Shown: positions 1 to 64,000 of the stretch, one piece after another
Layout: the number at the start of each line of letters is the position of its first letter
Numbering within the stretch: position 1 is the first letter of the stretch
Assembly (NCBI GenBank): GCA_938015445.1
Contig: CALLPE010000011.1
Span: 29,438-93,437, forward strand
Length of the DNA: 64,000 nt
From: an uncultured Pirellulales bacterium
Lineage (GTDB): Bacteria > Planctomycetota > Planctomycetia > Pirellulales > Thermoguttaceae
Direction of reading: 5' to 3'
Position numbers and translations under genes: made by a program
The notes under the pieces: model-generated
The model's input: only the letters and a program-made list of their open reading frames with translations
Database searches by the model: none
What the model was told of the DNA's origin: nothing

Positions 1-845
1 TGCTTTTCGTGGATTGCTCGAACGGGGTGAACCGCCAACTGCGGGCCAGGGCGGAAGAATGCATGGACGATTTCTTCCGGCGGCTGGAGAGGTTACCGGT
101 CATCTTGATGGCCTTGAGACTGCTGGACTACAGTGTGCGGAATGACTCTCAGTTGCGGCGAGAGAAGTTCCAGGATCGGCCTTATGCAACCGAGTGGGTG
201 AACTTCCTGGGAGACCTGCTCTTCGAGCGACGAAAGGAGGCTCGTGGCGTGCTTGACTATCTTGACCGAAAAGCCAACGAACTGGCCAACGACTTGAAAG
301 AGGAGTACCCCGAGGCAGCACAAATGCTCGATAGCAAGCACGCCGAGCCCCACCCGGTGTGGCGCTTAGCCGAGACTCTAACGTATTTGCAAGGGCGTAA
401 GAACACGGTAGACAACGTAGTGTCGTTAGTGGATTCCTCATTACTCATGAATCGTCCGAATGGCCTCGGTGCACGGCGCCTTGTCACTCGCCAAGTTATT
501 GGCGGCGAAGCGGCAAGAAGCCGTGACGTCCGTTCGCTGGTATTCACCGATGCAGTGTTGGACTACCTGGTGCATCTCCACGTGCTGCCGGGAGGAGACA
601 AAACAGGCTATCGCCCCTTGGCCCTGCGAGACTTCTTGCACACGCTGGTCGACCGCTACGGGTTCTGTGTGGAGGTGGCCCCCCCGGGGATGTTGATTTC
701 CAGCGAGACCCTTCGGGCCAATCGAGGCGTGTTGGAAAAGAGACTGCGGGACCTGGGGCTTTTGGTAGGGGTCAACGACGCGGAGGCCATGAAACATCTT
801 CGGCCGCGATTCGGGTTTTCGGAGGAACTCAATGATATGGACTGA
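1..845 (+). CDS. Hypothetical protein, 5'-truncated by the window edge (the frame is open to nt 1). Its stop overlaps the start of the downstream giant ATPase gene (ATGATATGGACTGA), so the two are translationally coupled.
   Basis: Open frame running from the window edge. The ATG of the next gene (832) lies inside the stop region (843-845). I recognise no domain in the sequence. Confidence 0.6.
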   Translation, partial: LFVDCSNGVNRQLRARAEECMDDFFRRLERLPVILMALRLLDYSVRNDSQLRREKFQDRPYATEWVNFLGDLLFERRKEARGVLDYLDRKANELANDLKEEYPEAAQMLDSKHAEPHPVWRLAETLTYLQGRKNTVDNVVSLVDSSLLMNRPNGLGARRLVTRQVIGGEAARSRDVRSLVFTDAVLDYLVHLHVLPGGDKTGYRPLALRDFLHTLVDRYGFCVEVAPPGMLISSETLRANRGVLEKRLRDLGLLVGVNDAEAMKHLRPRFGFSEELNDMD

Positions 846-3800
846 GTTGCACGCCAAGTTGCTCTCCAAGGCTTTCGAGAATGTGCTGGGCGAGCCCGAC
901 AAGGGGGCGATCGCCTTCGTCCGCTGCCTTGCTCCGGAGGTCGTCGAGGCCCTGGCTGGCGACGCCACCTTTGCCCCAGCCTCCTGGCAGGTTTTTCGTG
1001 TGGCCGACGTGACGGACCTGGCAAAGCGGACCATTACCGCGGACCGGGCCGTGGAACTCCGTGAGACCAAAAAGGACGCTGTGCTCCTGCTGGTGGACCG
1101 GCACAAGGCCGGTGCTGGCATGGATGGAGTTTACAGCGCCGCACGCGAAATCCAAGAGAGCGTGTTGTTTAACGAAGCCACCCGCCTGGCCGGAAGTGCA
1201 ATCACCCAGCAACGCAAGCGCCCAATGCGCGACTACGCCGAGCAGGCGATCCGCAAGGCCCGGACGGGCGGGTATCGGGTTGCCATCTCGCGTTGGGCAG
1301 AGTTCGACTTTCTGGTTCGCGTGGCCCACGAAAAGCAACATCCCGGAGCACTTCTGTATCTTGTAGGACTTTGGCCTGTTGCTCAGGGGGCTCCTGCCGA
1401 CGACAAGGGCAGTCTGGACACCTCGCGGCTGTTTGTGGAGCGCCTTTTGGGCGTGGCCGCCCGCGGATTGACGCCCAGTCAGCGGATCGAGGCCCTGAAA
1501 CTCGTTGATCCCTTGCCCGAGCAGCAGACCGACTTGGAACGATTCCTCTGGGTAGCCGCCAAAAAGCCCCTGCTTGAGGCCCTCGCCGAATTGGCCCACC
1601 AGCCGCACCTTTGGGTCAACGCCCTGAAAATCCACAGCGCCTCCCGGACCATCCAGGCCATCGAACTGGTGCCCTGGCGTAAGGCCGACGGTGCGCTGGT
1701 GAAATGGTCTGGATTGGTCAAGGCGGACGACCCAAACGATCCCCCCAAACTTGTTCTGACCCCGAACGCAGCCAGTACCGGCAATTACTCGAAGCTCGAG
1801 GTGCGTTGGAAGACGCAGCCCGCCGAGTTGGACAAAGGTGCTGTACAGTACCACGTGTCTGTAATGACCGATTTGGACGGGGAACTCGCCTCGCGCGACA
1901 TTGTGCACACTGGAGGTAAGGAGCAGAAATGTCGTTTCACCAACGACGATTTCTCCTTGTTGGGGGACGACGTGCTGGTGTCGGCCCAGGTGCGGGTTTC
2001 CGTGGTCGGCAATGACACCGTAGAGCCCCAGAAAACAGAAGAGTTCATTATTTGCTTTGGGGAACCACAGGAGGCCGTGGCGGGTGCGGCCGGGAAAAAA
2101 GTTCGCACCTTCAGCGAAGGGATCATCGAACTGGCAAGCCGCAATGATGTTGTCGACAAGGTTTCGTCGGCAGATGGCCGGCAGACAGATGCCAAGAATT
2201 TCGTGGTCTGGCGGATCCCAGGGCGCAAGACTTTGCGCGTGTTCTATCCCCCTCTGGTGCAGGAGGTGGAAAGGGATTGGCATAAGCGGCCCGCTACCAT
2301 CGGGCGATGGCGTGTCAAAGTCCGCACCACGGGGGAGAGGGCTGGGCCAGTGGAGTTCGTGGAGCTTTCTCCCTCGGCGGCAAGCAGGGAGGAGCTGAGC
2401 GAGTTATGGGAGCGTGCGGCCGACGCTAGCCAGCGTATGGCCAAGTACATTGCCGAGCACGGCGGCGGGGTGGCTCAGGTGTATGCCGAGGACGCTCCGG
2501 ACTTCGGAGACGTGGTCAAGAAGTACCTGTTAGCTTGGGCCGCGCTGCTGGAGCATGACACCGTGGACCCCGCGGTGGCTTTGGCGCACACGGTCGAGGT
2601 CCAGTCGCTTTCGGGCAGGACCATCGGACTGATTGTCCTCCCCACCCATCCGCTGCGCGTGGCTTGGCAGGTGGCTTACGATAATCTGGTGCTTCACGCG
2701 CGATTTAGCGACAAGGCCTCGACTGAGAACATTCGGCAGGAACTCAAAGTCCTCGACGGCGCCATGTTCCCGGGCTTCCTGCCAGGATTGGAGACCGGCC
2801 AATCCTTCGTCTTTGCCGATACGTTAGGCTTCCACGCAGCAGCCATGGTTGCCGACACCGACAAGGAGCCCAAGGCGGCGGTAGCGATCCTCGCTCGGGT
2901 GCTTAGCGGGGGCGAAAGCTCCGATGCGGCGCCGACCGTGGGAGAACAAAGCGCCGAAGTGCTCAGCCGCGAGATCCGGAAGTACCTGGAATGTCATCCC
3001 GCCACCCGCCTGCTCTACATCCACGCATTGCGTGCCGGGGATGGCCTGACGGTGGCCCGCGCCCTAGGCAATGTCTATCGCAGTTATGCTGAAGCCAACA
3101 GCCAAGAATCCGGAGAAGAAGACGAACAGCAGCTTTCCTGCGAGCCGCCGGCTTTTGTGCTGGAACTCTATCCTTCGCAGGAACAGCGCGCCGTGGCCGG
3201 CCGGTTCCTGGTCGAGACGCGACAAAAACGTCGCACGGGTGCGGGCGCCGTCGCCGCCGAGGACCTGTGGCTTTCGGAATCGATCGACCTGCGCGGTGGC
3301 ATCCTTTTGCCCCGGCTGCGCTGGGCCCGCAAGGAACGCGAAGACCCCCAAACCCCAGCGCACCTGGCGATCGCCTTCGACACGTTCGCTTCCCGTGTCG
3401 AAGGAGAAGGCGAGTCGTCCCTTCCCCCGAAGCCGTCGGCACGCCCCTTCTATGCCTTCGGCTTGATCTCCTTTCTGGAGCGGGAGTACTCCGAAGCACC
3501 GTCGCCTCGGTGGCGCGGCAAGGTGCTCCGGGCCAGTGAAGGCGAGAAGCACCCTTCGGAGCGGTCCCACACCGAACGCCTCGTGAGATTACAGGAAGCC
3601 CTCCACAAATGCACAGCACGCAATCTTCCCGCCCCGGCCGCCCGGCCGGTGCTAGTCACCGAGATCCCTCCGGAGAAGGCGGAAAGCCTGCACACCCTAC
3701 ATCGACTTTGCGACTGGGTGGTTACTGTGGACCGCAATGCCGGGATCGAATATTTCGATTCTCCCCGCGATAACCGCGAAGTTTACGACGCGTATGTCAT

Positions 3801-5946
3801 CGACTGCGTGCCCGAGCGAGAAGACTTGGGCTGCTTGCAGTTGATTACCTCCACCGCAAATCTGGAAGAGGTACAAGGACTGGTCGAGGGTGCGCTGGAC
3901 CAAATGGGACTCATCCACAGCCGCCGGAATGCCGAGTTCCTCATGGAGAATCTCAAAGCCCTTAGTGGGCGCTTGGCTATCCGCCTGACTGGGCAGAAAG
4001 GGTTGACTGCGGAACTGGTGGCTTTGGCCCTATGTCATGCTTACTGCCGCGCTGCGCCAGAGACCACCGAGTGCTGGCTATCTTTGTCGGCGGGCTTTTT
4101 CATCCCAGTGGCCGATGTTCGGGACCTCCTGCCCCCCTTGATGCCCAAGCGAAAAAAGGATGAAGACAAGGCACAAACTGATGACGATGCGCAATCTCGT
4201 CCCGAGCTGATCTACGTTTCCCTCGGACCGCGCCGCGTGCTGACGTTTTCGTTCGTCGAAGTGCGATACCGCAGGCACCTCCGGACAGCACGCAGCCCCG
4301 AGTTGGTCAAGGAAATACTCTGCCGGATAACGAACCTCCGCGATCGCTGGGACGGGTGGTATGCCGATGCCGCCAACGCGGCCATCTTTTCCGCCGTGCG
4401 CCGGGCCGAACTTGCCCGAGTGCTCAGGTTCTATGCAGACAAGGCGCGCCGGCACGCAGACGACGAGAGCGGAGTCGGGCTGTCGGCCGAGAAGCATCGG
4501 GAGTTCCTCGCGGAAATCGACCGCATGATCGCGCGGGGCGCCGAGTATTCTTTTGTACCCCCGCGACACGGAGACCGGGGATGGATATTCTGCCCGGAGT
4601 ATACAAGTGCCGAACCCATGGAGATTTCACCGCCGCACGGGGAAGCGAAGATTTATCTGTTTGGGCCGGCCGCCTTGTCCGATGGCATCCCGATAAGTCG
4701 CTCCCCAAGTGCTCTGTCCCGCGAAGGTCCCTCCGCTCAGGGGGCGCCCGAAGACAAATCAGCGGAGCCTGGCCAAGCCCTTACAGGCTGCGTGCCGGCC
4801 GATGATTCCGTCTCCACCGCCGCCGGCGCGAACCATTGCCATGTTTCCCATGAGGCCACCCTGCCTCGCCCAGTCGCCTCGACCCCTAACATTACCCTGG
4901 GCAGCGATGTCCTCACCGGCGAGGATGTCTACTGGAGGCCGACCATTCAAGGGAACCCTCATCTTCTCCTGGCAGGATTGCCCGGCATGGGCAAGACCAC
5001 CTGCCTCGTGAACCTTTGTACCCAGATGCTGTATGAGGGAATCTGCCCCATCATCTTCTCGTACCATCAGGATATTGACCACCGACTGTCCCAGGCTGTA
5101 AACACCATCCGTTTTGTCGACTACGAAGGCCTTGGCTTCAATCCCCTAAGCGTCACGGACCGCACATCGCGCAAGGCTTATTTGGACGTGGCCGGCGCGC
5201 TGCGCGACATCCTTCTGGCCATTTTCCCCGACCTGGGTGAGCTTCAAGGCGAGGCCATACGAAGGGCCATCAAAGACAGCTTCATCGAGCTGGGATGGGA
5301 CGATCCGACTAAAAATCTGCTTGACCTCAAGGAACCGCAGTTCAGGCGTTTTGTGGACATTCTTCACAGCCAGCCCAACCCCGACCGCGGCTTGAAGACC
5401 CTGCTGGCACGCCTGGACGAACTTAGCGATTACGGTTTCTTCGAACTGAGGGAACGCCCGCAAAGCCTCTGGGAAACGGCGCAGCCCATCGTCATTCGTA
5501 TCCACACCACGCAAAACGAGCACCTCCAGCAAGCCTTTGCCTCGTTGGTCTTCTATGGCCTGTATAAAGACATGCTCCGCAGGGGCATCCAGGACCGCAT
5601 CACTCACGCCATCGTTTTCGACGAGGCCCATCGGGCCGCAAGACTGAAGCTTATTCCCACCATGGCCAAGGAGTGCCGAAAGTACGGCATCTCCCTCATC
5701 CTTGCATCCCAGGAAGCTAAGGATTTCCACACTTCCGTGTTTTCAGCGATCGCAAACTACCTCGTCCTTCGCCTGACTGAAACCGACGCCCGCGCCTTGG
5801 TCCGCAACGTGGCCCGCTCCGACCACCAGCGCGTGCTGGTCGACCGAATCAAACAGATGGAGCGGTTCAAGGCACTCTATTTTAGCGAGACGAGGGGGAA
5901 ACCAGCCATTGTCGCCCTTTCTGAATTCACCTCGCCGCCCGCTTGA
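832..5946 (+). CDS. Giant 1704-aa protein: about 1350 aa of unrecognised N-terminal sequence followed by a C-terminal HerA/FtsK/VirB4-type P-loop ATPase. Candidate DptH/DndH-like (phosphorothioation-dependent restriction) protein or a novel defence ATPase.
   Basis: Walker A 'LLLAGLPGMGKTTCL' (~nt 4960). Walker B 'AIVFDEAHRAA' about 200 aa later (~nt 5620). Sensor 'GISLILASQEAKDF' then 'YLVLRL'. The 200-aa Walker A to B spacing fits the HerA/FtsK fold, not classic AAA+ or an SF2 helicase. Coupled to the upstream gene. Confidence 0.75.
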   Translation: MIWTELHAKLLSKAFENVLGEPDKGAIAFVRCLAPEVVEALAGDATFAPASWQVFRVADVTDLAKRTITADRAVELRETKKDAVLLLVDRHKAGAGMDGVYSAAREIQESVLFNEATRLAGSAITQQRKRPMRDYAEQAIRKARTGGYRVAISRWAEFDFLVRVAHEKQHPGALLYLVGLWPVAQGAPADDKGSLDTSRLFVERLLGVAARGLTPSQRIEALKLVDPLPEQQTDLERFLWVAAKKPLLEALAELAHQPHLWVNALKIHSASRTIQAIELVPWRKADGALVKWSGLVKADDPNDPPKLVLTPNAASTGNYSKLEVRWKTQPAELDKGAVQYHVSVMTDLDGELASRDIVHTGGKEQKCRFTNDDFSLLGDDVLVSAQVRVSVVGNDTVEPQKTEEFIICFGEPQEAVAGAAGKKVRTFSEGIIELASRNDVVDKVSSADGRQTDAKNFVVWRIPGRKTLRVFYPPLVQEVERDWHKRPATIGRWRVKVRTTGERAGPVEFVELSPSAASREELSELWERAADASQRMAKYIAEHGGGVAQVYAEDAPDFGDVVKKYLLAWAALLEHDTVDPAVALAHTVEVQSLSGRTIGLIVLPTHPLRVAWQVAYDNLVLHARFSDKASTENIRQELKVLDGAMFPGFLPGLETGQSFVFADTLGFHAAAMVADTDKEPKAAVAILARVLSGGESSDAAPTVGEQSAEVLSREIRKYLECHPATRLLYIHALRAGDGLTVARALGNVYRSYAEANSQESGEEDEQQLSCEPPAFVLELYPSQEQRAVAGRFLVETRQKRRTGAGAVAAEDLWLSESIDLRGGILLPRLRWARKEREDPQTPAHLAIAFDTFASRVEGEGESSLPPKPSARPFYAFGLISFLEREYSEAPSPRWRGKVLRASEGEKHPSERSHTERLVRLQEALHKCTARNLPAPAARPVLVTEIPPEKAESLHTLHRLCDWVVTVDRNAGIEYFDSPRDNREVYDAYVIDCVPEREDLGCLQLITSTANLEEVQGLVEGALDQMGLIHSRRNAEFLMENLKALSGRLAIRLTGQKGLTAELVALALCHAYCRAAPETTECWLSLSAGFFIPVADVRDLLPPLMPKRKKDEDKAQTDDDAQSRPELIYVSLGPRRVLTFSFVEVRYRRHLRTARSPELVKEILCRITNLRDRWDGWYADAANAAIFSAVRRAELARVLRFYADKARRHADDESGVGLSAEKHREFLAEIDRMIARGAEYSFVPPRHGDRGWIFCPEYTSAEPMEISPPHGEAKIYLFGPAALSDGIPISRSPSALSREGPSAQGAPEDKSAEPGQALTGCVPADDSVSTAAGANHCHVSHEATLPRPVASTPNITLGSDVLTGEDVYWRPTIQGNPHLLLAGLPGMGKTTCLVNLCTQMLYEGICPIIFSYHQDIDHRLSQAVNTIRFVDYEGLGFNPLSVTDRTSRKAYLDVAGALRDILLAIFPDLGELQGEAIRRAIKDSFIELGWDDPTKNLLDLKEPQFRRFVDILHSQPNPDRGLKTLLARLDELSDYGFFELRERPQSLWETAQPIVIRIHTTQNEHLQQAFASLVFYGLYKDMLRRGIQDRITHAIVFDEAHRAARLKLIPTMAKECRKYGISLILASQEAKDFHTSVFSAIANYLVLRLTETDARALVRNVARSDHQRVLVDRIKQMERFKALYFSETRGKPAIVALSEFTSPPA

Positions 5947-6265
5947 CTAATGTTACCACATCTGCCAATCACGCGTGTGCATCCACAGGGGCCGGAAACA
6001 CCTAAGAGTCTGTCTAAGAAAGAAAGTACGTAATCCACGTATTTTGCCTAGTTGGTGGTTACCCCAATGGCGAATTGGTGCAGATTGTTCCCCAACAGCT
6101 TTTCGTAGATGGAAAACGCTTGGCGGGGCGGAACAGTCATGGACGATCGCCGGAAGACCAACCGACGTTGGAATCCCAGTTAAGGCGTCCAATAAGCCCA
6201 TGTTCAGCAAGACGTGCCTCCGCAGCACCACTTGGTTGTTTTGTGTGATGGATGTAATCCCCAGC

Positions 6266-6550
6266 ATGGACCTTCGTCCCTTTTACAACTACTACGAACG
6301 CGAACTGCGGAGCGAGGCAGGCCGGCGTTTGTACGCGGCCCGCAAGCACATCGTGGAACCGGTGTTTGGACAGTTCACATTCGCCCGCGGATTCCGCAAG
6401 TTCCTTCTGCGTGGGCTGGAAAAAGTTGCTGCGGAATGGCAGCCGATCTGTTCGACGCACACACTGCTCGAGAATCTGGATGGTTCAGTGGCACCCAAGT
6501 GGCCCTTAACGCTACCGGTGCGTGCTGAGGCCGGCAACGAGGTCAACTGA
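6266..6550 (+). pseudogene. C-terminal remnant (about 95 aa) of an IS5/IS1182-family DDE transposase.
   Basis: The translation 'RKHIVEPVFGQFTFARGFRKFLLRGLEKVAAEWQPICSTHTLLENL' matches the conserved C-terminus of IS5/IS1182 transposases. No DDE core, no intact N-terminus and no inverted repeats were seen. Confidence 0.6.
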
Positions 6551-7286
6551 CCTCCTTCCCAGCCCCAGACATGCCCGCAAAGGGATAATAGCGGCCAATA
6601 CTCGGACAGGCTCCTATGACCTGTTATATGGGCATTTGGGTCACCCGCCCCAGCGCCAGGCCGCTCAGGGCCACCTAGCCGCCCAGTAACCTGTTGTTGC
6701 AGCCTCGGCGGCAATTGCCTTAGGGTAGCGGCCACACGATTCACGGCATCTTCAGCGATAGCCGGTTTGCGACAAACTGTGACGCAATCCGTGACACCTT
6801 CGCCTACGGGATTGTCGTAACTCTCGGTGCCTCCAATGACTAGTGGAAACCGGTTCGGCTAAAAACGGTACCTTTCGCAAAGCTCTTGCGCACTCCGCGT
6901 TCCCAGGCTGGGAAACCCCACCGAGTGCGATCACCGATGCTCGGTTCGATCGAGTTCCACAGGCACACAGTTGCAGCGAGGCCGGGGCGTCGGGGGCGAG
7001 GGGCGGTGCATGAGCAGGACAACTTCCGCCGGCTGGTCCCAGTACCTGCACGCTCCGCAAAGACGCTTTCCGCCGGCCAATCAATACTGCCCGTCCGCCG
7101 AGCAAAAAGAAATTTTGCCCGTCCGTCAGGCACAAACAAAACCGCCGGCACATTCTCGGTTCCCGTGGCGTTGCCAGCGCGCTTACTTGTCTTTATACTG
7201 CACCTCCAGAGTAAGGCCAAACCGGCAGGTCGATTCCGGCGCTGGGCGGCGAATGTTGACAATTTCGATTCCATCGGAGCTTCCCC

Positions 7287-8501
7287 ATGAAGCCGCAAGC
7301 GATACGCGCAAAACGCGCGTTAAGCCTCCTCGCCAGCGGCCCGTTGTTATTGCTGTTACTGTTGGCACCACAGCCATTGGCTGCGCAGGTCGATACTTTG
7401 CGGTGTGGCTACTATTCGCATATCAGCCGCACTAGCGCGTGGAAGACCTACGCGAAGGAAGGATGCAATCTTCTGCTGGTCTATGGAAGTGGACAGGGCA
7501 TCAACTGGGGCACCTATCTGGATGCGGCGGGTGATGCTGGACTGAAAATCATCCTCGATTTGCACCACCATCCGCCCCGCTGGCACCTGAAAACAACCCC
7601 GGAGCAAATCCGCAAGCTTGCGCAGCAGTATCGTGAACATCCTGCCCTTTATGGTTATTACATTGCCGACGAGCCCGAATCGCCCTGGAACAACGAACCG
7701 CCAAAGTTCTTTCAGCCGATTTACGATGTGCTGAAAGCCGCCGCTCCCTCCCATCCGGTGACAATTTGCATGAACCACCGGTTCCCCGACCAGTACGCCA
7801 GCATTTTCGATCTGCTTCTTGCTGATCACTATCCCAACTGGTCGGCCAAAAACAATCAGCCCGAGTTCAACGCTATGGTCCGCGCATCCTACCGGTGGTG
7901 GCGTGATGCCCTGGAGTTCCAGTCGCGGCACAACAAGCAGGGGCTGATTGCCGTGGGACTGGCTGGCGGTGACGGCACTGGCAACGGCCTGCGCGATCTA
8001 ACCGATGAGGAATACCGCTTTCATGTATTTAGCGCTGTGGTGCTGGGCATCAAAGGATTCGTGTTCTATTGGGATGATCCACGCTGGCTCACGAAGACCG
8101 TGCGCCACAAAACTACCCAGATGATCGCGCAGATGCGCGCAATCGGGGATCAGATGGCAGTGGGTGTCGGGATAACCGACGATCCACGCATCACCGTTAA
8201 TCTACCCCCGAGCAAGCTGCGTTATCGCTACGGAGTGACAGACAACACTCACGTCCTGCTTGCCGTCAACATCTCCCAATGGGATAGCTCCGAAAACGGG
8301 GAAACCCTGAATAACGTCCGGTTTACACTTCCGCGAGGATTGCTTGTACGCCAGCTCGAGGTCGTTGGCGAAAATCGGGTCCTACCGGTAACCGACGGTA
8401 CCTTCATCGATACCTTTAAGCGTTTCCAAGTGCATATCTATCGGTTTAAGTCGCCGCAAGCCAACCACGAGGAGGCTGCCGCGACAGCAACAGCACACTG
8501 A
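7287..8501 (+). CDS. Secreted TIM-barrel glycoside hydrolase-like protein.
   Basis: N-terminal signal peptide (LLLLLLLAPQPLAAQ). Motif 'YGYYIADEPE', typical of clan GH-A-like hydrolases. I cannot assign a family. Confidence 0.55.
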   Translation: MKPQAIRAKRALSLLASGPLLLLLLLAPQPLAAQVDTLRCGYYSHISRTSAWKTYAKEGCNLLLVYGSGQGINWGTYLDAAGDAGLKIILDLHHHPPRWHLKTTPEQIRKLAQQYREHPALYGYYIADEPESPWNNEPPKFFQPIYDVLKAAAPSHPVTICMNHRFPDQYASIFDLLLADHYPNWSAKNNQPEFNAMVRASYRWWRDALEFQSRHNKQGLIAVGLAGGDGTGNGLRDLTDEEYRFHVFSAVVLGIKGFVFYWDDPRWLTKTVRHKTTQMIAQMRAIGDQMAVGVGITDDPRITVNLPPSKLRYRYGVTDNTHVLLAVNISQWDSSENGETLNNVRFTLPRGLLVRQLEVVGENRVLPVTDGTFIDTFKRFQVHIYRFKSPQANHEEAAATATAH

Positions 8502-8511
8502 AGGAGGCGTT

Positions 8512-9897
8512 ATGAAGCCAAGCATCTCGGCCATCGTGGTATTGTGGGTGACACTGACATCTTTGCCCGATATAAAGGCCGCCGTCGTGGTTTATCCGGC
8601 GCCCCAAGGGGCACCGCTGGTTGCTCAATATCGCGTCACTGTAGACGGCCAATCGGCACCGGTGTATCTGGGGTCGCCGAAGCGATTTTACGGGTATTGC
8701 CAGTTCGATATGACTGGTCCGGTAACGGTGCGAGTGAGCACCAGTTTTCGGCTGGTCAATCCGCGGCTCGTTCCCGAGCGTTTAGGGGTTAAGCCCACGG
8801 TACAGGGCGATACAGTTCAGTTTACGCTGGCATCGCCGTGCCACATTACCCTTTTGCCGGATGGGGCTAGCTTCGAGAACGCTTTGCACTTGTTTGCCAA
8901 TCCGCCCGAGCAGGCACCTCCGCGGGAAGGTGACCCCGGCGTTATCTTCATCGGTCCCGGAATCCACAAGACCAATGTCACTGTAGGCGACGGGCAGACT
9001 TTGTACCTGGCCGGTGGCGCGATACTAAAAGGTGCCGTCAGCCTTTCTGGGCGCAACGCAAAGGTCCGAGGCCGTGGCATCATCGACGGTAGCGATTGGG
9101 GGCACTTCGAGCGCAACGATGTCCCGTTGCGCGTGACCGGCGCTTCGACAAGTGTGGAAGGCATCATTGTGCGTTTGTCATGGAGAGCTGGCATTTCGGT
9201 AGTGCGTACCAGCGGCGCGCACATCGCCAACACCAAGATATGCGCTAGCCGTTTCGCCAACGATGATGGCATCACAGTGACCAATGCCGATGGTGTCACC
9301 GTCACTGGCTGCTTCATCCGCACCGATGACGACTGCATAGCGCTGAAAGGATACTCGGCCGACCGCCGCAATGTATCCAATTGTACCTTCGAGAAGAGCC
9401 AGTTGTGGTGCGATCGCGCGCGCATCATCCTCATCGGCCACGAAACAATGGTGCATCACATGCGCGACATCGTCTTTAAGGACATCGACATCCTCAAATA
9501 CAGCATGACACCATTTCTCATCGAGCCAGGGGAATTGGGAACCGCAGGGCCGGGTATTCTGTTCGAGGATATTCGGCTCGAGGGCTGGGGGGACAGCACT
9601 AGCGCACTGATCCAGATTCAACCAACCGTCAATCGATGGATGCAACTGAAGGAACCAGGCTGGGTAGATGGAATCACCTTTAGGAACATCCACTTTACGG
9701 GTAAACACCGGGGGCCGTGGGTCCGGATTCAAGGATATGATGCTACGCACACGACCAAGAACGTAACGTTGGAACGCGTGCAGATCAACGGGCAGCCAAT
9801 CGGGGCAGACTCGCCGGGTGTCATCCTGGGACAACACACGGAGAATATCAAGTTTGTGGCCGCCGAGCAGGACGTGCCGCCCAACCAACAACGGTAG
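8512..9897 (+). CDS. Secreted right-handed beta-helix protein, GH28 (polygalacturonase)/pectin-lyase-fold-like.
   Basis: SD 'GGAGG' upstream and a signal peptide. Motifs 'TNADGVTVTGCFIRTDDDCIALKG' (GH28-like NxDG ... DDC(I/V)A(I/L)K) with repetitive beta-helix coils. Confidence 0.7.
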   Translation: MKPSISAIVVLWVTLTSLPDIKAAVVVYPAPQGAPLVAQYRVTVDGQSAPVYLGSPKRFYGYCQFDMTGPVTVRVSTSFRLVNPRLVPERLGVKPTVQGDTVQFTLASPCHITLLPDGASFENALHLFANPPEQAPPREGDPGVIFIGPGIHKTNVTVGDGQTLYLAGGAILKGAVSLSGRNAKVRGRGIIDGSDWGHFERNDVPLRVTGASTSVEGIIVRLSWRAGISVVRTSGAHIANTKICASRFANDDGITVTNADGVTVTGCFIRTDDDCIALKGYSADRRNVSNCTFEKSQLWCDRARIILIGHETMVHHMRDIVFKDIDILKYSMTPFLIEPGELGTAGPGILFEDIRLEGWGDSTSALIQIQPTVNRWMQLKEPGWVDGITFRNIHFTGKHRGPWVRIQGYDATHTTKNVTLERVQINGQPIGADSPGVILGQHTENIKFVAAEQDVPPNQQR

Positions 9898-10026
9898 CTC
9901 TATGCCAACGTGCTAGAGGTTAGGTTGCCGGGATAGCCGAATCATTGGTGTTTCATCAGAGTTATTTTCGGGCCTTCTTAAGCATCGGCCTTCTTCAGCA
10001 ATGGTGATGGAGCGTTTACGCTCGCC

Positions 10027-10689
10027 CTAATCGATCTTGCGGAACTCGGCCCGATAGACCGGCTGGTTTTGCAGTCGCATGCGGCGTTCGAAATGGGTGC
10101 GGTAGTCCATGTCGTGCGTGGCGGGCCGCACAGGCACGTCGAATGGCCCTTGCAGTTCGGTCTCTGCGGCCAGCATTTGCAATGTTTCGCGGAAGTACTC
10201 TTCCACGTCGGTCCAATAGTGGAGCGTGCCGCCGGGGCGCAAAGTGCGCTGGACGTCTCGCAGCAGACTGGGACGGATGACGCGGCGTTTCTTGTGGCGC
10301 TTTTTCCACCAGGGATCGGGGAAGTAGATGTGGACGGCCTGCAAGCTGTTGTCTGGCAGCACTTCGGCGAAGACCCGCAACGCATCGCCCCACACTACTT
10401 TGGCGTTGGGCAAATTGCGTTTGGCCAATTGTGCCGCGCAGAAACGGGCGTATTTGTGCGCGATTTCTATGCCCAAAAAATCGGTCTCTGGTTGCGCTGC
10501 GGCAGCGGTGCGCAGAAACAGCCCTTTGCCAGATCCGATCTCCACTTCCAGCGGCGCGCTGCGCCCGAATAGCGCAACCGCATCCCACGGGCGTGGCACT
10601 TGCTCCAGCTCCAGCAAATGGTGCGACAGGTCTAAATTAGGATCGATTTTGCGCAGGGCACGACGTCCCATAGTCAACCGTCGAAGCAA
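10027..10689 (-). CDS. trmB: tRNA (guanine-N7)-methyltransferase.
   Basis: Diagnostic 'HIYFPDPWWKKRHKKRR' plus the SAM-methyltransferase motif 'VEIGSGKG'. Confidence 0.9.
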   Translation of the reverse strand: MLRRLTMGRRALRKIDPNLDLSHHLLELEQVPRPWDAVALFGRSAPLEVEIGSGKGLFLRTAAAAQPETDFLGIEIAHKYARFCAAQLAKRNLPNAKVVWGDALRVFAEVLPDNSLQAVHIYFPDPWWKKRHKKRRVIRPSLLRDVQRTLRPGGTLHYWTDVEEYFRETLQMLAAETELQGPFDVPVRPATHDMDYRTHFERRMRLQNQPVYRAEFRKID

Positions 10690-10803
10690 TCGGGCGCCGC
10701 CTGTGTTGCAAAGCCGGGCTGGCCGGTTACCTCAACGCTGGCGGAGCTTCCGATAATGGGCACAGATCGCGGTAGGCTGTGCGCCAGGCGGCTAGCGGGT
10801 TGC

Positions 10804-11634
10804 TTACCACAGATCGTCGAGTTGGTCATAGGGTTCTACGTCGGCGAGCCGTGCGCGGACGATCCGCGGCCAGACCAGCAGGCTGCTGAGCAGGGGCATC
10901 AGCACTGCGCCGGCCACGAATCCTCCCACATGGGCCCACCAGGCCACGCCTCCGGCTGCGCCGCGATTGAGTTCCTCGGCGCCGGAAAGCAATTGCCCTA
11001 GAAACCATATTCCCAGAAAAACTACAGCCGGCACGTACAGCGTGGTGACGAAGAATCCCAGTATTACCAGGGTACGCACCCGCGCCCCAGGCCAAGTGAC
11101 GGCGTAAGCACCCAGCACGGTGGAAATCGCCCCGCTGGCGCCAACCATGGGCACTCTGCTGGTAGGATCATACAGCCAGTGACAGGCCGTGGCCAACACG
11201 CCGCCGAGCAAGTACAGCGCCAGGTACGGCAGCGGGCCGAGCCAATCTTCCACGTTGTCGCCGAAGACCCACAGGAACCACATATTGCCAATCAGGTGGA
11301 ACCAACCGCCATGAAGAAACATACAAGTCAGCAGCGAAAGCAGTATTTCATCAATCCGCGGGGCCAGGCGGATACTGTGCTCGATTACCTGCGGACGGAC
11401 GGCGAAAGCATCGCGCCGCAAGAGGACTTGTTGTTTTACGGTCACTTCGATCGGTCGGGGATCGAATATTTGTTTGATTCGCGCCGGTACGAAGCCGCGT
11501 TTGTATTGCACCAGTTGCAGCTCGGTGGGTGGTAGCGTCAACGTCCACAGGAACACCACTACGTTGATGCCGATAAGCAGATAGGTAACCAGCGGGGCGC
11601 GCGCTACGGGATTGTCGTCCTGCAAGGGAATCAT
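10804..11634 (-). CDS. Rhomboid-family intramembrane serine protease (GlpG-like).
   Basis: 'HGGWFHLIGNMWFLWVFG' and the catalytic 'GASGAISTVLGAY'. The ATG at 11634 is preferred over the TTG at 11700 because the latter would overlap the upstream FabZ-like gene. Confidence 0.82.
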   Translation of the reverse strand: MIPLQDDNPVARAPLVTYLLIGINVVVFLWTLTLPPTELQLVQYKRGFVPARIKQIFDPRPIEVTVKQQVLLRRDAFAVRPQVIEHSIRLAPRIDEILLSLLTCMFLHGGWFHLIGNMWFLWVFGDNVEDWLGPLPYLALYLLGGVLATACHWLYDPTSRVPMVGASGAISTVLGAYAVTWPGARVRTLVILGFFVTTLYVPAVVFLGIWFLGQLLSGAEELNRGAAGGVAWWAHVGGFVAGAVLMPLLSSLLVWPRIVRARLADVEPYDQLDDLW

Positions 11635-11671
11635 GGAGCTGTTTCCGCCCGGCTGCGGCTTGTGCGGCCGA

Positions 11672-12187
11672 TCAGCTTCCCGACTGCGCAGGTGGGCCAA
11701 GCTGCTCTACCGGCAACGAGATGCCTTTGAGCACGCCATCGCAGACCAGGTTTTCGTTCACGAAGCATTCGAACTCGCACGTCATAATGGTGCGGCGGAC
11801 CTTCAGCAGCCGGCAGACGATGACGAATCGTTCGCCGGGCCGGACCACGCCGCGGAAACTCACCCGCTCCAACCCCCCGAAACCTATAAGCCCATCCATC
11901 AGCTTGTATTTACGGCTGTAGTAGCTGGCCACCTGGGCGGCGGCTTCGCACATGATCACCCCGGGCATCAGGGGCATACCGGGCATGTGGCCCCTGGCCC
12001 AAAACTCGTCCGGCCCAAGGTCTTTATACCCAACGCAGATGTTGTTCTGGGCGTCTTCGTAGCATATCGCCGTCAGTTGTTCCATCTCGTAGCGTTGCGG
12101 GTTGTAACGGCGAATCTCTTCGATGTCGGCGACAATATTATTGGTGTCGTAAGCTGAGAAATCGAGTATCTTGGGTTTCTTTGCCAC
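11672..12187 (-). CDS. FabZ/FabA-family 3-hydroxyacyl-ACP dehydratase (hot-dog fold).
   Basis: 'ARGHMPGMPLMPGVIMCEAAAQ' corresponds to the FabZ 'GHFPGxPVMPGVLxxEAxAQ' active-site region. Confidence 0.75.
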   Translation of the reverse strand: MAKKPKILDFSAYDTNNIVADIEEIRRYNPQRYEMEQLTAICYEDAQNNICVGYKDLGPDEFWARGHMPGMPLMPGVIMCEAAAQVASYYSRKYKLMDGLIGFGGLERVSFRGVVRPGERFVIVCRLLKVRRTIMTCEFECFVNENLVCDGVLKGISLPVEQLGPPAQSGS

Positions 12188-12256
12188 AAGCGACTCCTTA
12201 CTGAGTTGATTTCGTTATTCCCAGCCTTGCGGGCGGCCGACCGCGCGCCATCAAAC

Positions 12257-12355
12257 TTACGTCTTGACCTTCCAGCGTTTGGCCCGTCGGGCTTTGCTGT
12301 TGGCCGGCCGTTTGCCGTGATTGGCCTTCTTTATCACTCGATGCGGTTTTGCCAT
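12257..12355 (-). CDS. Small, very basic 32-aa protein missed by the ORF track (<60 aa). Possibly a short bL34/bL32-like ribosomal protein.
   Basis: Translation MAKPHRVIKKANHGKRPANSKARRAKRWKVKT. Near-perfect SD 'AAAGGAG' 8 nt upstream of the ATG. 'PxxVIKKxNHGKR ... ARRAKR' loosely resembles the L34 'PSVLKRNRSHGFR ... ARRRAKGRKRL'. Confidence 0.55.
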   Translation of the reverse strand: MAKPHRVIKKANHGKRPANSKARRAKRWKVKT

Positions 12356-12536
12356 GAGCGATTCTCCTTTTGGTATTTCCAGGCGTCTATGAAAACAATG
12401 TACCAACCATGTGCACTGTCGCAAAGGGCAGCTCGGCCGCTACAAAGCTCCCGCCGCCGGTGAATTCAGCATTTAAGTGAATTCAGCATTTACGTACGAG
12501 TCGTTTGACAAATTTAAGTATGAATGATTTGAGCCT

Positions 12537-13754
12537 TTAAGCAGCGGTCAGCGCCACCAATCGTGCGAGCAACCGGCCGGCGGCACCGCTGTCGATCGCC
12601 TCGGCGGCCGCCTGGGCGGCTTCCAAAGGGGACCGCCGCCAGCCAGCCGCGAGCAATCCCGCCGCGGCGTTGGCCACCACAATATTGCGAGCCGGGCCGG
12701 GTCGGCCGGCAAGGATGCAACGGATTACTTCTGCACTTTGCTGCGGGCCTGCCACCAGCAGGTCCTCCCGCCCGCAGCGCGGCAGCCCAAAATCCTCCGG
12801 CGTCCAACTGTAGCTCACTAAGCGGAATCCTGCCCAGCGCAGCCTGCCGGCGTTCTGCGAAGAAACTTCCGACGGGGCGCCTTGCCACTCGGCGCCGGTT
12901 GCGGCGCCGGTTGCCGACTCGACCGGCTGACCATGATTGAAGCCAGAGGCATCGGCCAATCCATCGGCCAATTCGGAACTGCCATCCACGCCTCTTGCCG
13001 CTAGAGTTTCGCTGCCTTGGGAGTGCGGCGTCGACGCTGCCGTTTCCACCACTTTGGTCGGCCCGGCCAGCGTCACCTCGTCTAGTCCATCCGAACCATA
13101 CACCACCAGCGCACGGCGGGTTCCCAATAACCCCAGCGCCTCGGCCATCAACATTTGGAGCTGCGGCCGGCCAACACCCAATAGTTGGAAACAAGCTCCG
13201 GCGGGGTTGACCAGTGGGCCCAAGATGTTGAAGATCGTCGGATGAGGCAATTGCCTGCGGACCTCGGCCACATGACGCATCGAACGATGCACCAGCGGAG
13301 CGAAGCAAAAACATATCCCCAGCTCGTCCAGACACCTCTCCACGCGGCTCAGGTCGGCTTCGATATTGACCCCCAGGGCAGCCAACACGTCGGCCGAGCC
13401 GCTGCGACTGGTCATGGCCCGATTCCCATGTTTGGCCACTGGCACGCCTGCCGCGGCGATGACCAGCGCCGCCGCGGTACTGATATTGAACGTGCCTGAG
13501 CCGTCCCCGCCTGTGCCACACGTGTCCAGTACCCACGGGCGGGTGGTACGGATAGGCGTCATACAAGCGCGCATGGCGGCGGCAGCGCCGGCTACTTCGG
13601 TCACGCTCTCGCCTTTGCGGTGCAGGGCCACGAGCAGCCGGGCGATCTGCTGCTGCGAGCAGCGGCCCGCCATGATATATCCCATCACCTGGGCCATCTG
13701 CTCGGTCGTCAGGTCTTCGCCCGACTCGACCTGTCGTGTTGCTTCATCTATCAC
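12537..13754 (-). CDS. trpD: Anthranilate phosphoribosyltransferase with an approximately 70-aa low-complexity insertion.
   Basis: 'LDTCGTGGDGSGTFNISTAAALVIAAAGVPVAKHGNRA', the canonical TrpD motif. Protein is 405 aa against about 340 typical. Confidence 0.92.
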   Translation of the reverse strand: MIDEATRQVESGEDLTTEQMAQVMGYIMAGRCSQQQIARLLVALHRKGESVTEVAGAAAAMRACMTPIRTTRPWVLDTCGTGGDGSGTFNISTAAALVIAAAGVPVAKHGNRAMTSRSGSADVLAALGVNIEADLSRVERCLDELGICFCFAPLVHRSMRHVAEVRRQLPHPTIFNILGPLVNPAGACFQLLGVGRPQLQMLMAEALGLLGTRRALVVYGSDGLDEVTLAGPTKVVETAASTPHSQGSETLAARGVDGSSELADGLADASGFNHGQPVESATGAATGAEWQGAPSEVSSQNAGRLRWAGFRLVSYSWTPEDFGLPRCGREDLLVAGPQQSAEVIRCILAGRPGPARNIVVANAAAGLLAAGWRRSPLEAAQAAAEAIDSGAAGRLLARLVALTAA

Positions 13755-14455
13755 TGGCCAGAACCTTCAGGTAGCTGCGCGATCCAATTCTACAGCGCTA
13801 AGTAGTGTCGGAAATCAAAGCAGAAAAAATGGGATTGATTAATGGCAAAGCAGAAAACCGATCTTGTTGCCTATTTTACCAACAGCCGCGACCTAACGCT
13901 GTCTTGCTAAATGGCTCCATAACTACAATGGCTCCGTAACTACACGCAAATGGGAAATCGCTCCCACTTGGGTTCGCTGCGCATTCGAGGCAATGGCGTA
14001 CAGTGGGCGCGGTCGCGATTTGCCGGACGTGTTTCCGGCCGATAGGCCCGGCTGCGGCTTTTGAAGAACATCGGCCGTGCTGGCGCCGTTGCGGACCGGT
14101 AGCCGAACTGGCGATACTCCAGCCCGATCCGAGTGCCTCAGTGGCTTGGCGGCCTACCGTAGACACCCTATCGCAAACTGATACAATAAGCTAGTTGGGT
14201 GCTGGCCAGCAAGACGGCGAAGCAATACGGCAAGTAGCGGGCATCGAGCAGAAGCGGCACGCGAGCGTAAGACACACGCCGTAAGAATTCAGAGGCACTG
14301 CTCGCATCTTAGAGCGATATGCCGCTTTAGGCCCAGCGGTTTTGGAGATGGCCGCTTAGAGCTGACCGGCGCTCTGGTCGGCGCGATGTGTGAAGGCGGC
14401 GGGAAGTGGCGTGTGTACTGGCACCATCGCTGCACACAAACTGGGCCGGTAGCAA

Positions 14456-14689
14456 GTGGAGCGTTATATGACTAAGAAGGAACAGGGCATCGAAGTCGAG
14501 GGCAAGGTGGTCGAGGCCCTGGCGAATACGCGATTTCGGGTGCAACTGGACTCCGGCCACATCGTCATGGCCCACGTCGCCGGAAGAATGCGAAAGAACT
14601 TCATCCGCATTGTGCCCGGCGACAGGGTCCGGGTAGAACTGTCGCCTTACGACTTAACCAAAGGCCGCATCACTTATCGGGAGCGGTAA
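14456..14689 (+). CDS. infA: Translation initiation factor IF-1.
   Basis: '[64 protein letters not shown]' is near-identical to the IF-1 consensus. GTG start at 14456, or ATG at 14468. Confidence 0.93.
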
Positions 14690-14951
14690 CCGTAAGCCAC
14701 GCCAACTACTGTGTTTCTACGCGTGCGTTTCTCCGCGTGCTCTTAAGTCAGTTGTCGGCGTGCTACTTTTTCGCCGAATAGCCAGATTGGCTCGATAGTT
14801 GGTGAGTTGGTGAGCAGCCCTGTGGCCCAACGCCGCAAGCCGTCCCGTAGCCGTGGAGCCTTACGCAAGACACAAGTCACTTGCTGCCAACGTTAGTCGG
14901 CAGCCAGGTTCTTGTCGGGAAGTTCATCACTATCTCTGGTTTTTGGCCCGC

Positions 14952-15014
14952 GGATGGGCCGACCGCAAATGGGGATGGGCCGACCGCAAATGGGGATGGG
15001 TCCACCGCAGATGG
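14952..15014. repeat. 3 x 21-nt tandem repeat GGATGGGCCGACCGCAAATGG (the third copy is degenerate) in the intergenic region downstream of infA.
   Basis: Read directly. Produces the spurious 'GRPQMGM' repeat ORF 14912..15112. Confidence 0.75.
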
Positions 15015-15413
15015 GCGGTGCGGTAACTTTCGACGACCTCCCTGCCGGCGGCAACACGGCACCGCCGAGCGTACCATCACGACACAGGTCTTGGTGGCTG
15101 TCGGCCTATTGATGATAAACCCGGGGCTGACAGCCAAAATCGAACTTCAAACGTTGCGACTAGCCCCGCTATCGGGCCCCCCAGTGCCAGGAAAAGTGGT
15201 TTTGTAAGTGGCTTAAAATCCTTTTTCTTTGTCGCTTGAGCCTCAAGGTTCCGACCCAAGCGACGAATTACTCCTGGAGCGTTGCCTCCCTACGGCGATA
15301 AGTTGCCTAAAACCTGTGCTTACTGCAATTTGCGCAGTACAATTATCAAGTTGGTCGGGTTAGCTGCTCAAGAACACTAGCGTTGCGGCACCCTGGTTGG
15401 CATGTCGGCTAGT

Positions 15414-15480
15414 GCGGGGAGCGATTTTCAGTAAAGTCGTTCAGCTTGTGCGGAGAGCGATTTTCAGAAAGTCGTTCCGG
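15414..15480. repeat. Direct repeat GCGG(G/A)GAGCGATTTTCAG(T)AAAGTCGTTC x2, about 125-190 nt upstream of secreted paralog A.
   Basis: Copies at 15414 and 15450, about 28 of 30 identical. Confidence 0.7.
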
Positions 15481-15604
15481 TAGACCGAAATCGATATTTG
15501 TTTTCTCGGCACCAGACCATCTTGTTGCTTATTCCTGTTACCCGACCGTCGCAGGCCCGGCGGATGGCGGCGATTTAATGCGGTGGATTGATAAGGTGGT
15601 GGAT

Positions 15605-17338
15605 ATGGTCCCAACCAAAGCAAAGCCGCCAAGCACAGCTAAACATTTTGCGCTTATTATCGCTGCACTAATTATTGTTATTCGGACACTGGTGTGCGGC
15701 GGTCCCGCAGGCTGGGCGGCGGAGCGGACGGAGCCGAAACCGCTGGCCGTGCTCAGTTTCGCCGGCATCGGCGAGTTGGAAAGCGACATCGCGTATCTGG
15801 GCAAACTGGCCGGCAATCCCGGCCTGGCGACCGACTTCGATGCGGCGCTGAACCGGGCCACCGGCGGTGCGGGCTTGGCCGGAGTGGACAAATCGCGCCC
15901 CTGGGGCGCCGTGCTTCAAACCGACGACGGCCAGCCGACCATCTGGCTATTCCTGCCCGTTACCAACCCCGAAAAATTCTTGACTGTTTTGGAACCGCAA
16001 CTTGGCAAGCCGCGAAAACTGGCCGACGACCTGTGGGAGTTCTCTTTGGGGCCGGAAGGAACGCCGGTTTTCATGCTCTTTAAAGGAGACTGGGGTTTCG
16101 TCGCCCAGCGGCGCAACGTGTTCGCCGCTGTGCCTGGCAACCCGGCAAGCCTCTTGGGCACGCTGCCCAGGCAATATGATCTGGCCATCCGCCTGATGCC
16201 CGGCAAGTTGTCGGCCGCGCAGCTCAACGGTGTGTTTGAGCAAATTGGGCAATTTTTGGATTCTTTGGTGCAACAACCCAATGGCTCAAGCGACGTGCAA
16301 TCGGCCTTACGCCGCCAGGTGGTTCGCCGGACGACGCAATTGCTCGCTGCGCTTGCGGCCGAGCTAGAGCAGGTTGTGCTGGGCTTTTCGCTCGATCAGG
16401 GGTCTGGGCGAGCACAACTCGACTTGGTCTTTAACGCTAAGCCCGGCAGCCAACTCGCTCGGCAGTTCGCCGAACTTCGCTCTAGCAGGACCAACTTTGC
16501 AGGCTTTGGCAGCAGCGGGGCGGCACTGACAGGAATCTGGGCCGGTAGACTGCCGGAAGCGAAGGCTGCCGCTTTAGAAGCGCTACTGGATGACATGCGG
16601 AGCATAGTACTGCACCAGGTGGCGTTGGCGGATTTTCCGGAGGAAGACCGCAAAACCGCTCGCACGGCGGTCAACCAGTTTTTTGCTGTCTTTCAGCAAA
16701 CAGTACGACAGCGCCAGGTCGATGGCGGGATGATCGGTGTGCTGAACCCCGAGGCGGCGACTCTGGCAGTTGGCCTGGGCCTGTCGGAGACCGAAAAGCT
16801 GGAAGACGTGAGCAAGCTGGCGGCCGATTTGGTGCGCAAGCACCGCCCGGAATACGCCGCCTGGATCAAACTCCAGGCCCAACGGCACCGGGGCGTGAAC
16901 TTTCATACTATCCAAGTGCCGATACCTACCAGCGGCGCCGACAGCCACAAGCTGACGGCGCTATTTGGCGAAAGCATCGAGCTAGCCGTAGGCATAGGTC
17001 GGCAAGCGCTATATTTCGCCGCGGGGCGCGACGCACTGGAGACCCTCAAGCAGGCCATAGACCGATCGGCCGAGAACGAAGGCAAACTTGTGCCGCCGGT
17101 AGAGCTGTCGCTGAGGCTGGGGCCTGTGGCAGAAACGGTGGCTGTACTGGGTCCTGCCGGCCAGCGCGCGCTGGCTGAATTGATAGCCAAGGAACTGAAA
17201 AAGATTTCTGGCGGCGATCAGCTAAACCTGCTGGTTACGCCCACGGCGTTCGGCGTCCGCTACCGACTGGAAGCCGAAGAAGGTCTGTTGCGTCTGCTGG
17301 CTAGAATGACAAATATCAAGGCAGAGGAAATAAAGTAG
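15605..17338 (+). CDS. Secreted hypothetical protein, paralog A of a tandem pair.
   Basis: Strong SD 'AAGGTGGTGG' before the ATG at 15605, signal peptide 'MVPTKAKPPSTAKHFALIIAALIIVI'. Clearly alignable to the downstream gene (for example 'KSRPWGAVLQTDDGQPTIWLFLPVTNPEKFLTVLEPQLG' against 'GSKPWCLVVQTKGEEFPVYLFVPVTDFKKLMEVLPKLG'). Confidence 0.7.
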   Translation: MVPTKAKPPSTAKHFALIIAALIIVIRTLVCGGPAGWAAERTEPKPLAVLSFAGIGELESDIAYLGKLAGNPGLATDFDAALNRATGGAGLAGVDKSRPWGAVLQTDDGQPTIWLFLPVTNPEKFLTVLEPQLGKPRKLADDLWEFSLGPEGTPVFMLFKGDWGFVAQRRNVFAAVPGNPASLLGTLPRQYDLAIRLMPGKLSAAQLNGVFEQIGQFLDSLVQQPNGSSDVQSALRRQVVRRTTQLLAALAAELEQVVLGFSLDQGSGRAQLDLVFNAKPGSQLARQFAELRSSRTNFAGFGSSGAALTGIWAGRLPEAKAAALEALLDDMRSIVLHQVALADFPEEDRKTARTAVNQFFAVFQQTVRQRQVDGGMIGVLNPEAATLAVGLGLSETEKLEDVSKLAADLVRKHRPEYAAWIKLQAQRHRGVNFHTIQVPIPTSGADSHKLTALFGESIELAVGIGRQALYFAAGRDALETLKQAIDRSAENEGKLVPPVELSLRLGPVAETVAVLGPAGQRALAELIAKELKKISGGDQLNLLVTPTAFGVRYRLEAEEGLLRLLARMTNIKAEEIK

Positions 17339-17482
17339 GTTTTCGTACCGACTGTGCTTTCCGACGACTGGTGAAACAGGGCAAACGGGGTTACACTGGT
17401 TGCCGTTGGTGGTTGGTCAGCCGCCCGGTGCTGTCTTGCCGCCGCAGTGGAAACCAGTCACCGCAGTGGAGCAAAAATTGAC

Positions 17483-17510
17483 GCGCGCTGTGCGCTGCGC
17501 AGTGGCGGGT
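17483..17510. repeat. REP-like intergenic element CGCGCTGTGCG(G)CTGCGCAGTGG(G)CG, preceded by two short CGCAGTGG motifs. A second copy lies at 23934..23962.
   Basis: About 24 of 26 identity between 17483-17510 and 23934-23962. Both are intergenic, both are preceded by a duplicated 8-11-mer, and both contain the internal palindrome CTGCGCAG. Confidence 0.6.
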
Positions 17511-17577
17511 CGATAATTCGTTTTGGTTCTATTTTCGGAAGTTCTATTGTGTCAACCATACTGAAGGAGACCGAGTC

Positions 17578-19269
17578 GTGAGAAAGATTGTTGCATCGGC
17601 GTTGATTGTTGGGCTGCTGCTGGGGCTGGCTGCGCCGCTGCCAGCTCAAGAGGCAAAGCCCTTGGTCACGGCCACGTTCGCCGGGTACGACAAGTTGATG
17701 TCTACCGTCCAGTACATCGGCAATCTGGCCAACATTCCGGACCTGGTGAAAGGATTGGAGGAACAAATAAAGAACGCCACCGGAGGCGAAAAAGGCATCC
17801 CAGGATTGGATGGATCCAAACCCTGGTGTCTGGTGGTGCAAACCAAAGGCGAAGAGTTCCCGGTTTACCTCTTCGTGCCGGTGACGGACTTCAAGAAACT
17901 GATGGAGGTGCTGCCCAAACTGGGGTTAGAAGCCAAACAGGATGGCGACGTGTATGAAATCGGAGAGGGCCCGCAACCGATGTTCGCAACCGGCAAGGGC
18001 AATTGGGCGGTGGTGGCGCAAAGCGCCGCGGCGTTGAAAGACGCGCCGGCCGATCCGATGGCCCTGGTCGGCGACATGTACAAGCGCTACGACCTGGCTG
18101 CAAACCTGGCCATGCAGAACATTCCCCAGGAAACTCGCAAGATGATCGTCGACCAGCTTGAGATGGGAATGGCGCTGGGGCTGGAGCGGATGCCGAACGA
18201 GACCGACGAGATGTACGCCCTCCGCTCGAACATGGCCAAGCAATCGCTGAAAGAGATCGCCAGGGGGTTCGAGGAGGTGGAGTCGGTCCAGCTTGGCTTG
18301 GCAGTAGACCAGCAATCCAAGTCGGCATATCTGGACCTGGACGTGAAGGCCGTCCCCGGAACCGAAACAGCTAAACAGGTCGCCAAGATGGCCGAAGCGA
18401 AAACCGATTTTGCCGGTTTTGAGCTGCCGGGCGCGGCTATCACTATGAGTATTTCTAGCTTGCTGTCTGAGCAGGACGCTGCGGAACTGAAGCGAATACT
18501 GGAAGCCGTCCGCGCCCAGACCATGCAGGAACTCGAAAGCCAGGCACTGGGACCAGACGAGCTGGCCCTTGCCAAGAAATTGCTGACGGAAGTTTTCGAC
18601 GTTATAGCAACCAATGTCGACGCCAAGAAAGTAGACGTCGGCATGTCGTTGGTGCTCGAACCGAACGCGATAACGTTGGTTGCCGGCGCGGCGGTAGCCG
18701 ATGCGACCAAGCTTGAAGGCGTGGTCAAAAAACTGGTCGAAATGGCCGGAAAAGACGAACCCGAAGTGGCCAAACACGTCAAGCTGGACGCAGAGACTTA
18801 CAACGGCGTGCGGATGCACACAGCTAGCATCCCCGTGGACGAAGAAGAACCTAAGAAGTTCTTCGGCGACAACGTGGACGTGGTGCTGGGCGTGAGCGAC
18901 AACGCATTGTACCTGGGCTTGGGACGCGACGCCATGGAAATGCTCAAGGCGGCCATCGACCGCTCGAAATCGCAGCGCGCCAAAAAGACCGCGCCGCTAA
19001 AGCTGGCCGTGGCACTGGGCCCGATATTCAAGCTCGCCGCCGAGAGCGCCCAAGATGCAGATAAGCAAGCGGTTATCATGATGGCAATGATGCTCGATCA
19101 AGCGAAGGGCAAAGATCGCATTTCGGTCACCAGCACGGCAATACCGGGCGGCCAAAGAATTCGGATCGAAATGGACGAGGGCGTGCTCAAGGCCATCCCG
19201 ATGCTTATTATGCTCGGCGCCGCCAGACAAGCGCTGCCAATGGGCTTGCCGCCAGAAATGGAAATGTGA
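17578..19269 (+). CDS. Secreted hypothetical protein, paralog B of a tandem pair.
   Basis: GTG start with SD 'GAAGGAGA' 8 nt upstream. Signal peptide 'MRKIVASALIVGLLLGLAAPLPAQ'. Paralogous to 15605..17338. Confidence 0.75.
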   Translation: MRKIVASALIVGLLLGLAAPLPAQEAKPLVTATFAGYDKLMSTVQYIGNLANIPDLVKGLEEQIKNATGGEKGIPGLDGSKPWCLVVQTKGEEFPVYLFVPVTDFKKLMEVLPKLGLEAKQDGDVYEIGEGPQPMFATGKGNWAVVAQSAAALKDAPADPMALVGDMYKRYDLAANLAMQNIPQETRKMIVDQLEMGMALGLERMPNETDEMYALRSNMAKQSLKEIARGFEEVESVQLGLAVDQQSKSAYLDLDVKAVPGTETAKQVAKMAEAKTDFAGFELPGAAITMSISSLLSEQDAAELKRILEAVRAQTMQELESQALGPDELALAKKLLTEVFDVIATNVDAKKVDVGMSLVLEPNAITLVAGAAVADATKLEGVVKKLVEMAGKDEPEVAKHVKLDAETYNGVRMHTASIPVDEEEPKKFFGDNVDVVLGVSDNALYLGLGRDAMEMLKAAIDRSKSQRAKKTAPLKLAVALGPIFKLAAESAQDADKQAVIMMAMMLDQAKGKDRISVTSTAIPGGQRIRIEMDEGVLKAIPMLIMLGAARQALPMGLPPEMEM

Positions 19270-19329
19270 AAGTAACTACAGCTTTTCAAAAAAGCAGTTT
19301 ACTGGGCGGCTGGCTTAGCGGGGTGATTC

Positions 19330-19389
19330 GATTGCAACCAGTCACTCGATTGCAATCACTCCATTGCAATCGGTCGGTGGATTGCAATC
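19330..19389. promoter_or_regulatory. Array of four copies of the 10-bp palindrome GATTGCAATC (one copy GATTGCAACC, one CATTGCAATC) upstream of lysA.
   Basis: Copies at 19330, 19348, 19362 and 19380 (spacings 18/14/18) within an approximately 18-bp degenerate tandem repeat. Located 60-120 nt upstream of the lysA start. Confidence 0.5.
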
Positions 19390-19449
19390 GGTCAGTGGTG
19401 CCTGATATGGCCGATGCGCTTCCGGCCGGCCCCAGTTGGCGTGTCGCCA

Positions 19450-20718
19450 ATGGATGATAAGTTCGCTCTGATCCGCACGCACGTTGCCGGACTGCCGGCG
19501 CTGGAACTGGCCCGGCAGTTCGGCACGCCCGTGTTCGTCTATGACGCCGCGGTCATTCTCCAACGTCTGTCCGACCTGCGGCAGTTCGACGTGGTGCGCT
19601 ACGCGCAAAAGGCCTGTTCCAGTCTGGCTGTGCTCGACCTGCTGCGCCGCCATGGTGCGCTAGTGGATGCCGTCAGCGCCGGAGAAGTGCTGCGTGCGCT
19701 GGCGGCCGGCTATCAACCGACCGGCGATCCGCCGCCGATCGTGTACACCGCCGACATCTTCGACCGCCACGCACTAGAGCTGTGCTGCCAGCAGCAGATT
19801 CACGTTAATTGCGGCTCGCTGGATATGATCGAGCAGTTCGGTCGGCAATCGCCGGGCGGCCATATCACCGTGCGGATCAACCCTGGCTTCGGCCACGGTC
19901 ACAGCCGCAAGACCAACACCGGCGGCCCGCATTCCAAGCACGGTATCTGGCACGAGCAGATCGCCGAGTCGCTTCAACTGGCAGCAAAACACCGGCTGAC
20001 GATAACCGGTGTGCACATGCACATCGGTTCGGGCACCGACCTGGAACATCTGGCCCAGGTTTGCGGGGCGATGGAACAGGCCGCCGGGCAGATCGGCCCG
20101 CAGGTGTACACCATCAGCGCCGGCGGCGGTTTGCCCATCCCGTACCGCCAGGACCAGCAGTATGTCGATTTGGGCGCGTACTTCCAACTATGGGACGCCA
20201 CCCGGCAGCGGTTGGAGCAACGCTGGGGACACCCGGTGCGTCTGGAGATCGAGCCGGGCCGGTATATCGTGGCCGAGAGCGGTTGGCTGCTGGCCGAGAT
20301 TCGCGCAGTCAAGCGGCAGGCCGACAACATCTTCTACCTGTTGGATGCCGGCTTCAACAATCTGGCCCGGCCAATCCTATACGGGGCGTATCACCCAATG
20401 GCAATCGTCCCGGCCGACGGCAACACCTCGCGCAAGATGCAAGAGGTGATCGTGGGGGGACCGCTGTGCGAATCGGGCGACATCTTCACCCAGGAGGAAG
20501 GCGGTTTCGTTACGCGCCGCCTGCTGCCACAGGCAGGGGTGGGCGATTTGCTGGCCATCGGCTGCGCGGGCGCTTATGGTTTTGTGATGGGCTCCAACTA
20601 CAATTCCAAGCCGCTGGCGGCCGAAGTGATGGTGTACAACGGCCGAGCGGAACTGATTCGCCGCCGACAAAGCTTCGATGAAATGATCATCGGCGAAACT
20701 ATACCCCGTTGGGACTGA
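19450..20718 (+). CDS. lysA: Diaminopimelate decarboxylase (PLP-dependent, Orn/DAP/Arg decarboxylase fold).
   Basis: 'GTPVFVYD', 'RYAQKACSSLAVLDLL', 'GSGTD', 'EPGRYIVAESGWLLAEI', 'GGPLCESGD'. The ATG at 19450 (MDDKFALIRT) is preferred over the one at 19414. Confidence 0.9.
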   Translation: MDDKFALIRTHVAGLPALELARQFGTPVFVYDAAVILQRLSDLRQFDVVRYAQKACSSLAVLDLLRRHGALVDAVSAGEVLRALAAGYQPTGDPPPIVYTADIFDRHALELCCQQQIHVNCGSLDMIEQFGRQSPGGHITVRINPGFGHGHSRKTNTGGPHSKHGIWHEQIAESLQLAAKHRLTITGVHMHIGSGTDLEHLAQVCGAMEQAAGQIGPQVYTISAGGGLPIPYRQDQQYVDLGAYFQLWDATRQRLEQRWGHPVRLEIEPGRYIVAESGWLLAEIRAVKRQADNIFYLLDAGFNNLARPILYGAYHPMAIVPADGNTSRKMQEVIVGGPLCESGDIFTQEEGGFVTRRLLPQAGVGDLLAIGCAGAYGFVMGSNYNSKPLAAEVMVYNGRAELIRRRQSFDEMIIGETIPRWD

Positions 20719-21042
20719 CGCAACCGCGCCGGAACCGCAGCGGCTCATACCTTTTTGCCTCGTTTACCGCCCGAGATTTTTGCACTTCACCCACTGGCCG
20801 ATTACTACTGAAGTTATCGAGCCATCGTGCCTTGGGTGGCGGAAGTCTTTTATCCGCACAGGGGCGCAGGAGAGGCATTGCGCTATCGGTTTGCAAGATG
20901 TTCGCGCGCTGGGGCGATTGGGGCCGTGCTGCAATTTGCCGCAGACGGTCGTTCCTTGTCACCTCAAGGGTGTTGTTGTCGCTATTGCAAAGGTGCTAGA
21001 CGATTGATTGCCAGTAGAATTCGCAAAGTTTTCTCTCAGTTG

Positions 21043-22287
21043 ATGCTCACAGCGGCCTGTGGGGCGTACATCGTCGCCTCGGCGCTGTGCGCAACGCCCG
21101 AGAAAGGCAGGCCGATGTCGTATGCAGAAGTGCGCGATTTGTTGTCCCGGCACACGCGGATAATCGAGTTGAGCGATTCTCGAGGCGGCCGGGTGTGCAT
21201 TTGCCCGCACTGGCAAGGCCGGGTGATGACCTCGACTTGTAGCGGTCCGGACGGCCCGAGCTTCGGCTTCGTCAACCGGCGGTTCATCGAGGCCGGTAAA
21301 CCCGACGCCCGGCTGAACAACTACGGCGGCGAGGAACGCATGTGGCTGTCGCCCGAAGGAGGACAATTCAGCCTGTGGTTCAAACCCGGCGCGAAGCAGA
21401 CCTTGGACAACTGGTACACGCCGCCCGCATTGAACCAGGGCGCTTGGTCGGTCGAGGAGTCGTCGGCGCGGATGTGCCGCATGGCCGCCGAGATGAAGCT
21501 GCAAAACGCGTCGGCCACCGAGTTCCGGCTGGAAGTCCAGCGCACCGTGCAGATGCTTTCCCCAGCAGAGCTGGAAAAGCTCTTGGGCGAGCAAGTTGGG
21601 CGGTTACTGGCCGGCGGCGATGTCAACATGGTGGCTTACCAGACGGTCAACCGCATCATCAACCGCGGCCAGCCCATGACCCGCGAAAAAGGCCTGCTTT
21701 CCATCTGGATACTAGGGATGTTCAACGCCGGGCCGCAGACGGTGGTCATCATCCCCTACCGGCCAGGCGATCAGTCGCAGCTTGGCCCGCCGGTCAAGAG
21801 CGACTACTTCGGTGCCGTGCCGGCGGAGCGATTGCGGGTGCTGCCGGAGGTGGTGCTTTTCCGGGCCGACGGAAAATATCGTTCAAAAATCGGCGTTTCG
21901 CAGCGCCGCGCGCGCAATGTGCTCGGGTCCATCGATTTTGAATCCGGCGTACTCACGCTGGTACACTTCACCATGCCGCCCGACCCCACCCAGCACCTTT
22001 ATATGAACAACATGTGGCAATTGCCTCAGCCGGAACCTTACGTGGGCGACGTGGCCAACAGCTATAACGACGGTCCGAATGAACTGGGCGAGCAATTGGG
22101 CGCTTTTTACGAGATCGAGTCCCTTTCGCCGGCAGCAGAGCTAGCGTCTGGAGAACACCTGGAACACACCCATCGCACCCTGCACGTGCAGGCCCCGCAC
22201 CATACACTGGACCGACTGGCGCGCACAGTTTTGGGCGTGCCGCTGGAAACGGTGCGCCGCCAGATGCTGGCCGCCGAAAGCCGCTGA
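21043..22287 (+). CDS. Hypothetical, probably exported, protein. The start is uncertain (ORF opens at 20827; alternative start at 21115).
   Basis: Long ORF with coding-like composition. Hydrophobic N-terminus 'MLTAACGAYIVASALCATPE' at 21043. No recognised domain. Confidence 0.5.
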   Translation: MLTAACGAYIVASALCATPEKGRPMSYAEVRDLLSRHTRIIELSDSRGGRVCICPHWQGRVMTSTCSGPDGPSFGFVNRRFIEAGKPDARLNNYGGEERMWLSPEGGQFSLWFKPGAKQTLDNWYTPPALNQGAWSVEESSARMCRMAAEMKLQNASATEFRLEVQRTVQMLSPAELEKLLGEQVGRLLAGGDVNMVAYQTVNRIINRGQPMTREKGLLSIWILGMFNAGPQTVVIIPYRPGDQSQLGPPVKSDYFGAVPAERLRVLPEVVLFRADGKYRSKIGVSQRRARNVLGSIDFESGVLTLVHFTMPPDPTQHLYMNNMWQLPQPEPYVGDVANSYNDGPNELGEQLGAFYEIESLSPAAELASGEHLEHTHRTLHVQAPHHTLDRLARTVLGVPLETVRRQMLAAESR

Positions 22288-22464
22288 TCGCGGTGTGGGC
22301 CGGTCGGCACGGCCCACGGTGACTACCGCCGCCGATTCGATCGCCCGATTGGGTTGAAATATGCCTCTGCGCCGATTATCAAAGGATGAACCATTAACCA
22401 TGTGCATCGCACAGTTGATTGTTCACGACCCAGCACTATCAATACGCCATAGCAGGAGCACCAG

Positions 22465-23847
22465 ATGTCAAATCTTGCACGATTGTGGCTTTGGGCCGTG
22501 GCAACGCCAGTGGCAGCAACAGCGGCAATGGCCGTAGCAGCGGCGGTGTGCAGCGGCGCTGTGGGAAATGGACTGTCGGCCGCCCAGCGGCTCTCTGACG
22601 CCGGTGCGACCACGACCCAGACTGTCCCGGCGCCCAATCCGGCCAACGACTACCAGGGGCTAATCGCTTCGCCCGAGCCCGACTGGCCACAGTGGCGCGG
22701 TCCGCGACGCGACGGCATCTCGGATGAAAAAGGCTTGTTGCGTCACTGGCGCGAAGAAGGCCCGACGATGCTGTGGAAAATCGACGGGTTGGGCGTGGGC
22801 TGGTCCTCGCCAATCGTGGTCAAAGAGCGGCTGTACATCACCGGCGATGTGGGCGACGATTTGGTAATTTTCGCCTTCGACACTGCCGGCCGGTTGCAAT
22901 GGCAGACTCGCAATGGCCGCGCTTGGAAAGGGTCGTACCCAGGCGCTCGGGCGAGCTGCACCTATTCGGAAGGTAAACTCTATCACATCAACGCTCATGG
23001 CCGGCTGGTATGCCTGGATGCCGAAACCGGCCGGGAGCTTTGGGCTGTGAATGTGCTGGAGCGGTTCGAGGCGTCGAACATCACCTGGGCGATAAGCGAA
23101 TGTCTGTTGGTAGACGGCCAGCGCGTGCTGGTTACTCCCGGTGGAAAGAAGGCCCTGATGGCAGCCCTGGACAAGCACACCGGCGACACGGTGTGGACCA
23201 CGCCGCCCATCGCCCACGAAAACACTTCCTATAGCTCCCCAATTTTGTTCTCTCATGCGGGGCGCCGACTGGTCGCCCAGTGCTCGGCCGGACACGGCTT
23301 CGGCGTGGATGCCGACACGGGCAGACTGTTGTGGGCCGTGCGGCTGCGGAACCGTTACGACACGAACGTCAGCACACCGATCTATGGCGCGGGGATGGTG
23401 TACTACGTCACCCCCTACGCCGAAGAAGGACGCGCTTACCGACTGCGCGTCGAAGGCGACAAAGTAACTGCCGAGCAGGCATGGCAGTGCCCGCTGGATA
23501 CCGTCACTGGCAGCGGCGTCTTGCACGACGGCGTGCTGTATGCCGGCGGTTATCGCAAGGCCAAATGGTGGTTTGCGGTCGATTGGCGTAACGGTCAGAC
23601 TATCGCCGAGCAAAAAGAGCTGACTACCGGTGCGGCCATCTATGCCGACGGCAGGCTGTACGTGCTCGATGAGCGCGGCACGGTGGGACTGTTGCGTCCG
23701 GCAGCCGAGGGCCTCACGCTGGCCGGTCGTTTCCGCTTGTTCGACAAGCGCGCCAGCGACGCCTGGGCGCATCCGGTGCTGCTCGACGGCCGGCTGTACC
23801 TCCGCTACCACGACACCCTATGGTGCTACGACGTAAAGGCCCGGTGA
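22465..23847 (+). CDS. Secreted PQQ-like beta-propeller repeat protein (BamB-like).
   Basis: SD 'AGGAG', Ala-rich signal peptide, 'DWPQWRGPRRDG' followed by repeated 'G.L.A.D..TG...W' blades. Confidence 0.8.
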   Translation: MSNLARLWLWAVATPVAATAAMAVAAAVCSGAVGNGLSAAQRLSDAGATTTQTVPAPNPANDYQGLIASPEPDWPQWRGPRRDGISDEKGLLRHWREEGPTMLWKIDGLGVGWSSPIVVKERLYITGDVGDDLVIFAFDTAGRLQWQTRNGRAWKGSYPGARASCTYSEGKLYHINAHGRLVCLDAETGRELWAVNVLERFEASNITWAISECLLVDGQRVLVTPGGKKALMAALDKHTGDTVWTTPPIAHENTSYSSPILFSHAGRRLVAQCSAGHGFGVDADTGRLLWAVRLRNRYDTNVSTPIYGAGMVYYVTPYAEEGRAYRLRVEGDKVTAEQAWQCPLDTVTGSGVLHDGVLYAGGYRKAKWWFAVDWRNGQTIAEQKELTTGAAIYADGRLYVLDERGTVGLLRPAAEGLTLAGRFRLFDKRASDAWAHPVLLDGRLYLRYHDTLWCYDVKAR

Positions 23848-24053
23848 GCGACGGCAGCACCAGTCCAAGCAGAATTTTCGCGGACTGGGCACAGTAGCTG
23901 GAATTCTTCCCGACGCGCCACAGTAGCTGATTCGCCGCGCTGTGCGGCTGCGCAGTGGGCGCCCCAGCTTGGGAACCGAACGTGGCACTGTACGTCGGCC
24001 CGCCCACGCGCCATGCGGCACACGGGCGCAGCAAAGCTCACGCGCCCGAACCG

Positions 24054-27002
24054 TCACTTGATCACGAAGTTGACCATCCGGCCCGGCACCACGATCGCTT
24101 TGACGATGGTTTTGCCGGCCAGCAACTGGCCGATGCGGGGATCGTTTTGCGCTGCCTGCCGGTGGGTCCGCTCGTCGGCGTCGGCCGGGACGGTTATCCG
24201 CCCGCGCAGTTTCCCGTTGATTTGCACCGGCACTTCGATGGTCTGTTCGCGGATCAGCGCTTCGTCGTACTGCGGCCACGGCTCATAGGCCAGCGTGTGC
24301 GCATGACCGAGAATTTGCCACAGCTCTTCGGCAATGTGCGGCGCAAACGGCGACAACAGCAGCACGAACTGTTCCATAGCCTGTTTCGGACGCGGTTCGA
24401 CGCGCGTGAAGTAATTGGTAAACTCCATCATCCGCGCAATGGCCGTGTTGAACGCCATCTGCTCGATGTCCTCGGTCACGGCTTTGATCGTGCGGTGCAG
24501 CACCCGCAGATGTTCAGGCTCCATGGGCACATCTTGTACAGCCGGGTTGAGCTGGCTGCGCTCAGCCCGGTCGTCGACTATCATCCGCCACACGCGGCCT
24601 AAGAAGTTGTACACCCCGTTGACGCCTTCCATGCTCCACGGCTTGACGGCTTCCAGCGGTCCCATGAACATCTCGTACAGCCGCAGGGCGTCGGCCCCGT
24701 ATTCGGCAACCACCTGGTCGGGATTGACCACGTTGCCCCGGCTCTTAGACATTTTGTACGCCCGGGCATCGATACGGATTTCCGGCCGCCCCTTCAGCAC
24801 GAAACACTCCCCTTGCTTTTCCACCTGATCGGGCCGCAGCGCGACCGTCCGCACTTCTTCCCCCGAATCGGCCAGCGCGTAGCGCGCCTCGCCCACCTCT
24901 TCCACTTCGGCAGCCGAGACCCACTGGCCGTCGGCACGCTGGTAGCCGGTGAACTCCAATTCTCCCAGGATCATTCCCTGGTTCACCAATTTCATAAACG
25001 GCTCTGGCGTGCTCACGTAGCCGCGGTCGTAGAGCACCTTGTGCCAGAAGCGGGCGTAAAGCAGATGCAATACGGCGTGCTCCGCGCCGCCCACATACAA
25101 ATCGACCGGCATCCACGCGCGCTCCACTTGCGGATCGACCATCGCCCGGTCGTTCTTCGGATCCAGGAACCGCAAGTAGTACCAGCAGGAACCGGCCCAT
25201 TGCGGCATGGTGTTGGTTTCGCGTTTGTACCGTTTGCCATTGCGGGTAAGGTAGAGCCACTCGGGCGGGGCCTTTTCCAGCGGCGGTTCGGGGTTGTCGT
25301 GCTTGGCGTCGAAGACCATGTTCTCCGGCAAGTCCAGCGGCAACTCGTCGGGGGTCAGAGCTTCGATGCGTCCGGTGGGCCGGCCCTCTGCGTCCAGTTC
25401 GTGCAGGATCGGAAACGGCTCGCCCCAAAAGTGCTGCCGGCTGAATAGCCAATCGCGCAGCTTGTAGTTAACCGCACCACGTCCCAACCCGGCGGCGCTC
25501 AGATCGGCAGTGATGCGCTGCTTGAACTCGGCGGTGGGCAGCCCGTTGTATCGCCCGGAGTTGATCGCCGTGCCGTCTTCGACAAAAGCCTCCCGGCCAG
25601 CAAGCACCGCCTGGCGATTGTCGGCCTCGGGCCCTGGATCCACGACGGCCACAATCGGCAAGTCGAACTTCACGGCGAACTCGAAATCGCGGGTGTCGTG
25701 GGCCGGCACAGCCATGATCGCCCCCGTCCCGTAGCTAATTAGCACGTAATCGGCCACCCAAATCGGGATCGCTTGATTATTGACCGGGTTGATGGCATAC
25801 GAGCCGGTGAACACCCCAGTCTTCTCCTTGGCCAGGTCGGTGCGGTCCAGGTCGCTCTTTCGGGCGGCGGCCTCGCAGTACTGGCGGACTGCGGCAGCCT
25901 GCTGCGGAGTAGTAAGGCGCCACAGCAGCGGGTGTTCCGGTGCAATGACCATGTAGGTGGCCCCGAAGAGTGTATCCGGACGCGTCGTGTACACCCGAAG
26001 TACGTCCTGCCCAGGTTTCTTTGGAAAACCGTGTTTCTTGCGGTGGGCCAACCAAGCTTCGTACTGCTGCCGGTCGGGAGTTCCCGCCGCCGGGTTGCCG
26101 GTGGTTGCTTCCTGTCCGGCGGTGCCAGCGGCTGCTGCAACTGCTGCCTCCTGCCCGTAACTACCACTGGCGCTAACGGTTGCAGCACCGATGAAGAAAT
26201 CGACCTCGGCGCCGGTGCTCCGGCCTATCCAGTTGCGTTGCAGCAGTTTGATGTTCTCGGGCCAATCGAGCAGGTCCAAATCTTTCTCCAGCCGATCGGC
26301 GTAGGCCGTGATGCGCAACATCCACTGTCGCAAGGGGATACGCACGACCGGATGGCCACCACGCTCGCTCACCCCGCCAACGACTTCCTCGTTGGCCAGT
26401 ACGGTTCCCAGCGCCGGGCACCAGTTGACTGGGGCTTCCAGTTGGTAAGCCAGCCGATGTTCGTCGCGGTACCGGGCAATGGCGGCGTCGCCTTGCTGTT
26501 GTATCTCGGGGGGGATGGGCAATTCAGCGATTGGCCTGCCGCGCTGCTGCTCGGGGTCGAACCACGTGTCGAAAAGCACCAGGAATATGAACTGGGTCCA
26601 GCGAAAGTAGTCGATGTCGGTGGTTGCCAGTTCCCGGCTCCAGTCGTAAGAAAAACCCAGCATCTTCAACTGCCGGCGGAAGTTAGCGATGTTTTGCTCG
26701 GTGGTGATGCGCGGATGGGTACCGGTCTTCTTGGCATGTTGTTCGGCGGGCAGGCCGAAAGCGTCCCAGCCCATCGGATGCATCACGCATTTACCCCTCA
26801 TGCGGCTGTAACGACAAACGATATCGGTGGCAGTGTACCCCTCCGGATGCCCCACGTGCAGCCCGTCCCCGCTTGGATATGGGAACATGTCCAAAACATA
26901 CAATTTGGGTCCTGTAGGCAATCTGGGAGTACGGAAAGTCCCGCTCTCTTCCCAGTAACGCTGCCATTTGGGTTCGATTATCGCCGGGTTGTACCGTGGC
27001 AT
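24054..27002 (-). CDS. leuS: Leucyl-tRNA synthetase with lineage-specific insertions (982 aa).
   Basis: '[16 protein letters not shown]' (HIGH), '[13 protein letters not shown]' (KMSKS) and class-I LeuS architecture. Confidence 0.95.
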
Positions 27003-27358
27003 ATTGCATCCTCAGCAGAGTTGAACTGACCGACCCGCATTATCATCCAAAATTATTATCCAGAGCTGCGCAGCACTGATGGACTAGCTGCCGCCCCGAG
27101 GTCAAAAAGAACCCCTGCCGCGCGAAAACGCTGTATAGCAGCCAACTGGCGACAAACTGCTCGACACAGCATACAGCTCGCCACTTCGTCGGTCCGCTTA
27201 GTCCGCCAAGCTCGCGCAGACCGCCACTTGGCCAGCGCACACCACTACTTGGCCCAGGAAAAATAGCGATTTTAGCGATTTTCGCACTCCGGGGCAAAGC
27301 CAACTGCACTTGAGCAGGCCGCAATTTTTCGTTACAAGTCGGCACTCTTTTCTCCGAG

Positions 27359-27384
27359 GCGGCGCTTCCTATTTGAAGCGCCGC
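27359..27384. promoter_or_regulatory. Perfect 10-bp-stem hairpin GCGGCGCTTC-ctattt-GAAGCGCCGC in the leuS/SH3-gene divergent intergenic region.
   Basis: Inverted repeat read directly. No flanking T-run on either strand, so it is not a canonical terminator. Confidence 0.4.
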
Positions 27385-27548
27385 TACAGGAAAAGACCAA
27401 AGAAGGCTTGCGCAATTCCGCATAGGATTTGCCTGTCCGACGGGATATATCCGCAGGCACAATTGCCGCTGCGCTCGGCAAACACACTCTTCGCTCGCAT
27501 ACATTTCGCTAACTCACCGGCCAGATAATCTGTTTTTGGAGATATCCT

Positions 27549-28742
27549 ATGCCCAAGCACGCCTTAGCGGTGGCAATCTTTTCGGCCATGTCAATTACTT
27601 GCGCAGCCGCAGAGCAGTTCCCCTACAAAGCTTACATCAACACCCAGGAAGCTTACGTCCGCAGTGGACCCGGAGAGGATTACTATGCCACCGACAAACT
27701 TCGCCTCGGCGACGAGGTGGAAGTGTACCGCCACGACCCAAGCGGTTGGTGTGCAATTCGTCCTCCGGAGGGCAGCTTTTCTTGGGCGCCGGCCCGACAT
27801 CTTCAGCCGGCCGAAGACAACTTGGCGGTCGTAGTTGCCGATAGCGTTTCCGTCCGGGTGGGCAGCCGACTTAGCGATGACCGCCGCACGTCGCAAGTTC
27901 GCTTGCGCAAGGGCGAAGTGGTCGAGGTGTTGGAGCCGGCCGCGCTGTCGTCCAACGGAGTGCCGCCAGCCTGGTGCAAGATCGCGCCTCCGGCGGGCGA
28001 GTTCCGCTGGGTACACAGTTCGCAGCTTTCGCGGCACAGGCCGACAACCGCTGCACGGCTTAGCGCGGAGGCCAGCAGCGCCGCCGGCGCTGAGACCCAC
28101 CAGGCCTCGGCCGTTAGCGCGCAAGGTAATCTTCAAGCCGCTGCCAACGCAGATCGTCCATCGGCAGAAGCGAAACCGGATAGCCCATCGGCGGAAGATT
28201 TCCAGCGCGAGTTGGAGTGCATCGAGATCGAGCTATCGGTGATGGTAGTCGAGGAGCCGGCAGTGTGGAGTTTTGACGCCCTGTTGAATCGCGCCGAAAA
28301 ACTGCTGGCGCAGGCCGACAATCCGCTGGATCGCGGCCGGGCACAGGTGCTTGTAAACCGGATCAATCGCTTCGCCGATATCAAACAGCAGTACGACCGT
28401 CTGGCTGCGACGCGCGATACTCCGCCGGAGGTTCCGCAGTTGACCGCTTCTCGGGCCGTTCTGGCCGACACGCCGGGACGGCTCCGTGCCGCCGGGCGCT
28501 TCGACGCCGTGGGGTGGCTAGCCGAAATTCCCGCCCGAAAGCCAGGCGCCCCGCGATATGCTTTGCTCGACGATCAGGGCCGAGTGCGATGCTACGTCAC
28601 ACCTTCTTCCAGCGTGTCGTTGCGGGCCTATGTGGGAAAGTACGTGGGCATCAATGGAACCCGGGGATATGTGCCTGAGCAGCGGGCAGCCCATCTTATG
28701 GCCCGACAGGTAAGAGTTGTCGAAGAAAGCAACTGGCGGTAG
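27549..28742 (+). CDS. Secreted protein with two bacterial SH3b-like domains, a coiled coil and a C-terminal beta domain.
   Basis: SD 'GGAGAT', signal peptide. Repeated 'AYVRSGPGEDYYATDKLRLGDEVEV' and 'VSVRVGSRLSDDRRTSQVRLRKGEVVEV' SH3b-type motifs. Confidence 0.7.
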   Translation: MPKHALAVAIFSAMSITCAAAEQFPYKAYINTQEAYVRSGPGEDYYATDKLRLGDEVEVYRHDPSGWCAIRPPEGSFSWAPARHLQPAEDNLAVVVADSVSVRVGSRLSDDRRTSQVRLRKGEVVEVLEPAALSSNGVPPAWCKIAPPAGEFRWVHSSQLSRHRPTTAARLSAEASSAAGAETHQASAVSAQGNLQAAANADRPSAEAKPDSPSAEDFQRELECIEIELSVMVVEEPAVWSFDALLNRAEKLLAQADNPLDRGRAQVLVNRINRFADIKQQYDRLAATRDTPPEVPQLTASRAVLADTPGRLRAAGRFDAVGWLAEIPARKPGAPRYALLDDQGRVRCYVTPSSSVSLRAYVGKYVGINGTRGYVPEQRAAHLMARQVRVVEESNWR

Positions 28743-28871
28743 GGGACGGTAAAGTACAATGGCGCGAGTGCGCTGACGGGTATGGCAATGTGGGCGTCGT
28801 TGCTGTTGAGTAATGCGCGGGCAGGACGTGCCGGTCGCTGGCCCAGAACCGATCGCGGTGGCGCCACTCCG

Positions 28872-29714
28872 ATGTTGCTCCCGGCAATGTTCGTCACGGT
28901 AGTGCTGTTGGCTGCTGGATGCCGCTTGCTGCCTGCGCCGTATTTGGCCGACGCCAGTGGGCCGGTGCGCACCGTGCGGGTACTCGACGTTCAGACGGGA
29001 GCCGACATTCCCGCAGCGCGTGTCTGGGTGCAGACGGGGCTGACAAACTGGCCAGGCACACGGCAGCCCCACCTATTGCTGCTCGACCCCGACGCACCCG
29101 ACGCCAAGCAATTGTTGGAAGGCCGCCCGATCGAACCAAATCCAGACGCTAGCTTCGCGGTGTCGAAAAGGATAATCGTAGGTCTGGTGTCGTTAGGATA
29201 TGCGCGACGCAATCCGGCCACGGCGACGATTGCGGTCTGGGCACCGGGCTATCCGGTGGCGGCGCTGAAATATTGCGCCTCGCAGCCGCCCTGGCCTGGC
29301 TGGTCTGCCTCTCGCAGCCTGTCGCAGCATCGGCCCGTTGCGCGGGACGGTTATCCGGCCACCGCGTTGGAATCCGGCGAAGAGATTGCCCGTTGCTTGT
29401 GCGACGAGGATGGGCAAATGACGTTCTATCTGCGGCGACTCACACCGGAGCTGGCCGCGGCCATTCGCAATCCCGGCGCTGTTACCGTGCCGCTGGCGTC
29501 CGCATGGTCATCAGAAGCAGACCAGCCGGCAGATGTCCTTGGTGCAAAACATGCGGCCGAATACGAGGGCCATATCGTCAATGCGGAAAATGCGGCCCGA
29601 TTCAATGCGAAGCATGTGGCTGGATACGATGTGTCGCCTTGGCCGGCCGACGCGAGTTTTCCTGCCTTCGACCGTCCAAGCCACTGCCCTGCCGGCTATC
29701 CACTGGAGCGATGA
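28872..29714 (+). CDS. Hypothetical lipoprotein-like protein (ORF opens at 28782).
   Basis: 'MLLPAMFVTVVLLAAGC' signal/lipobox-like N-terminus. No domain recognised. Confidence 0.5.
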   Translation: MLLPAMFVTVVLLAAGCRLLPAPYLADASGPVRTVRVLDVQTGADIPAARVWVQTGLTNWPGTRQPHLLLLDPDAPDAKQLLEGRPIEPNPDASFAVSKRIIVGLVSLGYARRNPATATIAVWAPGYPVAALKYCASQPPWPGWSASRSLSQHRPVARDGYPATALESGEEIARCLCDEDGQMTFYLRRLTPELAAAIRNPGAVTVPLASAWSSEADQPADVLGAKHAAEYEGHIVNAENAARFNAKHVAGYDVSPWPADASFPAFDRPSHCPAGYPLER

Positions 29715-29843
29715 ACCAGCATCCGACGGAAGGTGCCGTGCGTATTTGCCAGCGGGATGGCGTGGGCCTGGTTCCCAGCGGTGCGCAGCGCCGCCGGCTG
29801 CCGAACCAAACGCCGGGCGAGAAAGCGTCGCTTCAGCCCAAGG

Positions 29844-31019
29844 CTATCGCATCTTGGACATGAAGCGCAGGAACTCGCCGTCGAGTTGTTCGATCTTGCC
29901 GAAATGTTCTTCAAACTCCTCGATGCGCTTTTCCGGTCCGTCTTCGATCAAGGGTTTTTTGGCCGAAAGCGCTTTGAGGTAACCCAGGTATTGCTCGGGC
30001 CGTTGACGGAGCAAAAACCAGGTCAAGGCCCAGGCTTCGCCGTAGGCGTCTAGCGCCTTCTTGGGATCGCGGAAGCGGCTATCGTCGGCGATCAGGCTGC
30101 GGAGCGAATCGGGCGGTCGGTTGCGCAGGTACTGGTTGAACTGCTGCAAGCGCGCTTGATTGACCGCTCCCACCCCACGCCAGCCCCGGGCACTGGTCAG
30201 ATCGGGCGTCTCGAAATACATGGCGATCCCTTCGGTGAACCACAGCGGGGAATCGCTGAAGCGGGCATGCATCCCGCTGTTGAAGGCGATTTGATGCACG
30301 GCCTCATGAATGATGGTAGTCACCGTGCGTAGTGCTTCCGGTCGGGAGAGTATCTGGCTGATGGAAGTGGCTGTGCTGGACCGAGAGCTGCCGCGCAAGG
30401 CGGCCTCGGCGCCGGTCAAGTCGTACATCGTCATACGGTTGGTATGCAAGCTGTAATAGCCGATGATCGACTCGGCGGCATCCCCTAGCTCCGCGCGCGA
30501 GAACTTCAAGTACTGCGCCCGCTCAGCGAAGATCACCGCCACCAGGGGAAACTCCGGCTCGCGGAGCGGAAAACCGCGCCGTGACCAGAAGTTGCTGAAG
30601 GTGGCGTAAAGCCGCTCGAACAGCGCGCCGCACCACTGGGCGTAGCCGGACGAAGTGTCGTAGAGGATCAGATAGTGTGCAGTCTGATGGGTGCGGAAGG
30701 TGCCGGGCAACTCGGCCAGCAATTGCTTGCCCAATTGTTCGGCGGAAAGGGGCTGAAAGGGCCGCTCGTCGCTGCTGCGCGCGACTTGCTGTTCCGGAGT
30801 GACCGCCCACAATACGCCGTCGGGGGCCAGCAGCAGCAGACCGCCATCTTGGGCTTCGATCACCAGTCGGCCTTCCACTTCTCGCTGGCGACTGCCGTCG
30901 CGGAAAATTACCCGCTCCACACCCTCCGCCGGAGCAACCACAATCGCGCACAGCAAGGTCGCCAGCAGACTTTTCACCAGTTTCACCTTCCGCAAGTTTT
31001 CTGCAACTATGACCCACAC
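29844..31019 (-). CDS. DUF1570-family protein (Planctomycete-typical) with an HExxH motif.
   Basis: 'IIHEAVHQIAFNSGMH ... WFTEGIAMYFE', paralogous to 58852..60237 ('ILHEAAHQAAFNVGIH ... WLAEGLATMFE'). Confidence 0.7.
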   Translation of the reverse strand: MWVIVAENLRKVKLVKSLLATLLCAIVVAPAEGVERVIFRDGSRQREVEGRLVIEAQDGGLLLLAPDGVLWAVTPEQQVARSSDERPFQPLSAEQLGKQLLAELPGTFRTHQTAHYLILYDTSSGYAQWCGALFERLYATFSNFWSRRGFPLREPEFPLVAVIFAERAQYLKFSRAELGDAAESIIGYYSLHTNRMTMYDLTGAEAALRGSSRSSTATSISQILSRPEALRTVTTIIHEAVHQIAFNSGMHARFSDSPLWFTEGIAMYFETPDLTSARGWRGVGAVNQARLQQFNQYLRNRPPDSLRSLIADDSRFRDPKKALDAYGEAWALTWFLLRQRPEQYLGYLKALSAKKPLIEDGPEKRIEEFEEHFGKIEQLDGEFLRFMSKMR

Positions 31020-31220
31020 GCTAAAGCGTGGCGCGAAAATAGTATAGTTTCACGTTCCGCACTGTTTCTGCAAGTTTCGCCATCGGCAATCGAACACCGC
31101 CGACAGCCTTGTGCTACGGTTGCCAAAGCGGCTGACCAGCCCAACACCGCAACACAGATTTCCAGTCGTATAGTCTCTCGGTTCGTATTGCAGAGGCGCG
31201 TGGCAATTACCGCTATGGGC

Positions 31221-32780
31221 CTAATGTTGGTCCACGTTGTGCAATTGCTGTTCCAATTGATCTGCCTGCCAGGCGATGGCGGAGATTACTCGGCTGACGT
31301 CCAACGCAGTAAGCGCCGCAGCCAACATATTTGCCTGTAGCACCACCAACTCCGTTCCGCCGAAGTTCCGCACCGCAAACGCGCCGTAAAGCAAGCCGGC
31401 GTTGTGGCGCAGCAACAGCGGCGCGTTTTTCTCTTCGTAGGGGCCGCAGATCGACCAGTAAATGACCATGGGGTTGCCAGCCTGATCTTTTTGGCCGAAT
31501 TCGATGCGGACGACCTGCCGGCGCAGCGCGCCGAGCGGGACGGTGACCTGCCACGAGTCGCCATCTTCTAACAAAGCATAGCCCGACGCAGCAGCTACCG
31601 CTCTGACCAGCGCTTTGGGATCGGGCGCCGACATTTCGGCTGGCGGGAACGGTTGACCGGTGCCAGCGGCGGGGGCGCCGGTGGCCACAGTCGGGCCTGT
31701 TCCCAGTGCCCCACCCGTTCCCAGTGGCGCGCCCACTCCCACTGCCGCACCCGTTCCCACTGCCGGGCCTGTGCCCACCGCAGCGCCCCCAAAGGCTGAT
31801 GCGCCCGGTACCGCCGGGCCAGCGCCGGTCGCGGGGGGCGTCGGAGGCATGATCGGCACAGCGGGACCTGCACCTGCCGGGGGTGGGGACGGGGACGGGG
31901 GAGCGACCGGCGCGGGGGCGCCTGCACTAGACATCGCTTGCTGGATCATTGCCGGCATCATCATTCCCAGACCCACTCCCATCCCTGCACCCAATGCGCC
32001 GCTGCCTAGCCCGCCGGCCGCACCTCCCTGTTCGGCCAGTTTGCTGAGGCTCTGCGCCGCCTGGAACTTCAGGTAGGCGTTCAGATCGCCCACGGCGCCC
32101 ATGGCGCTGCGGGCGTCGATGGCCTTTTGGACTTCCTCCGGCGGGGTAATCGCAGTGACGAAGAAATCGACCAGTTGCAGGCCGTACTTGGCGAAGTCCT
32201 CGGCCAGCCGTTGCCGCATGGCGTCGGCCAGCGACTGGTAGCGCGAGGGCATGTCTAACAAGCCGGTGGTCTGCTCGCCCAGCACGTCGTTGAGCCGCGA
32301 GACTATCAGGTCGCGCAGAAAATCGGTCACTTGCTCGGTGGTGTACTTGGCCTGTGTACCCACCACTGTCTCAAATAGTAGCGGCGCGTTGACCAGCCGG
32401 AACGAGTACTTGCCGAAGCTCCGCAGCCGGACCATGCCGAACTGCGGGTCGCGGAACACGATCGGACGCTGCGTGCCCCATTTCTGGTCCAGAAACGTCT
32501 GCTTGCCGAAGAAATACACCTGGGCCTGAAAGGGAGACTTTTCCCAGGGGATGGTCAGCAGACGAGTCAGGATGGGCACATTCAGCGTGGTCAACGTGTA
32601 ACGTCCAGGGCCGAAACGGTCCAGCGCCTTGCCATCGCGGACGAACATGGCCTCCTGGTTTTCCTGCACGATCAGTTGTGCCCCGAACTTGATGTCGGCC
32701 GAGCCTTCCGGCGGAATGCGATGCACCAGCGATCGGTTGTGCTCGTCGAAGAACTGGATTACTTCTAATCGTATGCCCAT
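31221..32780 (-). CDS. SPFH/band-7 domain protein (COG4260 'virion core protein-like') with a Gly/Pro/Ala-rich linker and a YbjN-like C-terminal domain.
   Basis: N-terminus '[13 protein letters not shown] ... [21 protein letters not shown]' is typical of COG4260 SPFH proteins. About 150 aa of low-complexity G/A/P linker. The C-terminus '[17 protein letters not shown] ... VIYWSICGP' resembles YbjN-type domains. The ORF opens at 32831; the start was chosen at the MGIRLE methionine. Confidence 0.72.
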
Positions 32781-33084
32781 ACTGCACCTACGATGGTAGC
32801 GGTTGCCTCTCGTGCGATTCCCCGAACACACTCTGCCGGATAGCGCTGGCCGATGACGCGCAACAGTCGGGACTGCCTGCCGAGCATAACCAGACCGCCT
32901 GGCAAGAACAAAGCCCGCCGGCGATACAAGTTCCTCTTGATGTTTGTCTGGACCGATGCAGTTGGCCAGGAGTTGAAATACCCGCAGTTACCGCAGCTCG
33001 GCCATGTCTTGTGTTCGCACCCCTGCCCTGTTTGGCCGGCAATTTCGCCTTGCTCCGACGCACGCCCAGCGGACCGCGGCTATT

Positions 33085-33525
33085 CTACCCGCGAATGTAA
33101 TCCTTCATGAAGCGGTTCTCTACAGCCAGCAAGGCGTGTTGCGCTTTAACCACGTCGCCGATGGAGACCAGGCCTACCAGTTTTCCTTGGTCGATGACGG
33201 GCAAGTGACGGATTCGCTTGGTAGTCATCAGCCCCATGATCTGTTCGACCGAGTCGCTGGGCGAACCGGTAATGACCGGCGACGACATCACCTCGGTAAC
33301 TTTGGTAGCGTGCAGATCGACCTTGGGCCGGGCACAGTAGTAGAGGATGTCGCGTTCGGTGACGATTCCCTGTAGTTGCAATTGGCCCTGGTCATCCTGG
33401 GTGCAAACCAGCAGTGCTCCGACCTTGTGTTCGACGAGCTTGTGTGCCACTTCAGCCAAAGTGGCCTGCGGCCCGATCCAATACACCGCGCTGCCCTTGG
33501 CAGCAAGAATGTCTTGCAGAGTCAT
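33085..33525 (-). CDS. CBS-domain pair protein.
   Basis: Two CBS motifs ('KVGALLV ... GIVTERDIL', 'IRHLPVIDQGKLVGLVSIGDVV'). The ATG at 33525 is preferred over the TTG at 33546. Confidence 0.8.
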   Translation of the reverse strand: MTLQDILAAKGSAVYWIGPQATLAEVAHKLVEHKVGALLVCTQDDQGQLQLQGIVTERDILYYCARPKVDLHATKVTEVMSSPVITGSPSDSVEQIMGLMTTKRIRHLPVIDQGKLVGLVSIGDVVKAQHALLAVENRFMKDYIRG

Positions 33526-34053
33526 ATCGCCAACCCTAAACAGCAATGAACCACCTGGCCGCCTCCCGGATTACTTGAGAGAACCTAACGGGAGGGAACG
33601 ACCATTGCACCCCCCTTCTGACTGCTCGCCCCGCATCGCCAAGTTTTGTTCCCAAAAGCGTATCTTTAGCAGCCAACGTATTTTAGGTTAGCACCCAAAA
33701 TGGTCAAGCGCTGCTTCGCCCTTGCGGCAATCAAAATCGGAATACAACCACATATTACCCACAAGTACCGGCCGGTCACGTTGCACAGAACAATCCACTG
33801 TCGCGTTACGCAGCCGAGCGGGGGTTTTTCTGGGGCAGGCTGGCTGTTGCCTTCGGGGCGACCACGATTTATCTTGGTATCCTGATTGATGTTTTGCTAT
33901 CCCGCGTGACATAGGTTCATTTTCGTGTCCCCCATCGATGTCGGCAACCCGATTGACATTCGGCAGTGATGGGGTGTTACGGTAATCTATGGAGAGGACC
34001 TATCGGCGAAGGAACGATCTTCGAGAGAAATCATTACTGAGGAAGAACGATTA

Positions 34054-35124
34054 ATGAACTTGGCTGTCGAGACGTTGGCAGTAGTGTTGACGGGGTGTTC
34101 GTTGTTGGCAAGTTCGGCTGTCTGGGCCGCCGACAAACCGGATGAAAAATATCGTCCGCGGCTGCTGCTTTCGCTCCCCGAGCAGTACAACACGCCCGAC
34201 GGCATGGCACTGTGCCCGAAGACGAACAACATCTTCCTGTCCTGCCCGAATTTCAACAACAAAGAGCATCCGGGGGCGATTCTGAAAATCACTCCCGAGA
34301 ACAAATGGGAATTGTTCTGCTTGATGCCCAAGCACCCAGACACCGGTTACGGTTGTCCGATGGGATTGGCCTTTGGGCCGGACGGCAACTTGTACGTAGC
34401 CGACAACCAGTACTTTTACGACAAGAATTACAAGTCGCGCCTAGTGCGTATAAACATCAAGGACGGCAAAGCGGTAGGAGCGGAGGTGGTAGTCGAGGGC
34501 TTCAAGCTGGCCAACGCCGTGATTTGGCGTGGCAACGAGGTATTCGTAAGCGACACATTCTTCGACTTGCCCGACCGACCCGGCGCAAGCGGCGTGTATC
34601 GCTTCCGGCTCGACGAGTTGGACAAGTGCGTACGGTTGCAACCGGCTCCTCACGACCCGCATCTGATCGCCCAATGCCAGACCGGCCCCAACAAGCGCAA
34701 TGAGATGGCCGGGGCCGACGGCTTGGCTTTCGACCACGAGGGCAACCTTTACACGGGCAACTTCGGCGACGGGACGATGTTCAAAATCAGCTTCGACGCC
34801 CAGGGCAAAGCCACCACGAAGATATTCGTGCGCGATCCGAAGCTTACCTGCGTGGACGGATTGTTTTTCGATCCGGTGGCCAAGGTGATTTACGTGGCCG
34901 ACTCTGAACGCAACGCCATCCAGGTGGTCACCCTCGACGGCAAAGTCAGCGTTTTATGGGAAAATGACGACACCGACGGCTCGGATGGCCTGCTCGATCA
35001 ACCATGCGAAGTGTTGCTCCGCGGTGGCGAAATGATCATCGCCAATTTCGACATGCCGTTGCCAGGGCTGAAAAACACCAAGTTCGACAAGCCATACACT
35101 TTGTCGGTTATCAAACTTCGATAG
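34054..35124 (+). CDS. Secreted SMP-30/gluconolactonase/NHL-type six-bladed beta-propeller protein.
   Basis: SD 'GAGGAAG', signal peptide. Repeated 'G.AF..DGNLYV.D / ADGLAFDHEGNLYTGNFGDG' blades. Confidence 0.68.
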   Translation: MNLAVETLAVVLTGCSLLASSAVWAADKPDEKYRPRLLLSLPEQYNTPDGMALCPKTNNIFLSCPNFNNKEHPGAILKITPENKWELFCLMPKHPDTGYGCPMGLAFGPDGNLYVADNQYFYDKNYKSRLVRINIKDGKAVGAEVVVEGFKLANAVIWRGNEVFVSDTFFDLPDRPGASGVYRFRLDELDKCVRLQPAPHDPHLIAQCQTGPNKRNEMAGADGLAFDHEGNLYTGNFGDGTMFKISFDAQGKATTKIFVRDPKLTCVDGLFFDPVAKVIYVADSERNAIQVVTLDGKVSVLWENDDTDGSDGLLDQPCEVLLRGGEMIIANFDMPLPGLKNTKFDKPYTLSVIKLR

Positions 35125-35306
35125 CATGCAGGGCACGGTTCGCGTCCGAGGCGGCGGTAATCGTCGCAACCTCCGGCGACAAGCGTGGACCGATTTACAC
35201 AAGTTGGCGGGCGCCGGCGGTGCGTGTGCATATTGCTGGGGCGAATTGTCGGGTGTTACTGTCCGACTAACCACGGCGCAGGACCATCTCACCAAGGCGC
35301 TGTACC

Positions 35307-36143
35307 ATGAAGTTTGCTATCTGCAACGAAACCTTTCAGGACTGGCCGCTGGAAAGAGCATTCGCGTTCGCTGCGGAGTGCGGGTACACGGGCATCGAGA
35401 TCGCGCCATTTACGATCGCCCAATACGCCACCGAAATCACTCCCGCCCAACGCGCCGAGGTTCGGCAACAAGCCGAGGCTGCGGGCCTGGAAGTGGTTGG
35501 GCTGCACTGGCTGTTGGCCAAGACCGAGGGCTTCTACCTGACCAGCCCCGACGCAGAAGTTCGTCGCCGAACCGCCGAATATTTCGGCCATTTGGCCGAT
35601 CTGTGCGTCGAACTGGGGGGTAAGGTAATGGTGCTCGGCTCGCCGCAGCAGCGGAATCTGCTGCCTGGCGTGACGCTGGAACAAGCCACAGATTACGCTA
35701 TCGATGTGATAACCCGCTTTATTCCCGCCTTGGAACGCAACGCGGTCGTGCTGGCCGTCGAGCCGCTTGGCCCACTGGAGGGTAACTTTCTGGTAACGAC
35801 CGAGGAGGGTGTGGACCTGGTCACTCGCATCGGCTCGCCCCATGTGCGGCTACACTTGGATTGCAAGGCCATGGCCACCGAAATAACCCCCATCCCCCAA
35901 TTGATCGAGCGCTATCACGCATTGTTGGCCCATTTCCACGCCAACGATGCCAACCGGCAAGGGCCAGGATTCGGCGAGCTGGATTTCGTGCCCATACTAG
36001 CTGCACTGCGCCGCGTGGGATACAATGGCTGGGTGTCGGTAGAGGTTTTCGATTACAGTCCGGGGGTGGAGCGACTGGCCCGGGAAAGTATCGCCTACCT
36101 GCAAGAATGTCTGGCTCGGCTGGAAAATCGGCCTGACGACTGA
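35307..36143 (+). CDS. Sugar phosphate isomerase/epimerase (xylose-isomerase-like TIM barrel).
   Basis: 'MKFAICNETFQDWPLERAFAFAAECGYTGIEIAPF', 'VVGLHWLL' and 'HFHANDANRQGPGFGELDF', characteristic of AP-endonuclease-2/XylA-like TIM proteins. Confidence 0.85.
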   Translation: MKFAICNETFQDWPLERAFAFAAECGYTGIEIAPFTIAQYATEITPAQRAEVRQQAEAAGLEVVGLHWLLAKTEGFYLTSPDAEVRRRTAEYFGHLADLCVELGGKVMVLGSPQQRNLLPGVTLEQATDYAIDVITRFIPALERNAVVLAVEPLGPLEGNFLVTTEEGVDLVTRIGSPHVRLHLDCKAMATEITPIPQLIERYHALLAHFHANDANRQGPGFGELDFVPILAALRRVGYNGWVSVEVFDYSPGVERLARESIAYLQECLARLENRPDD

Positions 36144-36952
36144 TGCCCGGTAGGGCGCCGACGACTTTCGGTTTTCGATGCGCCTGCTGCCGAATAGCCG
36201 CGGGCCGATTGCGAATTGCACGTAGCGGGGCTTTGGCACATATCTATATTCAATCTGATAGCGCGCGCCGCTTAAGTGGTGCACGCCGCTGCTGCCATTT
36301 TGGCAGTTAATACCTCGCCAACAGATCGCTTGCCACCGCCCAGCGTGGTAGCAATTTGGCCACTGGCGGCCGCCAAACCCAAGTGCTTTGCAACGATTGC
36401 AAATCGCTTGGAACTTTTTCCATCGTTCGGCAGCGCGGTACTTTCAAGCAGTAAAAAGGGTTACGAGCGATACCATCGGCACAAATACCAGTCGGAGCAA
36501 CAGTTGCGTATCTGGACTTTTGTTCATATAAACTGCCTGTGAGGTTTTTCCAGCATTGGCACGTGGGTTGCATGGGTAATCCGCCAACAACGCGATAACG
36601 AACAACATGTAATAGCGCGGTTCGCTGGTTTTTTGGGAATAGCTGACACGCTTGGCGGCGTCTAAATAGGGGACTTAGGCTGCTCGTAGATCGGGTGGTA
36701 CCAATCTGGCAACGGCTGGAACCGTCGGCACGGCCACCTGGCCGCGACTCGCAAGCCTCTGAAGCACAACAGATTGCACAATAGACCGCCAACACTCGTA
36801 CAAGCAGCCAGCAAACTACCGCCGCGTGCTGTTAAAACGTGCTGTTAATAAGTAAACAAAATCATAAAAGTAGCGAATAAATCACTAGATGCAGGAGTAG
36901 TAAGGGTTTAAACCTTAGAGAAGACAAAATAGGAGGAGGCCAACTGCTGGAG

Positions 36953-37654
36953 TTGACGTCCTACGGGCGGGTCGTTCCGCCGAACAAATCACAGTTGGAT
37001 TGCGTAGCAAAAATGAACGGCACGATGGAACAAATCAGGCCCCGTGTTGCAGGATCAACCACGCGGGCCGACTGGACGGATGAAAAACTCCTGTTGGAGT
37101 ACCGCCGCACGCGGGATAAACTGGCGTTTCAGGAGCTGGTGCGACGGTACGAACGGGAGCTTTACGGCTACTTGCGACATTATTTGGGCGACGACCAAGA
37201 CGCCGAGGACGTATTCCAGCAGACCTTTCTGGCAGTCCACACGAAGTGTGGCCAGTTCGAGCCGGGGCGCATGGTCCGGCCCTGGCTGTACGCCGTGGCC
37301 ACGAACCAAGCTATCGACTATCAGCGTCGCAACCGCAAGTTCCACAGCACAAGTCTGGACCGCCAAACATCTACCAACAGCGGAGAAGGCAACCAAGCGT
37401 TAGGCTCTTTGCTGGATAGTTCTCATCCGTCGCCAGAAGCCGAAGCACAAGCGGCTGAAGAAGAGTTGATGGTACGTCGGGCGATCGACAAACTGCCTGA
37501 GGAAACCCGACAGTTGATCCTGCTGGTATATTTTCAGGGACTGAAGTATCGGGAAGCCGCCGAAGTATTAGGCATCCCGGTGGGGACCGTGAAGAGCCGG
37601 CTGCACGCCGCCATCGAAAAGCTCCACGATACGCTATCCCGCCATAGGTCATGA
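36953..37654 (+). CDS. ECF (sigma-70 group 4) RNA polymerase sigma factor.
   Basis: Region 2 'FQELVRRYERELYGYLRHYLGDDQDAEDVFQQTFLAVH', region 4 'YREAAEVLGIPVGTVKSRLHAAIEKL'. TTG start 13 nt after 'AGGAGGAGG'. Alternative ATG at 37013. Confidence 0.85.
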   Translation: MTSYGRVVPPNKSQLDCVAKMNGTMEQIRPRVAGSTTRADWTDEKLLLEYRRTRDKLAFQELVRRYERELYGYLRHYLGDDQDAEDVFQQTFLAVHTKCGQFEPGRMVRPWLYAVATNQAIDYQRRNRKFHSTSLDRQTSTNSGEGNQALGSLLDSSHPSPEAEAQAAEEELMVRRAIDKLPEETRQLILLVYFQGLKYREAAEVLGIPVGTVKSRLHAAIEKLHDTLSRHRS

Positions 37655-38634
37655 TTAACATTACAGGCGAGCAATTGCTCGGGCATTTACTCGGGGCGTT
37701 GGACGAGTCCGAGCACGACGCGGTGGAGGCGCGTCTGCAACAAGAGCCTCTGTTGCGCGAGCGGCTGGACGCTTTGCAGCGTCAGTTGGAACCCTTAAGT
37801 CGGTTGCAACGGACCCATAACCCGCCGCCAGGTTTGGCTGAACGCACCTGCCGGCTGGTGTTCGCCTATGCTGATAAGGCTGCTGCCAAAGTGCCGGTGG
37901 AGAATTGTGCTCCGGCGGTACCTTCCGGCTGGCCACTTTCCATTAGCGATGTGGCGGTTATTGCCACCGTGCTAGTGGCGGCCGTGGTCGTGCTATTGCC
38001 GGTAATACAGCACACTCGGTTCCGAGCGCAAGTAGTTGCTTGCCAGGAGAACCTGCGCTCGTTAGGGGCTGCGCTGACGCAATACAGCGACCGTCACGAC
38101 CAGTTCTTTCCTCGCATACCCACAAAAGGCCGTCTGGCAGCGGCCGGCATCTACGCTCCTACCTTGGCACAGGGAAATTACCTTTCTGATGCTATGCACG
38201 TGTTGTGTCCGGGGTCGCCGCAGGGCGCTAAACCCGACTTCCGTATCCCGTCGCTTACCGAGCTATTGACTGCCAGCAACGAACAGTTGCCGGTAATGCG
38301 ATCTACGATGGGCGGAAGCTACGCGTATGCCCTGGGCTTCTTTTCTGGCGGGACGTATCGAGATAACAGGAATCGCAACCGCAGTCACTTCGCCGTGCTG
38401 GCCGACGCCCCCGACCCGCTCAACCCCGGTTGCATCGGTCCGAACCACGGCGGGATAGGGCACAATGTGCTTTTCGAGGATGGGCGGGTCGAGTTCCTCA
38501 CCACGGCGGTTCTGCCAAGCGGAGACCATCTGTTTCTTAACGCGCATCAGCAGGTGTGCGCCGGGGCCGACGAGAACGACTGCGTTCTCGCCCCCAGCGA
38601 TGTGGCGCCGCTACCCAGCTCGCTGCTCCATTAG
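37651..38634 (+). CDS. Putative anti-sigma factor: N-terminal cytoplasmic anti-sigma-like helix, a single TM segment, and a periplasmic DUF1559-like domain.
   Basis: The ATGA overlap with the sigma gene indicates coupling. N-terminus 'LLGHLLGALDESEHDAVEARL'. TM 'VAVIATVLVAAVVVLLPVI'. C-terminus 'GIGHNVLFEDGRVEFL' matches the DUF1559 'NVLFADGSV' signature. Confidence 0.7.
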   Translation: MINITGEQLLGHLLGALDESEHDAVEARLQQEPLLRERLDALQRQLEPLSRLQRTHNPPPGLAERTCRLVFAYADKAAAKVPVENCAPAVPSGWPLSISDVAVIATVLVAAVVVLLPVIQHTRFRAQVVACQENLRSLGAALTQYSDRHDQFFPRIPTKGRLAAAGIYAPTLAQGNYLSDAMHVLCPGSPQGAKPDFRIPSLTELLTASNEQLPVMRSTMGGSYAYALGFFSGGTYRDNRNRNRSHFAVLADAPDPLNPGCIGPNHGGIGHNVLFEDGRVEFLTTAVLPSGDHLFLNAHQQVCAGADENDCVLAPSDVAPLPSSLLH

Positions 38635-38892
38635 CCTGCTGTGGCAGCCCTTAAAGACCTCGTTGGGCGGCCGATGCACTCTGTGCGCTTGTACCCAATT
38701 GAGATACTTCCGGCGGAGGCATCCGCAGAAGCTCTTTAAGCATCCGGTACCCGCTGCGAGAAAACGGCTGCTGTCTTGAGCGACGCGCTGCACGCAGCAG
38801 TCGTTGTAGTCTAAGCGCTCAAAGCCAACATGCTCAACGTCAAACACTCGCCGGGAAGATTCTCACGGCTTAGATGCTCAGCGCCGAGCTGC

Positions 38893-40245
38893 TCAGCGCA
38901 ACAAGCGCTTGTCGGCAGGCGACCGCGCCGGAACCGATGGTTGGTGGGGATTCGCTTCAGCACGCTGTCCCAGCGGCAAACGGGACACCAACCACGCCGA
39001 CGCTGGGGTTGCCGGCACCTGTTCGGCGGCGCCCGGCGCCAGTAGCTGGACGAGTCGGACGACGGGTTGAGGCTGCACGAGCGGCTCGCCTAGCATACAT
39101 CGCCGATCGACGGCCAGTACTACGCCTCTTTCGGGCAGCGTGCATCGTCCTTGCAAGTGCATCCCGGCGTCACTCAGATGGATGGCAAAGGCTAATTGGT
39201 CGTAGCGCAGCAATTCTGTTGTCGTGATGTCGGCGGTGCCGCGCGTCAGAGCCAATCGCTCTGCGGCTGCTTCGATTAGCCGAAGACTCACTATCCCCGG
39301 GCCGCCTTGCACCACGCCCGACGCTTCCTCCAACCGGCCGTTTGCGATTCGGGCGTACTGTACCCATACGTCGGCAGTGCCGGCTAGCTTATAGCTACCG
39401 AGTTCAGCCGCCAGCGCGCCGAGATCGACGCCTGCCAATTGGCCGGCCAGTTCGCCGCGGCAGCCTTCTGGCGCACTTTGCTGCGCCGGCCAGCGCAGCC
39501 AGAACCTTCCGCGGAACGTTGCGTGAGGTCCCAACGCTTGCAGCCCCGGAACAACCGCCGCAAGCATCTGGCAAGAGATTGCAGCATCGCCGGTGTCCAG
39601 CTCGAATTGCTCGGCGATCGCGGTTTCCCGGCGGTCACGCAACCAACGCATCCGCACCGGATGCGAGCCGTCGGCACCGGCCAGCCGGAAGGAAACCGCC
39701 GCCACGCCGACAGCCGGCGTGCTTTCGGTGCCGCAATGCACTTCGCCAAGCTGGTATGACTCGGCCCCGAATTGCAGCCTGGCCGTGGCGGCCGAAATCC
39801 GCACGTCTGCGTCGCGCACCGCGGGGTCGGCGACCAGCGCTCGGGCGACGATCGACCACAGCCGCTGGATGCCGCGGCAGTCCACTCGAGGCTCGGCGGC
39901 AATCACCACCGCTACCGATTTCTGCTGGCCGTCGGCGGTGGACAATTTCCGCCACTGCAATTCCAGTCGGCGGCACTGAAGCAACGCCCGGCCAGTTTCC
40001 GGATCGGACAGTTCTAGACCTTCATACACCACTACTCCCGGCCGCGGGTGACGCACCGCATCGAGTTGTACCAACACGCCCAGGCGCTCGGCCAGCCGAT
40101 GGGCTTCTCGTTGTGCGGCGCCGGGCCAGTTGCGCACAAGGCACCATCCAGCCGTAAGCAAAGTAGGCAGCACACACAGCGTGCCGAATGCGCCGCATAG
40201 CAGTCGCCGCCGGGTTTCTAAGGTTTTGAACGATAGCACGGGCAA
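38893..40245 (-). CDS. Hypothetical membrane-anchored protein.
   Basis: N-terminal TM 'LLCGAFGTLCVLPTLLTAGWCLV', long coding-like ORF, no recognised domain. Confidence 0.55.
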   Translation of the reverse strand: MPVLSFKTLETRRRLLCGAFGTLCVLPTLLTAGWCLVRNWPGAAQREAHRLAERLGVLVQLDAVRHPRPGVVVYEGLELSDPETGRALLQCRRLELQWRKLSTADGQQKSVAVVIAAEPRVDCRGIQRLWSIVARALVADPAVRDADVRISAATARLQFGAESYQLGEVHCGTESTPAVGVAAVSFRLAGADGSHPVRMRWLRDRRETAIAEQFELDTGDAAISCQMLAAVVPGLQALGPHATFRGRFWLRWPAQQSAPEGCRGELAGQLAGVDLGALAAELGSYKLAGTADVWVQYARIANGRLEEASGVVQGGPGIVSLRLIEAAAERLALTRGTADITTTELLRYDQLAFAIHLSDAGMHLQGRCTLPERGVVLAVDRRCMLGEPLVQPQPVVRLVQLLAPGAAEQVPATPASAWLVSRLPLGQRAEANPHQPSVPARSPADKRLLR

Positions 40246-40257
40246 TCCGTTGCTGGT

Positions 40258-41439
40258 TCAGTCGGTTTTATTGGTGCTGCCCAGGGCAGCGCTTAGTTTA
40301 AGTTTCTGGCGTGCCAGCCTGTGGAACAGCTCCCATCGCGCCTGGATTTCGTCCAAGCTATCGCCGCCGAACTTTTCCACAATAGCGCGGGCGATCTCGA
40401 AGGCTACGACGTTTTCCACGATGCAACTGGCGGCGGCCACTGCGCAGATGTCGCTGCGCTCGTAGGACGCCTGCTGAGGCTGCAAAGTGCCGAGATTGAC
40501 CGACGGCAACGGCTTGGCCAGCGTGCTGATGGGCTTCTTGGCGGCGCGGACGACGATGGGCTGAGAGTTACTCATGCCCGCTTCCAACCCGCCGGCGTTG
40601 TTGCTGGGACGCACAAAGCCCAAGTTGGGGCGGTCGATTTGGCTTGGATCGAACTGGATTGGATCGTGTACTTGTGAGCCACGTCGGCTGGCCACTTGGA
40701 AGCCCAGCCCGATCTCAACCCCTTTTATCGCCTGTACCGACATCACCGCGCGAGCCAGCCGGCCGTCCAATTTGCGGTCCCACTGGGTATGGCTTCCCAG
40801 TCCGAAGGGGACGCCATGCACTTGCACTTCGACTATTCCGCCGAGTGTGTCGCCCTGCTTGCCGACGGAATCTATCAACGTCTGCACCTCGGCGTCCTTG
40901 CTTGGGTCGAGCGAATAAATGACGCTTTGACTTCGCAGTTGGAGCTGCTGGTCGATCGTACCGGGGGTTGGCGGTATGGCCACTGGGCCGACTTGCACCA
41001 CGTAGCCGAAGCAAGTTATTCCCAGCGGCTGTAGCAATTGTTTAGCCAAGGCTCCGACGGCCACCCGGGCAACGGTTTCCCGCGCACTTGCCCTCTCCAA
41101 CACCCCGCGAATACTGCCCAGGTGTTTAATCGCGCCAGCAAGATCGCCGTGCCCTGGTCGGGGCCGGTCAAGGTCATCCATGCGATCGATTTTGTAATCT
41201 TTGTTTTCAATCAGCAGGGCGATGGGACTGCCAATTGTTACACCCCGCCACAGGCCGCTTAGCACCTGAACCTGGTCCGACTCAATACGTTGTCGGCCGC
41301 CGCGTCCATAACCGCCTTGCCGACGCTTTAGTTCGCCGTCGATGGCAGCCGAATCTATCGACACCCCGGCCGGAAAGCCGTCGACAATCGCCACCATCGC
41401 CTTGCCGTGTGATTCCCCGGCGGTCAAATAACGCAACAT
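40258..41439 (-). CDS. aroC: Chorismate synthase.
   Basis: 'MLRYLTAGESHGKAMVAIVDGFPAG' (compare B. subtilis AroC 'MRYLTAGESHG') and 'GRSSARETV'-type motifs. The ORF opens at 41475. Confidence 0.92.
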   Translation of the reverse strand: MLRYLTAGESHGKAMVAIVDGFPAGVSIDSAAIDGELKRRQGGYGRGGRQRIESDQVQVLSGLWRGVTIGSPIALLIENKDYKIDRMDDLDRPRPGHGDLAGAIKHLGSIRGVLERASARETVARVAVGALAKQLLQPLGITCFGYVVQVGPVAIPPTPGTIDQQLQLRSQSVIYSLDPSKDAEVQTLIDSVGKQGDTLGGIVEVQVHGVPFGLGSHTQWDRKLDGRLARAVMSVQAIKGVEIGLGFQVASRRGSQVHDPIQFDPSQIDRPNLGFVRPSNNAGGLEAGMSNSQPIVVRAAKKPISTLAKPLPSVNLGTLQPQQASYERSDICAVAAASCIVENVVAFEIARAIVEKFGGDSLDEIQARWELFHRLARQKLKLSAALGSTNKTD

Positions 41440-41672
41440 ATTGCTTAACAATACTTTACAACCACAGTCGCGCAAAATGGCAGGTTGCTGAGGCTACCGG
41501 ATGCCGCAGCATAACGCGCGAATTGTAATCGGCTGGTACCCCAGAGTGTAGGGCGATTTTGGCCAATTGCCGCTCTTGCCGCTCAATGTTCGTGTGGAAA
41601 AGAGCAAAACAACAGAAGAATCGTCTCCACCCGGCGGCGGGGCAAAGGCTTGCAGCCCGGCTGGCAAACTTA

Positions 41673-42551
41673 TCAGGTTAATTGCCGGCCGGTAATGCGC
41701 TGGTAGGCTTCCAGGTATTTTTCTCGGGTTTTCTGTACCACATCGTCCGGCAGTGGCGGCGGAGGGCTGTTCTTGTCCCAACTGGTCGAAGACAGCCAAT
41801 CGCGGACATACTGCTTGTCGAACGACGGTTGGCTGCGGCCCGGCTGGTATTGGTCGGCAGGCCAAAAACGGGAGCTATCCGGGGTGAGCACCTCGTCGAT
41901 CAGGATCAGTTCGTCGCCTGCCCAGCCGAACTCGAACTTCGTGTCGGCGATAATAATTCCCCGTTGCAACGCGTATTCCGCTCCGCGGCGGAATATCTCC
42001 AAACTCCTACGCCGGAGTTCTTCTGCCACTGAACGGCCGGCGATTTCCACCATGCGCTCGAAGCTGATGTTCTCGTCGTGCCCGGTGGCGGCCTTGGTGG
42101 CCGGGGTGAAGATAGGCTCGGGTAGCTGCGCGCTTTCCTGCAACCCGGCCGGTAAGGGAATCCCGCACACCGTGCCACTGCGCTGATACTCCGCCCAGCC
42201 AGAGCCAGCTAAGTAACCACGCACCACGCACTCTACAGGTACAACCTGGGCCTTGCGGCAAAGGGTTGTGCGGCCGGCCAGCAGCGAGCGATCCACCTCG
42301 TCGGGCAAATCCATCTGGTTTACGTCTGTGGTAATCACATGATTCGGCTCGCCCAGCAAATCGAACCAAAAAGCAGCAATCTGCGTCAGCACACGGCCTT
42401 TATCGGGGATAGGCGTGGGCAGGACCCAGTCGAACGCACTGATCCGATCGGTGCTGACCAGCAACAACTTGTCGCCCAAGTCGTAAATGTCGCGCACTTT
42501 TCCGCGGCGGACGGGAAGGCCGGGGATCACGGTCTCCGAGATCACTCGCAT
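41673..42551 (-). CDS. purC: Phosphoribosylaminoimidazole-succinocarboxamide (SAICAR) synthase.
   Basis: '[25 protein letters not shown]' and 'ADTKFEFG' motifs. The ORF opens at 42581. Confidence 0.92.
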
Positions 42552-43130
42552 CTGAACAATTCTCCTCGCGCTAAAAAGCATCTACCCACGCTTATTGTGC
42601 TCCGAAACGACCACCGTTGTCGCCCAAACGCTGGTCGCAACCATACTGATAACGGTGGCATCGACTCGTTGTGTACGCATCATCGCCGACTGCACCGTCT
42701 GCCTGTCACGCCGAGCAGCCTCGAACAGGGTGCCCAAACGCGGTCAAACGCAAATTGATACACTATACGAGCCGAGTTGTCCAGCAGCTTGACGCGAGCT
42801 GCCTGCCAGCCGCAGCCAGGCACTGCGTTAGTCCGTTGGCTTTCGCGGCTATAACAAAACGACCGTGCCCGGTACTCTGCACCCATGGGCAGCCGGATGA
42901 ATGACAGCATTCCAGCAGCGTACAAAAGAAAATCTGAAATCGGACTGTCCGAAATCCGAATAAACGTCTGTTGCAAAGTGCCGCCAAGTTGCTATGCTTT
43001 AACAGTAGTGTTGTTCGGCAGCCTTCACGGCTGCACCGGGGAGCGAGGGTTTGAGTACGCCCACGAGACCCGTCACTGTTTGGCCGTGCGTAGTCGTTTC
43101 GACTGCGCCTTGCGAGGAGTGTGTTAGGTT

Positions 43131-43418
43131 ATGAAGAAATTGTTTGTTGGCGGGTTGAGTTGGGGCACAACCGACGAGGGTTTGCATCAGGCGTTTTCCC
43201 GGTTCGGCGAAATCGTCGAAGCCAAGGTAATCACCGACCGTGACACGGGACGTTCCCGCGGATTCGGTTTCGTGACTTTCGCTGCCGACGAAGGTGCCGA
43301 TCAGGCCATCGCCGAAATGGACGGCGCCCAATTGGACGGGCGGACTATCAAGGTGAACGAGGCCGAAAACCAAGGCGCTCGTCGCGGGGGCCACGGTTCG
43401 TTCCGTCGCCGCCGCTAG
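43131..43418 (+). CDS. Glycine/arginine-tailed RRM-domain RNA-binding protein.
   Basis: RNP-2 'KLFVGGL' and RNP-1 'RGFGFVTF', C-terminal 'RRGGHGSFRRRR'. The gene is preceded by a 5' leader or intergenic region of about 550 nt. Confidence 0.9.
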   Translation: MKKLFVGGLSWGTTDEGLHQAFSRFGEIVEAKVITDRDTGRSRGFGFVTFAADEGADQAIAEMDGAQLDGRTIKVNEAENQGARRGGHGSFRRRR

Positions 43419-43844
43419 CAAAGCGGCTATAGGCCTCTGTCTAGGCTGGCATTTCACCGCTTAGCGCGCTGAGCGCTGGGGGTGCGCGCGTGCAGGCCGT
43501 CGCCGTACGACCATCTCTCGCGCGACCACCTCTTGCACGACCATCTCTAGCGCAACGACCGATCGCCTGCTGCGGGGATGCTCGGTTTTCTGCCACGCTT
43601 TGGCGCGTGTTTTTCCGCCGCCCAGGGCCGGTCAGGACCACGCTGGCCTGTTCGGGCCGCCTAAAGCCGCACTGCTCGGCGTTCCATCGTGACCTCCAAC
43701 GGTCTAGAATGAAGCTGATAGCTCGTTTGGGCCCGCAAAGCGCAAACGATTAGCGCTTGCGGCGTAGCGCTGCCGAATTCGCACAATCAATGGCTGATGC
43801 ATCGGACGGCCGCAAAGCGTCGCCGTGAAGCAATCCAGCAAACG

Positions 43845-45233
43845 ATGTCCTACCAGCTCGCCCAGGCGCAGCCCGAGCCGCTACAGTTCCTGTTTGCCCG
43901 CGTGGATTACGAGAAGCTCCACGCCAGTTACGACTACGCGCAGGCGCTGGGGCTAAAGCGAATCGGTCAGTTGCTCCAGCGGATCGGCGATCCGCATCTC
44001 CATTTGCCCGTCGTACACGTGGCCGGCAGCAAAGGCAAAGGGTCCGCAGCGGCGATGATTGCGGCGATATTATCCCAGGCCGGGTATCGCACCGGACTTT
44101 ACACTTCACCGCACTTGGAACGGATGGAAGAGCGGATTGGGATCGACGGACGTTGCTGCACGCCGTCGGAATTGTGCGCGCTGGTAGAACAGATTCGCCC
44201 GGCGGTCGAGCAACTCGACGAGCAAGCGGCTGCCGAAAAATCGATCGGCCCTACCTTATTCGAGATACTCACGGCCATGGCGCTGCGGTACTTCGTCGAT
44301 CGCCGGGCGCAAATCGCCGTGTTGGAGGTTGGGCTTGGCGGTCGGTTGGACGCCACCAACGTGTGCCGCCCGGCGGTGTGCGTCATCACCAGCATCAGTT
44401 TCGACCACACACAACAGCTTGGCAGCACACTGGAGGCGATCGCCGGGGAAAAGGCGGGCATCATCAAGCCGGGCGTGCCGGTGGTCAGCGGCGTGACCGA
44501 AGACGAGCCGCGCGCCGTGATCCGCCACACCTGCCGAAGCCTTGGTTGCCGACTGCTGGAATTAGGCGTGGATTTCGATTTCCGCTATTATCCGGCCCGG
44601 CACCTCGAGCAGGCCGACTGTCCGGCGCGGCTCGATTTTCTTTCGCCGCCGGACATGGCCGTCGAACAGTTGCAGGGGTTGGATCTTACGCTTCTCGGAT
44701 CCCACCAGGCAGCCAACGCGGCTGTTGCGGTGGCAGCGGTACTTCAGTTGGCACAGCAAGGCTGGCATGTATCGGCGGAGGCCATCAGGCGGGCATTGGG
44801 TGGGTTGCGCTGGCCCGGGCGGATCGAACTGCTCGCGCGCCGTCCGGCGGTCATCCTCGACGCGGCCCACAACGTAGCTTCCGTGCAAGCACTGGTCCGC
44901 ACCGTAGAAGAAAGTTTTTCGGTCGCCCGACGGGTGTTGATCTTCGGCACTACACAAGACAAAGACGTGCCCGGCATGTTGGCTTGCCTACTGCCCCGGT
45001 TCGACGAAGTGGTACTGACCCAATACACCACTAACCCCCGCGCCGTACCGGCCGAGCGGTTGGGGGCCATGGCCACACAGATGACCGGACGACACTACCC
45101 AGTGTACGCTCACCCAGAACAAGCCTGGCGACTGGCCCGCAGACTGGCCAAACCCGAGGACCTGATTTGCATCACCGGCTCGTTCTACTTGGCTGGGCAG
45201 ATGCGGGCCATAATCGGCGCCGGGCCGCAGTAG
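43845..45233 (+). CDS. folC: Folylpolyglutamate synthase/dihydrofolate synthase.
   Basis: 'HVAGSKGKGS' P-loop, 'TSPHLERMEERI' and Mur-ligase-family architecture. The ORF opens at 43797. Confidence 0.88.
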   Translation: MSYQLAQAQPEPLQFLFARVDYEKLHASYDYAQALGLKRIGQLLQRIGDPHLHLPVVHVAGSKGKGSAAAMIAAILSQAGYRTGLYTSPHLERMEERIGIDGRCCTPSELCALVEQIRPAVEQLDEQAAAEKSIGPTLFEILTAMALRYFVDRRAQIAVLEVGLGGRLDATNVCRPAVCVITSISFDHTQQLGSTLEAIAGEKAGIIKPGVPVVSGVTEDEPRAVIRHTCRSLGCRLLELGVDFDFRYYPARHLEQADCPARLDFLSPPDMAVEQLQGLDLTLLGSHQAANAAVAVAAVLQLAQQGWHVSAEAIRRALGGLRWPGRIELLARRPAVILDAAHNVASVQALVRTVEESFSVARRVLIFGTTQDKDVPGMLACLLPRFDEVVLTQYTTNPRAVPAERLGAMATQMTGRHYPVYAHPEQAWRLARRLAKPEDLICITGSFYLAGQMRAIIGAGPQ

Positions 45234-45280
45234 CGACGTGGCAATCGTACTTAGTCCACACGGCGCAACGGCACACCGCC

Positions 45281-45415
45281 GCAAGCCACCCACCGCCGAT
45301 GCAAGCCACCTGCTACAAAGCGCAAGCCGTGTGCCAGAAAACGCAAGCCGTGTGCGGCAAAAGGCAAGCAAGGTGCGCCCCGCGGCTTTGCTGGAAAACG
45401 CAAGCTATCTGCGAC
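45281..45415. repeat. Five to six degenerate tandem copies of a 20-21-nt unit beginning GCAAGCC (for example AAACGCAAGCCGTGTGC) between the convergent folC and DUF3467 genes.
   Basis: Units start at 45281, 45301, 45322, 45343, 45364 and about 45399. Confidence 0.6.
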
Positions 45416-45451
45416 AGGCGGCTTTCGCCTCGCTGCCTATAGCAGAGAACG

Positions 45452-45844
45452 TTACGGCTGGCCTGCCGCACCAGGGCGCAGTCGCTTCTGCACATCGATT
45501 TCGATGGCCCCGAACATCTGCTCGTGGCGCTGCACGGTCATCTGCAAAGCGTACAGCAGCCGCTTGGCGGTGTACATGTTGATGATGATCCGATGGCTTA
45601 CCGCAATCGGACTGGTCGGCATGTTGAACGGCTGCGGATTCAGTCCGAAGTCGATAATCAATTCCTCTGGTGTACCGGTTACGCGGCAGAAGTTTGCGTA
45701 AGCGGCTACTGCCCGCGAGTCATCCACTTCCAGTTGCACCCGCTGCGATTGTTGGCTCGCACCGGGCTGTGCTCCGGAGGCAGCACTACCTGTGCTAGGC
45801 GATGGTTCGCTAAGTTTTTCCGGATTGTCTGGTAAGTTCGACAC
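45452..45844 (-). CDS. DUF3467-family protein.
   Basis: 'YANFCRVTGTPEELIIDFGLN' core conserved in DUF3467 proteins. Confidence 0.7.
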   Translation of the reverse strand: MSNLPDNPEKLSEPSPSTGSAASGAQPGASQQSQRVQLEVDDSRAVAAYANFCRVTGTPEELIIDFGLNPQPFNMPTSPIAVSHRIIINMYTAKRLLYALQMTVQRHEQMFGAIEIDVQKRLRPGAAGQP

Positions 45845-46127
45845 CTGGCTGCTCCCTGGGTAATGAGCTGTTGTGGGATGTTCCGCCGCGGGTATTATTT
45901 TCGGCCGTTCTGGCCAGCTCTGCCGCCCGACGGGCGAGGGCGGCCGCTAGATTGTGGCCGTTTCGCAATTGGCCCGAGACACCATTGCTCCCGGGCAGGA
46001 CATTTGAAGGATCGGGCATACCGGCTGGCAGCAATCATAGCGGTTTTCGGGAGACTTTGATAGGCGGGATCCCGCGTCCGCTTTCCTGCTTTACTACATG
46101 CCCGGAGCGATGCCGTTTGCATCTTTC

Positions 46128-46167
46128 AGAGTGTGTGCATCATTTAAAGAGTGTGTGCATCATTTAA
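46128..46167. repeat. Perfect 20-bp tandem duplication AGAGTGTGTGCATCATTTAA x2 in an AT-richer intergenic stretch.
   Basis: Exact duplication read directly, followed by 'GATATTTGCATCC'. About 280 nt upstream of the DUF3467 gene start, on the minus strand. Confidence 0.8.
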
Positions 46168-46305
46168 GATATTTGCATCCTTGAAGTGGACCGCCGTTAG
46201 AGCGGCAAGATTCAGACGGTCTAACAAAACAGAACCTTCATTAGATTCTGCTAGCCTTGCTACTAGTGAATGCTGGGCCAGGAAAAGCAGTTTTATTAGA
46301 GGCTT

Positions 46306-46650
46306 TTAGCGTCTTTGCGTCGTGGCAATGGTGCTGGCCTCTGCGGCCAATGCGGTCGCGTTTGGAGTGGCTCTGTCGGTCGCTGCCGACTCGAAGCCGA
46401 AGGCCTCGACAGCTCGCGGCTTGACCGGATCGGTGAACTTCAGACCGGCAATGCTTTGGTAAGGCAGCACCGCTGCGCGGCCTCCGATAGAGTCGGGCGT
46501 GGTGCGCTCGATAAACAAGAAGCCCCGACTGACCAGGAAACCGCAGAAGGGAATCTGCTCGCCGAACGTCGTGACCAGCACGCCCCGACGCGGCATTTCT
46601 TTCGGCCAAGCCAGGAACAATTCCTGCCAATGCGTTTCGCAGTGTTCCAT
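46306..46650 (-). CDS. Hypothetical small protein (114 aa) downstream of the giant membrane-protein pair.
   Basis: ORF only, with no recognisable motif. Same strand as the upstream genes and 190 nt after them. Confidence 0.4.
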   Translation of the reverse strand: MEHCETHWQELFLAWPKEMPRRGVLVTTFGEQIPFCGFLVSRGFLFIERTTPDSIGGRAAVLPYQSIAGLKFTDPVKPRAVEAFGFESAATDRATPNATALAAEASTIATTQRR

Positions 46651-46840
46651 AGATGGTTTTCTCGGTTAACAAAAATCGCTTGCCGACGGTAAGCGTACTT
46701 AGCGGCTGCTGCGATTGGACTTACGCCTATGACAAGAATAGCTTGTATTGGGCGGGAAAGACGGGGCACACTTGCCGCTAGCTCTGCTGGCAGGACCGGC
46801 TTAGCAGGCGGCTTCCCCAAAGCGCGCGGTTATAGCATCT

Positions 46841-49660
46841 CTACGGCGAGACCGAGGGCGGCTTATCGTCGGCGGGCTGCTGCTTTTCGAGCACTTTGGG
46901 TTTGCCTTGCACGATGGCGTCGATGAGCAAGTACTGCAAGTTGAACACTTGCATCAAGGCGTCATCGGGGATGACATCCAGCAGGAATCCCATGTTGGCG
47001 TCGCAGAAGCGGTTGCCGAAGCCCACTACCCAGACTTCCCCTTTACCGTACTTGGCCCTGCTGCCTACAGGTGTGCCGCCTAGACGTGCAAACGGCTCGC
47101 CACCCGACACTTCTCGGGCGTGCGCCACCGGCACGCGCGGCCAGTTCCAATCCGGCTGGAGCAGCCCGGCGGGTTCCTCCATGGCACGCAGCTCGATGCC
47201 GAAAGGCTCCAATAGCACGTTGGCGGTGGACTGCTCATTGTCGGCCGAGTCGATCAGCAGCAGCTTGCCGCCGTCGGCCACGTACTGTTCCAGCCGCTGA
47301 AGGTAGCGTGGGGAAGGCTGCCGATTCGGATAGATGACCACCACCACGTCGGGGCGCGAAGACGCTCGGTCCGTACGGCCGAATACTTCCAGGCCTTTGC
47401 GTTGGGCGGTGAAGTAGCCCAATCGCAGTATCCAGCGCTCGAAGATGCCGAACCCTTGCTGTTGGCCGGTGATGAAGCCGTTTTTGGGGAGCACGGCTGC
47501 GCTGACGGTGCGGTCCATCGCCAAGCGCACTAGTGGGCTGTGCGGTTCCGGGGGTGGCATCGCCCGGTGATAGCCCCACAGAATCACCGGCCCACAAAGC
47601 CCGAACCCGCACAATCCGGCCCCCAGCAACGTGAACCACGAGTCGGTCCAATGGGCGGCAAGAACGACCGCCGCTACCAGTGCCATAATCCCCAGGGCGA
47701 ACCACAGCCAGCGGGGCAGGAGGTAATCGTTGCGGCGGTGGAGCCACTCGATCATGTTGATCCACAGTTCGGCCTTGCCAGGCTCGAAGGTGCAGAAGTT
47801 CGAGAAGATGGTCGAATCGCTAAAAGCCAGTACGCGACCTTTGCCGTATCGGGTGGCCCAGAGCTGAACGAACGCGCCGTAGCGCATCTCTGGGCTGTCG
47901 ACGGCTTGCGGGTAGAAGTTGCGTACATGATAATCGGCCATGCGGTTTTTCAGTCCTGTGCCCAGTATGGCCGCTCTCCCGCCCCCAAACGGCTCGATAG
48001 TAGCCGAGGTGGCGAAGTCCATCTCCTCCACGTGTAGCACTGCCGGATGGGGCAGCAGCGTGCGGCGGTACACATCGTCGAAGAACGAGTCGATGCCGAA
48101 GGCGCAATCCAGTCGGAAGCGGAAACCGAAGCGCTCGGCAATCGGATTCAAATACGTGCTGGTACCGTATACATCGGTATGTTCGCCGATTAGCAGCAGA
48201 CCGCCTCCCCGTTCCACGAAGCGGACGACGGATTCGATCTCCTCGTCCGAAAAAGGCCGGGTGGGAACTTTTATTATCAGCACGGCGCAGCCCAACAGCA
48301 TCTTGTCGTCCAGCGGGGTGGCCACTCGCTTGAAGTCGTAGAACTTGGCGCTGTAGTTGGCGATGGAGTAGTAGTTGTAATTGGCGTCGTGTCCGTACCA
48401 GGTGACGTCGTAGGGCCTATCGACCCGCTCCCAGACTTTATTCGGATCAGGATTGTATTCCTCTACCAACACCTCGCCTCGCACCCGGTAGCCCGGCGGA
48501 TCATAGCACACCGCCGCCGTCAGCACCGCGCCGGCCAGCAGCGCGCACACAACGGCAGCCACCGGCCTGAACCACGCCGGCAGTCGCTCTAGTAGCTTTT
48601 GAGGCCCGCGATAGCGTTGGCGGGCTTCGCTTGCCAGTCGGGTGATAAGTGGTTGCGGGCTTGGGTGCTGGCCCTCAGCCGCAGCAGGCGCCGCAGTAAA
48701 ACGCCAACTCATCACCGCCGGCGGCAGAATCATCAACAGGTGTAGCCAAGGATTCCAAAAGATGCGCATGGCTTCCAATGGGGCGTCGTAGTCGGTGCGC
48801 AGCACATCGTTCAGGTACAGGGCGATCATCACTCCGGCTCGCACCGGAAGCCACAATGCCGTAAGCAGTACCACCATCCCCAGCCGCGAAAGCCAACGCA
48901 GCCACCACCAACGCTTTTGGGAATTCGCCGGGGTTTGCCACGCCAAATACACGGCAGACCCGACCAGGAAGCACATCGTCACCGGTCCGACCAGCAAATC
49001 CCAGGTAGGCGCCAGTCGATGGTTTTCCCGCATCGAAAACACCGTGACCATCTGGCCGTACAACCACGAGTGGCTAGCGCAAGCGTCCACTCCCAGCATT
49101 CGTACCACGGCGGCCAGCAGGTTGCTGAGCAGCGGCGGCAGATCGTGCGATCGGGCCGTAAGAGTCTGATACGCCCACAGCGACAACCATTGGGCGAGCA
49201 TGATCGCGCCGCCGGCGATCATCGCCCCGCCAACCCGCTGCCCTGCCCCGGTTAGCCGGCGAGATAAAGCCGTCGTTTGCAAAACCGCTGCGCCCAACAC
49301 CAACAGCACCATCGCTGCCGGATACGGCAGCAACTCGGCTGGTTTGTCTTGTACCCAGGCGCGCCAGTACGGCCACAGCGAAAAGACAAGCGCCGGGGTG
49401 ATCAATCCGGCAGCGAGCAACGCTTGAGACCGCGTGGGCGCCCCGCCGATTCCGCTGGCCAACAGCGCGATACCCAACACGACCATCAGGCCCCAGGCAG
49501 GCCAGGTCGAATCGGGGTACGCCTCCAGACGCAGCATTAGGGCCACTTGTTCAGCCAGCACATCCCACTGCTGCGGCCACTTGGTTTGACGATAGTGGCT
49601 CACACCCCATAGCCACGAGGCCGATAGCAACGCCACGCCAATCCACCCCAGCAGTCTCAC
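46841..49660 (-). CDS. Giant polytopic membrane protein (939 aa) with two GldG/ThuA-like (class-I glutamine-amidotransferase-like, DUF4350-like) extracytoplasmic domains.
   Basis: Multiple N-terminal TM helices. 'VLIIKVPTRPFSDEEIESVVRFVERGGGLLLIGEHT ... RVLAFSDSTIFSNF' and 'VVVVIYPNRQPSPRYLQRLEQYVADGGKLLLIDSADN ... VWVVGFGNRF'. Its start overlaps the stop of the upstream gene by 4 nt. Confidence 0.7.
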   Translation of the reverse strand: MRLLGWIGVALLSASWLWGVSHYRQTKWPQQWDVLAEQVALMLRLEAYPDSTWPAWGLMVVLGIALLASGIGGAPTRSQALLAAGLITPALVFSLWPYWRAWVQDKPAELLPYPAAMVLLVLGAAVLQTTALSRRLTGAGQRVGGAMIAGGAIMLAQWLSLWAYQTLTARSHDLPPLLSNLLAAVVRMLGVDACASHSWLYGQMVTVFSMRENHRLAPTWDLLVGPVTMCFLVGSAVYLAWQTPANSQKRWWWLRWLSRLGMVVLLTALWLPVRAGVMIALYLNDVLRTDYDAPLEAMRIFWNPWLHLLMILPPAVMSWRFTAAPAAAEGQHPSPQPLITRLASEARQRYRGPQKLLERLPAWFRPVAAVVCALLAGAVLTAAVCYDPPGYRVRGEVLVEEYNPDPNKVWERVDRPYDVTWYGHDANYNYYSIANYSAKFYDFKRVATPLDDKMLLGCAVLIIKVPTRPFSDEEIESVVRFVERGGGLLLIGEHTDVYGTSTYLNPIAERFGFRFRLDCAFGIDSFFDDVYRRTLLPHPAVLHVEEMDFATSATIEPFGGGRAAILGTGLKNRMADYHVRNFYPQAVDSPEMRYGAFVQLWATRYGKGRVLAFSDSTIFSNFCTFEPGKAELWINMIEWLHRRNDYLLPRWLWFALGIMALVAAVVLAAHWTDSWFTLLGAGLCGFGLCGPVILWGYHRAMPPPEPHSPLVRLAMDRTVSAAVLPKNGFITGQQQGFGIFERWILRLGYFTAQRKGLEVFGRTDRASSRPDVVVVIYPNRQPSPRYLQRLEQYVADGGKLLLIDSADNEQSTANVLLEPFGIELRAMEEPAGLLQPDWNWPRVPVAHAREVSGGEPFARLGGTPVGSRAKYGKGEVWVVGFGNRFCDANMGFLLDVIPDDALMQVFNLQYLLIDAIVQGKPKVLEKQQPADDKPPSVSP

Positions 49661-52600
49661 GGTTGCGGCTCCTCATCACCGCGTGCCACCTGCTCTGTGC
49701 GCTGGCCCGAGCCAGCCGTTTGCCCGGCGGCCGACCTTTCCGGCGGCACAGCAGGGTTCGGCGGCAAGAGCGAAGAATCGGACGGCACAGGCGAAGAGTC
49801 GGGCGGCAGAAGCAACGGGCCGGACGGCGGCTGGTCCATCGGTTCGGGCATCGCTGGCGGCCGCGGCCCATCCGGCGGAGGTTGTTGTTCAAGCTGCAAT
49901 AACTCTGGCGGCTGCTCGGCGGCTGGTGGGCGCTGGACCGGCTTCGGCACCGGAGGAATCCACGGCGGCGCGTCTTCTAGAGCGGCGATGAACCACCGCC
50001 AGAAGTCGGCGTTCTCGTACATCAGGTCGAACGGACCGCCGTCCTCGCGCTCCAGATTCTTATTCAAAGCGAACCCCGAATCGCCAATCACCGCCACACG
50101 TCCCCGGCCGTAATTGCGTACCACGATCATCGGGCCGTCGTCCGGGTGGGCCGCGATCACCTTCATGCGATGTTCCGGGCAGTCGCACTCCACCGGCCAG
50201 CCGCAGTGGAAACGAACGAAGTTACGCGCCCGTCCGTCAGGATAGTATAAATAAGGCAGTTTGAAGTAGCGCCACATGGGCGGTGGGCCCAGCGTACCTT
50301 CGTACCGCTGTAATTGACCAACGCGGAAGCCAAACTCGCCCAGCATTTGCCGACTGGGCGCGATGTCTTCGTAGCCCACCGTCCAGATCAACACCCCTCC
50401 GCAGCGTACAAAACGTTTGACCGTCTCGCGCTCCTGCGCGCTGAACGGGCGGTCAGGGGCGATGACTACATACATTTGGGCCTTGATACGCCAACGTTTC
50501 AGTTCCTGGCGCGCCAGCGAGATGTCTTCGTCTTCCGGTTCGTCGGGGCGTGGGGGTTTGATGTCGGTCGGCGCTTCCTCCGGCGCGATCCGCTGCAATA
50601 GCCGCTCCTCGGTCAAGCGGCTGAGACTGAGCGTCAGATAGCCGTTGCGCATCAAGGTAAGAAACAGCCCCGCCGTACCGTCCTCGCGCCACGACTCGAA
50701 GCTATAGCGGTTCAAATGGGCGGCGTCCACGTAAGCCAGCTTGCGCGGGGGATCGGGCGCTGGCCGTTTGCCGATCCACGATTCACCCGCCTCCCCAGTC
50801 GATTCTTGCGCCTCTCTGTCGCCCGACGGTCGATTCTCGGGCGCGTCGCGAGACAGTTCGGCCAGCGACTTGCAATCGGGAGTGATTTCCCAATTGCGCC
50901 AACTCAGTACGGTGCTTACCACCAGGGCGATGGCCAGCGCCACTGTAGCGGTCAGCATAGGCCATACGGCGGGACACCACAGCACCAGCGCTGCCAAAGC
51001 CGCAGCGGCCAGCACGCAGCACACCTGCCGCCAGCCGGCTTGGGTCCAACCGCCCGCATCCACTAAGTATGCCATTAGGCGCGAGACGTACTCGTGGCAA
51101 TTGATCGTCAGCCCGTTGCTCATCAGCGACGTATCGCCGAAGACCACCACGCGCCCTTTTCCTAACGGCTCTTCGGCCGCCAGAACCAAATCGCCCAATC
51201 GTTCGCCGGGATCATATAGATGATTGCCCATCTTACTGGCCCCTGCCTCGCGATCGCCCGGATCGGCCCAACCCCAGCGGCCGACCAGTATCGGTCGGGC
51301 GGGCCAACGCAGCGTACCCAGCCGGGCGACGGCAGGTTCCACCGGGCAGTCGATGCCCGGCTCGCAATCGGAGTCAGAATGGGCCGCAGCGGTGTCGGCC
51401 TGGACGGAGTCCGCCTGGGCTTCGGCGGATGCCTGTCCATCAGGCGGCGCATGTTCGGCCCCTTTGGTCATGGCGAGCTTGTTATCGGCCGATGGCTTGT
51501 AGTCCGCGCAGCCCAGACTTGCGCCAATCACCACGCCGAACTCGTTTTGCTGATCGCCTATGCCGGCGGTAGTTGGATGCGACACCGTATCGTAGCTGTG
51601 CAGCCATCCGCCGATGGCGAAGGTGGCCGAATCGAACGCTACCCGCACGCTGGTGGGACGCAGCACATCGTTGAATCGTGCTCCGCCGCCTTCTTCCGGC
51701 GCTTCGTCGACTGTATGTTCGCCCAATACCAGCAACGAGCCGCCGGCGCGCACGAACTGCCACAACCTTCTCAGTTGGCCCTTCTGCCAGGGTTTATTGG
51801 GGTAAATCAGCACCACGGCCTGGGCGCCGGCAAGGTCTTCTTCCGAAAGGTTCTCGGAAACCAGCACCTGGATGCCGTAACTCCGCAAAAACGACGGCAA
51901 CATGCCATACATGCCGATGGAAAGGCGTCCGTACTGGCCGTGCTCCGGACGCAGCCAGTTGAGGAATCCTTCCTGATAGATGACCACTTTCTTGCCCTGC
52001 ACCTCAGGCCGATGCCACGACAGATTGCCCACGGCAGCAAACAATACCGCCACAAGTACCATTGCAAGGGTCAGCCAGCGCGTTGCAATGTGATTGGCGC
52101 CGCTGACGGTCGCGTCGGACGACTGCTCCGCCAGTCGGCCCAAAGCAAGCGATACTAAGGGCGAATCGATGCGGTCGTCGCCAACGCCGCCTATCGGAGT
52201 CTGTTGACCGGCGATTGTCGCCGCCTGCGACCCCGCCGCTATGGCCTGGTTGTTCGAGCGCAACGCCAGCCATAACATCAGGCCGGCTAGCAAGCTGTGA
52301 ACAACCGCCGCTGTGGCCGGAAAGTTCCAAATAAGCAATTCGCGCAGCCATCTTTCCAGCGAAGAAAGTTTCGCCACGGCATCTGGTGATAAACTGCCCG
52401 GCCTAAGTTGCGGATAACGCTCCAGAACAGCCCCGGTGCTCGAAAGCAATAGCAGATAAACGAAATGAGCCAGAAGCACAAGCAACACGAGTACGAAGAC
52501 CTGTACGGCGGCGGGCAAGCGGCGCCCCAGCGGCTTGCCTACGCGCAGCGGCAACAGCACTGCCAGACAGAGCATCGGCACGAGGAAATCCAGCCCTGCC

Positions 52601-53223
52601 ATCGTAGCCCCGATGCACAGCGGCCAGCCGGTAATCGCCGCAGCCAGCTCGCCCAACCGCTGCCCAAGGTGGTTGGCCACGATCCACCCTATTGCAGCAG
52701 AAGCGTAAGTAGCACGGTAAACCGCAAAAACGGCCAGCGCTGCGCCAACGGTTACGAAAGTTCTGCGCTGGGGTTCGGGCGTTCCGACGGCCAGCGCCAC
52801 CAACAGCACTCCTGGGGCCATGCAGGTCACTGCCGGAAGCTCAGCAGCAGCCAGCCACACGGCGACAACAATCCCCAACACGGCGCAACCCAATGCGGTC
52901 AATCTGCGCCGACGCGCAGCAGCCAACTGTCGCGGCAAAGCCTCCTCGGCAAGCGAATTCCTTAGCGCCAAACTTCCCAGCGGGCTGGCAAATAGCAACA
53001 CGATGCCCAAAACGATCCACAGCAGTGCCCTACGCAACGGATGGGCCATCAGGCCCGTAGAACCAGCAGCGAGCCATGCCCCTAATAAGGCTGCTAAGCA
53101 CGCTACGAGCTGTCCGCGGATCGATGCGCGCACAATGGCAGCGACGTCCTGGCCGGCAGCGGGGCAGTCAGCCTCGGACTTCTCTGCCCGATCGAACGCC
53201 GGTTTCGACCTCGACTCGTTCAA
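49657..53223 (-). CDS. Giant polytopic membrane protein (1188 aa), paralogous in architecture to 46841..49660: two GldG/ThuA-like domains and a Pro-rich C-terminus.
   Basis: 'AVVLIYPNKPWQKGQLRRLWQFVRAGGSLLVLGEHT ... RVVVFGDTSLMSNG' and 'MYVVIAPDRPFSAQERETVKRFVRCGGVLIWTVGYE ... RVAVIGDSGFALNKN'. More than 10 predicted TM helices. By my reading the first codons do not fit the displayed bases exactly, so the start may be off by a few nt. Confidence 0.68.
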   Translation of the reverse strand: MNESRSKPAFDRAEKSEADCPAAGQDVAAIVRASIRGQLVACLAALLGAWLAAGSTGLMAHPLRRALLWIVLGIVLLFASPLGSLALRNSLAEEALPRQLAAARRRRLTALGCAVLGIVVAVWLAAAELPAVTCMAPGVLLVALAVGTPEPQRRTFVTVGAALAVFAVYRATYASAAIGWIVANHLGQRLGELAAAITGWPLCIGATMAGLDFLVPMLCLAVLLPLRVGKPLGRRLPAAVQVFVLVLLVLLAHFVYLLLLSSTGAVLERYPQLRPGSLSPDAVAKLSSLERWLRELLIWNFPATAAVVHSLLAGLMLWLALRSNNQAIAAGSQAATIAGQQTPIGGVGDDRIDSPLVSLALGRLAEQSSDATVSGANHIATRWLTLAMVLVAVLFAAVGNLSWHRPEVQGKKVVIYQEGFLNWLRPEHGQYGRLSIGMYGMLPSFLRSYGIQVLVSENLSEEDLAGAQAVVLIYPNKPWQKGQLRRLWQFVRAGGSLLVLGEHTVDEAPEEGGGARFNDVLRPTSVRVAFDSATFAIGGWLHSYDTVSHPTTAGIGDQQNEFGVVIGASLGCADYKPSADNKLAMTKGAEHAPPDGQASAEAQADSVQADTAAAHSDSDCEPGIDCPVEPAVARLGTLRWPARPILVGRWGWADPGDREAGASKMGNHLYDPGERLGDLVLAAEEPLGKGRVVVFGDTSLMSNGLTINCHEYVSRLMAYLVDAGGWTQAGWRQVCCVLAAAALAALVLWCPAVWPMLTATVALAIALVVSTVLSWRNWEITPDCKSLAELSRDAPENRPSGDREAQESTGEAGESWIGKRPAPDPPRKLAYVDAAHLNRYSFESWREDGTAGLFLTLMRNGYLTLSLSRLTEERLLQRIAPEEAPTDIKPPRPDEPEDEDISLARQELKRWRIKAQMYVVIAPDRPFSAQERETVKRFVRCGGVLIWTVGYEDIAPSRQMLGEFGFRVGQLQRYEGTLGPPPMWRYFKLPYLYYPDGRARNFVRFHCGWPVECDCPEHRMKVIAAHPDDGPMIVVRNYGRGRVAVIGDSGFALNKNLEREDGGPFDLMYENADFWRWFIAALEDAPPWIPPVPKPVQRPPAAEQPPELLQLEQQPPPDGPRPPAMPEPMDQPPSGPLLLPPDSSPVPSDSSLLPPNPAVPPERSAAGQTAGSGQRTEQVARGDEEPQP

Positions 53224-53465
53224 TGCTCGCTTGGCTCCCTCAGCAAAACATTTGACTTATACAGCAGGTGCATATACAGCAGAAGCACAGCTCTTGCGAA
53301 ACACCGGCAAGCAGGCCACAACAAACACTGTGCAATAAGACAACGAGGGCGGCCTTCTGGCGAAGACCACCCTCATTTGTACACTACAGTTCAATTGTCC
53401 GCATCACCAACGTTGGCGAAACCGCGGGATTCCGCCTTAACGATGGCAGCACGATTACAACACGA

Positions 53466-54443
53466 TTACAAATCGCGCGGCGGCAACTTGGGCGCTAAAA
53501 CGCCCACCACTTCGTTCACCGCAGCCGTCGTCTCCGTGCCGTTCGGCGGTTCTGGTTGCTCTGGTGGTCGGCAAACCGTAGGATCTGCAACGCAAGCCGT
53601 CGCTACAGCCGGGCACTTGGTCTCTTCGACCGGGCACTGCGTATCGACCGCCGGGCATTTGGTGGCGATCTTCGGGCAGCGGGTCTCGACCACCGGGCAG
53701 CGAGTCTGCAAAGCGTCAGGGCACGAGGTTACTTGCACCGGGCACTGCGTGTCGACCGCCGGGCACTTGGTTTTAACCTGGGGACACTTGGTTACTTCGA
53801 CCGGGCACCGGGTGTTGACCACCGGACACTTGGACGCATACGGCGGGCAATTGGTGTCGGTCACGGGGCAAACGGTCCTCTGCGTCGGGCAAACCGTGGG
53901 TGCGACCTGAGCAGGGCATTGTGTCTCCACCGAAGGACACCGCGTCTTGGCCGCCGGGCAAGTAGTGACCTGCACCGGGCACCGCGTGTCGGCGGTCGGG
54001 CACTTGGTAGCTGCCGGCGGGCATTTCGTTTCCACCGCCTGGCACCATGTGTCGGCGGTCTTGCACGCCGTCACCGCCGGCGGGCACTTGGTCTGCACCG
54101 CTGGACAGTAAGTGTCCACTGGCGCGCACTTTGTCGGCGCCCGCACAAGCGAACACTGCGTCTCGGCCACAGGGCACCACGTCGCTGCCGGTGGGCATTT
54201 AGTGAGTTTGGCAGGGCAACGAGTTTCGACCGCCACGCAGAATGTCTCCACCGGAGCACAAAGCGTCGCTCGTACTGGGCAGCGAGTCTCCACCGCAGGA
54301 CACCACGTAGCCGCTGCCGGCATGATCGTCGGCGGCGGCACACCTGGCCCATTGCCATTGCCGTTCCCGTTTGTCTGGGCCAAGCCGGCCGTACACAACA
54401 ATCCGATCACCATCACAACACCGACCATCCGGAGCATACGCAC
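53466..54443 (-). CDS. Secreted Cys/Thr-rich protein built from about 35 tandem heptads 'CPxxxTx'.
   Basis: Strong SD 'AAGGAGGTG' 6 nt before the ATG. Signal peptide 'MRMLRMVGVVMVIGLLCTAGLAQT', then 'NGNGNGNGPGVPPP', then ...CPAVETRCPVRATLCAPVETFCVAVETRCPAKLTKCPPAATWCPVAETQ.... The underlying 21-nt DNA repeats are diverged but the protein periodicity is conserved. Confidence 0.8.
   Translation of the reverse strand: MRMLRMVGVVMVIGLLCTAGLAQTNGNGNGNGPGVPPPTIMPAAATWCPAVETRCPVRATLCAPVETFCVAVETRCPAKLTKCPPAATWCPVAETQCSLVRAPTKCAPVDTYCPAVQTKCPPAVTACKTADTWCQAVETKCPPAATKCPTADTRCPVQVTTCPAAKTRCPSVETQCPAQVAPTVCPTQRTVCPVTDTNCPPYASKCPVVNTRCPVEVTKCPQVKTKCPAVDTQCPVQVTSCPDALQTRCPVVETRCPKIATKCPAVDTQCPVEETKCPAVATACVADPTVCRPPEQPEPPNGTETTAAVNEVVGVLAPKLPPRDL
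53570..54325 (-). repeat. About 35 tandem 21-nt coding repeats (consensus minus-strand reading TGCCCG..N..ACN..., giving Cys-Pro-x-x-x-Thr-x).
   Basis: Visible 21-nt periodicity 'CGGGCACTGCGTGTCGACCGC / CGGGCACTTGGTTTTAACCTG / ...' on the plus strand. The units have diverged, so this is not a recent slippage expansion. Confidence 0.8.
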
Positions 54444-54659
54444 CTCCTTTCAGCCAGCGTCAGAAAAGAAAATAAGCTCAACGATTTCGCGACCCGTCAA
54501 CTGTCGTTTTTATCACCGTTGCCCAAATCAGTCAATGATATTGCAATCGTTTTTTGTAAAAAAATGCCCTTTTTATGCAGACGCCGTCTACGCTAAAATT
54601 GCGGCCCGTTTTTTGGGGCCAAACATCCGCTGAATACCCTCGTTCAGTGGTACCGCCAC

Positions 54660-56369
54660 ATGCCGCTTGCAGACTGGCCGCAGTTATATCGTGCTTTTTG
54701 GAAAGCACTTAGGGCGACAGTTAACTCGGCGAAAAAGCACTCTCTATGGCTTGTCCTGCTGGCTGGCCTGATTCTTTGGGGGTGGATGGATGTACGCCAA
54801 CGGGGCTTCATTCGTCACGATTCGCCAGATGACCACAAAACCGACCTGACCGTTTACACAGAAGCCGCAGCGGCCTTCTTCGACGGCCGTCGTCCCTACG
54901 AAGTCGCTAACCCCCGCGGCTGGACGTATCTGTACCCACCGATTTTCGCCCTGCTTGTGGCCCCATTGCGGTATTTGCAACCGCAAGATCAAGTATTCGT
55001 CTGGTTCTTGTTTTCGCTGGTGTTTTGCTTTGGCTGCTACGCAGAAATGCGCAGGCTGTTTCGCGCCGTAGCAGCGCAGCCGGGTGGTACCGACAGCCCA
55101 GCCGAATGCCCTGCACTGCCCCGGACCGACGCGGAGCGGCCACCGGCTGACTGCGGGGCTGCCAATCTACTAACACTTGGCCAGTCCAACTTCTCTGCCT
55201 GCGAGCCGGTGGGCTATCGCAGCGCTTTGGCCCCAATGTTGGGCTGGTTGGCTGTTGCCGCCGCTGCGCTACCGACGCTGAATTGTTTGCAGCGTGGGCA
55301 GGTGGGCGTGCTGAAACTTTACCTGTTGCTCCTCGGAGTGCGGCTGGTGTTGACCGGCCGCAGCGGCTTGACGTGTCTGGCCGGAGGCGCGATCCTAGCG
55401 CTGCCGGTGGTTATGAAGATCATTCCCGCCGTGCCAGTCGGGGTCTTCTTGGTGGCACTTGCCGCCAGCGGATGGGCGGCAGGCAGAGGCCGCTCGGGCG
55501 CCGCACCGCAAATCGACCCCGGGAAGACCCAGTTGGCCCAATGTACAATTCCACCGGTCCATCGGGCGAGAATGGCACTGGTGGGCGCCGCCGTGGGAGT
55601 GTTGTTGTTTGCGTTGCTAGTGCCGAGCGCATTGCTCGGCTGGAAAAACAACTTGGAGCATCTGAAGACCTGGGCCGATATGATGCTCGCCAAGGCTGAC
55701 GACGGCGGACTAGACCCGCGCTCAGGCAACTCGCGCTCCGCCCGAAATCAAAGCCTGCATAACGCCGTGGTCCGGCTGGGGAACTTCGCCATGTACCTAG
55801 CCGGAGCAGGTCCAGACGATCAGGACGTACCCCTGACCGCCCAGCAGCCATTGCCGCCGATGCCCATGGACCACCCGGCGGCTCAGTACAGCCTTATCTT
55901 CGCCCGGGCCGTGCTGCTGGCAGCGGTGCTAACCGTCGCCTGGCAGTTGGGAAGGGCTGGCTCTCGGCTCGATTTGGCAAACGCTTTGGGGCTAGGTTGC
56001 GTGGCGATGTTAGTAATCTCCCCAATTGCCCGAGGACATTACTTTATGCTGTACGTTCCCGCGGTGGTCTTCCTACCGTTGTGGCTACAGCAACGCGGCG
56101 ACCCGAGAGTTCGGGGAAAGTCGCTGGCCATGGTGCTGACCGTGATCCCGCCGCTGTTGGTGGTGGCACATTATGCGCTTTTACCGGTAGCGGGACGAAT
56201 GGGACTGCTGGGGTTGGGTACAGCCGGCTGGCTGTTGACGGCTCTGGTAACCTGCGACCGATTGATGGCGGTTTCCCGAAATCGCACTGTGGCAGATGGT
56301 GCTACCGATGATCATCGGCTGCTGAGGCTGACAGCAGCGGATTTACCCCAGCAGCGGGCGGCAGCTTGA
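54660..56369 (+). CDS. Polytopic membrane protein, GT-C-type glycosyltransferase-like (DUF2029/GT87-like).
   Basis: More than 10 TM helices. N-terminal loop 'RRPYEVANPRGWTYLYPPIFALLVAPL' resembles the DUF2029 family conserved region. Divergent from the Cys-repeat gene across an AT-rich region. Confidence 0.6.
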   Translation: MPLADWPQLYRAFWKALRATVNSAKKHSLWLVLLAGLILWGWMDVRQRGFIRHDSPDDHKTDLTVYTEAAAAFFDGRRPYEVANPRGWTYLYPPIFALLVAPLRYLQPQDQVFVWFLFSLVFCFGCYAEMRRLFRAVAAQPGGTDSPAECPALPRTDAERPPADCGAANLLTLGQSNFSACEPVGYRSALAPMLGWLAVAAAALPTLNCLQRGQVGVLKLYLLLLGVRLVLTGRSGLTCLAGGAILALPVVMKIIPAVPVGVFLVALAASGWAAGRGRSGAAPQIDPGKTQLAQCTIPPVHRARMALVGAAVGVLLFALLVPSALLGWKNNLEHLKTWADMMLAKADDGGLDPRSGNSRSARNQSLHNAVVRLGNFAMYLAGAGPDDQDVPLTAQQPLPPMPMDHPAAQYSLIFARAVLLAAVLTVAWQLGRAGSRLDLANALGLGCVAMLVISPIARGHYFMLYVPAVVFLPLWLQQRGDPRVRGKSLAMVLTVIPPLLVVAHYALLPVAGRMGLLGLGTAGWLLTALVTCDRLMAVSRNRTVADGATDDHRLLRLTAADLPQQRAAA

Positions 56370-56390
56370 CGGGCACCCTACGGCCAGCGG

Positions 56391-56458
56391 GCCGCGGTAG
56401 CCGGCCGCTTTTGCCGCGGTAGCCGGCCACTTTTGCCGCGGTAGCCGGCCGCGATTTT
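56391..56458 (+). terminator. Three tandem 22-nt units GCCGCGGTAGCCGGCC(G/A)CTTTT, each a short GC hairpin followed by T4, immediately after the stop of 54660..56369.
   Basis: Stem GCGG/CCGC around a palindromic GCCGGC, followed by TTTT, three times in a row. Lies 22 nt after the TGA of the upstream gene, between convergent genes. Confidence 0.5.
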
Positions 56459-56523
56459 TACAGTTGTACCGGAGCCCGCGGACAGATGGCGCGGCGGGTC
56501 GGTCCATGGGTTGCTTGAGCGTT

Positions 56524-58395
56524 TTAGCTCGGCTTCTTCTCGCCGCCGTTGGCCAGTCCCAGCCGGGCCAGCCAGCGGCCGCGGGCGGGCTTGTCTGTTT
56601 CGGGGGGCTTTGCTTCGCCGGCCGCTTGCAGCTCGCGGAGTTTTTCTTCCAGTTGCAAACGTTCGCGGGCGATGCGAGCCCGTTCCAGCGAAAGCTCGAT
56701 CTCCGCTTCGCGCAGTTTTTCGTGCCATTGCTGCTGTAGCTTTCGCAGGTTCTCGCGTTCCTCTTGGATAATGGCGTCCTTGTCGAGAATCTCGCCCAGG
56801 GCCGCTGCCCCGACAGCCACCGCGCCCAGGTTGCTTGCCTGCGCGTCGAGTAGCTGCCTGAGTTCTGCGATTTCCCGATCCTTCTCGGCGATTATCGCGT
56901 CGGTGCGCTGGATGATCTCTTCGATTCTGAGGCGTTGTTCCCTGGCGGTGTCCGACTCTTCTTCCTCGGCCGACTCCAACATCGCCAAAATACGCCGCTT
57001 TTCCGCCTCCCAATCGAGCTTCCCGCCCGCAAAACCACCGGCTGTTTGCGCCGTGCTGGAAACTCTAGCAAGCTGCTGCTGCAACTCGGCGTTTCGGGCC
57101 TTTAGCTCCCGCAGGTCCTCTAAAGCCAGTTCGTACAAGCGGCGGAAGTCTTCTTCGGGCGGTTGGTCTTGTGCCGCCGTGTCCTCGGCTGCGACCGAAA
57201 TGCGCCGCGCCAGTTCCTCTTGTGCTTCGAGCAACTGCTGGTTCAGCAGCTCGAGCTGTCTGCGGCTTTCGGCAAGTGCAGCCTCGGTGGCCGCCGCCTT
57301 GGCCTCGGATTGCTCCAGCCGTTGGGTGGCCTGCGCCAGCCGCTCCTCGGCCGCCACGACGCGCTGTTGCGATTGACTGAGTTGCCGGGCGACATCTGCC
57401 ACTTGCTCGGCGGTTTCGGCCAGGCGGCCCTCGGTGGCGCTGAGCCGCCGAAGCAGCTCGTCGCGCTCGGCTTGCAGTTGTTCCAGTTGGCTGCCTTCCG
57501 AAGTAGCTACAGCGGCCGGCTGGTTAGCAAGCTGCTGAAGAAGCTGTTCCTGACGCGCCCGCAACGCTTGCAGTTCTGCTGTCTGCTGGGCGTAGGCCTG
57601 TCGGGCCAGTTCCAGTTGATGCTGAAGCTGTTGCAGTGCCGTTTGATCGCGGTGCTCCAGTTCGGCCTGCAAACGTCGCAACTGCTTCCACTGGGAGGTA
57701 TGTTGGCTTCTGAGCGCTTCGGCGATGCGACGTCGCTGCAACTCGGTTTGTTGCCGCCGCTGGAGCACCTCCTGTTGCTCAGCTTGAATACGGCTTTCCA
57801 TCTCGGCAAGCTGCCTTTCCTTGGCCGCCAATTCAGCCCGCTGGCGTTCCAACTGGCTGCGCAGGGCGTCGAGTTGTTGCAACTGCGCAGCGTGCTGGTT
57901 GCGGGCCAATTCCAGCTCGTGCCGCTGCTGATGCAGTTGGGCTTCCTGGGCGATGAGTGCCTCGCGGGCAGCGCGCAGTTCCTCCCGGCGTTGGTCCAAC
58001 TCGTCCTGCTGCTGGCGGATTTGTTGCAGCAAGGCCTCGTGCTGCTTGGCGCTGCGCTGGTGGAGTTCTTCCCACTGGAGTTGCCGGGCATCGTACTCCT
58101 TGCGAAGTTCCTCCAGAGCGGCGATCTGCCGGCTGAGCTGCTCGCTGCGGCGTTGGATTTCCTCTCGGGCCTGAATGGTTTCGGCCCGGTTGCGAGCCAG
58201 TTCATCGGCCAACAACTGCAACTGGGCGGCCAGTTGTGCCTGGGCGCGTTTGAGCCGGTCTTGTTGTGCGGCCAGAAATTCGCGCACCCGGTCGCGTTGC
58301 TGGTGCAGAGTGGCGGAGAAGTGCTCTCCCCAATTGCTCTGCTCGGCAGAAAACACTGGCACTGCCATGTCCGCCCCGATAATCCGCCCCGACAT
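56524..58395 (-). CDS. Long coiled-coil protein (623 aa, rich in Q/E/R/L/A).
   Basis: Continuous heptad-like 'LQQLDALRSQLERQRAELAAKERQLAEMESRIQAEQQE ...'. The same-size plus-strand ORF (57163..59082) is its Leu-rich antisense shadow. A short minus-strand N-terminal non-repetitive segment supports this strand. Confidence 0.62.
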   Translation of the reverse strand: MSGRIIGADMAVPVFSAEQSNWGEHFSATLHQQRDRVREFLAAQQDRLKRAQAQLAAQLQLLADELARNRAETIQAREEIQRRSEQLSRQIAALEELRKEYDARQLQWEELHQRSAKQHEALLQQIRQQQDELDQRREELRAAREALIAQEAQLHQQRHELELARNQHAAQLQQLDALRSQLERQRAELAAKERQLAEMESRIQAEQQEVLQRRQQTELQRRRIAEALRSQHTSQWKQLRRLQAELEHRDQTALQQLQHQLELARQAYAQQTAELQALRARQEQLLQQLANQPAAVATSEGSQLEQLQAERDELLRRLSATEGRLAETAEQVADVARQLSQSQQRVVAAEERLAQATQRLEQSEAKAAATEAALAESRRQLELLNQQLLEAQEELARRISVAAEDTAAQDQPPEEDFRRLYELALEDLRELKARNAELQQQLARVSSTAQTAGGFAGGKLDWEAEKRRILAMLESAEEEESDTAREQRLRIEEIIQRTDAIIAEKDREIAELRQLLDAQASNLGAVAVGAAALGEILDKDAIIQEERENLRKLQQQWHEKLREAEIELSLERARIARERLQLEEKLRELQAAGEAKPPETDKPARGRWLARLGLANGGEKKPS

Positions 58396-58680
58396 TCCGC
58401 CTGTATTGCCGCTAGCAGTCGCTCACACCAAGGTGGCGATTGCCGTACCTCCCTCGCGCCGGCGGTTTCCCCGGCCAGGCCGTCGCCCAATACGACGCCT
58501 ATTGTCATATACGCCACACACTCGGAACGGTCAAAAGCAACGCAACGGCCGCAACGATTGCGCCGAATGTGCGGAGCAGAAATGCCGCCTGGGCGTCCGA
58601 CCTATCCAGTAGCAAGTCGACAACGACATTCCCGCAGCGACTGTGTCGCTCGAATGCGTGTGGCCGACCCCTCGTCGCTG

Positions 58681-58820
58681 TTGCTTGTCTGGACGACGGC
58701 TTGCTATTGCTTCTTTGGACTACGGCTTATCGTTCTTCCTTGTGTGGGCGACGGCTCAAGCCCCTACTGGCATACACTACGGCTCTTTGCTTTTGCTTGT
58801 GTGGACGACGGTTCGCGCAA
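58681..58820. repeat. Four to five degenerate 27-30-nt repeats with the core TTGTsTGGACGACGGyT, upstream of the coiled-coil protein gene.
   Basis: Cores at about 58685, 58715, 58742 and 58797. They produce repetitive spurious plus-strand ORFs. Confidence 0.55.
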
Positions 58821-58851
58821 CGCAATGGCGCAAGCTGCTTCGATCTTCCGG

Positions 58852-60237
58852 CTAGGGAAGCTCTGCCACAAAGCGCCGCAGTCGCGCCTCGAGCATCGGC
58901 CACCCCTCGCCGAATACGGCGGTAAAGTCGGCTGTGCGCTGCTGGGGTGGATAATCGGCCAGCGCGGGCCGCGCCGCAGTGCGCGCCAAGTAACGAGCGA
59001 ACCGATCGGCTTGCGTTTCGGTCAAATAGAAGCACAGTGCCCACGCCGCAGCGTAGGCCGCCGCCGGTTGCGCCGCGAATAAGTCGTCCGTAGCGATCAG
59101 CGACGCCAATAACTGCCCATCGCCCTGCGGAGAAACTAGCCGACGGAAATCGGCCAAGCGCTGATGGTTGATCCGATCGGCCAGCAAGGGCCGCCGCCGG
59201 CTGTCGTACACGCCTGGTGCCTCGAACATCGTGGCCAGCCCTTCGGCAAGCCACACCGGGGTGGGCGCCAGGCGGTTGTGAATTCCCACGTTGAACGCCG
59301 CTTGGTGCGCCGCTTCGTGAAGGATTACGCCGTCGAGCAGGTTTCGGGCCTCTTCGGACTGATCGGCAGCGTCGTACACCACGATGCGGTTGGTTTCTAC
59401 CGAGTACCAGCCGTGTAACTGCGCCATCGCTGCCGAACTGGACCTGGGCATCAACCGCTCGAACTCGCGCCGATCGCGACACACCACCGCCAATAGCGGA
59501 AACTGCGGCTGATTAAGGCGGAAACCACGCACCGTGTAATAATGCACGAAACAGCGGTACAGTTCCTCGAACCGCTGCGACCAGCGGTCGGGTTTGCCTA
59601 CCGGATGCGCTACCAGATAGTGGCTGGTACCGGTCACTTGGTAGTCGGGCCCTAGCTCGCCGAGCAGCGCGGCGCGCAATTCAGAGACCGAGAAGGGACG
59701 AAAACGCCCGGCTGTGACGCGGAAATCACGCACTTCCGCCATCCGCACATTCCACAGCCGCCCGTCGCGCCCCAGCAATCGCAAATGGGTCTGGTCCCAT
59801 GCCAGCGGCGCCCCTTCTATCGTCCGACCGGCGACAATCAGCTCGATCATCATTTCGGGCGTCGGTGAGCTGGCCGCCGATAACAAACCAGCGGACCAAA
59901 TAACAAGTCCCGTCGCCACCAGCACTGCGCAGGCCGCCGTCCACCGGCCGCTGAGGTGTCGGTGGGCAACGTGGTAGCGTACACCGCTGCCAGCGAGATT
60001 CAGATTGCGCGGCTTCATGGAAAGTCTCGGTTGTCGGCGCCGGCGGCGCTGCCATACCCGCTGTGCGAGCTGTGCCGCACCGCCGAACACCTGGGAAGCG
60101 TGCCCTCGCCCGCCGGCAATGCCAGCGCCGCCTGTTGCAGTCTTTGCGAATTTAGCGCGTGTTGCAGTCTTTACAAATTTAGCTTGCGCGGCGGGCCGAT
60201 GCCGGCGCTGATTCCTTGCGCCCGGAGGCTCTCCCAT
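58852..60237 (-). CDS. DUF1570-family protein (second paralog) with an HExxH motif.
   Basis: 'ILHEAAHQAAFNVGIHNRLAPTPVWLAEGLATMFE' aligned to 29844..31019. N-terminal signal/TM 'WTAACAVLVATGLVIWSAGLL'. Confidence 0.7.
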   Translation of the reverse strand: MGEPPGARNQRRHRPAAQAKFVKTATRAKFAKTATGGAGIAGGRGHASQVFGGAAQLAQRVWQRRRRRQPRLSMKPRNLNLAGSGVRYHVAHRHLSGRWTAACAVLVATGLVIWSAGLLSAASSPTPEMMIELIVAGRTIEGAPLAWDQTHLRLLGRDGRLWNVRMAEVRDFRVTAGRFRPFSVSELRAALLGELGPDYQVTGTSHYLVAHPVGKPDRWSQRFEELYRCFVHYYTVRGFRLNQPQFPLLAVVCRDRREFERLMPRSSSAAMAQLHGWYSVETNRIVVYDAADQSEEARNLLDGVILHEAAHQAAFNVGIHNRLAPTPVWLAEGLATMFEAPGVYDSRRRPLLADRINHQRLADFRRLVSPQGDGQLLASLIATDDLFAAQPAAAYAAAWALCFYLTETQADRFARYLARTAARPALADYPPQQRTADFTAVFGEGWPMLEARLRRFVAELP

Positions 60238-60290
60238 CGGCCAAAACGTAGCCGATGGCCGCGCGGCACTCTAAAATTGCCTTAGCAAGC

Positions 60291-60396
60291 GGTGGTTGGG
60301 GGCGCCTGGGGGGAATGGCTACCAGGCCAAGCCCTGGCCGAGCGAACGGATGACTGGTGGTTGGGGGCGCCTGGGGCCAATCGCTACCAGGGCGAG
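60291..60396. repeat. Two copies of a 41-nt GC-rich direct repeat (GGTGGTTGGGGGCGCCTGGGGssAATsGCTACCAGGsCrAG) spaced 65 nt apart, in the divergent promoter region between 58852..60237 and 60480..61769.
   Basis: 36 of 41 identical positions between copies at 60291 and 60356. Confidence 0.75.
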
Positions 60397-60479
60397 CACC
60401 GGCGCGCGATGCCAGAACAGCATAGTCTCTGGCTACTTGAGGGCGATGCGTTTATATAGGAAGCACCAGGGAGCAGTCG

Positions 60480-61769
60480 ATGTTGACTTCGATCGTCTTG
60501 TACGCCTCTGTGACATCCTTTTTTATGGCGGCATCCGCCGGGCAGCAACCGGTGGCAAGCCAGCAGGAGCTTGACGCCCAGGTGCGCCAACTGGTCCGCC
60601 AGTTGGGCAGCCCGCAATTGGCCCAGCGAGAAGCAGCCGAAGAAGCACTGCTGAAGCTTGGCCCCAGCGCGCTGGAACTGTTGCCGACCAGCGATGATCC
60701 GGAAGTGAAAGTCCGCCTGGAGCGCGTTCGTCAGCGGCTATTGAAGACGGTTGCTGAGACAGCCGCCCAGGCCAGCCGCGTGAGCATCAGCAGCCAGTCG
60801 ATTACACTATCCGATGCGTTATCGGCGTTGCAACAGCAAAGCGGCAATAAGTTGGTGGACTGGCGCCAGCGCTTCGGCCAGCAGGTCACGAATCCAGTGC
60901 TCGCGCTGCAATTCGAAGATGTCCCTTTCTGGCAAGCGCTTGATGAACTGTTGGATCAAGCTGGGCTTGCCGTCTATCCGTTCGGCGCCAGCGATGCCAT
61001 CCACCTGGTGGCCCGCGACCAGCACCAATTGCCGCGCAGGGGAAGATGCGCTTATTGCGGGCCGTTCCGTGTCGAGGCCGTGGCGGTCACCGCCCAACGC
61101 GACTTGCGCGACCCCGGCGGAGATTCGCTGCGGTTGACCTTAGAGGTGGCCTGGGAGCCTCGGTTGCGTCCGATTCTGGTCAAACAGCGCATGGCCGAGC
61201 TGAAGGCCACCGACGAACACGGTCAGCCGCTGGTATTGCAAAATCCAACGGCGGAACTGGAAGTGCCTATTCCGCCGCAAGGCAGCGCAGCCAATCTGCC
61301 GGTGCCCTTTCACTTGCCGCCGCGCAGCACGGCCAGCATCGCGCGCTTGGAGGGAACGTTGTGGGCGCTTGCTCCGGGACGGGTCGAGGAGTTCCGTTTC
61401 GACGATTTGCCCAATGCCCGCAGCGCTCAGCGACGGCTCGGTGGTGCTACGGTCAGCCTGGCACGCGTTCAAAAAAGCGACGATCTGTGGCAAGTCTTCA
61501 TCCGCTTGCGGTTGGACGAACCAGGACAAGCGTTCGAATCGCATCGCGGCTGGGTGCTGGGCAACGAGGCGTTCCTGGAAGGCCCGGACCGCCAGCGCAC
61601 AGCGCCGCACAGTTTTGAAATGACTTCCCGCCAGCCAAACGAAGTGGGCTTCGTTTACAACTTCTCCCTGCCGCAGCCACTGGATAGATACACCTTTGTT
61701 TACCGCACGCCCACCCGCGTGCTGCCGATTTCGGTTCAGTACACGCTGAAGGATATCCGGCTGCCGTAA
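60480..61769 (+). CDS. Hypothetical secreted protein.
   Basis: Signal peptide 'MLTSIVLYASVTSFFMAASAG', long ORF, no recognised domain. Confidence 0.55.
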   Translation: MLTSIVLYASVTSFFMAASAGQQPVASQQELDAQVRQLVRQLGSPQLAQREAAEEALLKLGPSALELLPTSDDPEVKVRLERVRQRLLKTVAETAAQASRVSISSQSITLSDALSALQQQSGNKLVDWRQRFGQQVTNPVLALQFEDVPFWQALDELLDQAGLAVYPFGASDAIHLVARDQHQLPRRGRCAYCGPFRVEAVAVTAQRDLRDPGGDSLRLTLEVAWEPRLRPILVKQRMAELKATDEHGQPLVLQNPTAELEVPIPPQGSAANLPVPFHLPPRSTASIARLEGTLWALAPGRVEEFRFDDLPNARSAQRRLGGATVSLARVQKSDDLWQVFIRLRLDEPGQAFESHRGWVLGNEAFLEGPDRQRTAPHSFEMTSRQPNEVGFVYNFSLPQPLDRYTFVYRTPTRVLPISVQYTLKDIRLP

Positions 61770-61899
61770 ACACTGGCTGGCGGCTGCGGCTTCTTACAGC
61801 GCCGCTACCGATTTTACGGCTTTTACGGCGCGCCAGCGGAGCGGTGCAACTGTATCGGCTAGGGCATGCAGAGTCCGCCGGCCACGTTGACGCGGAACA

Positions 61900-63045
61900 T
61901 CAGCGCACTTCCAGCATGCGTTGCAGAGCTTCCAGCGCCCAGCGGGCGGTTTCCGGTTCCACTTCGATCACATTGACCGGGGTGCCGGCTGCCAGATTCT
62001 CCAGCGCCCAGCACAGGTGCGGTAAGTCGATGCGATACATCGTCGCGCACATGCACACAGCCGGCGAAAGGAAATGGATTTCCAACTCGGGATGTTCCCG
62101 TTTTAGCCGGTTGACCAGATGCAGCTCGGTGCCGATGGCCCAGCGCGTCCCCGGCGCAGCTTGCTCGATCGTCTGGATGATCTTGCTAGTGCTGCCCACC
62201 ACGTCGGCCTTATCCACTACTTCCATCATGCATTCCGGGTGGACGACGATTTTGATGTCTGGATATTTGGCGCGGAAGCGATCTACATGCTGGGGCTGAA
62301 AGACCTGATGAACGCTGCAATAGCCGCGCCACAAGATCACCCGACTGCCACGGATTTCCTCCGCCGAGTTGCCTCCCAGCGGCTCCTTCCGCGGATGCCA
62401 CACCGGCATCTGTTCCAACGGAATGCCGAGGGTTCGTGCGGTGTTTCGCCCCAAGTGCTGGTCGGGGAAGAACAGTACCCGGCTCCGTCGGGCCAATGCC
62501 CATTCCAGCGCCGCCCGCGCGTTAGAAGATGTACAAACGATACCCCCGTGCCGACCGCAAAAGGCCTTCAGCGCTGCCGAGGAGTTGACGTAAGTGATAG
62601 GCATCAGATCTTCGGTGTCGATCACTTCGCCAAGCTGCTGCCAGCAGCGCTCGACTTGTTCGATATTGGCCATGTCGGCCAACGAGCAGCCGGCGGCCAA
62701 GTCGGGCAGAACGACCGTCACGCGGCGTCCCTCGCGCTGCGCAAGCCGCTCCGGCCGGTTGGCCAGAATATCTGCCGTCTCGGCCATGAAGTGTACGCCG
62801 CAGAAGACGATGGCTTGGCAATCCTTGTTGGCGGCCGCCTGAGCGCTGAGCTGATAGCTGTCGCCGCGCAGGTCCGACAGGGCGATCACTTCGTCGCGCT
62901 GATAATGATGACCAAGCAGCAGCAAACGATTGCCCATTTGCCGGCGCACAGCCTGGATACGGGCGACCAGTTCGTCAGCCTCCAGCAATCGGTACGGCGC
63001 GAACTGCAAACCGCTTTCCGCTGCATTTTGCATCGTTGTGGACAT
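61900..63045 (-). CDS. nadA: Quinolinate synthase A.
   Basis: 'ILLLGHHYQRDEVIALSD', 'FCGVHFMAETADI', 'IVVHPECMMEVVDKADVVGSTSKII' and Cys ligands (CSLAD ... CSVHQ ... CMCATM). Start chosen at the ATG at 63045 after 'GGTGGAG'; the ORF opens at 63339. Confidence 0.9.
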   Translation of the reverse strand: MSTTMQNAAESGLQFAPYRLLEADELVARIQAVRRQMGNRLLLLGHHYQRDEVIALSDLRGDSYQLSAQAAANKDCQAIVFCGVHFMAETADILANRPERLAQREGRRVTVVLPDLAAGCSLADMANIEQVERCWQQLGEVIDTEDLMPITYVNSSAALKAFCGRHGGIVCTSSNARAALEWALARRSRVLFFPDQHLGRNTARTLGIPLEQMPVWHPRKEPLGGNSAEEIRGSRVILWRGYCSVHQVFQPQHVDRFRAKYPDIKIVVHPECMMEVVDKADVVGSTSKIIQTIEQAAPGTRWAIGTELHLVNRLKREHPELEIHFLSPAVCMCATMYRIDLPHLCWALENLAAGTPVNVIEVEPETARWALEALQRMLEVR

Positions 63046-63354
63046 GGCAAGAATCTCCACCGCAGCACTAGGGATTTTTGCGATCCCGTTTCTGCATCGC
63101 ACAGCAGAGCCATTGCAATTGTAGCTATGTGGTTGGCTACGGCAATGCTTGGCGTGCAGCCGGGTGTCCGCTGAAAAAAAGGGCAAAAAGCCGGTCGAGC
63201 TTACTCCGCCAGGCAGCGGTGGATCGGCAAAGCAATGCTTTGACCGGTCAGCAAGCAACGTGTAATTTAACATAGGCGTTTTCAAATTTTTTCGAAGTCC
63301 CACGACTTCTAATTTTTTCGACGTCCCCCGACGTTGCACTGTGGAGGCCTTGCC

Positions 63355-64000
63355 ATGATGCTCCGCGGAATGGTTGCAACTGCATTGCTGTCGGCCTGCG
63401 CCGTAGCGGCTTCAGGCTCGGATGAAAAAAAGTTCGTCACCGTCCTGATAGAAGCTGAAAGCTTCGACGAGCTAGGCGGCTGGGTCATCGATCAGCAGTT
63501 TATGGACCAGATGGGCTCGCCGGTACTGCTGGCCCACGGACTAGGTGTCCCGGTGCACGATGCCACCACGAAGATAGCGATATCGCAAGCGGGCCAGTAC
63601 CGCGTTTGGGTGCGCACCCGCGATTGGGCGGCACCGTGGCGAAAGCCCGGTCAACCGTGGGAGCCGCCGGGCAAGTTTCAAGTTCTCATAGACGGCAAGC
63701 CACTGCCGGCAGTGTTTGGGACCGAACGGGCTGAATGGCACTGGCAGGACGGGGGGACAGTGGAACTGCGCGCCGGAGAAATCACCTTGGGTTTGAGGGA
63801 CTTGACCGGCTTCGATGGCCGCTGCGATGCTATCGTGCTTACCACCGATATGAATCTAGTGCCGCCCAACGACCAGCAGCCCGAGCGCTCCGTGGAGCCG
63901 GCCGGAAACGATCGCACTCAGCTAGCGGCCTTCCGCCGCAAACTGCTGGGCTTGCCCCAGCAGCCGCCGGACGCCGGACAGTTCGACTTCGTGGTAGTCG
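63355..64000 (+). CDS. Secreted hypothetical protein, 3'-truncated by the window edge.
   Basis: ATG at 63355 with signal peptide 'MMLRGMVATALLSACAVAASG'. Open frame to the end of the window; it is absent from the ORF track because no stop falls in the window. Confidence 0.55.
   Translation, partial: MMLRGMVATALLSACAVAASGSDEKKFVTVLIEAESFDELGGWVIDQQFMDQMGSPVLLAHGLGVPVHDATTKIAISQAGQYRVWVRTRDWAAPWRKPGQPWEPPGKFQVLIDGKPLPAVFGTERAEWHWQDGGTVELRAGEITLGLRDLTGFDGRCDAIVLTTDMNLVPPNDQQPERSVEPAGNDRTQLAAFRRKLLGLPQQPPDAGQFDFVVV

What the first reader, a model, noticed from the sequence alone, without database searches (positions are those of the whole stretch)
1..5946. Coupled two-gene module ending in a 1704-aa HerA/FtsK-type ATPase: candidate DptG/DptH-like or novel defence system
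A partial upstream gene is translationally coupled (start and stop overlap) to a 1704-aa protein. About 1350 aa of that protein is unrecognised N-terminal sequence. The C-terminus is a P-loop ATPase with the HerA/FtsK/VirB4 signature set: Walker A GLPGMGKTT, DEAH-type Walker B about 200 aa later, and ASQ/'YLVLRL' sensor motifs. HerA-family ATPases recur in anti-phage systems. The size and architecture, a partner of about 300-450 aa followed by a protein of about 1700 aa with a C-terminal FtsK/HerA-like motor, match what I recall of DptG/DptH from Dnd restriction. The module sits in an accessory context: an IS remnant and CAZyme-like genes follow it, and housekeeping genes begin only at about 10 kb. 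No modification genes (dndBCDE-like) are visible downstream. If the pair is Dnd-restriction-like it may be orphan; otherwise it is a new large HerA-fusion system.
Basis: partly seen in the sequence, partly recalled or inferred. Interest (0 to 1): 0.75.

Follow-up and report, generated by a model that had tools for sequence, protein, structure and literature searches.

The report
MADS-like DndFGH-type anti-phage gene module
The window starts inside a three-gene anti-phage cassette of a kind already described (the DndFGH type, closest to genes mad6-8 of the MADS system); it is an untested, distant member that usually has no DNA-modifying partner genes.

Summary
A partial gene (nt 3-845) overlaps by 14 nt the start of an intact 1704-aa gene (832-5946) whose last ~350 aa are a HerA/FtsK ATPase.

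In 28 related loci from at least 10 phyla, the large protein is the last gene of a fixed three-gene cassette:
- F, ~1340 aa: NERD nuclease, pseudokinase, Ser/Thr kinase and a DndF-type P-loop.
- G, ~600 aa.
- H, ~1680 aa.

All three align end to end, at 24-27% identity, with genuine MAD6, MAD7 and MAD8 of the methylation-associated defence system MADS. Canonical DptFGH matches only through the P-loop domains, and every curated Dpt and MADS HMM cut-off is missed.

No methylase or dnd/ssp gene is a conserved neighbour. Flanks are unrelated housekeeping genes or other defence systems.

This NERD-kinase-DndF subset of standalone DndFGH systems was described computationally in 2024, so the locus is a new member of a known kind. 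One oddity: this copy alone has the nuclease motif changed to PE...EVR.

The parts
3..845 (+). 3' part (280 codons) of the G-like gene, a homologue of MAD7, DndG and SspG. The gene starts upstream of the window.
   Evidence: NCBIfam antiphage_MADS7 scores E 1.7e-21 and 76.9 bits on profile positions 270-529 (cut-off 410). PADLOC gives mad7 at 5.7e-7 and SspG at 7e-4. It is 61% identical to aa 327-592 of the 603-aa G protein of L002.
821..845 (+). Junction between G and H: GGAGG Shine-Dalgarno (821-825), H start ATG 832-834, G stop TGA 843-845, giving a 14-nt overlap.
   Evidence: Read directly from the sequence. The same 14-nt overlap, or a 2-nt gap, occurs in relatives.
832..5946 (+). H gene, 1704 aa, a MAD8/DndH-type multidomain protein.
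   Evidence: There are 742 homologues; the top 120 are full length at 57-71% identity. BLASTP to genuine MAD8 gives E 2e-30 over aa 470-1230.
832..1611 (+). H aa 1-260: N-terminal alpha/beta domain plus helical bundle, possibly like an SF2-helicase C-domain followed by an HTH.
   Evidence: AF2 pLDDT is 76-89 with alternating strand and helix, then helices. Foldseek hits Brr2 helicase cassettes at E 4e-5 to 5e-4 with low TM-score. The assignment is tentative.
1639..2364 (+). H aa 270-511: beta-sandwich domain or domains.
2584..3711 (+). H aa 585-960: alpha/beta Rossmann-like region with a methyltransferase-like fold, probably catalytically inactive.
3679..4701 (+). H aa 950-1290: the most conserved part of the protein, holding the putative PD-(D/E)xK nuclease. 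It contains the block DWVVTVDRNAGIEYFDSP (aa 961-978) and the motif RP-E1125...E1143-V-R1145, where the family has RP-D...E-V-K.
   Evidence: Column identity is 0.93-0.95 over aa 951-1050. PD..FxEVK is present in 115 of 120 members, and VEVK is shared with MAD8. The strand-strand-strand-helix order in AF2 model 2 fits the PD-(D/E)xK fold. No fold-search hit confirms it. The D1125E and K1145R changes are unique to this copy and are also present in an independent assembly.
4702..4878 (+). H aa 1291-1349: poorly conserved, disordered linker.
   Evidence: Column identity is 0.38 and pLDDT is below 50.
4879..5943 (+). [quoted passage not shown] Walker A is at nt 4975-5001 and Walker B at nt 5611-5631.
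5975..6550 (+). Transposase remnant just downstream. It marks the edge of the accessory region and is not part of the system.
   Evidence: Pfam DDE_Tnp_1_6 scores E 1.4e-8 on only the last third of the profile. It is called as a 116-aa gene in other assemblies.

Best explanation
The window begins inside a three-gene anti-invader cassette of the DndFGH superfamily. It belongs to the subset whose F protein carries NERD, pseudokinase and Ser/Thr kinase domains in front of the DndF-type P-loop. The only experimentally tested relatives of that subset are MAD6, MAD7 and MAD8 of MADS. The window holds the last 280 codons of G and all of H. F is inferred to lie just upstream.

Proposed mechanism, by analogy and inference:
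- G (a multi-wHTH-type adaptor) and the N-terminal body of H (helicase-like alpha/beta domain, beta-sandwiches, inactive methyltransferase-like module) recognise DNA.
- The HerA/FtsK motor of H translocates along it.
- The PD-(D/E)xK site just before the motor nicks or cuts it.
- F acts as sensor and regulator (nucleotide-binding P-loop, kinase) and as a back-up effector (NERD).

Unlike MADS or Dnd, this family normally has no linked methylase or phosphorothioation genes. Self/non-self discrimination must therefore rest on something else: features of invading DNA, infection signals, or an unlinked modification.

What is shown: gene order, homology, domain folds, motifs and variable genomic context. 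What is inferred: complex formation, nuclease and translocase activity, and the defence phenotype.
For: 1. Conserved cassette. F (1316-1381 aa), G (596-622 aa) and H (1650-1770 aa) occur in the same order and strand in 28 of 30 loci with a full-length H. These come from Binatia, Caldilineaceae, Spirochaetia, Latescibacterota, Planctomycetota, Bryobacterales, Longimicrobiales, Opitutales, Deltaproteobacteria and others. The cassette is also on a conjugative Rhizobium phaseoli plasmid.

2. Homology to validated MADS proteins of a Piscinibacter plasmid, which pass the NCBIfam cut-offs (MAD6 760 bits, MAD7 658, MAD8 231).
- F aligns with MAD6 end to end, 24% identity, E 7.5e-54.
- G aligns with MAD7, E 2e-19.
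- H aligns with MAD8, E 5e-32. The window's own H gives E 2e-30, collinear over 807 columns.

3. Link to Dnd/Ssp.
- F aa 782-1043 hits SspF at 2e-15 and DptF at 3.7e-4.
- F has Walker A GNAGDGKT and the 'IND' motif described for DndF (PMC10853773).

4. The same kinds of domain in H as published for DndH: beta-sandwiches like those of glycosidases, a methyltransferase-like Rossmann fold without catalytic motifs, a PD..EVK motif before the motor, and a HerA/FtsK domain with Q sensor (PMC10853773 section 'DndH').

5. Defence-type genomic behaviour.
- No conserved neighbours.
- Flanks are housekeeping genes in L002.
- Other flanks carry defence systems: type I RM in L022 and L026, a PLD-SNF2 helicase plus Eco57I-like methylase in L003, and SIR2 plus a type ISP enzyme in L035.
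- Degraded copies exist in L007, L024 and L031.
- An IS remnant lies next to the window copy.

6. In MADS, mad6, mad7 and mad8 are each required for phage resistance (bioRxiv 10.1101/2023.03.30.534895). DndFGH has DNA nickase and translocase activities (abstract of PMC11662687).
Against: - F is not visible in the window, and the upstream sequence could not be retrieved. A linked methylase in this particular genome therefore cannot be excluded.
- All curated HMM cut-offs are missed by a wide margin: MAD7 77-154 bits against 410, MAD6 154-165 against 460, and no hit at all to MAD8, DptH or DptG.
- The N-terminal body shows no detectable sequence similarity to DptH.
- The window copy has both putative catalytic residues replaced (D1125E, K1145R). 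It may be nuclease-impaired.
- No member of this family has been tested experimentally.
Confidence: 0.75

Rival explanations
1. It is the restriction half of a true MADS system: a methylase, specificity subunit and the other mad1-5 genes lie upstream of the window, and the system distinguishes self by methylation.
For: The best HMM hit of the partial gene is MAD7. MAD6, MAD7 and MAD8 are the closest characterised homologues. The upstream sequence is unknown.
Against: - About 4 kb upstream of F and up to 10 kb downstream of H were examined in 28 relatives. No conserved neighbour was found, and there were no BLAST hits to MAD1, MAD4 or MAD5.
- The N6-methylases found near the cassette in 4 loci are in no conserved position. 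Three were scanned: two are type I HsdM (L022 sits in a complete HsdR-HsdS-HsdM system; L026 has an HsdS nearby), and L018 is an Eco57I/MmeI-type methylase about 4 kb downstream of H. The L027 hit was not scanned.
- Scores are far below the MADS equivalog cut-offs.
Confidence: 0.1
2. It is an orphan canonical Dnd restriction module (DptFGH) that has lost dndABCDE.
For: The length is the same (1704 aa against 1693), and the ATPase occupies the same position (1292-1695 against 1275-1684) and is the best structural match. JGI labels some homologues 'DptH'.
Against: - TIGR03237 and TIGR03236 give no hit, while a real DptH scores 1185 bits and a real DptG 293 bits.
- BLASTP with DptG and with the N-terminal 1250 aa of DptH finds nothing in any of the 34 loci or in the first 20 kb of the window.
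- hhalign finds nothing outside the ATPase.
- G is about 600 aa against 441, and F is about 1340 aa with NERD and kinase domains against 549.
Confidence: 0.07
3. It is a decaying or neofunctionalised remnant: the cassette in this genome is no longer a working nuclease-based defence.
For: - Among 120 homologues, only the window copy has D1125E and K1145R in the PD..EVK motif. It also has 28 deviations at positions that are at least 97% conserved, against a median of 5.
- A transposase remnant lies 30 nt downstream.
- Degraded copies exist elsewhere, in L007, L024 and L031.
Against: - The 1704-codon frame is intact.
- The ATPase motifs are intact.
- Both changes are conservative.
- Its nearest relative, P0002, is similarly divergent (20 deviations) yet keeps D and K.
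- The same sequence is maintained in an independent assembly (99.8% nucleotide identity, 5 synonymous and 4 non-synonymous differences).
Confidence: 0.15
4. The ATPase is a conjugative coupling or VirB4-type motor, and the module belongs to a mobile element's DNA-transfer apparatus.
Against: - No relaxase, T4SS gene or transmembrane segment appears in any of the loci.
- The ATPase is fused to a 1300-aa DNA-binding and nuclease-like body.
Confidence: 0.02

Closest known systems
MADS (methylation-associated defence system) genes mad6-mad7-mad8, Pseudomonas aeruginosa SMC4386 (Maestri et al.; bioRxiv 10.1101/2023.03.30.534895). Reference copy used here: Piscinibacter gummiphilus plasmid NZ_CP136338.1.
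   Same: - Same three-gene order and similar sizes: 1391, 557 and 1858 aa against about 1340, 600 and 1700 aa.
- All three proteins align along their length: F with MAD6 E 7.5e-54, G with MAD7 E 2e-19, H with MAD8 E 5e-32 (for the window's H).
- Shared motifs DWV.T.DRN.GIE.FD and VEVK.
- Same NERD, kinase and P-loop layout in F.
   Different: - Identity is only 24-27%.
- All NCBIfam MADS cut-offs are missed, and the MAD8 N-terminal model gives no hit.
- There is no mad1-5 (HTH, N6-methylase, AAA ATPase, specificity subunit) next to the cassette in relatives.
- The taxa differ: environmental phyla rather than mainly Proteobacteria.
DndFGH / DptFGH restriction module of the Dnd phosphorothioation system, and the 'standalone DndFGH' family as analysed by Rakesh, Aravind & Krishnan (PMC10853773).
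   Same: - F-G-H gene order and H of about 1700 aa.
- The same kinds of domain in H: beta-sandwiches, a methyltransferase-like fold without catalytic motifs, and a PD..ExK motif before the motor.
- A DndF-type P-loop with the ND motif.
- The paper explicitly describes a DndF subset with NERD plus inactive and active S/T/Y kinase domains. It also reports that DndFGH is usually uncoupled from modification genes.
   Different: - There is no detectable sequence similarity to enterobacterial DptG or to the N-terminal 1275 aa of DptH.
- TIGR03236, TIGR03237 and TIGR03238 cut-offs are not met.
- No dndABCDE is present.
SspFGH (restriction module of SspABCD single-strand phosphorothioation; PMC8092258).
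   Same: There are weak profile hits: F to SspF at 2e-15, and G to SspG at 7e-4. The three-gene logic is the same.
   Different: The hits cover only the P-loop region of F and a short C-terminal stretch of G. No sspABCD is nearby. H was not matched by any Ssp model.
BREX type 2 kinase PglW.
   Same: F shares the NERD, pseudokinase and active Ser/Thr kinase arrangement. NCBIfam PglW hits range from 5.7e-10 to 5.8e-14 on F of the family, and reach 6.9e-65 on genuine MAD6. PMC12839542 notes the identical arrangement.
   Different: The C-terminal half differs: a DndF P-loop here, against iSTAND plus triple wHTH in PglW. No PglZ, PglX or other BREX gene is present.

Membership tests
Canonical DptFGH (Dnd restriction) | H matches TIGR03237 (DptH) at or above 620.65 bits. 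| tested here: not met
   The window H gives no hit at E<=0.01. A positive control, the DptH N-terminal fragment of L037, scores 1184.8 bits.
Canonical DptFGH (Dnd restriction) | The partner matches TIGR03236 (DptG). | tested here: not met
   Neither the window's partial G nor the full-length G of L002 gives a hit. BLASTP with DptG finds nothing in any locus. The control DptG scores 293 bits.
Canonical DptFGH (Dnd restriction) | An F protein matches TIGR03238 (DptF) at or above 50 bits. | tested here: not met
   F of relative L002 scores 19.5 bits, E 3.7e-4. F of the window itself lies outside the window and could not be tested.
Canonical DptFGH (Dnd restriction) | The N-terminal ~1275 aa of H are homologous to DptH. 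| tested here: not met
   hhalign of the family profile (Neff 4.4) against a DptH alignment matches only 1292-1695 to 1275-1684. All other alignments have probability below 1%. Caveat: the DptH profile was shallow (Neff 1.4).
Canonical DptFGH (Dnd restriction) | The C-terminal ATPase is of the DndH type. | tested here: met
Canonical DptFGH (Dnd restriction) | Linked dndABCDE genes. This is typical of the canonical islands, although the 2024 reanalysis reports that it is not universal. | tested here: not met
   None lie downstream in the window. DndB, DndC and DndE have no BLAST hits in the 34 loci or in the first 20 kb of the window; DndD has one weak hit (E 1.4e-4, L031). The sequence upstream of the window is unknown.
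MADS (mad1-8) | MAD7 equivalog model NF047733 at or above 410 bits. | tested here: not met
   The window's partial G scores 76.9 bits. Full-length G scores 153.6 bits in L002 and 95.1 in L035. Genuine MAD7 scores 657.8 bits.
MADS (mad1-8) | MAD8 equivalog model NF047742 (N-terminal 200 aa) at or above 175 bits. | tested here: not met
   There is no hit in the window H, L002 H or L035 H. Genuine MAD8 scores 230.9 bits.
MADS (mad1-8) | MAD6 equivalog model NF047741 at or above 460 bits. | tested here: not met
   Relatives score 164.7 and 154.1 bits. Genuine MAD6 scores 760.2 bits. F of the window cannot be tested.
MADS (mad1-8) | Pairwise homology of all three proteins to MAD6, MAD7 and MAD8 along their length. 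| tested here: met
   BLASTP gives E 7.5e-54 (F, aa 5-1323), 2e-19 (G) and 5e-32 (H). The window H against MAD8 gives E 2e-30.
MADS (mad1-8) | An adjacent methylase (mad2), specificity subunit (mad5) and mad1, mad3 and mad4. | tested here: not met
   No conserved neighbour is found in 28 relatives. MAD1, MAD4 and MAD5 have no hits, and MAD2-like methylases occur in 4 loci in no conserved position (type I HsdM in L022 and L026, Eco57I/MmeI-type in L018; L027 not scanned). This could not be tested for the window's own upstream region.
DndFGH superfamily by architecture (PMC10853773) | A three-gene F-G-H operon. | tested here: met
   Found in 28 of 30 loci. The window shows G and H with overlapping stop and start. 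F in the window is inferred.
DndFGH superfamily by architecture (PMC10853773) | A DndF core: P-loop with intact Walker A and an ND motif, optionally preceded by NERD plus inactive and active kinase domains. | tested here: met
   In the F family, GNAGDGKT, AINDG, NERD EID..VIEVKHW, and kinase HGD.SPRN and DYD are conserved. Pfam finds NERD and Pkinase. PADLOC SspF scores 2e-15. All of this was tested on relatives only.
DndFGH superfamily by architecture (PMC10853773) | DndH body: SF2-like domain, HTH, two beta-sandwiches, TRDs and an inactive methylase. | tested here: inconclusive
DndFGH superfamily by architecture (PMC10853773) | An active REase (PD-(D/E)xK) domain before the ATPase. | tested here: inconclusive
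   The family has RPD...FxEVK in 115 of 120 members, in a strand-strand-strand-helix context. The window copy has PE...EVR. No fold-search confirmation was obtained.
Conjugative coupling protein / VirB4 ATPases | Family HMMs above cut-off, and neighbouring T4SS or relaxase genes. | tested here: not met
   VirB4, TraD and TrwB models score 16-26 bits against cut-offs of 366-643 (Pfam TrwB_AAD_bind 18.7 against 20.5). No such neighbours are found.

The most novel reading that the evidence does not exclude
This widespread family has 858 clusters at 50% identity for the N-terminal body alone. It may be a modification-independent branch of the MADS/DndFGH lineage that recognises invaders without any epigenetic self-mark. 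The window's copy, with its nuclease motif rewired from PD..EVK to PE..EVR, might then represent a lineage that defends by a non-cleaving route, such as translocase-driven interference or kinase/NERD-mediated abortive infection.
Probability: 0.2. Interest if true: 0.55.

Novelty: new member of a known kind. Interest (0 to 1): 0.3.

Why it matters
The locus adds an uncultured-lineage member to the NERD-kinase-DndF subset of DndFGH-type systems. That subset has one experimentally tested representative, the MAD6-8 part of MADS, and there it works together with a methylase.

The family found here is large and spread across many environmental phyla. NCBI annotates its members only as 'ATP-binding protein', and the curated Dpt and MADS models miss it. 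It almost always lacks modification genes.

It is therefore a reasonable test case for an open question: how do standalone F-G-H modules tell invader DNA from host DNA? It does not reveal a new principle. The architecture and the uncoupling from modification were both published in 2024.

Tried and rejected
1. Retrieving the sequence upstream of the window. The exact H protein and the 404-aa neighbour are not on record. The GH28 neighbour led only to short contigs from other samples that break inside H. The window's F gene and any upstream methylase therefore remain unseen.

2. Identifying the organism. Rfam found nothing, and cluster look-ups returned no names.

3. The afdb50 fold library was unavailable. 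AlphaFold models of DptH and MAD8 could therefore not be compared directly.

4. Fishing for full-length DptH with the 7es4 C-domain sequence returned only fragments. A full dnd island was recovered instead through the look-up of encoding contigs and a third protein search. Those DptH sequences are 84-100% identical to the query, so the profile is shallow.

5. A PDB profile search with the family alignment found nothing for the N-terminal 1340 aa.

6. Menshen (NsnABC) was considered from memory. There is no PADLOC hit, and the paper shows an unrelated architecture.

7. Recurrent flank clusters turned out to be generic paralogue families (ABC transporters, short-chain dehydrogenases, AAA_14/DUF4143), not partners of the system.

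Full report
**Observation**

- A frame open from the window edge (nt 3) ends at TGA 843-845.
- The next gene starts at ATG 832, is preceded by GGAGG at 821-825, and runs 1704 codons to 5946. The two genes overlap by 14 nt.
- The N-terminus MIWTELHA matches the family consensus.
- Walker A (GLPGMGKTT, aa 1382-1390), Walker B (IVFDEAH, aa 1594-1600) and the ASQ and YLVLRL motifs are present.
- Pfam and NCBIfam recognise nothing in the first ~1350 aa.
- Downstream lie a DDE transposase fragment, two glycoside-hydrolase-like genes, and then housekeeping genes.

**What the two genes are**

The partial gene's best match is NCBIfam antiphage_MADS7 (E 1.7e-21, 76.9 bits, cut-off 410). It also has weak PADLOC hits to mad7 and SspG.

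The large protein hits PADLOC DndH (2.8e-23) and mad8 (4e-14), but only with aa ~1350-1696. It gives no hit to TIGR03237 (DptH).

**Related loci show a three-gene cassette**

A scan of one genome per species found 30 full-length homologues at 49-64% identity. They come from Binatia, Caldilineaceae, Spirochaetia, Latescibacterota, Planctomycetota, Bryobacterales, Longimicrobiales, Opitutales, Deltaproteobacteria and others.

In 28 of these loci the protein is the last gene of a fixed cassette:
- F, 1316-1381 aa;
- G, 596-622 aa;
- H, about 1650-1770 aa.

F contains several parts:
- a NERD nuclease (conserved EID...VIEVKHW);
- a degenerate kinase-like region;
- a Ser/Thr kinase with an intact G-loop, VAKV, HGD.SPRN and DYD;
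- a P-loop region (GNAGDGKT, AINDG) that hits SspF (2e-15) and, weakly, DptF.

The wider family is large. There are 742 homologues at 90% clustering. The N-terminal 1200 aa alone match 858 clusters at 50% identity. NCBI calls these proteins 'ATP-binding protein', and JGI labels some of them 'DptH'.

**Closest characterised relatives**

A tblastn search of plasmids found two informative records.
- The same triad sits on a conjugative Rhizobium phaseoli plasmid, next to SIR2, IS66 and a type ISP enzyme.
- A more distant triad sits on a Piscinibacter plasmid.

The Piscinibacter locus is a genuine MADS. Its proteins pass the NCBIfam cut-offs (MAD6 760 bits, MAD7 658, MAD8 231). They are preceded by an HTH gene, an N6-methylase, an AAA ATPase and two further genes.

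Against these reference proteins:
- F aligns with MAD6 end to end (24% identity, E 7.5e-54);
- G aligns with MAD7 (E 2e-19);
- H aligns with MAD8 (E 5e-32);
- the window's own H aligns with MAD8 collinearly over 807 columns (E 2e-30), sharing DWV.T.DRN.GIE.FD and VEVK.

For comparison, a canonical dnd island was recovered with DptF, DptG, a split DptH, and DndB, DndC, DndD and DndE. It matches only through two regions: the F P-loop (E 3e-5) and the H ATPase (E 1e-14). DptG and the N-terminal 1250 aa of DptH find nothing. Profile-profile comparison agrees: probability 99% for 1292-1695 against DptH 1275-1684, and nothing elsewhere.

**Structure**

Two AlphaFold2 models were made from 69-sequence alignments.

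The N-terminal model is weaker, with mean pLDDT 64. It is good for aa 1-410 and 470-700, and poor beyond 960. Its fold matches are modest but coherent:
- beta-sandwiches of the complement/macroglobulin and glycosidase sugar-binding type;
- Brr2 helicase cassettes (Foldseek E about 1e-4).

H has no [DNS]PP[YFW] motif in the methyltransferase-like region (aa 500-1000; 0 of 120 members) and no GxGxG motif. The methyltransferase-like module is therefore probably inactive.

The most conserved part of the protein is aa 950-1150. It contains RPD...FxEVK in 115 of 120 members, in a strand-strand-strand-helix context that fits a PD-(D/E)xK nuclease. No fold-search hit confirmed this, because the ATPase dominated the result list.

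This set is the same kind of domain content that Rakesh, Aravind and Krishnan describe for DndH: a helicase-like domain, beta-sandwiches, an inactive methylase, a REase and a captured HerA/FtsK domain (PMC10853773). They also describe a DndF subset with NERD plus inactive and active S/T/Y kinases (restated in PMC12839542). They conclude that DndFGH is usually a standalone system.

**Context**

All-against-all clustering of ORFs in the flanks found no conserved neighbour outside F, G and H. Every other large cluster was a shadow ORF inside the cassette. The small recurring clusters are generic paralogue families.

MAD1, MAD4, MAD5, DndB, DndC and DndE have no hits. N6-methylases occur near the cassette in 4 loci, in no conserved position. 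Two are type I HsdM (L022 in a complete HsdR-HsdS-HsdM system, L026 with an HsdS nearby), L018 is an Eco57I/MmeI-type methylase about 4 kb downstream of H, and the L027 hit was not scanned. L003 has a separate Eco57I-like methylase next to a PLD-SNF2 helicase.

In L002 the cassette sits between ordinary metabolic and transport genes. Frameshifted, truncated or interrupted copies occur in L007, L020, L024 and L031. This is the behaviour expected of a horizontally moving defence cassette.

**A peculiarity of this copy**

Among 120 homologues, only the window protein has D1125E and K1145R, the two putative catalytic residues of the PD..EVK motif. An independent assembly from another sample is 99.8% identical over 15 kb and carries the same residues, so this is not an assembly error.

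The protein lies on a long branch. It has 28 deviations at positions that are at least 97% conserved, against a median of 5. Its nearest relative has 20 deviations and keeps D and K. Whether the nuclease is weakened, altered or unaffected cannot be decided here.

**Mechanism (inferred)**

The inference rests on two sources. In MADS, mad6, mad7 and mad8 are each required for defence. DndFGH has reported nickase and translocase activities.

The most likely working model is an F-G-H complex:
- G and the N-terminal body of H bind DNA;
- the HerA/FtsK motor translocates it;
- the PD-(D/E)xK site nicks or cuts it;
- F senses nucleotides or infection cues and carries back-up effectors (kinase, NERD).

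How self DNA is spared without a linked modification is unknown.

**Verdict**

This is a new, distant and experimentally untested member of a kind already described in the literature. Interest is modest.

The main gaps are:
- the unseen upstream region of this genome;
- the weak N-terminal structural model;
- the absence of any functional test for this family.

Noticed in passing
window 4198-4275 (H aa 1123-1148): The window's H is the only one of 120 homologues with both D1125E and K1145R in the conserved RPD...FxEVK motif. The same residues occur in an independent assembly (L039).
   Followed up: partly
L039, L040 and L041 compared with the window (their starts map to window nt 2007, 5311 and 5694): Assemblies of the same population from other samples all break inside or just after the H gene, whereas the housekeeping side assembles through. 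This suggests strain-level heterogeneity or coverage change at the cassette.
   Followed up: no
window 5975-6550: A DDE_Tnp_1_6 transposase fragment (only the C-terminal third of the profile) lies directly after the H stop codon. Other assemblies call it as a 116-aa gene.
   Followed up: partly
window 46841-53223, minus strand: Two adjacent large paralogous genes (939 and 1188 aa) both carry DUF4350 and ABC_transp_aux (GldG-like) domains. They overlap by 4 nt.
   Followed up: no
window 15446-17338 and 17578-19269, plus strand: Two consecutive ORFs of 630 and 563 aa have no Pfam match at E<=1e-4.
   Followed up: no
L020 12949-14252: In this Binatia genome the H gene is split into two pieces (aa 9-986 and 981-1678) separated by about 1.3 kb, which looks like an insertion.
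   Followed up: no
L024 4092-15688: All three genes of the closest genome-collection relative (64% identity, Planctomycetota MAG) are broken into many short ORFs. This is either a pseudogenised cassette or long-read frameshift errors.
   Followed up: no
L003 11792-18524; L010 12602-14569; L026 11389-17622; L022 1-4041: Other defence-type genes lie directly beside the cassette:
- L003: a PLD-SNF2 helicase plus an Eco57I/MmeI-like methylase.
- L010: a PLD nuclease.
- L026: HsdM, an HTH-IrrE (M78) protein, HsdS and DUF6414.
- L022: a complete type I RM system.
   Followed up: partly
L036 15987-21332 (Piscinibacter plasmid): The genuine MADS operon used as reference is followed by a Tn7-like set of genes (TnsA, transposase, TniB, TniQ).
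   Followed up: no
one search hits (P0121-P0240): Canonical DptH C-domains carry Pfam PF01935 (DUF87) and PF10412 (TrwB_AAD_bind). The window H reaches TrwB_AAD_bind only below its cut-off (18.7 bits against 20.5) and gives no DUF87 hit, consistent with a different HerA/FtsK clade.
   Followed up: no

What the first reader, a model, noticed from the sequence alone, without database searches (positions are those of the whole stretch)
53466..54443. Secreted protein composed almost entirely of about 35 'CPxxxTx' heptads (one Cys plus one Thr every 7 residues)
After a signal peptide and an (NG)4 spacer, the protein is a nearly uninterrupted run of 7-residue units such as CPAVETR/CPVRATL/CPAKLTK/CPVQVTT. 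It has about 35 cysteines at strict 7-residue spacing with Thr at position 6 and Pro at position 2. The 21-nt DNA units are diverged while the protein period is preserved, which points to purifying selection on a structured repeat rather than recent slippage. The gene has a near-consensus SD (AAGGAGGTG). I know of no described family with this heptad. The regular Cys/Thr spacing suggests a disulfide- or metal-ladder solenoid, possibly metallothionein-like, antifreeze-like, or a surface-fibre subunit.
Basis: seen in the sequence. Interest (0 to 1): 0.8.

Follow-up and report, generated by a model that had tools for sequence, protein, structure and literature searches.

The report
Cysteine-heptad stalk protein with dedicated membrane partners
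This real, strongly conserved gene encodes a secreted protein built from 34 copies of the seven-residue unit Cys-Pro-x-x-x-Thr-x, an undescribed repeat that occurs in many uncultured Planctomycetota and Verrucomicrobiota and is nearly always encoded just upstream of two large uncharacterised membrane proteins, which points to an unknown cell-envelope system.

Summary
Window 53466..54437 (-) encodes a 323-aa protein: signal peptide, (NG)4 spacer, then 34 C-P-x-x-x-T-x units (35 Cys; 31 of 34 spacings are exactly 7). The start is probably the ATG 6 nt downstream of the GTG, which belongs to the Shine-Dalgarno site. The frame is real: GC3 fits the genome, and two orthologues keep the array unit for unit with dN/dS 0.04-0.09.

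No Pfam, NCBIfam, PDB or literature match exists. The heptad is a module found in several hundred protein clusters (692 profile hits at E<=1e-3, false positives included). Among genome loci with 10 or more heptads, nearly all are uncultured PVC bacteria. It sits where the stalk sits in fibrillar adhesins, next to DUF7901/GEVED, PstS, LTD or dockerin domains.

The main new result is synteny. The array gene is followed by two paralogous polytopic membrane proteins with GldG/IFT52-like DUF4350 domains (M1 49657..53223, M2 46841..49660). Of 36 metagenome loci found through M2 alone, 34 carry a heptad-array gene upstream.

Best reading: a disulfide-stapled, extended envelope stalk or fibre module handled by a dedicated M1/M2 complex. 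The window protein is the stalk-only form. Structure and biochemistry remain unresolved: AlphaFold gave no stable fold, and solenoid, antifreeze and metallothionein readings are unsupported.

The parts
53466..54437 (-). Heptad-array protein gene: 323 aa from the ATG at 54437, or 325 aa if read from the GTG at 54443. Stop codon at 53466-53468.
   Evidence: The exact 323-aa product is called in public assemblies. GC3 is 0.72, like the neighbouring genes. dN/dS is 0.04-0.09 against the orthologues in L124 and L126.
54443..54449 (-). Shine-Dalgarno site AAGGAGG, 5 nt upstream of the ATG.
   Evidence: Sequence read directly.
54378..54437 (-). Predicted Sec signal peptide MLRMVGVVMVIGLLCTAGLA, with probable cleavage after GLA.
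   Evidence: Sequence. It is the only helix in the AlphaFold model. The cleavage site is inferred; no signal-peptide predictor was available.
54348..54371 (-). (NG)4 spacer. Relatives have GP/NG-rich spacers at this position.
   Evidence: L036 and L082 have QSGPGPGP and QNGPGPGP here.
53571..54302 (-). Array of 34 C-P-x-x-x-T-x units (35 Cys), preceded by the lead-in PPPTIMPAAATW.
   Evidence: The units are kept one for one in the orthologues, including the irregular units CSLVRAPTK, CPAQVAPTV and CPDALQTR.
53469..53570 (-). C-terminal tail. Its end, ..AAVNEVVGVLAPKLPPRDL, is conserved in the orthologues and aligns with the C-terminal cap CPx[VIL][DE]..CP[TS][VI][VI]..[KR] of other array proteins, but has lost both Cys.
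53342..53377 (-). 16-bp GC-rich hairpin between the array gene and M1. It could be a partial terminator or an mRNA stabiliser.
   Evidence: The intergenic RNA folds with z = -3.7. The function is inferred.
49657..53223 (-). M1: 1188-aa polytopic membrane protein. It has about 9-10 N-terminal TM helices, a DUF4350/GIFT-like domain, a further TM helix, a second domain and a Pro-rich tail.
   Evidence: Pfam DUF4350 at 65.7 bits. Hydropathy analysis. It lies downstream of array genes in 18 or more genome loci and in the metagenome loci. Public gene calls agree.
46841..49660 (-). M2: 939-aa paralogue of M1. Its start overlaps the end of M1 by 4 nt.
   Evidence: Pfam DUF4350 at 62.9 bits and ABC_transp_aux at 42.5 bits. 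A PDB profile search hits only IFT52 GIFT and the GH42 middle domain, at E about 1e-4. Synteny.

Best explanation
**What it is.** The gene encodes a Sec-exported protein that is essentially a bare CPxxxTx stalk. This heptad is an undescribed tandem-repeat module of envelope or surface proteins in uncultured PVC bacteria (Planctomycetota, Verrucomicrobiota, Kiritimatiellota, Lentisphaerota).

**Proposed mechanism.**
- After export, each unit is kinked by its Pro and braced by its Cys and Thr.
- The array forms a long, non-globular, beta/PPII-like rod.
- The evenly spaced cysteines form disulfides. These are more likely in-register between chains or between molecules than strictly pairwise within one chain.
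- The result is a covalently stapled fibre or stalk. In relatives it holds a globular cargo domain (DUF7901/GEVED, PstS, LTD, dockerin) away from its anchor point and ends in a short conserved C-terminal cap.
- The two downstream polytopic membrane proteins M1 and M2 form a dedicated inner-membrane complex. This complex receives, anchors, assembles or matures array proteins.
- The window protein is the cargo-less form: a fibre or matrix subunit.

**Shown.** The gene and its frame, the repeat, purifying selection, modular use of the array, and the three-gene synteny.

**Inferred.** Export, disulfides, the rod shape, and what M1/M2 do.
For: **Real, selected gene.** GC3 and codon use fit this frame only. 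The orthologues are collinear unit for unit with dN/dS 0.04-0.09.

**Module.**
- In 2,668 heptads from about 70 proteins, Pro2 is 89% and Thr6 is 97%, with Ser only 1%.
- The profile finds 692 clusters at E<=1e-3 among 1.84 billion representatives. Of the 137 new proteins among the 150 listed, 118 have at least 5 true heptads.
- Arrays run from 10 to more than 150 units, almost all in PVC genomes assembled from metagenomes.

**Stalk position.**
- The array lies C-terminal to globular domains in 59 of 118 representatives, N-terminal in 22, and alone in 19.
- Of 29 cassette-linked array proteins, 17 carry DUF7901, 16 GEVED and 2 dockerin.
- GEVED is the domain that precedes stalk repeats in fibrillar adhesins (PMC10952558).
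- PstS, LTD and T9SS-CTD fusions also occur.

**Non-globular.** AlphaFold predicts no fold from the single sequence. It gives only short strands at x5-T6-x7 with the pseudo-alignment, and these match nothing in the PDB.

**Cassette.**
- M1/M2 is the only conserved neighbour family.
- The order array, M1, M2 on one strand holds in 18 or more genome loci, whatever the cargo domain.
- Independent gene calls agree.
- Reciprocal test: of 36 loci retrieved by M2 homology with at least 4.5 kb upstream, 34 carry an array gene upstream on the same strand.

**Cys parity.** It is not conserved: 36 even against 38 odd, and 35/34/35 among the orthologues. This argues against an obligatory all-intramolecular pairing.

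**C-terminal cap.** A conserved cap sits at the extreme C-terminus of many array proteins.
Against: - There is no experimental datum of any kind. Export, disulfides, localisation and any M1/M2-array interaction are all inferred.
- The variable positions are also strongly conserved between orthologues (89-91% aa identity at 80% nt identity). That is more than a passive spacer would need and hints at a specific fold or binding surface.
- The best AlphaFold model comes from a pseudo-alignment of shifted repeats. Only one of five models was confident.
- The N-terminal membrane domains of M1 and M2 match no characterised family, so their role is a guess.
- Seven of 21 array loci with enough downstream DNA lack M1/M2 in cis. 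Two M1/M2 pairs lack an array upstream.
- The cassette was seen only in uncultured lineages.
Confidence: 0.45

Rival explanations
1. A bacterial mucin-like domain. The invariant Thr of every heptad is O-glycosylated in the periplasm. M1/M2, whose GIFT-type domains were proposed to bind sugars, are the glycosylation machinery or a lectin-like handler. The array would be a glycan-coated brush rather than a disulfide rod.
For: - Thr6 is 97% and Ser only 1%, which looks like an enzyme sequon.
- The composition is Pro/Thr-rich.
- The array profile cross-hits eukaryotic mucin-type PPGTT heptads.
- M1/M2 carry GldG/IFT52 GIFT-like domains.
- A GT87 (GT-C type) gene sits divergently next to the window gene.
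Against: - The GT87 neighbour is not conserved next to other cassettes.
- The M1/M2 membrane domains give no GT-C, PMT, Wzy_C or other glycosyltransferase hit, even at E<=10 across 40 homologues.
- Glycosylation does not explain the invariant Cys.
- The [DE]-T-[KRQ] context does not fit the Bacteroidota D-(S/T)-(A/I/L/V/M/T) motif (my knowledge).
Confidence: 0.2
2. A thiolate-based metal- or haem-binding polymer, either metallothionein-like or an array of Cys-Pro haem-regulatory-type motifs. It would store or scavenge metal or haem in the periplasm or outside the cell.
For: The mature protein is about 11.5% Cys (35 of 303 residues), and 25 of the 31 canonical units have a CP dipeptide. Cys parity is not conserved, which is compatible with free thiols. 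One fusion partner, PstS, is a solute-binding protein.
Against: - The cysteines are isolated, one per 7 residues and each followed by Pro. They are not in the CxC/CxxC clusters that define metallothioneins.
- There is no Pfam metallothionein or haem-binding hit.
- An extracytoplasmic location favours oxidation.
- The reading explains neither the invariant Thr nor the DUF7901/GEVED/dockerin architectures.
Confidence: 0.07
3. A disulfide-braced beta-solenoid of the insect antifreeze type. Two heptads would make one 14-residue coil with a cross-coil disulfide and Thr ladders, serving as an ice- or crystal-binding surface.
For: A regular Cys period with a conserved Thr recalls Tenebrio AFP (12-residue coils) and midge AFP (10-residue coils) (my knowledge). 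The strands in the AlphaFold model centre on x5-T6-x7.
Against: - The units show no two-heptad periodicity in composition or similarity.
- Higher-order repeats of 3, 4 and 5 units occur.
- Cys parity is random.
- AlphaFold does not produce a solenoid, and there is no structural match.
- Each unit has one Thr, not a TxT face.
Confidence: 0.03
4. The repeat ORF is not the expressed product. It would be a 21-nt DNA repeat, or one of the long antisense ORFs (53556..54596 +, 53377..53910 +) would be the gene.
For: Long antisense ORFs exist. Dispersed non-coding 21-bp repeats that read CPxxxTx do occur in Pseudonocardiaceae genomes and in viral contigs.
Against: - The units are only 55% identical at the DNA level.
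- GC3 is 0.72 in the heptad frame and 0.57 in the antisense frame.
- dN/dS is 0.04-0.09 in this frame with dS above 1.
- The same protein period is conserved across phyla with unrelated DNA.
- A Shine-Dalgarno site and a signal peptide are present.
Confidence: 0.01

Closest known systems
YTV-domain cysteine-rich cell-wall proteins of Planctomycetales (Pfam PF07639; Hieu 2008 and Mahajan 2020, as cited in PMC8567305)
   Same: Both are secreted, Cys- and Pro-rich repetitive envelope proteins of planctomycetes. The YTV proteins were recovered from cell-wall preparations.
   Different: There is no YTV Pfam hit even at E<=10. The repeat is different, a strict 7-residue CPxxxTx. The taxonomic range is different: uncultured Pirellulales, Phycisphaerae and Sedimentisphaerales plus Verrucomicrobiota and Kiritimatiellia, against Planctomycetales only. 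No M1/M2 cassette is reported for YTV proteins.
Stalk repeats of fibrillar adhesins (head domain, GEVED, stalk, anchor; PMC10952558, PMC8286594)
   Same: In 16-17 of 29 cassette-linked proteins the array follows DUF7901/GEVED domains and runs to a short C-terminal element. This is the place a stalk occupies. Copy number varies widely between proteins, from 10 to more than 150.
   Different: Known stalks are strings of folded Ig-like or similar domains of 60-100 aa, sometimes stabilised by isopeptide bonds. Here the unit is 7 residues with one Cys. No LPXTG, T5SS or T1SS anchor is present. The window protein has no head domain.
Immunoglobulin hinge, especially the IgG3 hinge with repeated CPRCP and Thr/Pro-rich segments (my knowledge)
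   Same: Cys-Pro motifs are set in a Pro/Thr-rich extended segment. In the hinge they form an in-register ladder of inter-chain disulfides and a rigid rod. Parity of Cys does not matter in such a ladder, which matches.
   Different: This is an analogy only, with no homology. The period differs and the array is 10-100 times longer. Oligomeric state is unknown here.
Disulfide-braced antifreeze solenoids (Tenebrio molitor AFP, 12-residue TCTxSxxCxxAx; midge AFP, 10-residue coils) (my knowledge)
   Same: Very short Cys- and Thr-containing tandem units with a strict period.
   Different: There is one Cys and one Thr per unit, no TxT face, no even-unit periodicity and no solenoid prediction.
Chlamydial outer-membrane complex cysteine-rich proteins OmcA/OmcB (my knowledge)
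   Same: This is another PVC-superphylum solution in which intermolecular disulfides between Cys-rich envelope proteins provide rigidity.
   Different: There is no sequence similarity and no heptad repeat. Chlamydiae did not appear among the array-bearing genomes.
GldG / IFT52 GIFT-domain proteins (Pfam ABC_transp_aux PF09822, IFT52_GIFT PF23355, DUF4350 PF14258), for M1 and M2
   Same: In M2, a class-I-glutamine-amidotransferase-like GIFT domain is flanked by TM helices, as in GldG. M1 has the same domain family.
   Different: M1 and M2 have an extra N-terminal domain of about 9 TM helices with no family match, and a second such soluble domain. No ABC ATPase or permease genes are conserved nearby. 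No function is known for DUF4350.

Membership tests
YTV cysteine-rich cell-wall proteins (PF07639) | Match to the YTV repeat profile | tested here: not met
   hmmscan against Pfam-A at E<=10 returns only a sub-threshold MSG hit.
Metallothionein | Clustered CxC / CxxC / CC motifs and a match to a metallothionein family profile | tested here: not met
   Cys spacings are 7 (31 times), 8 or 9. There are none of 1-3. No Pfam or NCBIfam hit.
Metallothionein | Stoichiometric metal binding by thiolates | not testable with these tools
   Needs purified protein.
Insect-type disulfide-braced antifreeze beta-solenoid | Coil-length repeat of 10-12 residues with two Cys per coil and a TxT ice-binding strand | tested here: not met
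   The unit is 7 residues with one Cys and one Thr. There is no period-2 signal.
Insect-type disulfide-braced antifreeze beta-solenoid | Beta-solenoid fold | tested here: inconclusive
Fibrillar adhesin | N-terminal signal peptide and long tandem-repeat stalk | tested here: met
   Relatives.
Fibrillar adhesin | Adhesive head domain | tested here: not met
   The window protein has no domain besides the array. Relatives have DUF7901/GEVED, but adhesive function is unproven.
Fibrillar adhesin | Known cell-surface anchor (LPXTG, T5SS, T1SS, T9SS CTD) | tested here: not met
   None is present in the window protein. Only one distant relative has a T9SS CTD (P0014). A family-specific C-terminal cap exists instead.
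Lanthipeptide / RiPP precursor | Leader peptide plus adjacent dehydratase/cyclase or other maturase genes | tested here: not met
   A Sec-type signal peptide is present instead of a leader. The only conserved neighbours are M1/M2. No Lan, YcaO or rSAM domains occur in the neighbourhood.
DUF4350 (PF14258), for M1 and M2 | Profile match above the gathering score | tested here: met
   M1 65.7 bits and M2 62.9 bits against a cut-off of 30.4.
GldG-like ABC transporter auxiliary component (PF09822), for M1 and M2 | Profile match above the gathering score | tested here: inconclusive
   M2 42.5 bits, above the cut-off of 34.7. M1 30.2 bits, below it.
GldG-like ABC transporter auxiliary component (PF09822), for M1 and M2 | Adjacent GldA/GldF-type ABC ATPase and permease genes | tested here: not met
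   No other gene family is conserved in 47 array loci. None appears in the called neighbourhoods.
GT-C glycosyltransferase / Wzy_C O-oligosaccharyltransferase / exosortase, for the N-terminal membrane domains of M1 and M2 | Detectable profile similarity of the polytopic domain | tested here: not met
   Twenty M2 and 20 M1 N-terminal domains were scanned at E<=10. The only recurrent hits are weak: DUF7649 in 9/20 (best E 0.014) and TcpE in 7/20 (best E 0.001). No NCBIfam hit.

The most novel reading that the evidence does not exclude
The array gene, M1 and M2 constitute a previously unrecognised envelope-assembly or anchoring system of PVC bacteria. In this reading a heteromeric M1/M2 membrane machine recognises the CPxxxTx array or its C-terminal cap. 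It then polymerises, cross-links or anchors these proteins into covalent disulfide-laddered fibres. Such fibres could act as surface stalks, or as periplasm-spanning tethers or rulers. One survey detected no known outer-membrane tethering system in Planctomycetes (bioRxiv 10.1101/2021.05.31.446380). This would be a new class of sorting or assembly pathway, comparable in kind to sortase, chaperone-usher or T9SS substrate systems.
Probability: 0.25. Interest if true: 0.9.

Novelty: new variant of a known kind. Interest (0 to 1): 0.72.

Why it matters
- **Open question.** The make-up of the PVC cell envelope has been debated for decades: long described as proteinaceous, with cysteine-rich YTV proteins recovered from cell-wall preparations (PMC8567305) and no known outer-membrane tether detected.
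- **What is new.** This is a widespread, strongly selected, wholly unannotated repeat module with one Cys, one Pro and one Thr per 7 residues. It is genetically coupled to two uncharacterised giant membrane proteins, which gives a concrete, testable candidate system.
- **Annotation.** The result defines a repeat family missing from Pfam and NCBIfam, and gives DUF4350-type M1/M2 proteins and DUF7901/GEVED proteins their first functional context.
- **Structure.** A 7-residue Cys-stapled rod would be a new structural principle and of possible interest as a biomaterial.

Tried and rejected
1. **Family and structure searches for the array.** Pfam, NCBIfam and PDB sequence searches found nothing except chance granulin and MSG hits.
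2. **Single-sequence AlphaFold.** It gave no fold.
4. **Profile search in the 5.8-billion-sequence word-indexed database.** It returned only 8 short hits, probably through word or bias filtering. The exhaustive representative search worked.
5. **GT87 neighbour as a functional partner.** Rejected, because it is not conserved outside close relatives.
6. **14-residue (two-heptad) structural period.** There is no odd/even signal.
7. **Even Cys count as a sign of intramolecular pairing.** Absent.
8. **M1/M2 N-terminal domains as GT-C, Wzy_C or exosortase.** No support. The N-terminal domains of M1 and M2 are not detectably homologous to each other.
9. **Topology of M1/M2 from hydropathy and positive-inside counts.** Contradictory, so not used.
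10. **Viral contigs.** They hold only short perfect 21-bp DNA repeats.
11. **Single-match genome hits in Pseudonocardiaceae.** They are non-coding 21-bp minisatellites.
12. **DUF7901 against the PDB.** Only a marginal 36-aa cupredoxin-like match.
13. **Literature.** Seven full-text searches found no description of the heptad or the cassette.
14. **Organism identity.** Not resolved beyond Planctomycetota (DUF1570, PVC-type cassette). The contig is from ENA assemblies ERZ6863514/ERZ6864144 and Logan runs ERR92876xx/ERR9287890.
Full report
**1. The observation**

The ORF at 53466..54443 (-) is present. Its translation has 36 cysteines. One lies in the N-terminal hydrophobic segment and 35 lie in a block whose successive spacings are 7 (31 times), 9 (twice) and 8 (once). 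In the 31 canonical units, position 1 is Cys in 31/31, position 2 is Pro in 25/31 and position 6 is Thr in 30/31. Positions 3-5 favour A/V/P, V/A and E/D/A, and position 7 favours K/R/Q.

Shuffling the same composition 10,000 times never gave more than 9 spacings of exactly 7, against 31 observed. A degenerate DNA pattern for three consecutive units matches 10 times in the window, where none is expected.

The 21-nt units average only 55% nucleotide identity. Tandem Repeats Finder reports only two short 63-nt duplications.

One correction concerns the start. The GTG that opens the ORF is the end of the Shine-Dalgarno sequence: GGAGG at 54447-54443, a 5-nt spacer, then ATG at 54437. Both orthologues begin at the equivalent Met. 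Public gene calls contain exactly the 323-aa product from the ATG and not the 325-aa version.

**2. It is a real, selected gene in this frame**

- GC3 is 0.72 in the heptad frame, against 0.67-0.75 in neighbouring genes. It is 0.57 in the 346-aa antisense ORF, and codon usage also favours the heptad frame.
- Two metagenome contigs carry close relatives of the whole locus, with M2 75-76% identical (L124, L126). They encode the same protein unit for unit, and the three irregular units CSLVRAPTK, CPAQVAPTV and CPDALQTR sit at the same places.
- Over the 684-nt array, nucleotide identity is 80% while amino-acid identity is 89-91%. dN/dS is 0.04-0.06 against the window and 0.09 between the two relatives, with dS above 1 against the window.

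**3. No known family**

- Pfam-A at E<=10 gives only a sub-threshold MSG hit, and NCBIfam gives nothing.
- The PDB by sequence gives only granulin, at E = 0.48.
- Every source name found for relatives is 'hypothetical protein'.
- Seven full-text literature searches found no description.
- The nearest described planctomycete proteins are the cysteine-rich YTV cell-wall proteins (PMC8567305). They are a different repeat, and the YTV profile does not match.

**4. The heptad is a module**

*Sequence relatives.* A first search found 24 relatives, each from a single contig or a handful, in Planctomycetota genomes assembled from metagenomes and in metagenomes. In them the same heptad array is fused to PstS, a lamin-tail domain, a T9SS C-terminal domain, DUF7901/GEVED or DUF7450.

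*Genome scan.* I scanned one genome per GTDB species for three consecutive units. The loci with 10-155 heptads in one ORF are almost all from PVC genomes assembled from metagenomes. These include Pirellulales, Planctomycetaceae, Phycisphaerae, Sedimentisphaerales, Tepidisphaeraceae, Humisphaera, Verrucomicrobiales, Akkermansiaceae, Kiritimatiellia and Victivallales.

*False positives.* Single-match loci in Pseudonocardiaceae, and all IMG/VR hits, are short non-coding 21-bp DNA repeats.

*Consensus.* Across 2,668 heptads, Pro2 is 89% and Thr6 is 97%, with Ser only 1%.

*Family size.* A gapless profile of ten-heptad windows (A1) was searched against 1.84 billion cluster representatives. It finds 692 proteins at E<=1e-3, 188 at E<=1e-10 and 46 at E<=1e-30. 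Of the 137 new proteins among the 150 listed, 118 have at least five true heptads. The rest are Cys-free Pro/Thr repeats such as a sea-urchin mucin-like protein, or AHNAK2.

*Position in the protein.* The array is C-terminal to other domains in 59 representatives, N-terminal in 22, essentially alone in 19 and internal in 18.

**5. The conserved cassette (the main new result)**

*Gene order in the window.* Immediately downstream of the array gene, on the same strand, lie two large genes. M1 is 49657..53223 (1188 aa). M2 is 46841..49660 (939 aa) and overlaps M1 by 4 nt.

*Domain content.* Each has a polytopic N-terminal region. Hydropathy gives about nine helices in M2 and about nine to ten in M1, before a DUF4350/GldG/IFT52-GIFT-like domain. 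In M2, two more helices and a second soluble domain follow. In M1 the hydropathy scan found one further helix before the second domain. A profile of M2 hits only IFT52 GIFT and the GH42 middle domain in the PDB, at E about 1e-4.

*Forward test.* tblastn of the window's neighbours against the array loci shows M1 and M2 in the order array, M1, M2 in at least 18 loci. These come from Planctomycetota, Verrucomicrobiales and Kiritimatiellia, and the order holds whether the array protein is array-only, DUF7901+array or array+PstS. The divergent GT87 gene has no counterpart there. An all-against-all comparison of ORFs in 47 array loci finds M1/M2 as the only conserved neighbour family. Independent gene calls show the same arrangement. 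Of 21 array loci with at least 2.5 kb downstream, 14 have M1/M2. The exceptions include the giant Akkermansiaceae/Victivallales-type proteins.

*Reciprocal test.* An alignment of ten M2 homologues (A2) was used to pull 80 metagenome loci with no reference to the array. Of the 36 loci with at least 4.5 kb upstream, 34 have a CPxxxTx array ORF of 18-153 heptads upstream on the same strand. The two exceptions have ordinary genes upstream.

*Distribution.* M2 has at least 289 homologues at E<=1e-20. The source names that appear among the 120 listed are all from genomes assembled from metagenomes and read 'hypothetical' or 'DUF4350 domain-containing'.

**6. What the architecture says**

- Of 29 cassette-linked array proteins, 17 carry DUF7901, 16 GEVED and 2 dockerin. 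The rest, like the window protein, are array-only.
- GEVED was defined as the domain that sits between the ligand-binding head and the stalk repeats of fibrillar adhesins (PMC10952558). The heptad array therefore occupies the stalk position.
- Many array proteins end in a short cap, CPx[VIL][DE][VA]xCP[TS][VI][VI]..[KR], at the extreme C-terminus. The conserved tail of the window protein, AAVNEVVGVLAPKLPPRDL, aligns with it but has lost both Cys.
- A 16-bp hairpin lies between the array gene and M1. It is compatible with high expression of the structural gene and lower read-through into M1/M2. This is inference.

**7. Structure**

- AlphaFold on the single sequence gives pLDDT 36 and no secondary structure beyond the signal helix.
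- With the pseudo-alignment A1, one of five models reaches pLDDT 74.5, with short strands centred on x5-T6-x7. The other four score 30-54.
- Because the alignment rows are shifted repeats, I treat the model as unreliable.
- There is no odd/even periodicity between units, and higher-order repeats of 3, 4 or 5 units occur. This speaks against a fixed 14- or 21-residue coil.
- Cys parity is random: 36 even against 38 odd among 74 signal-peptide-bearing array proteins, and 35/34/35 in the three orthologues. An obligatory all-intramolecular pairing scheme is therefore unlikely. In-register inter-chain ladders, as in the IgG3 hinge (my knowledge), or network cross-links are compatible.

**8. Mechanism proposed**

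Shown:
- an exported-looking, repeat-only protein;
- strong selection on every unit;
- modular use of the array as the linker or stalk next to diverse extracytoplasmic domains;
- tight genetic coupling to M1/M2.

Inferred:
- The array is an extended, Pro-kinked, disulfide-stapled rod.
- M1 and M2 form a membrane complex that anchors, assembles or matures array proteins, possibly through the C-terminal cap.
- The window protein is a cargo-less fibre or matrix subunit.

I put 0.45 on this overall picture. Confidence is much higher for the descriptive parts: about 0.97 that the gene is real, and about 0.9 for the module and the cassette. It is lower for what M1/M2 do.

Rivals:
- O-glycosylated mucin-like brush with M1/M2 as the glycosylation or lectin machinery: 0.2.
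- Thiolate metal or haem binding: 0.07.
- Antifreeze-type solenoid: 0.03.
- Non-coding or antisense: 0.01.

The M1/M2 membrane domains show no GT-C, Wzy_C or exosortase similarity, and the N-terminal domains of M1 and M2 are not detectably related to each other.

**9. Novelty and importance**

The repeat and the cassette are undescribed. As a kind of thing, it is best classed as a new variant of the tandem-repeat stalk or linker of secreted proteins. Two features are unprecedented: a 7-residue Cys/Pro/Thr unit, and a dedicated pair of uncharacterised membrane proteins.

The most novel reading not excluded is a new envelope assembly or anchoring pathway in PVC bacteria. One survey detected no known outer-membrane tethering system in Planctomycetes (bioRxiv 10.1101/2021.05.31.446380).

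Limits:
- All evidence is computational.
- The lineages are uncultured.
- The cassette does not appear among the source names seen for cultured model planctomycetes.

Noticed in passing
window 54660-56369 (+): A GT87-family (GT-C type) membrane glycosyltransferase gene lies divergent from the array gene. It is conserved in the window's own close relatives (L204-L206) but not next to other heptad cassettes. Public gene calls use either a 569-aa or a 527-aa start.
   Followed up: yes
window 53342-53377 (-) and 53450-53471: A 16-bp GC-rich hairpin lies in the 242-nt gap between the array gene and M1. An 11-nt direct repeat, CACGATTACAA twice, overlaps the array gene's stop codon. This could be an attenuator or mRNA stabiliser. 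The intergenic RNA folds with z = -3.7.
   Followed up: partly
L002, L016, L025, L043, L053, L083, L084, L092, L099, L117 (Haloechinothrix halophila); L033, L046, L057; L018, L051, L054, L096, L115; L052, L086: Pseudonocardiaceae genomes contain many dispersed short 21-bp tandem DNA repeats. They translate as CP[AT][LF][RP]T[PL] in one frame but are bounded or interrupted by stop codons. This is a dispersed non-coding minisatellite family, unrelated to the PVC protein module.
   Followed up: partly
L077, L093, L011, L055, L038: Akkermansiaceae, Victivallales, Kiritimatiellia and Verrucomicrobia genomes assembled from metagenomes encode giant array proteins, with up to 155 or more heptads in ORFs longer than 1700 aa that are cut by locus ends. 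Four of the five (all but L055, whose N-terminus is cut off) share an N-terminal domain (...GHYYPEYF...KPTIFP). Where 2.3 kb or more of downstream DNA is available (L077, L093, L011, L055), no M1/M2 is present. This may be a second, independent use of the module.
   Followed up: partly
L104, L149, P0001, P0022: Signal peptide, then a heptad array of about 45 units, then a PstS phosphate-binding domain. This is a phosphate-binding protein on a stalk about 300 residues long, and it is also followed by M1/M2 (L104).
   Followed up: partly
P0059 (Diadema setosum XP_072175733.1), P0090 (AHNAK2): The heptad profile cross-hits Cys-free eukaryotic Pro/Thr heptads such as PPGTTAG mucin-like repeats. 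These are false positives, but they show that the P...T part of the unit is mucin-like.
   Followed up: yes
window 49657-49920 (-), C-terminus of M1: M1 ends in a proline-rich tail of about 90 residues (PPWIPPVPKPVQRPPAAEQPPE...LLPPNPAVPPERS).
   Followed up: no
P0002 residues 149-184 (DUF7901): The DUF7901 cargo domain shows a marginal 36-residue similarity to the cupredoxin domain of copper nitrite reductases (E about 0.004). Too weak to interpret.
   Followed up: partly
L122 791-9222 (-): In one Planctomycetota genome assembled from a metagenome, the cassette is preceded, divergently, by a DUF4159/DUF4350 membrane protein followed by a gene with no domain hit, ExbB, two ExbD genes and a TPR protein. 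This was not seen in the other loci examined.
   Followed up: no
window 56524-58395 (-): A 623-aa ORF with no Pfam family and only weak SMC-like (coiled-coil) NCBIfam similarity. It is conserved next to the locus in the window's close relatives (L204, L205).
   Followed up: no
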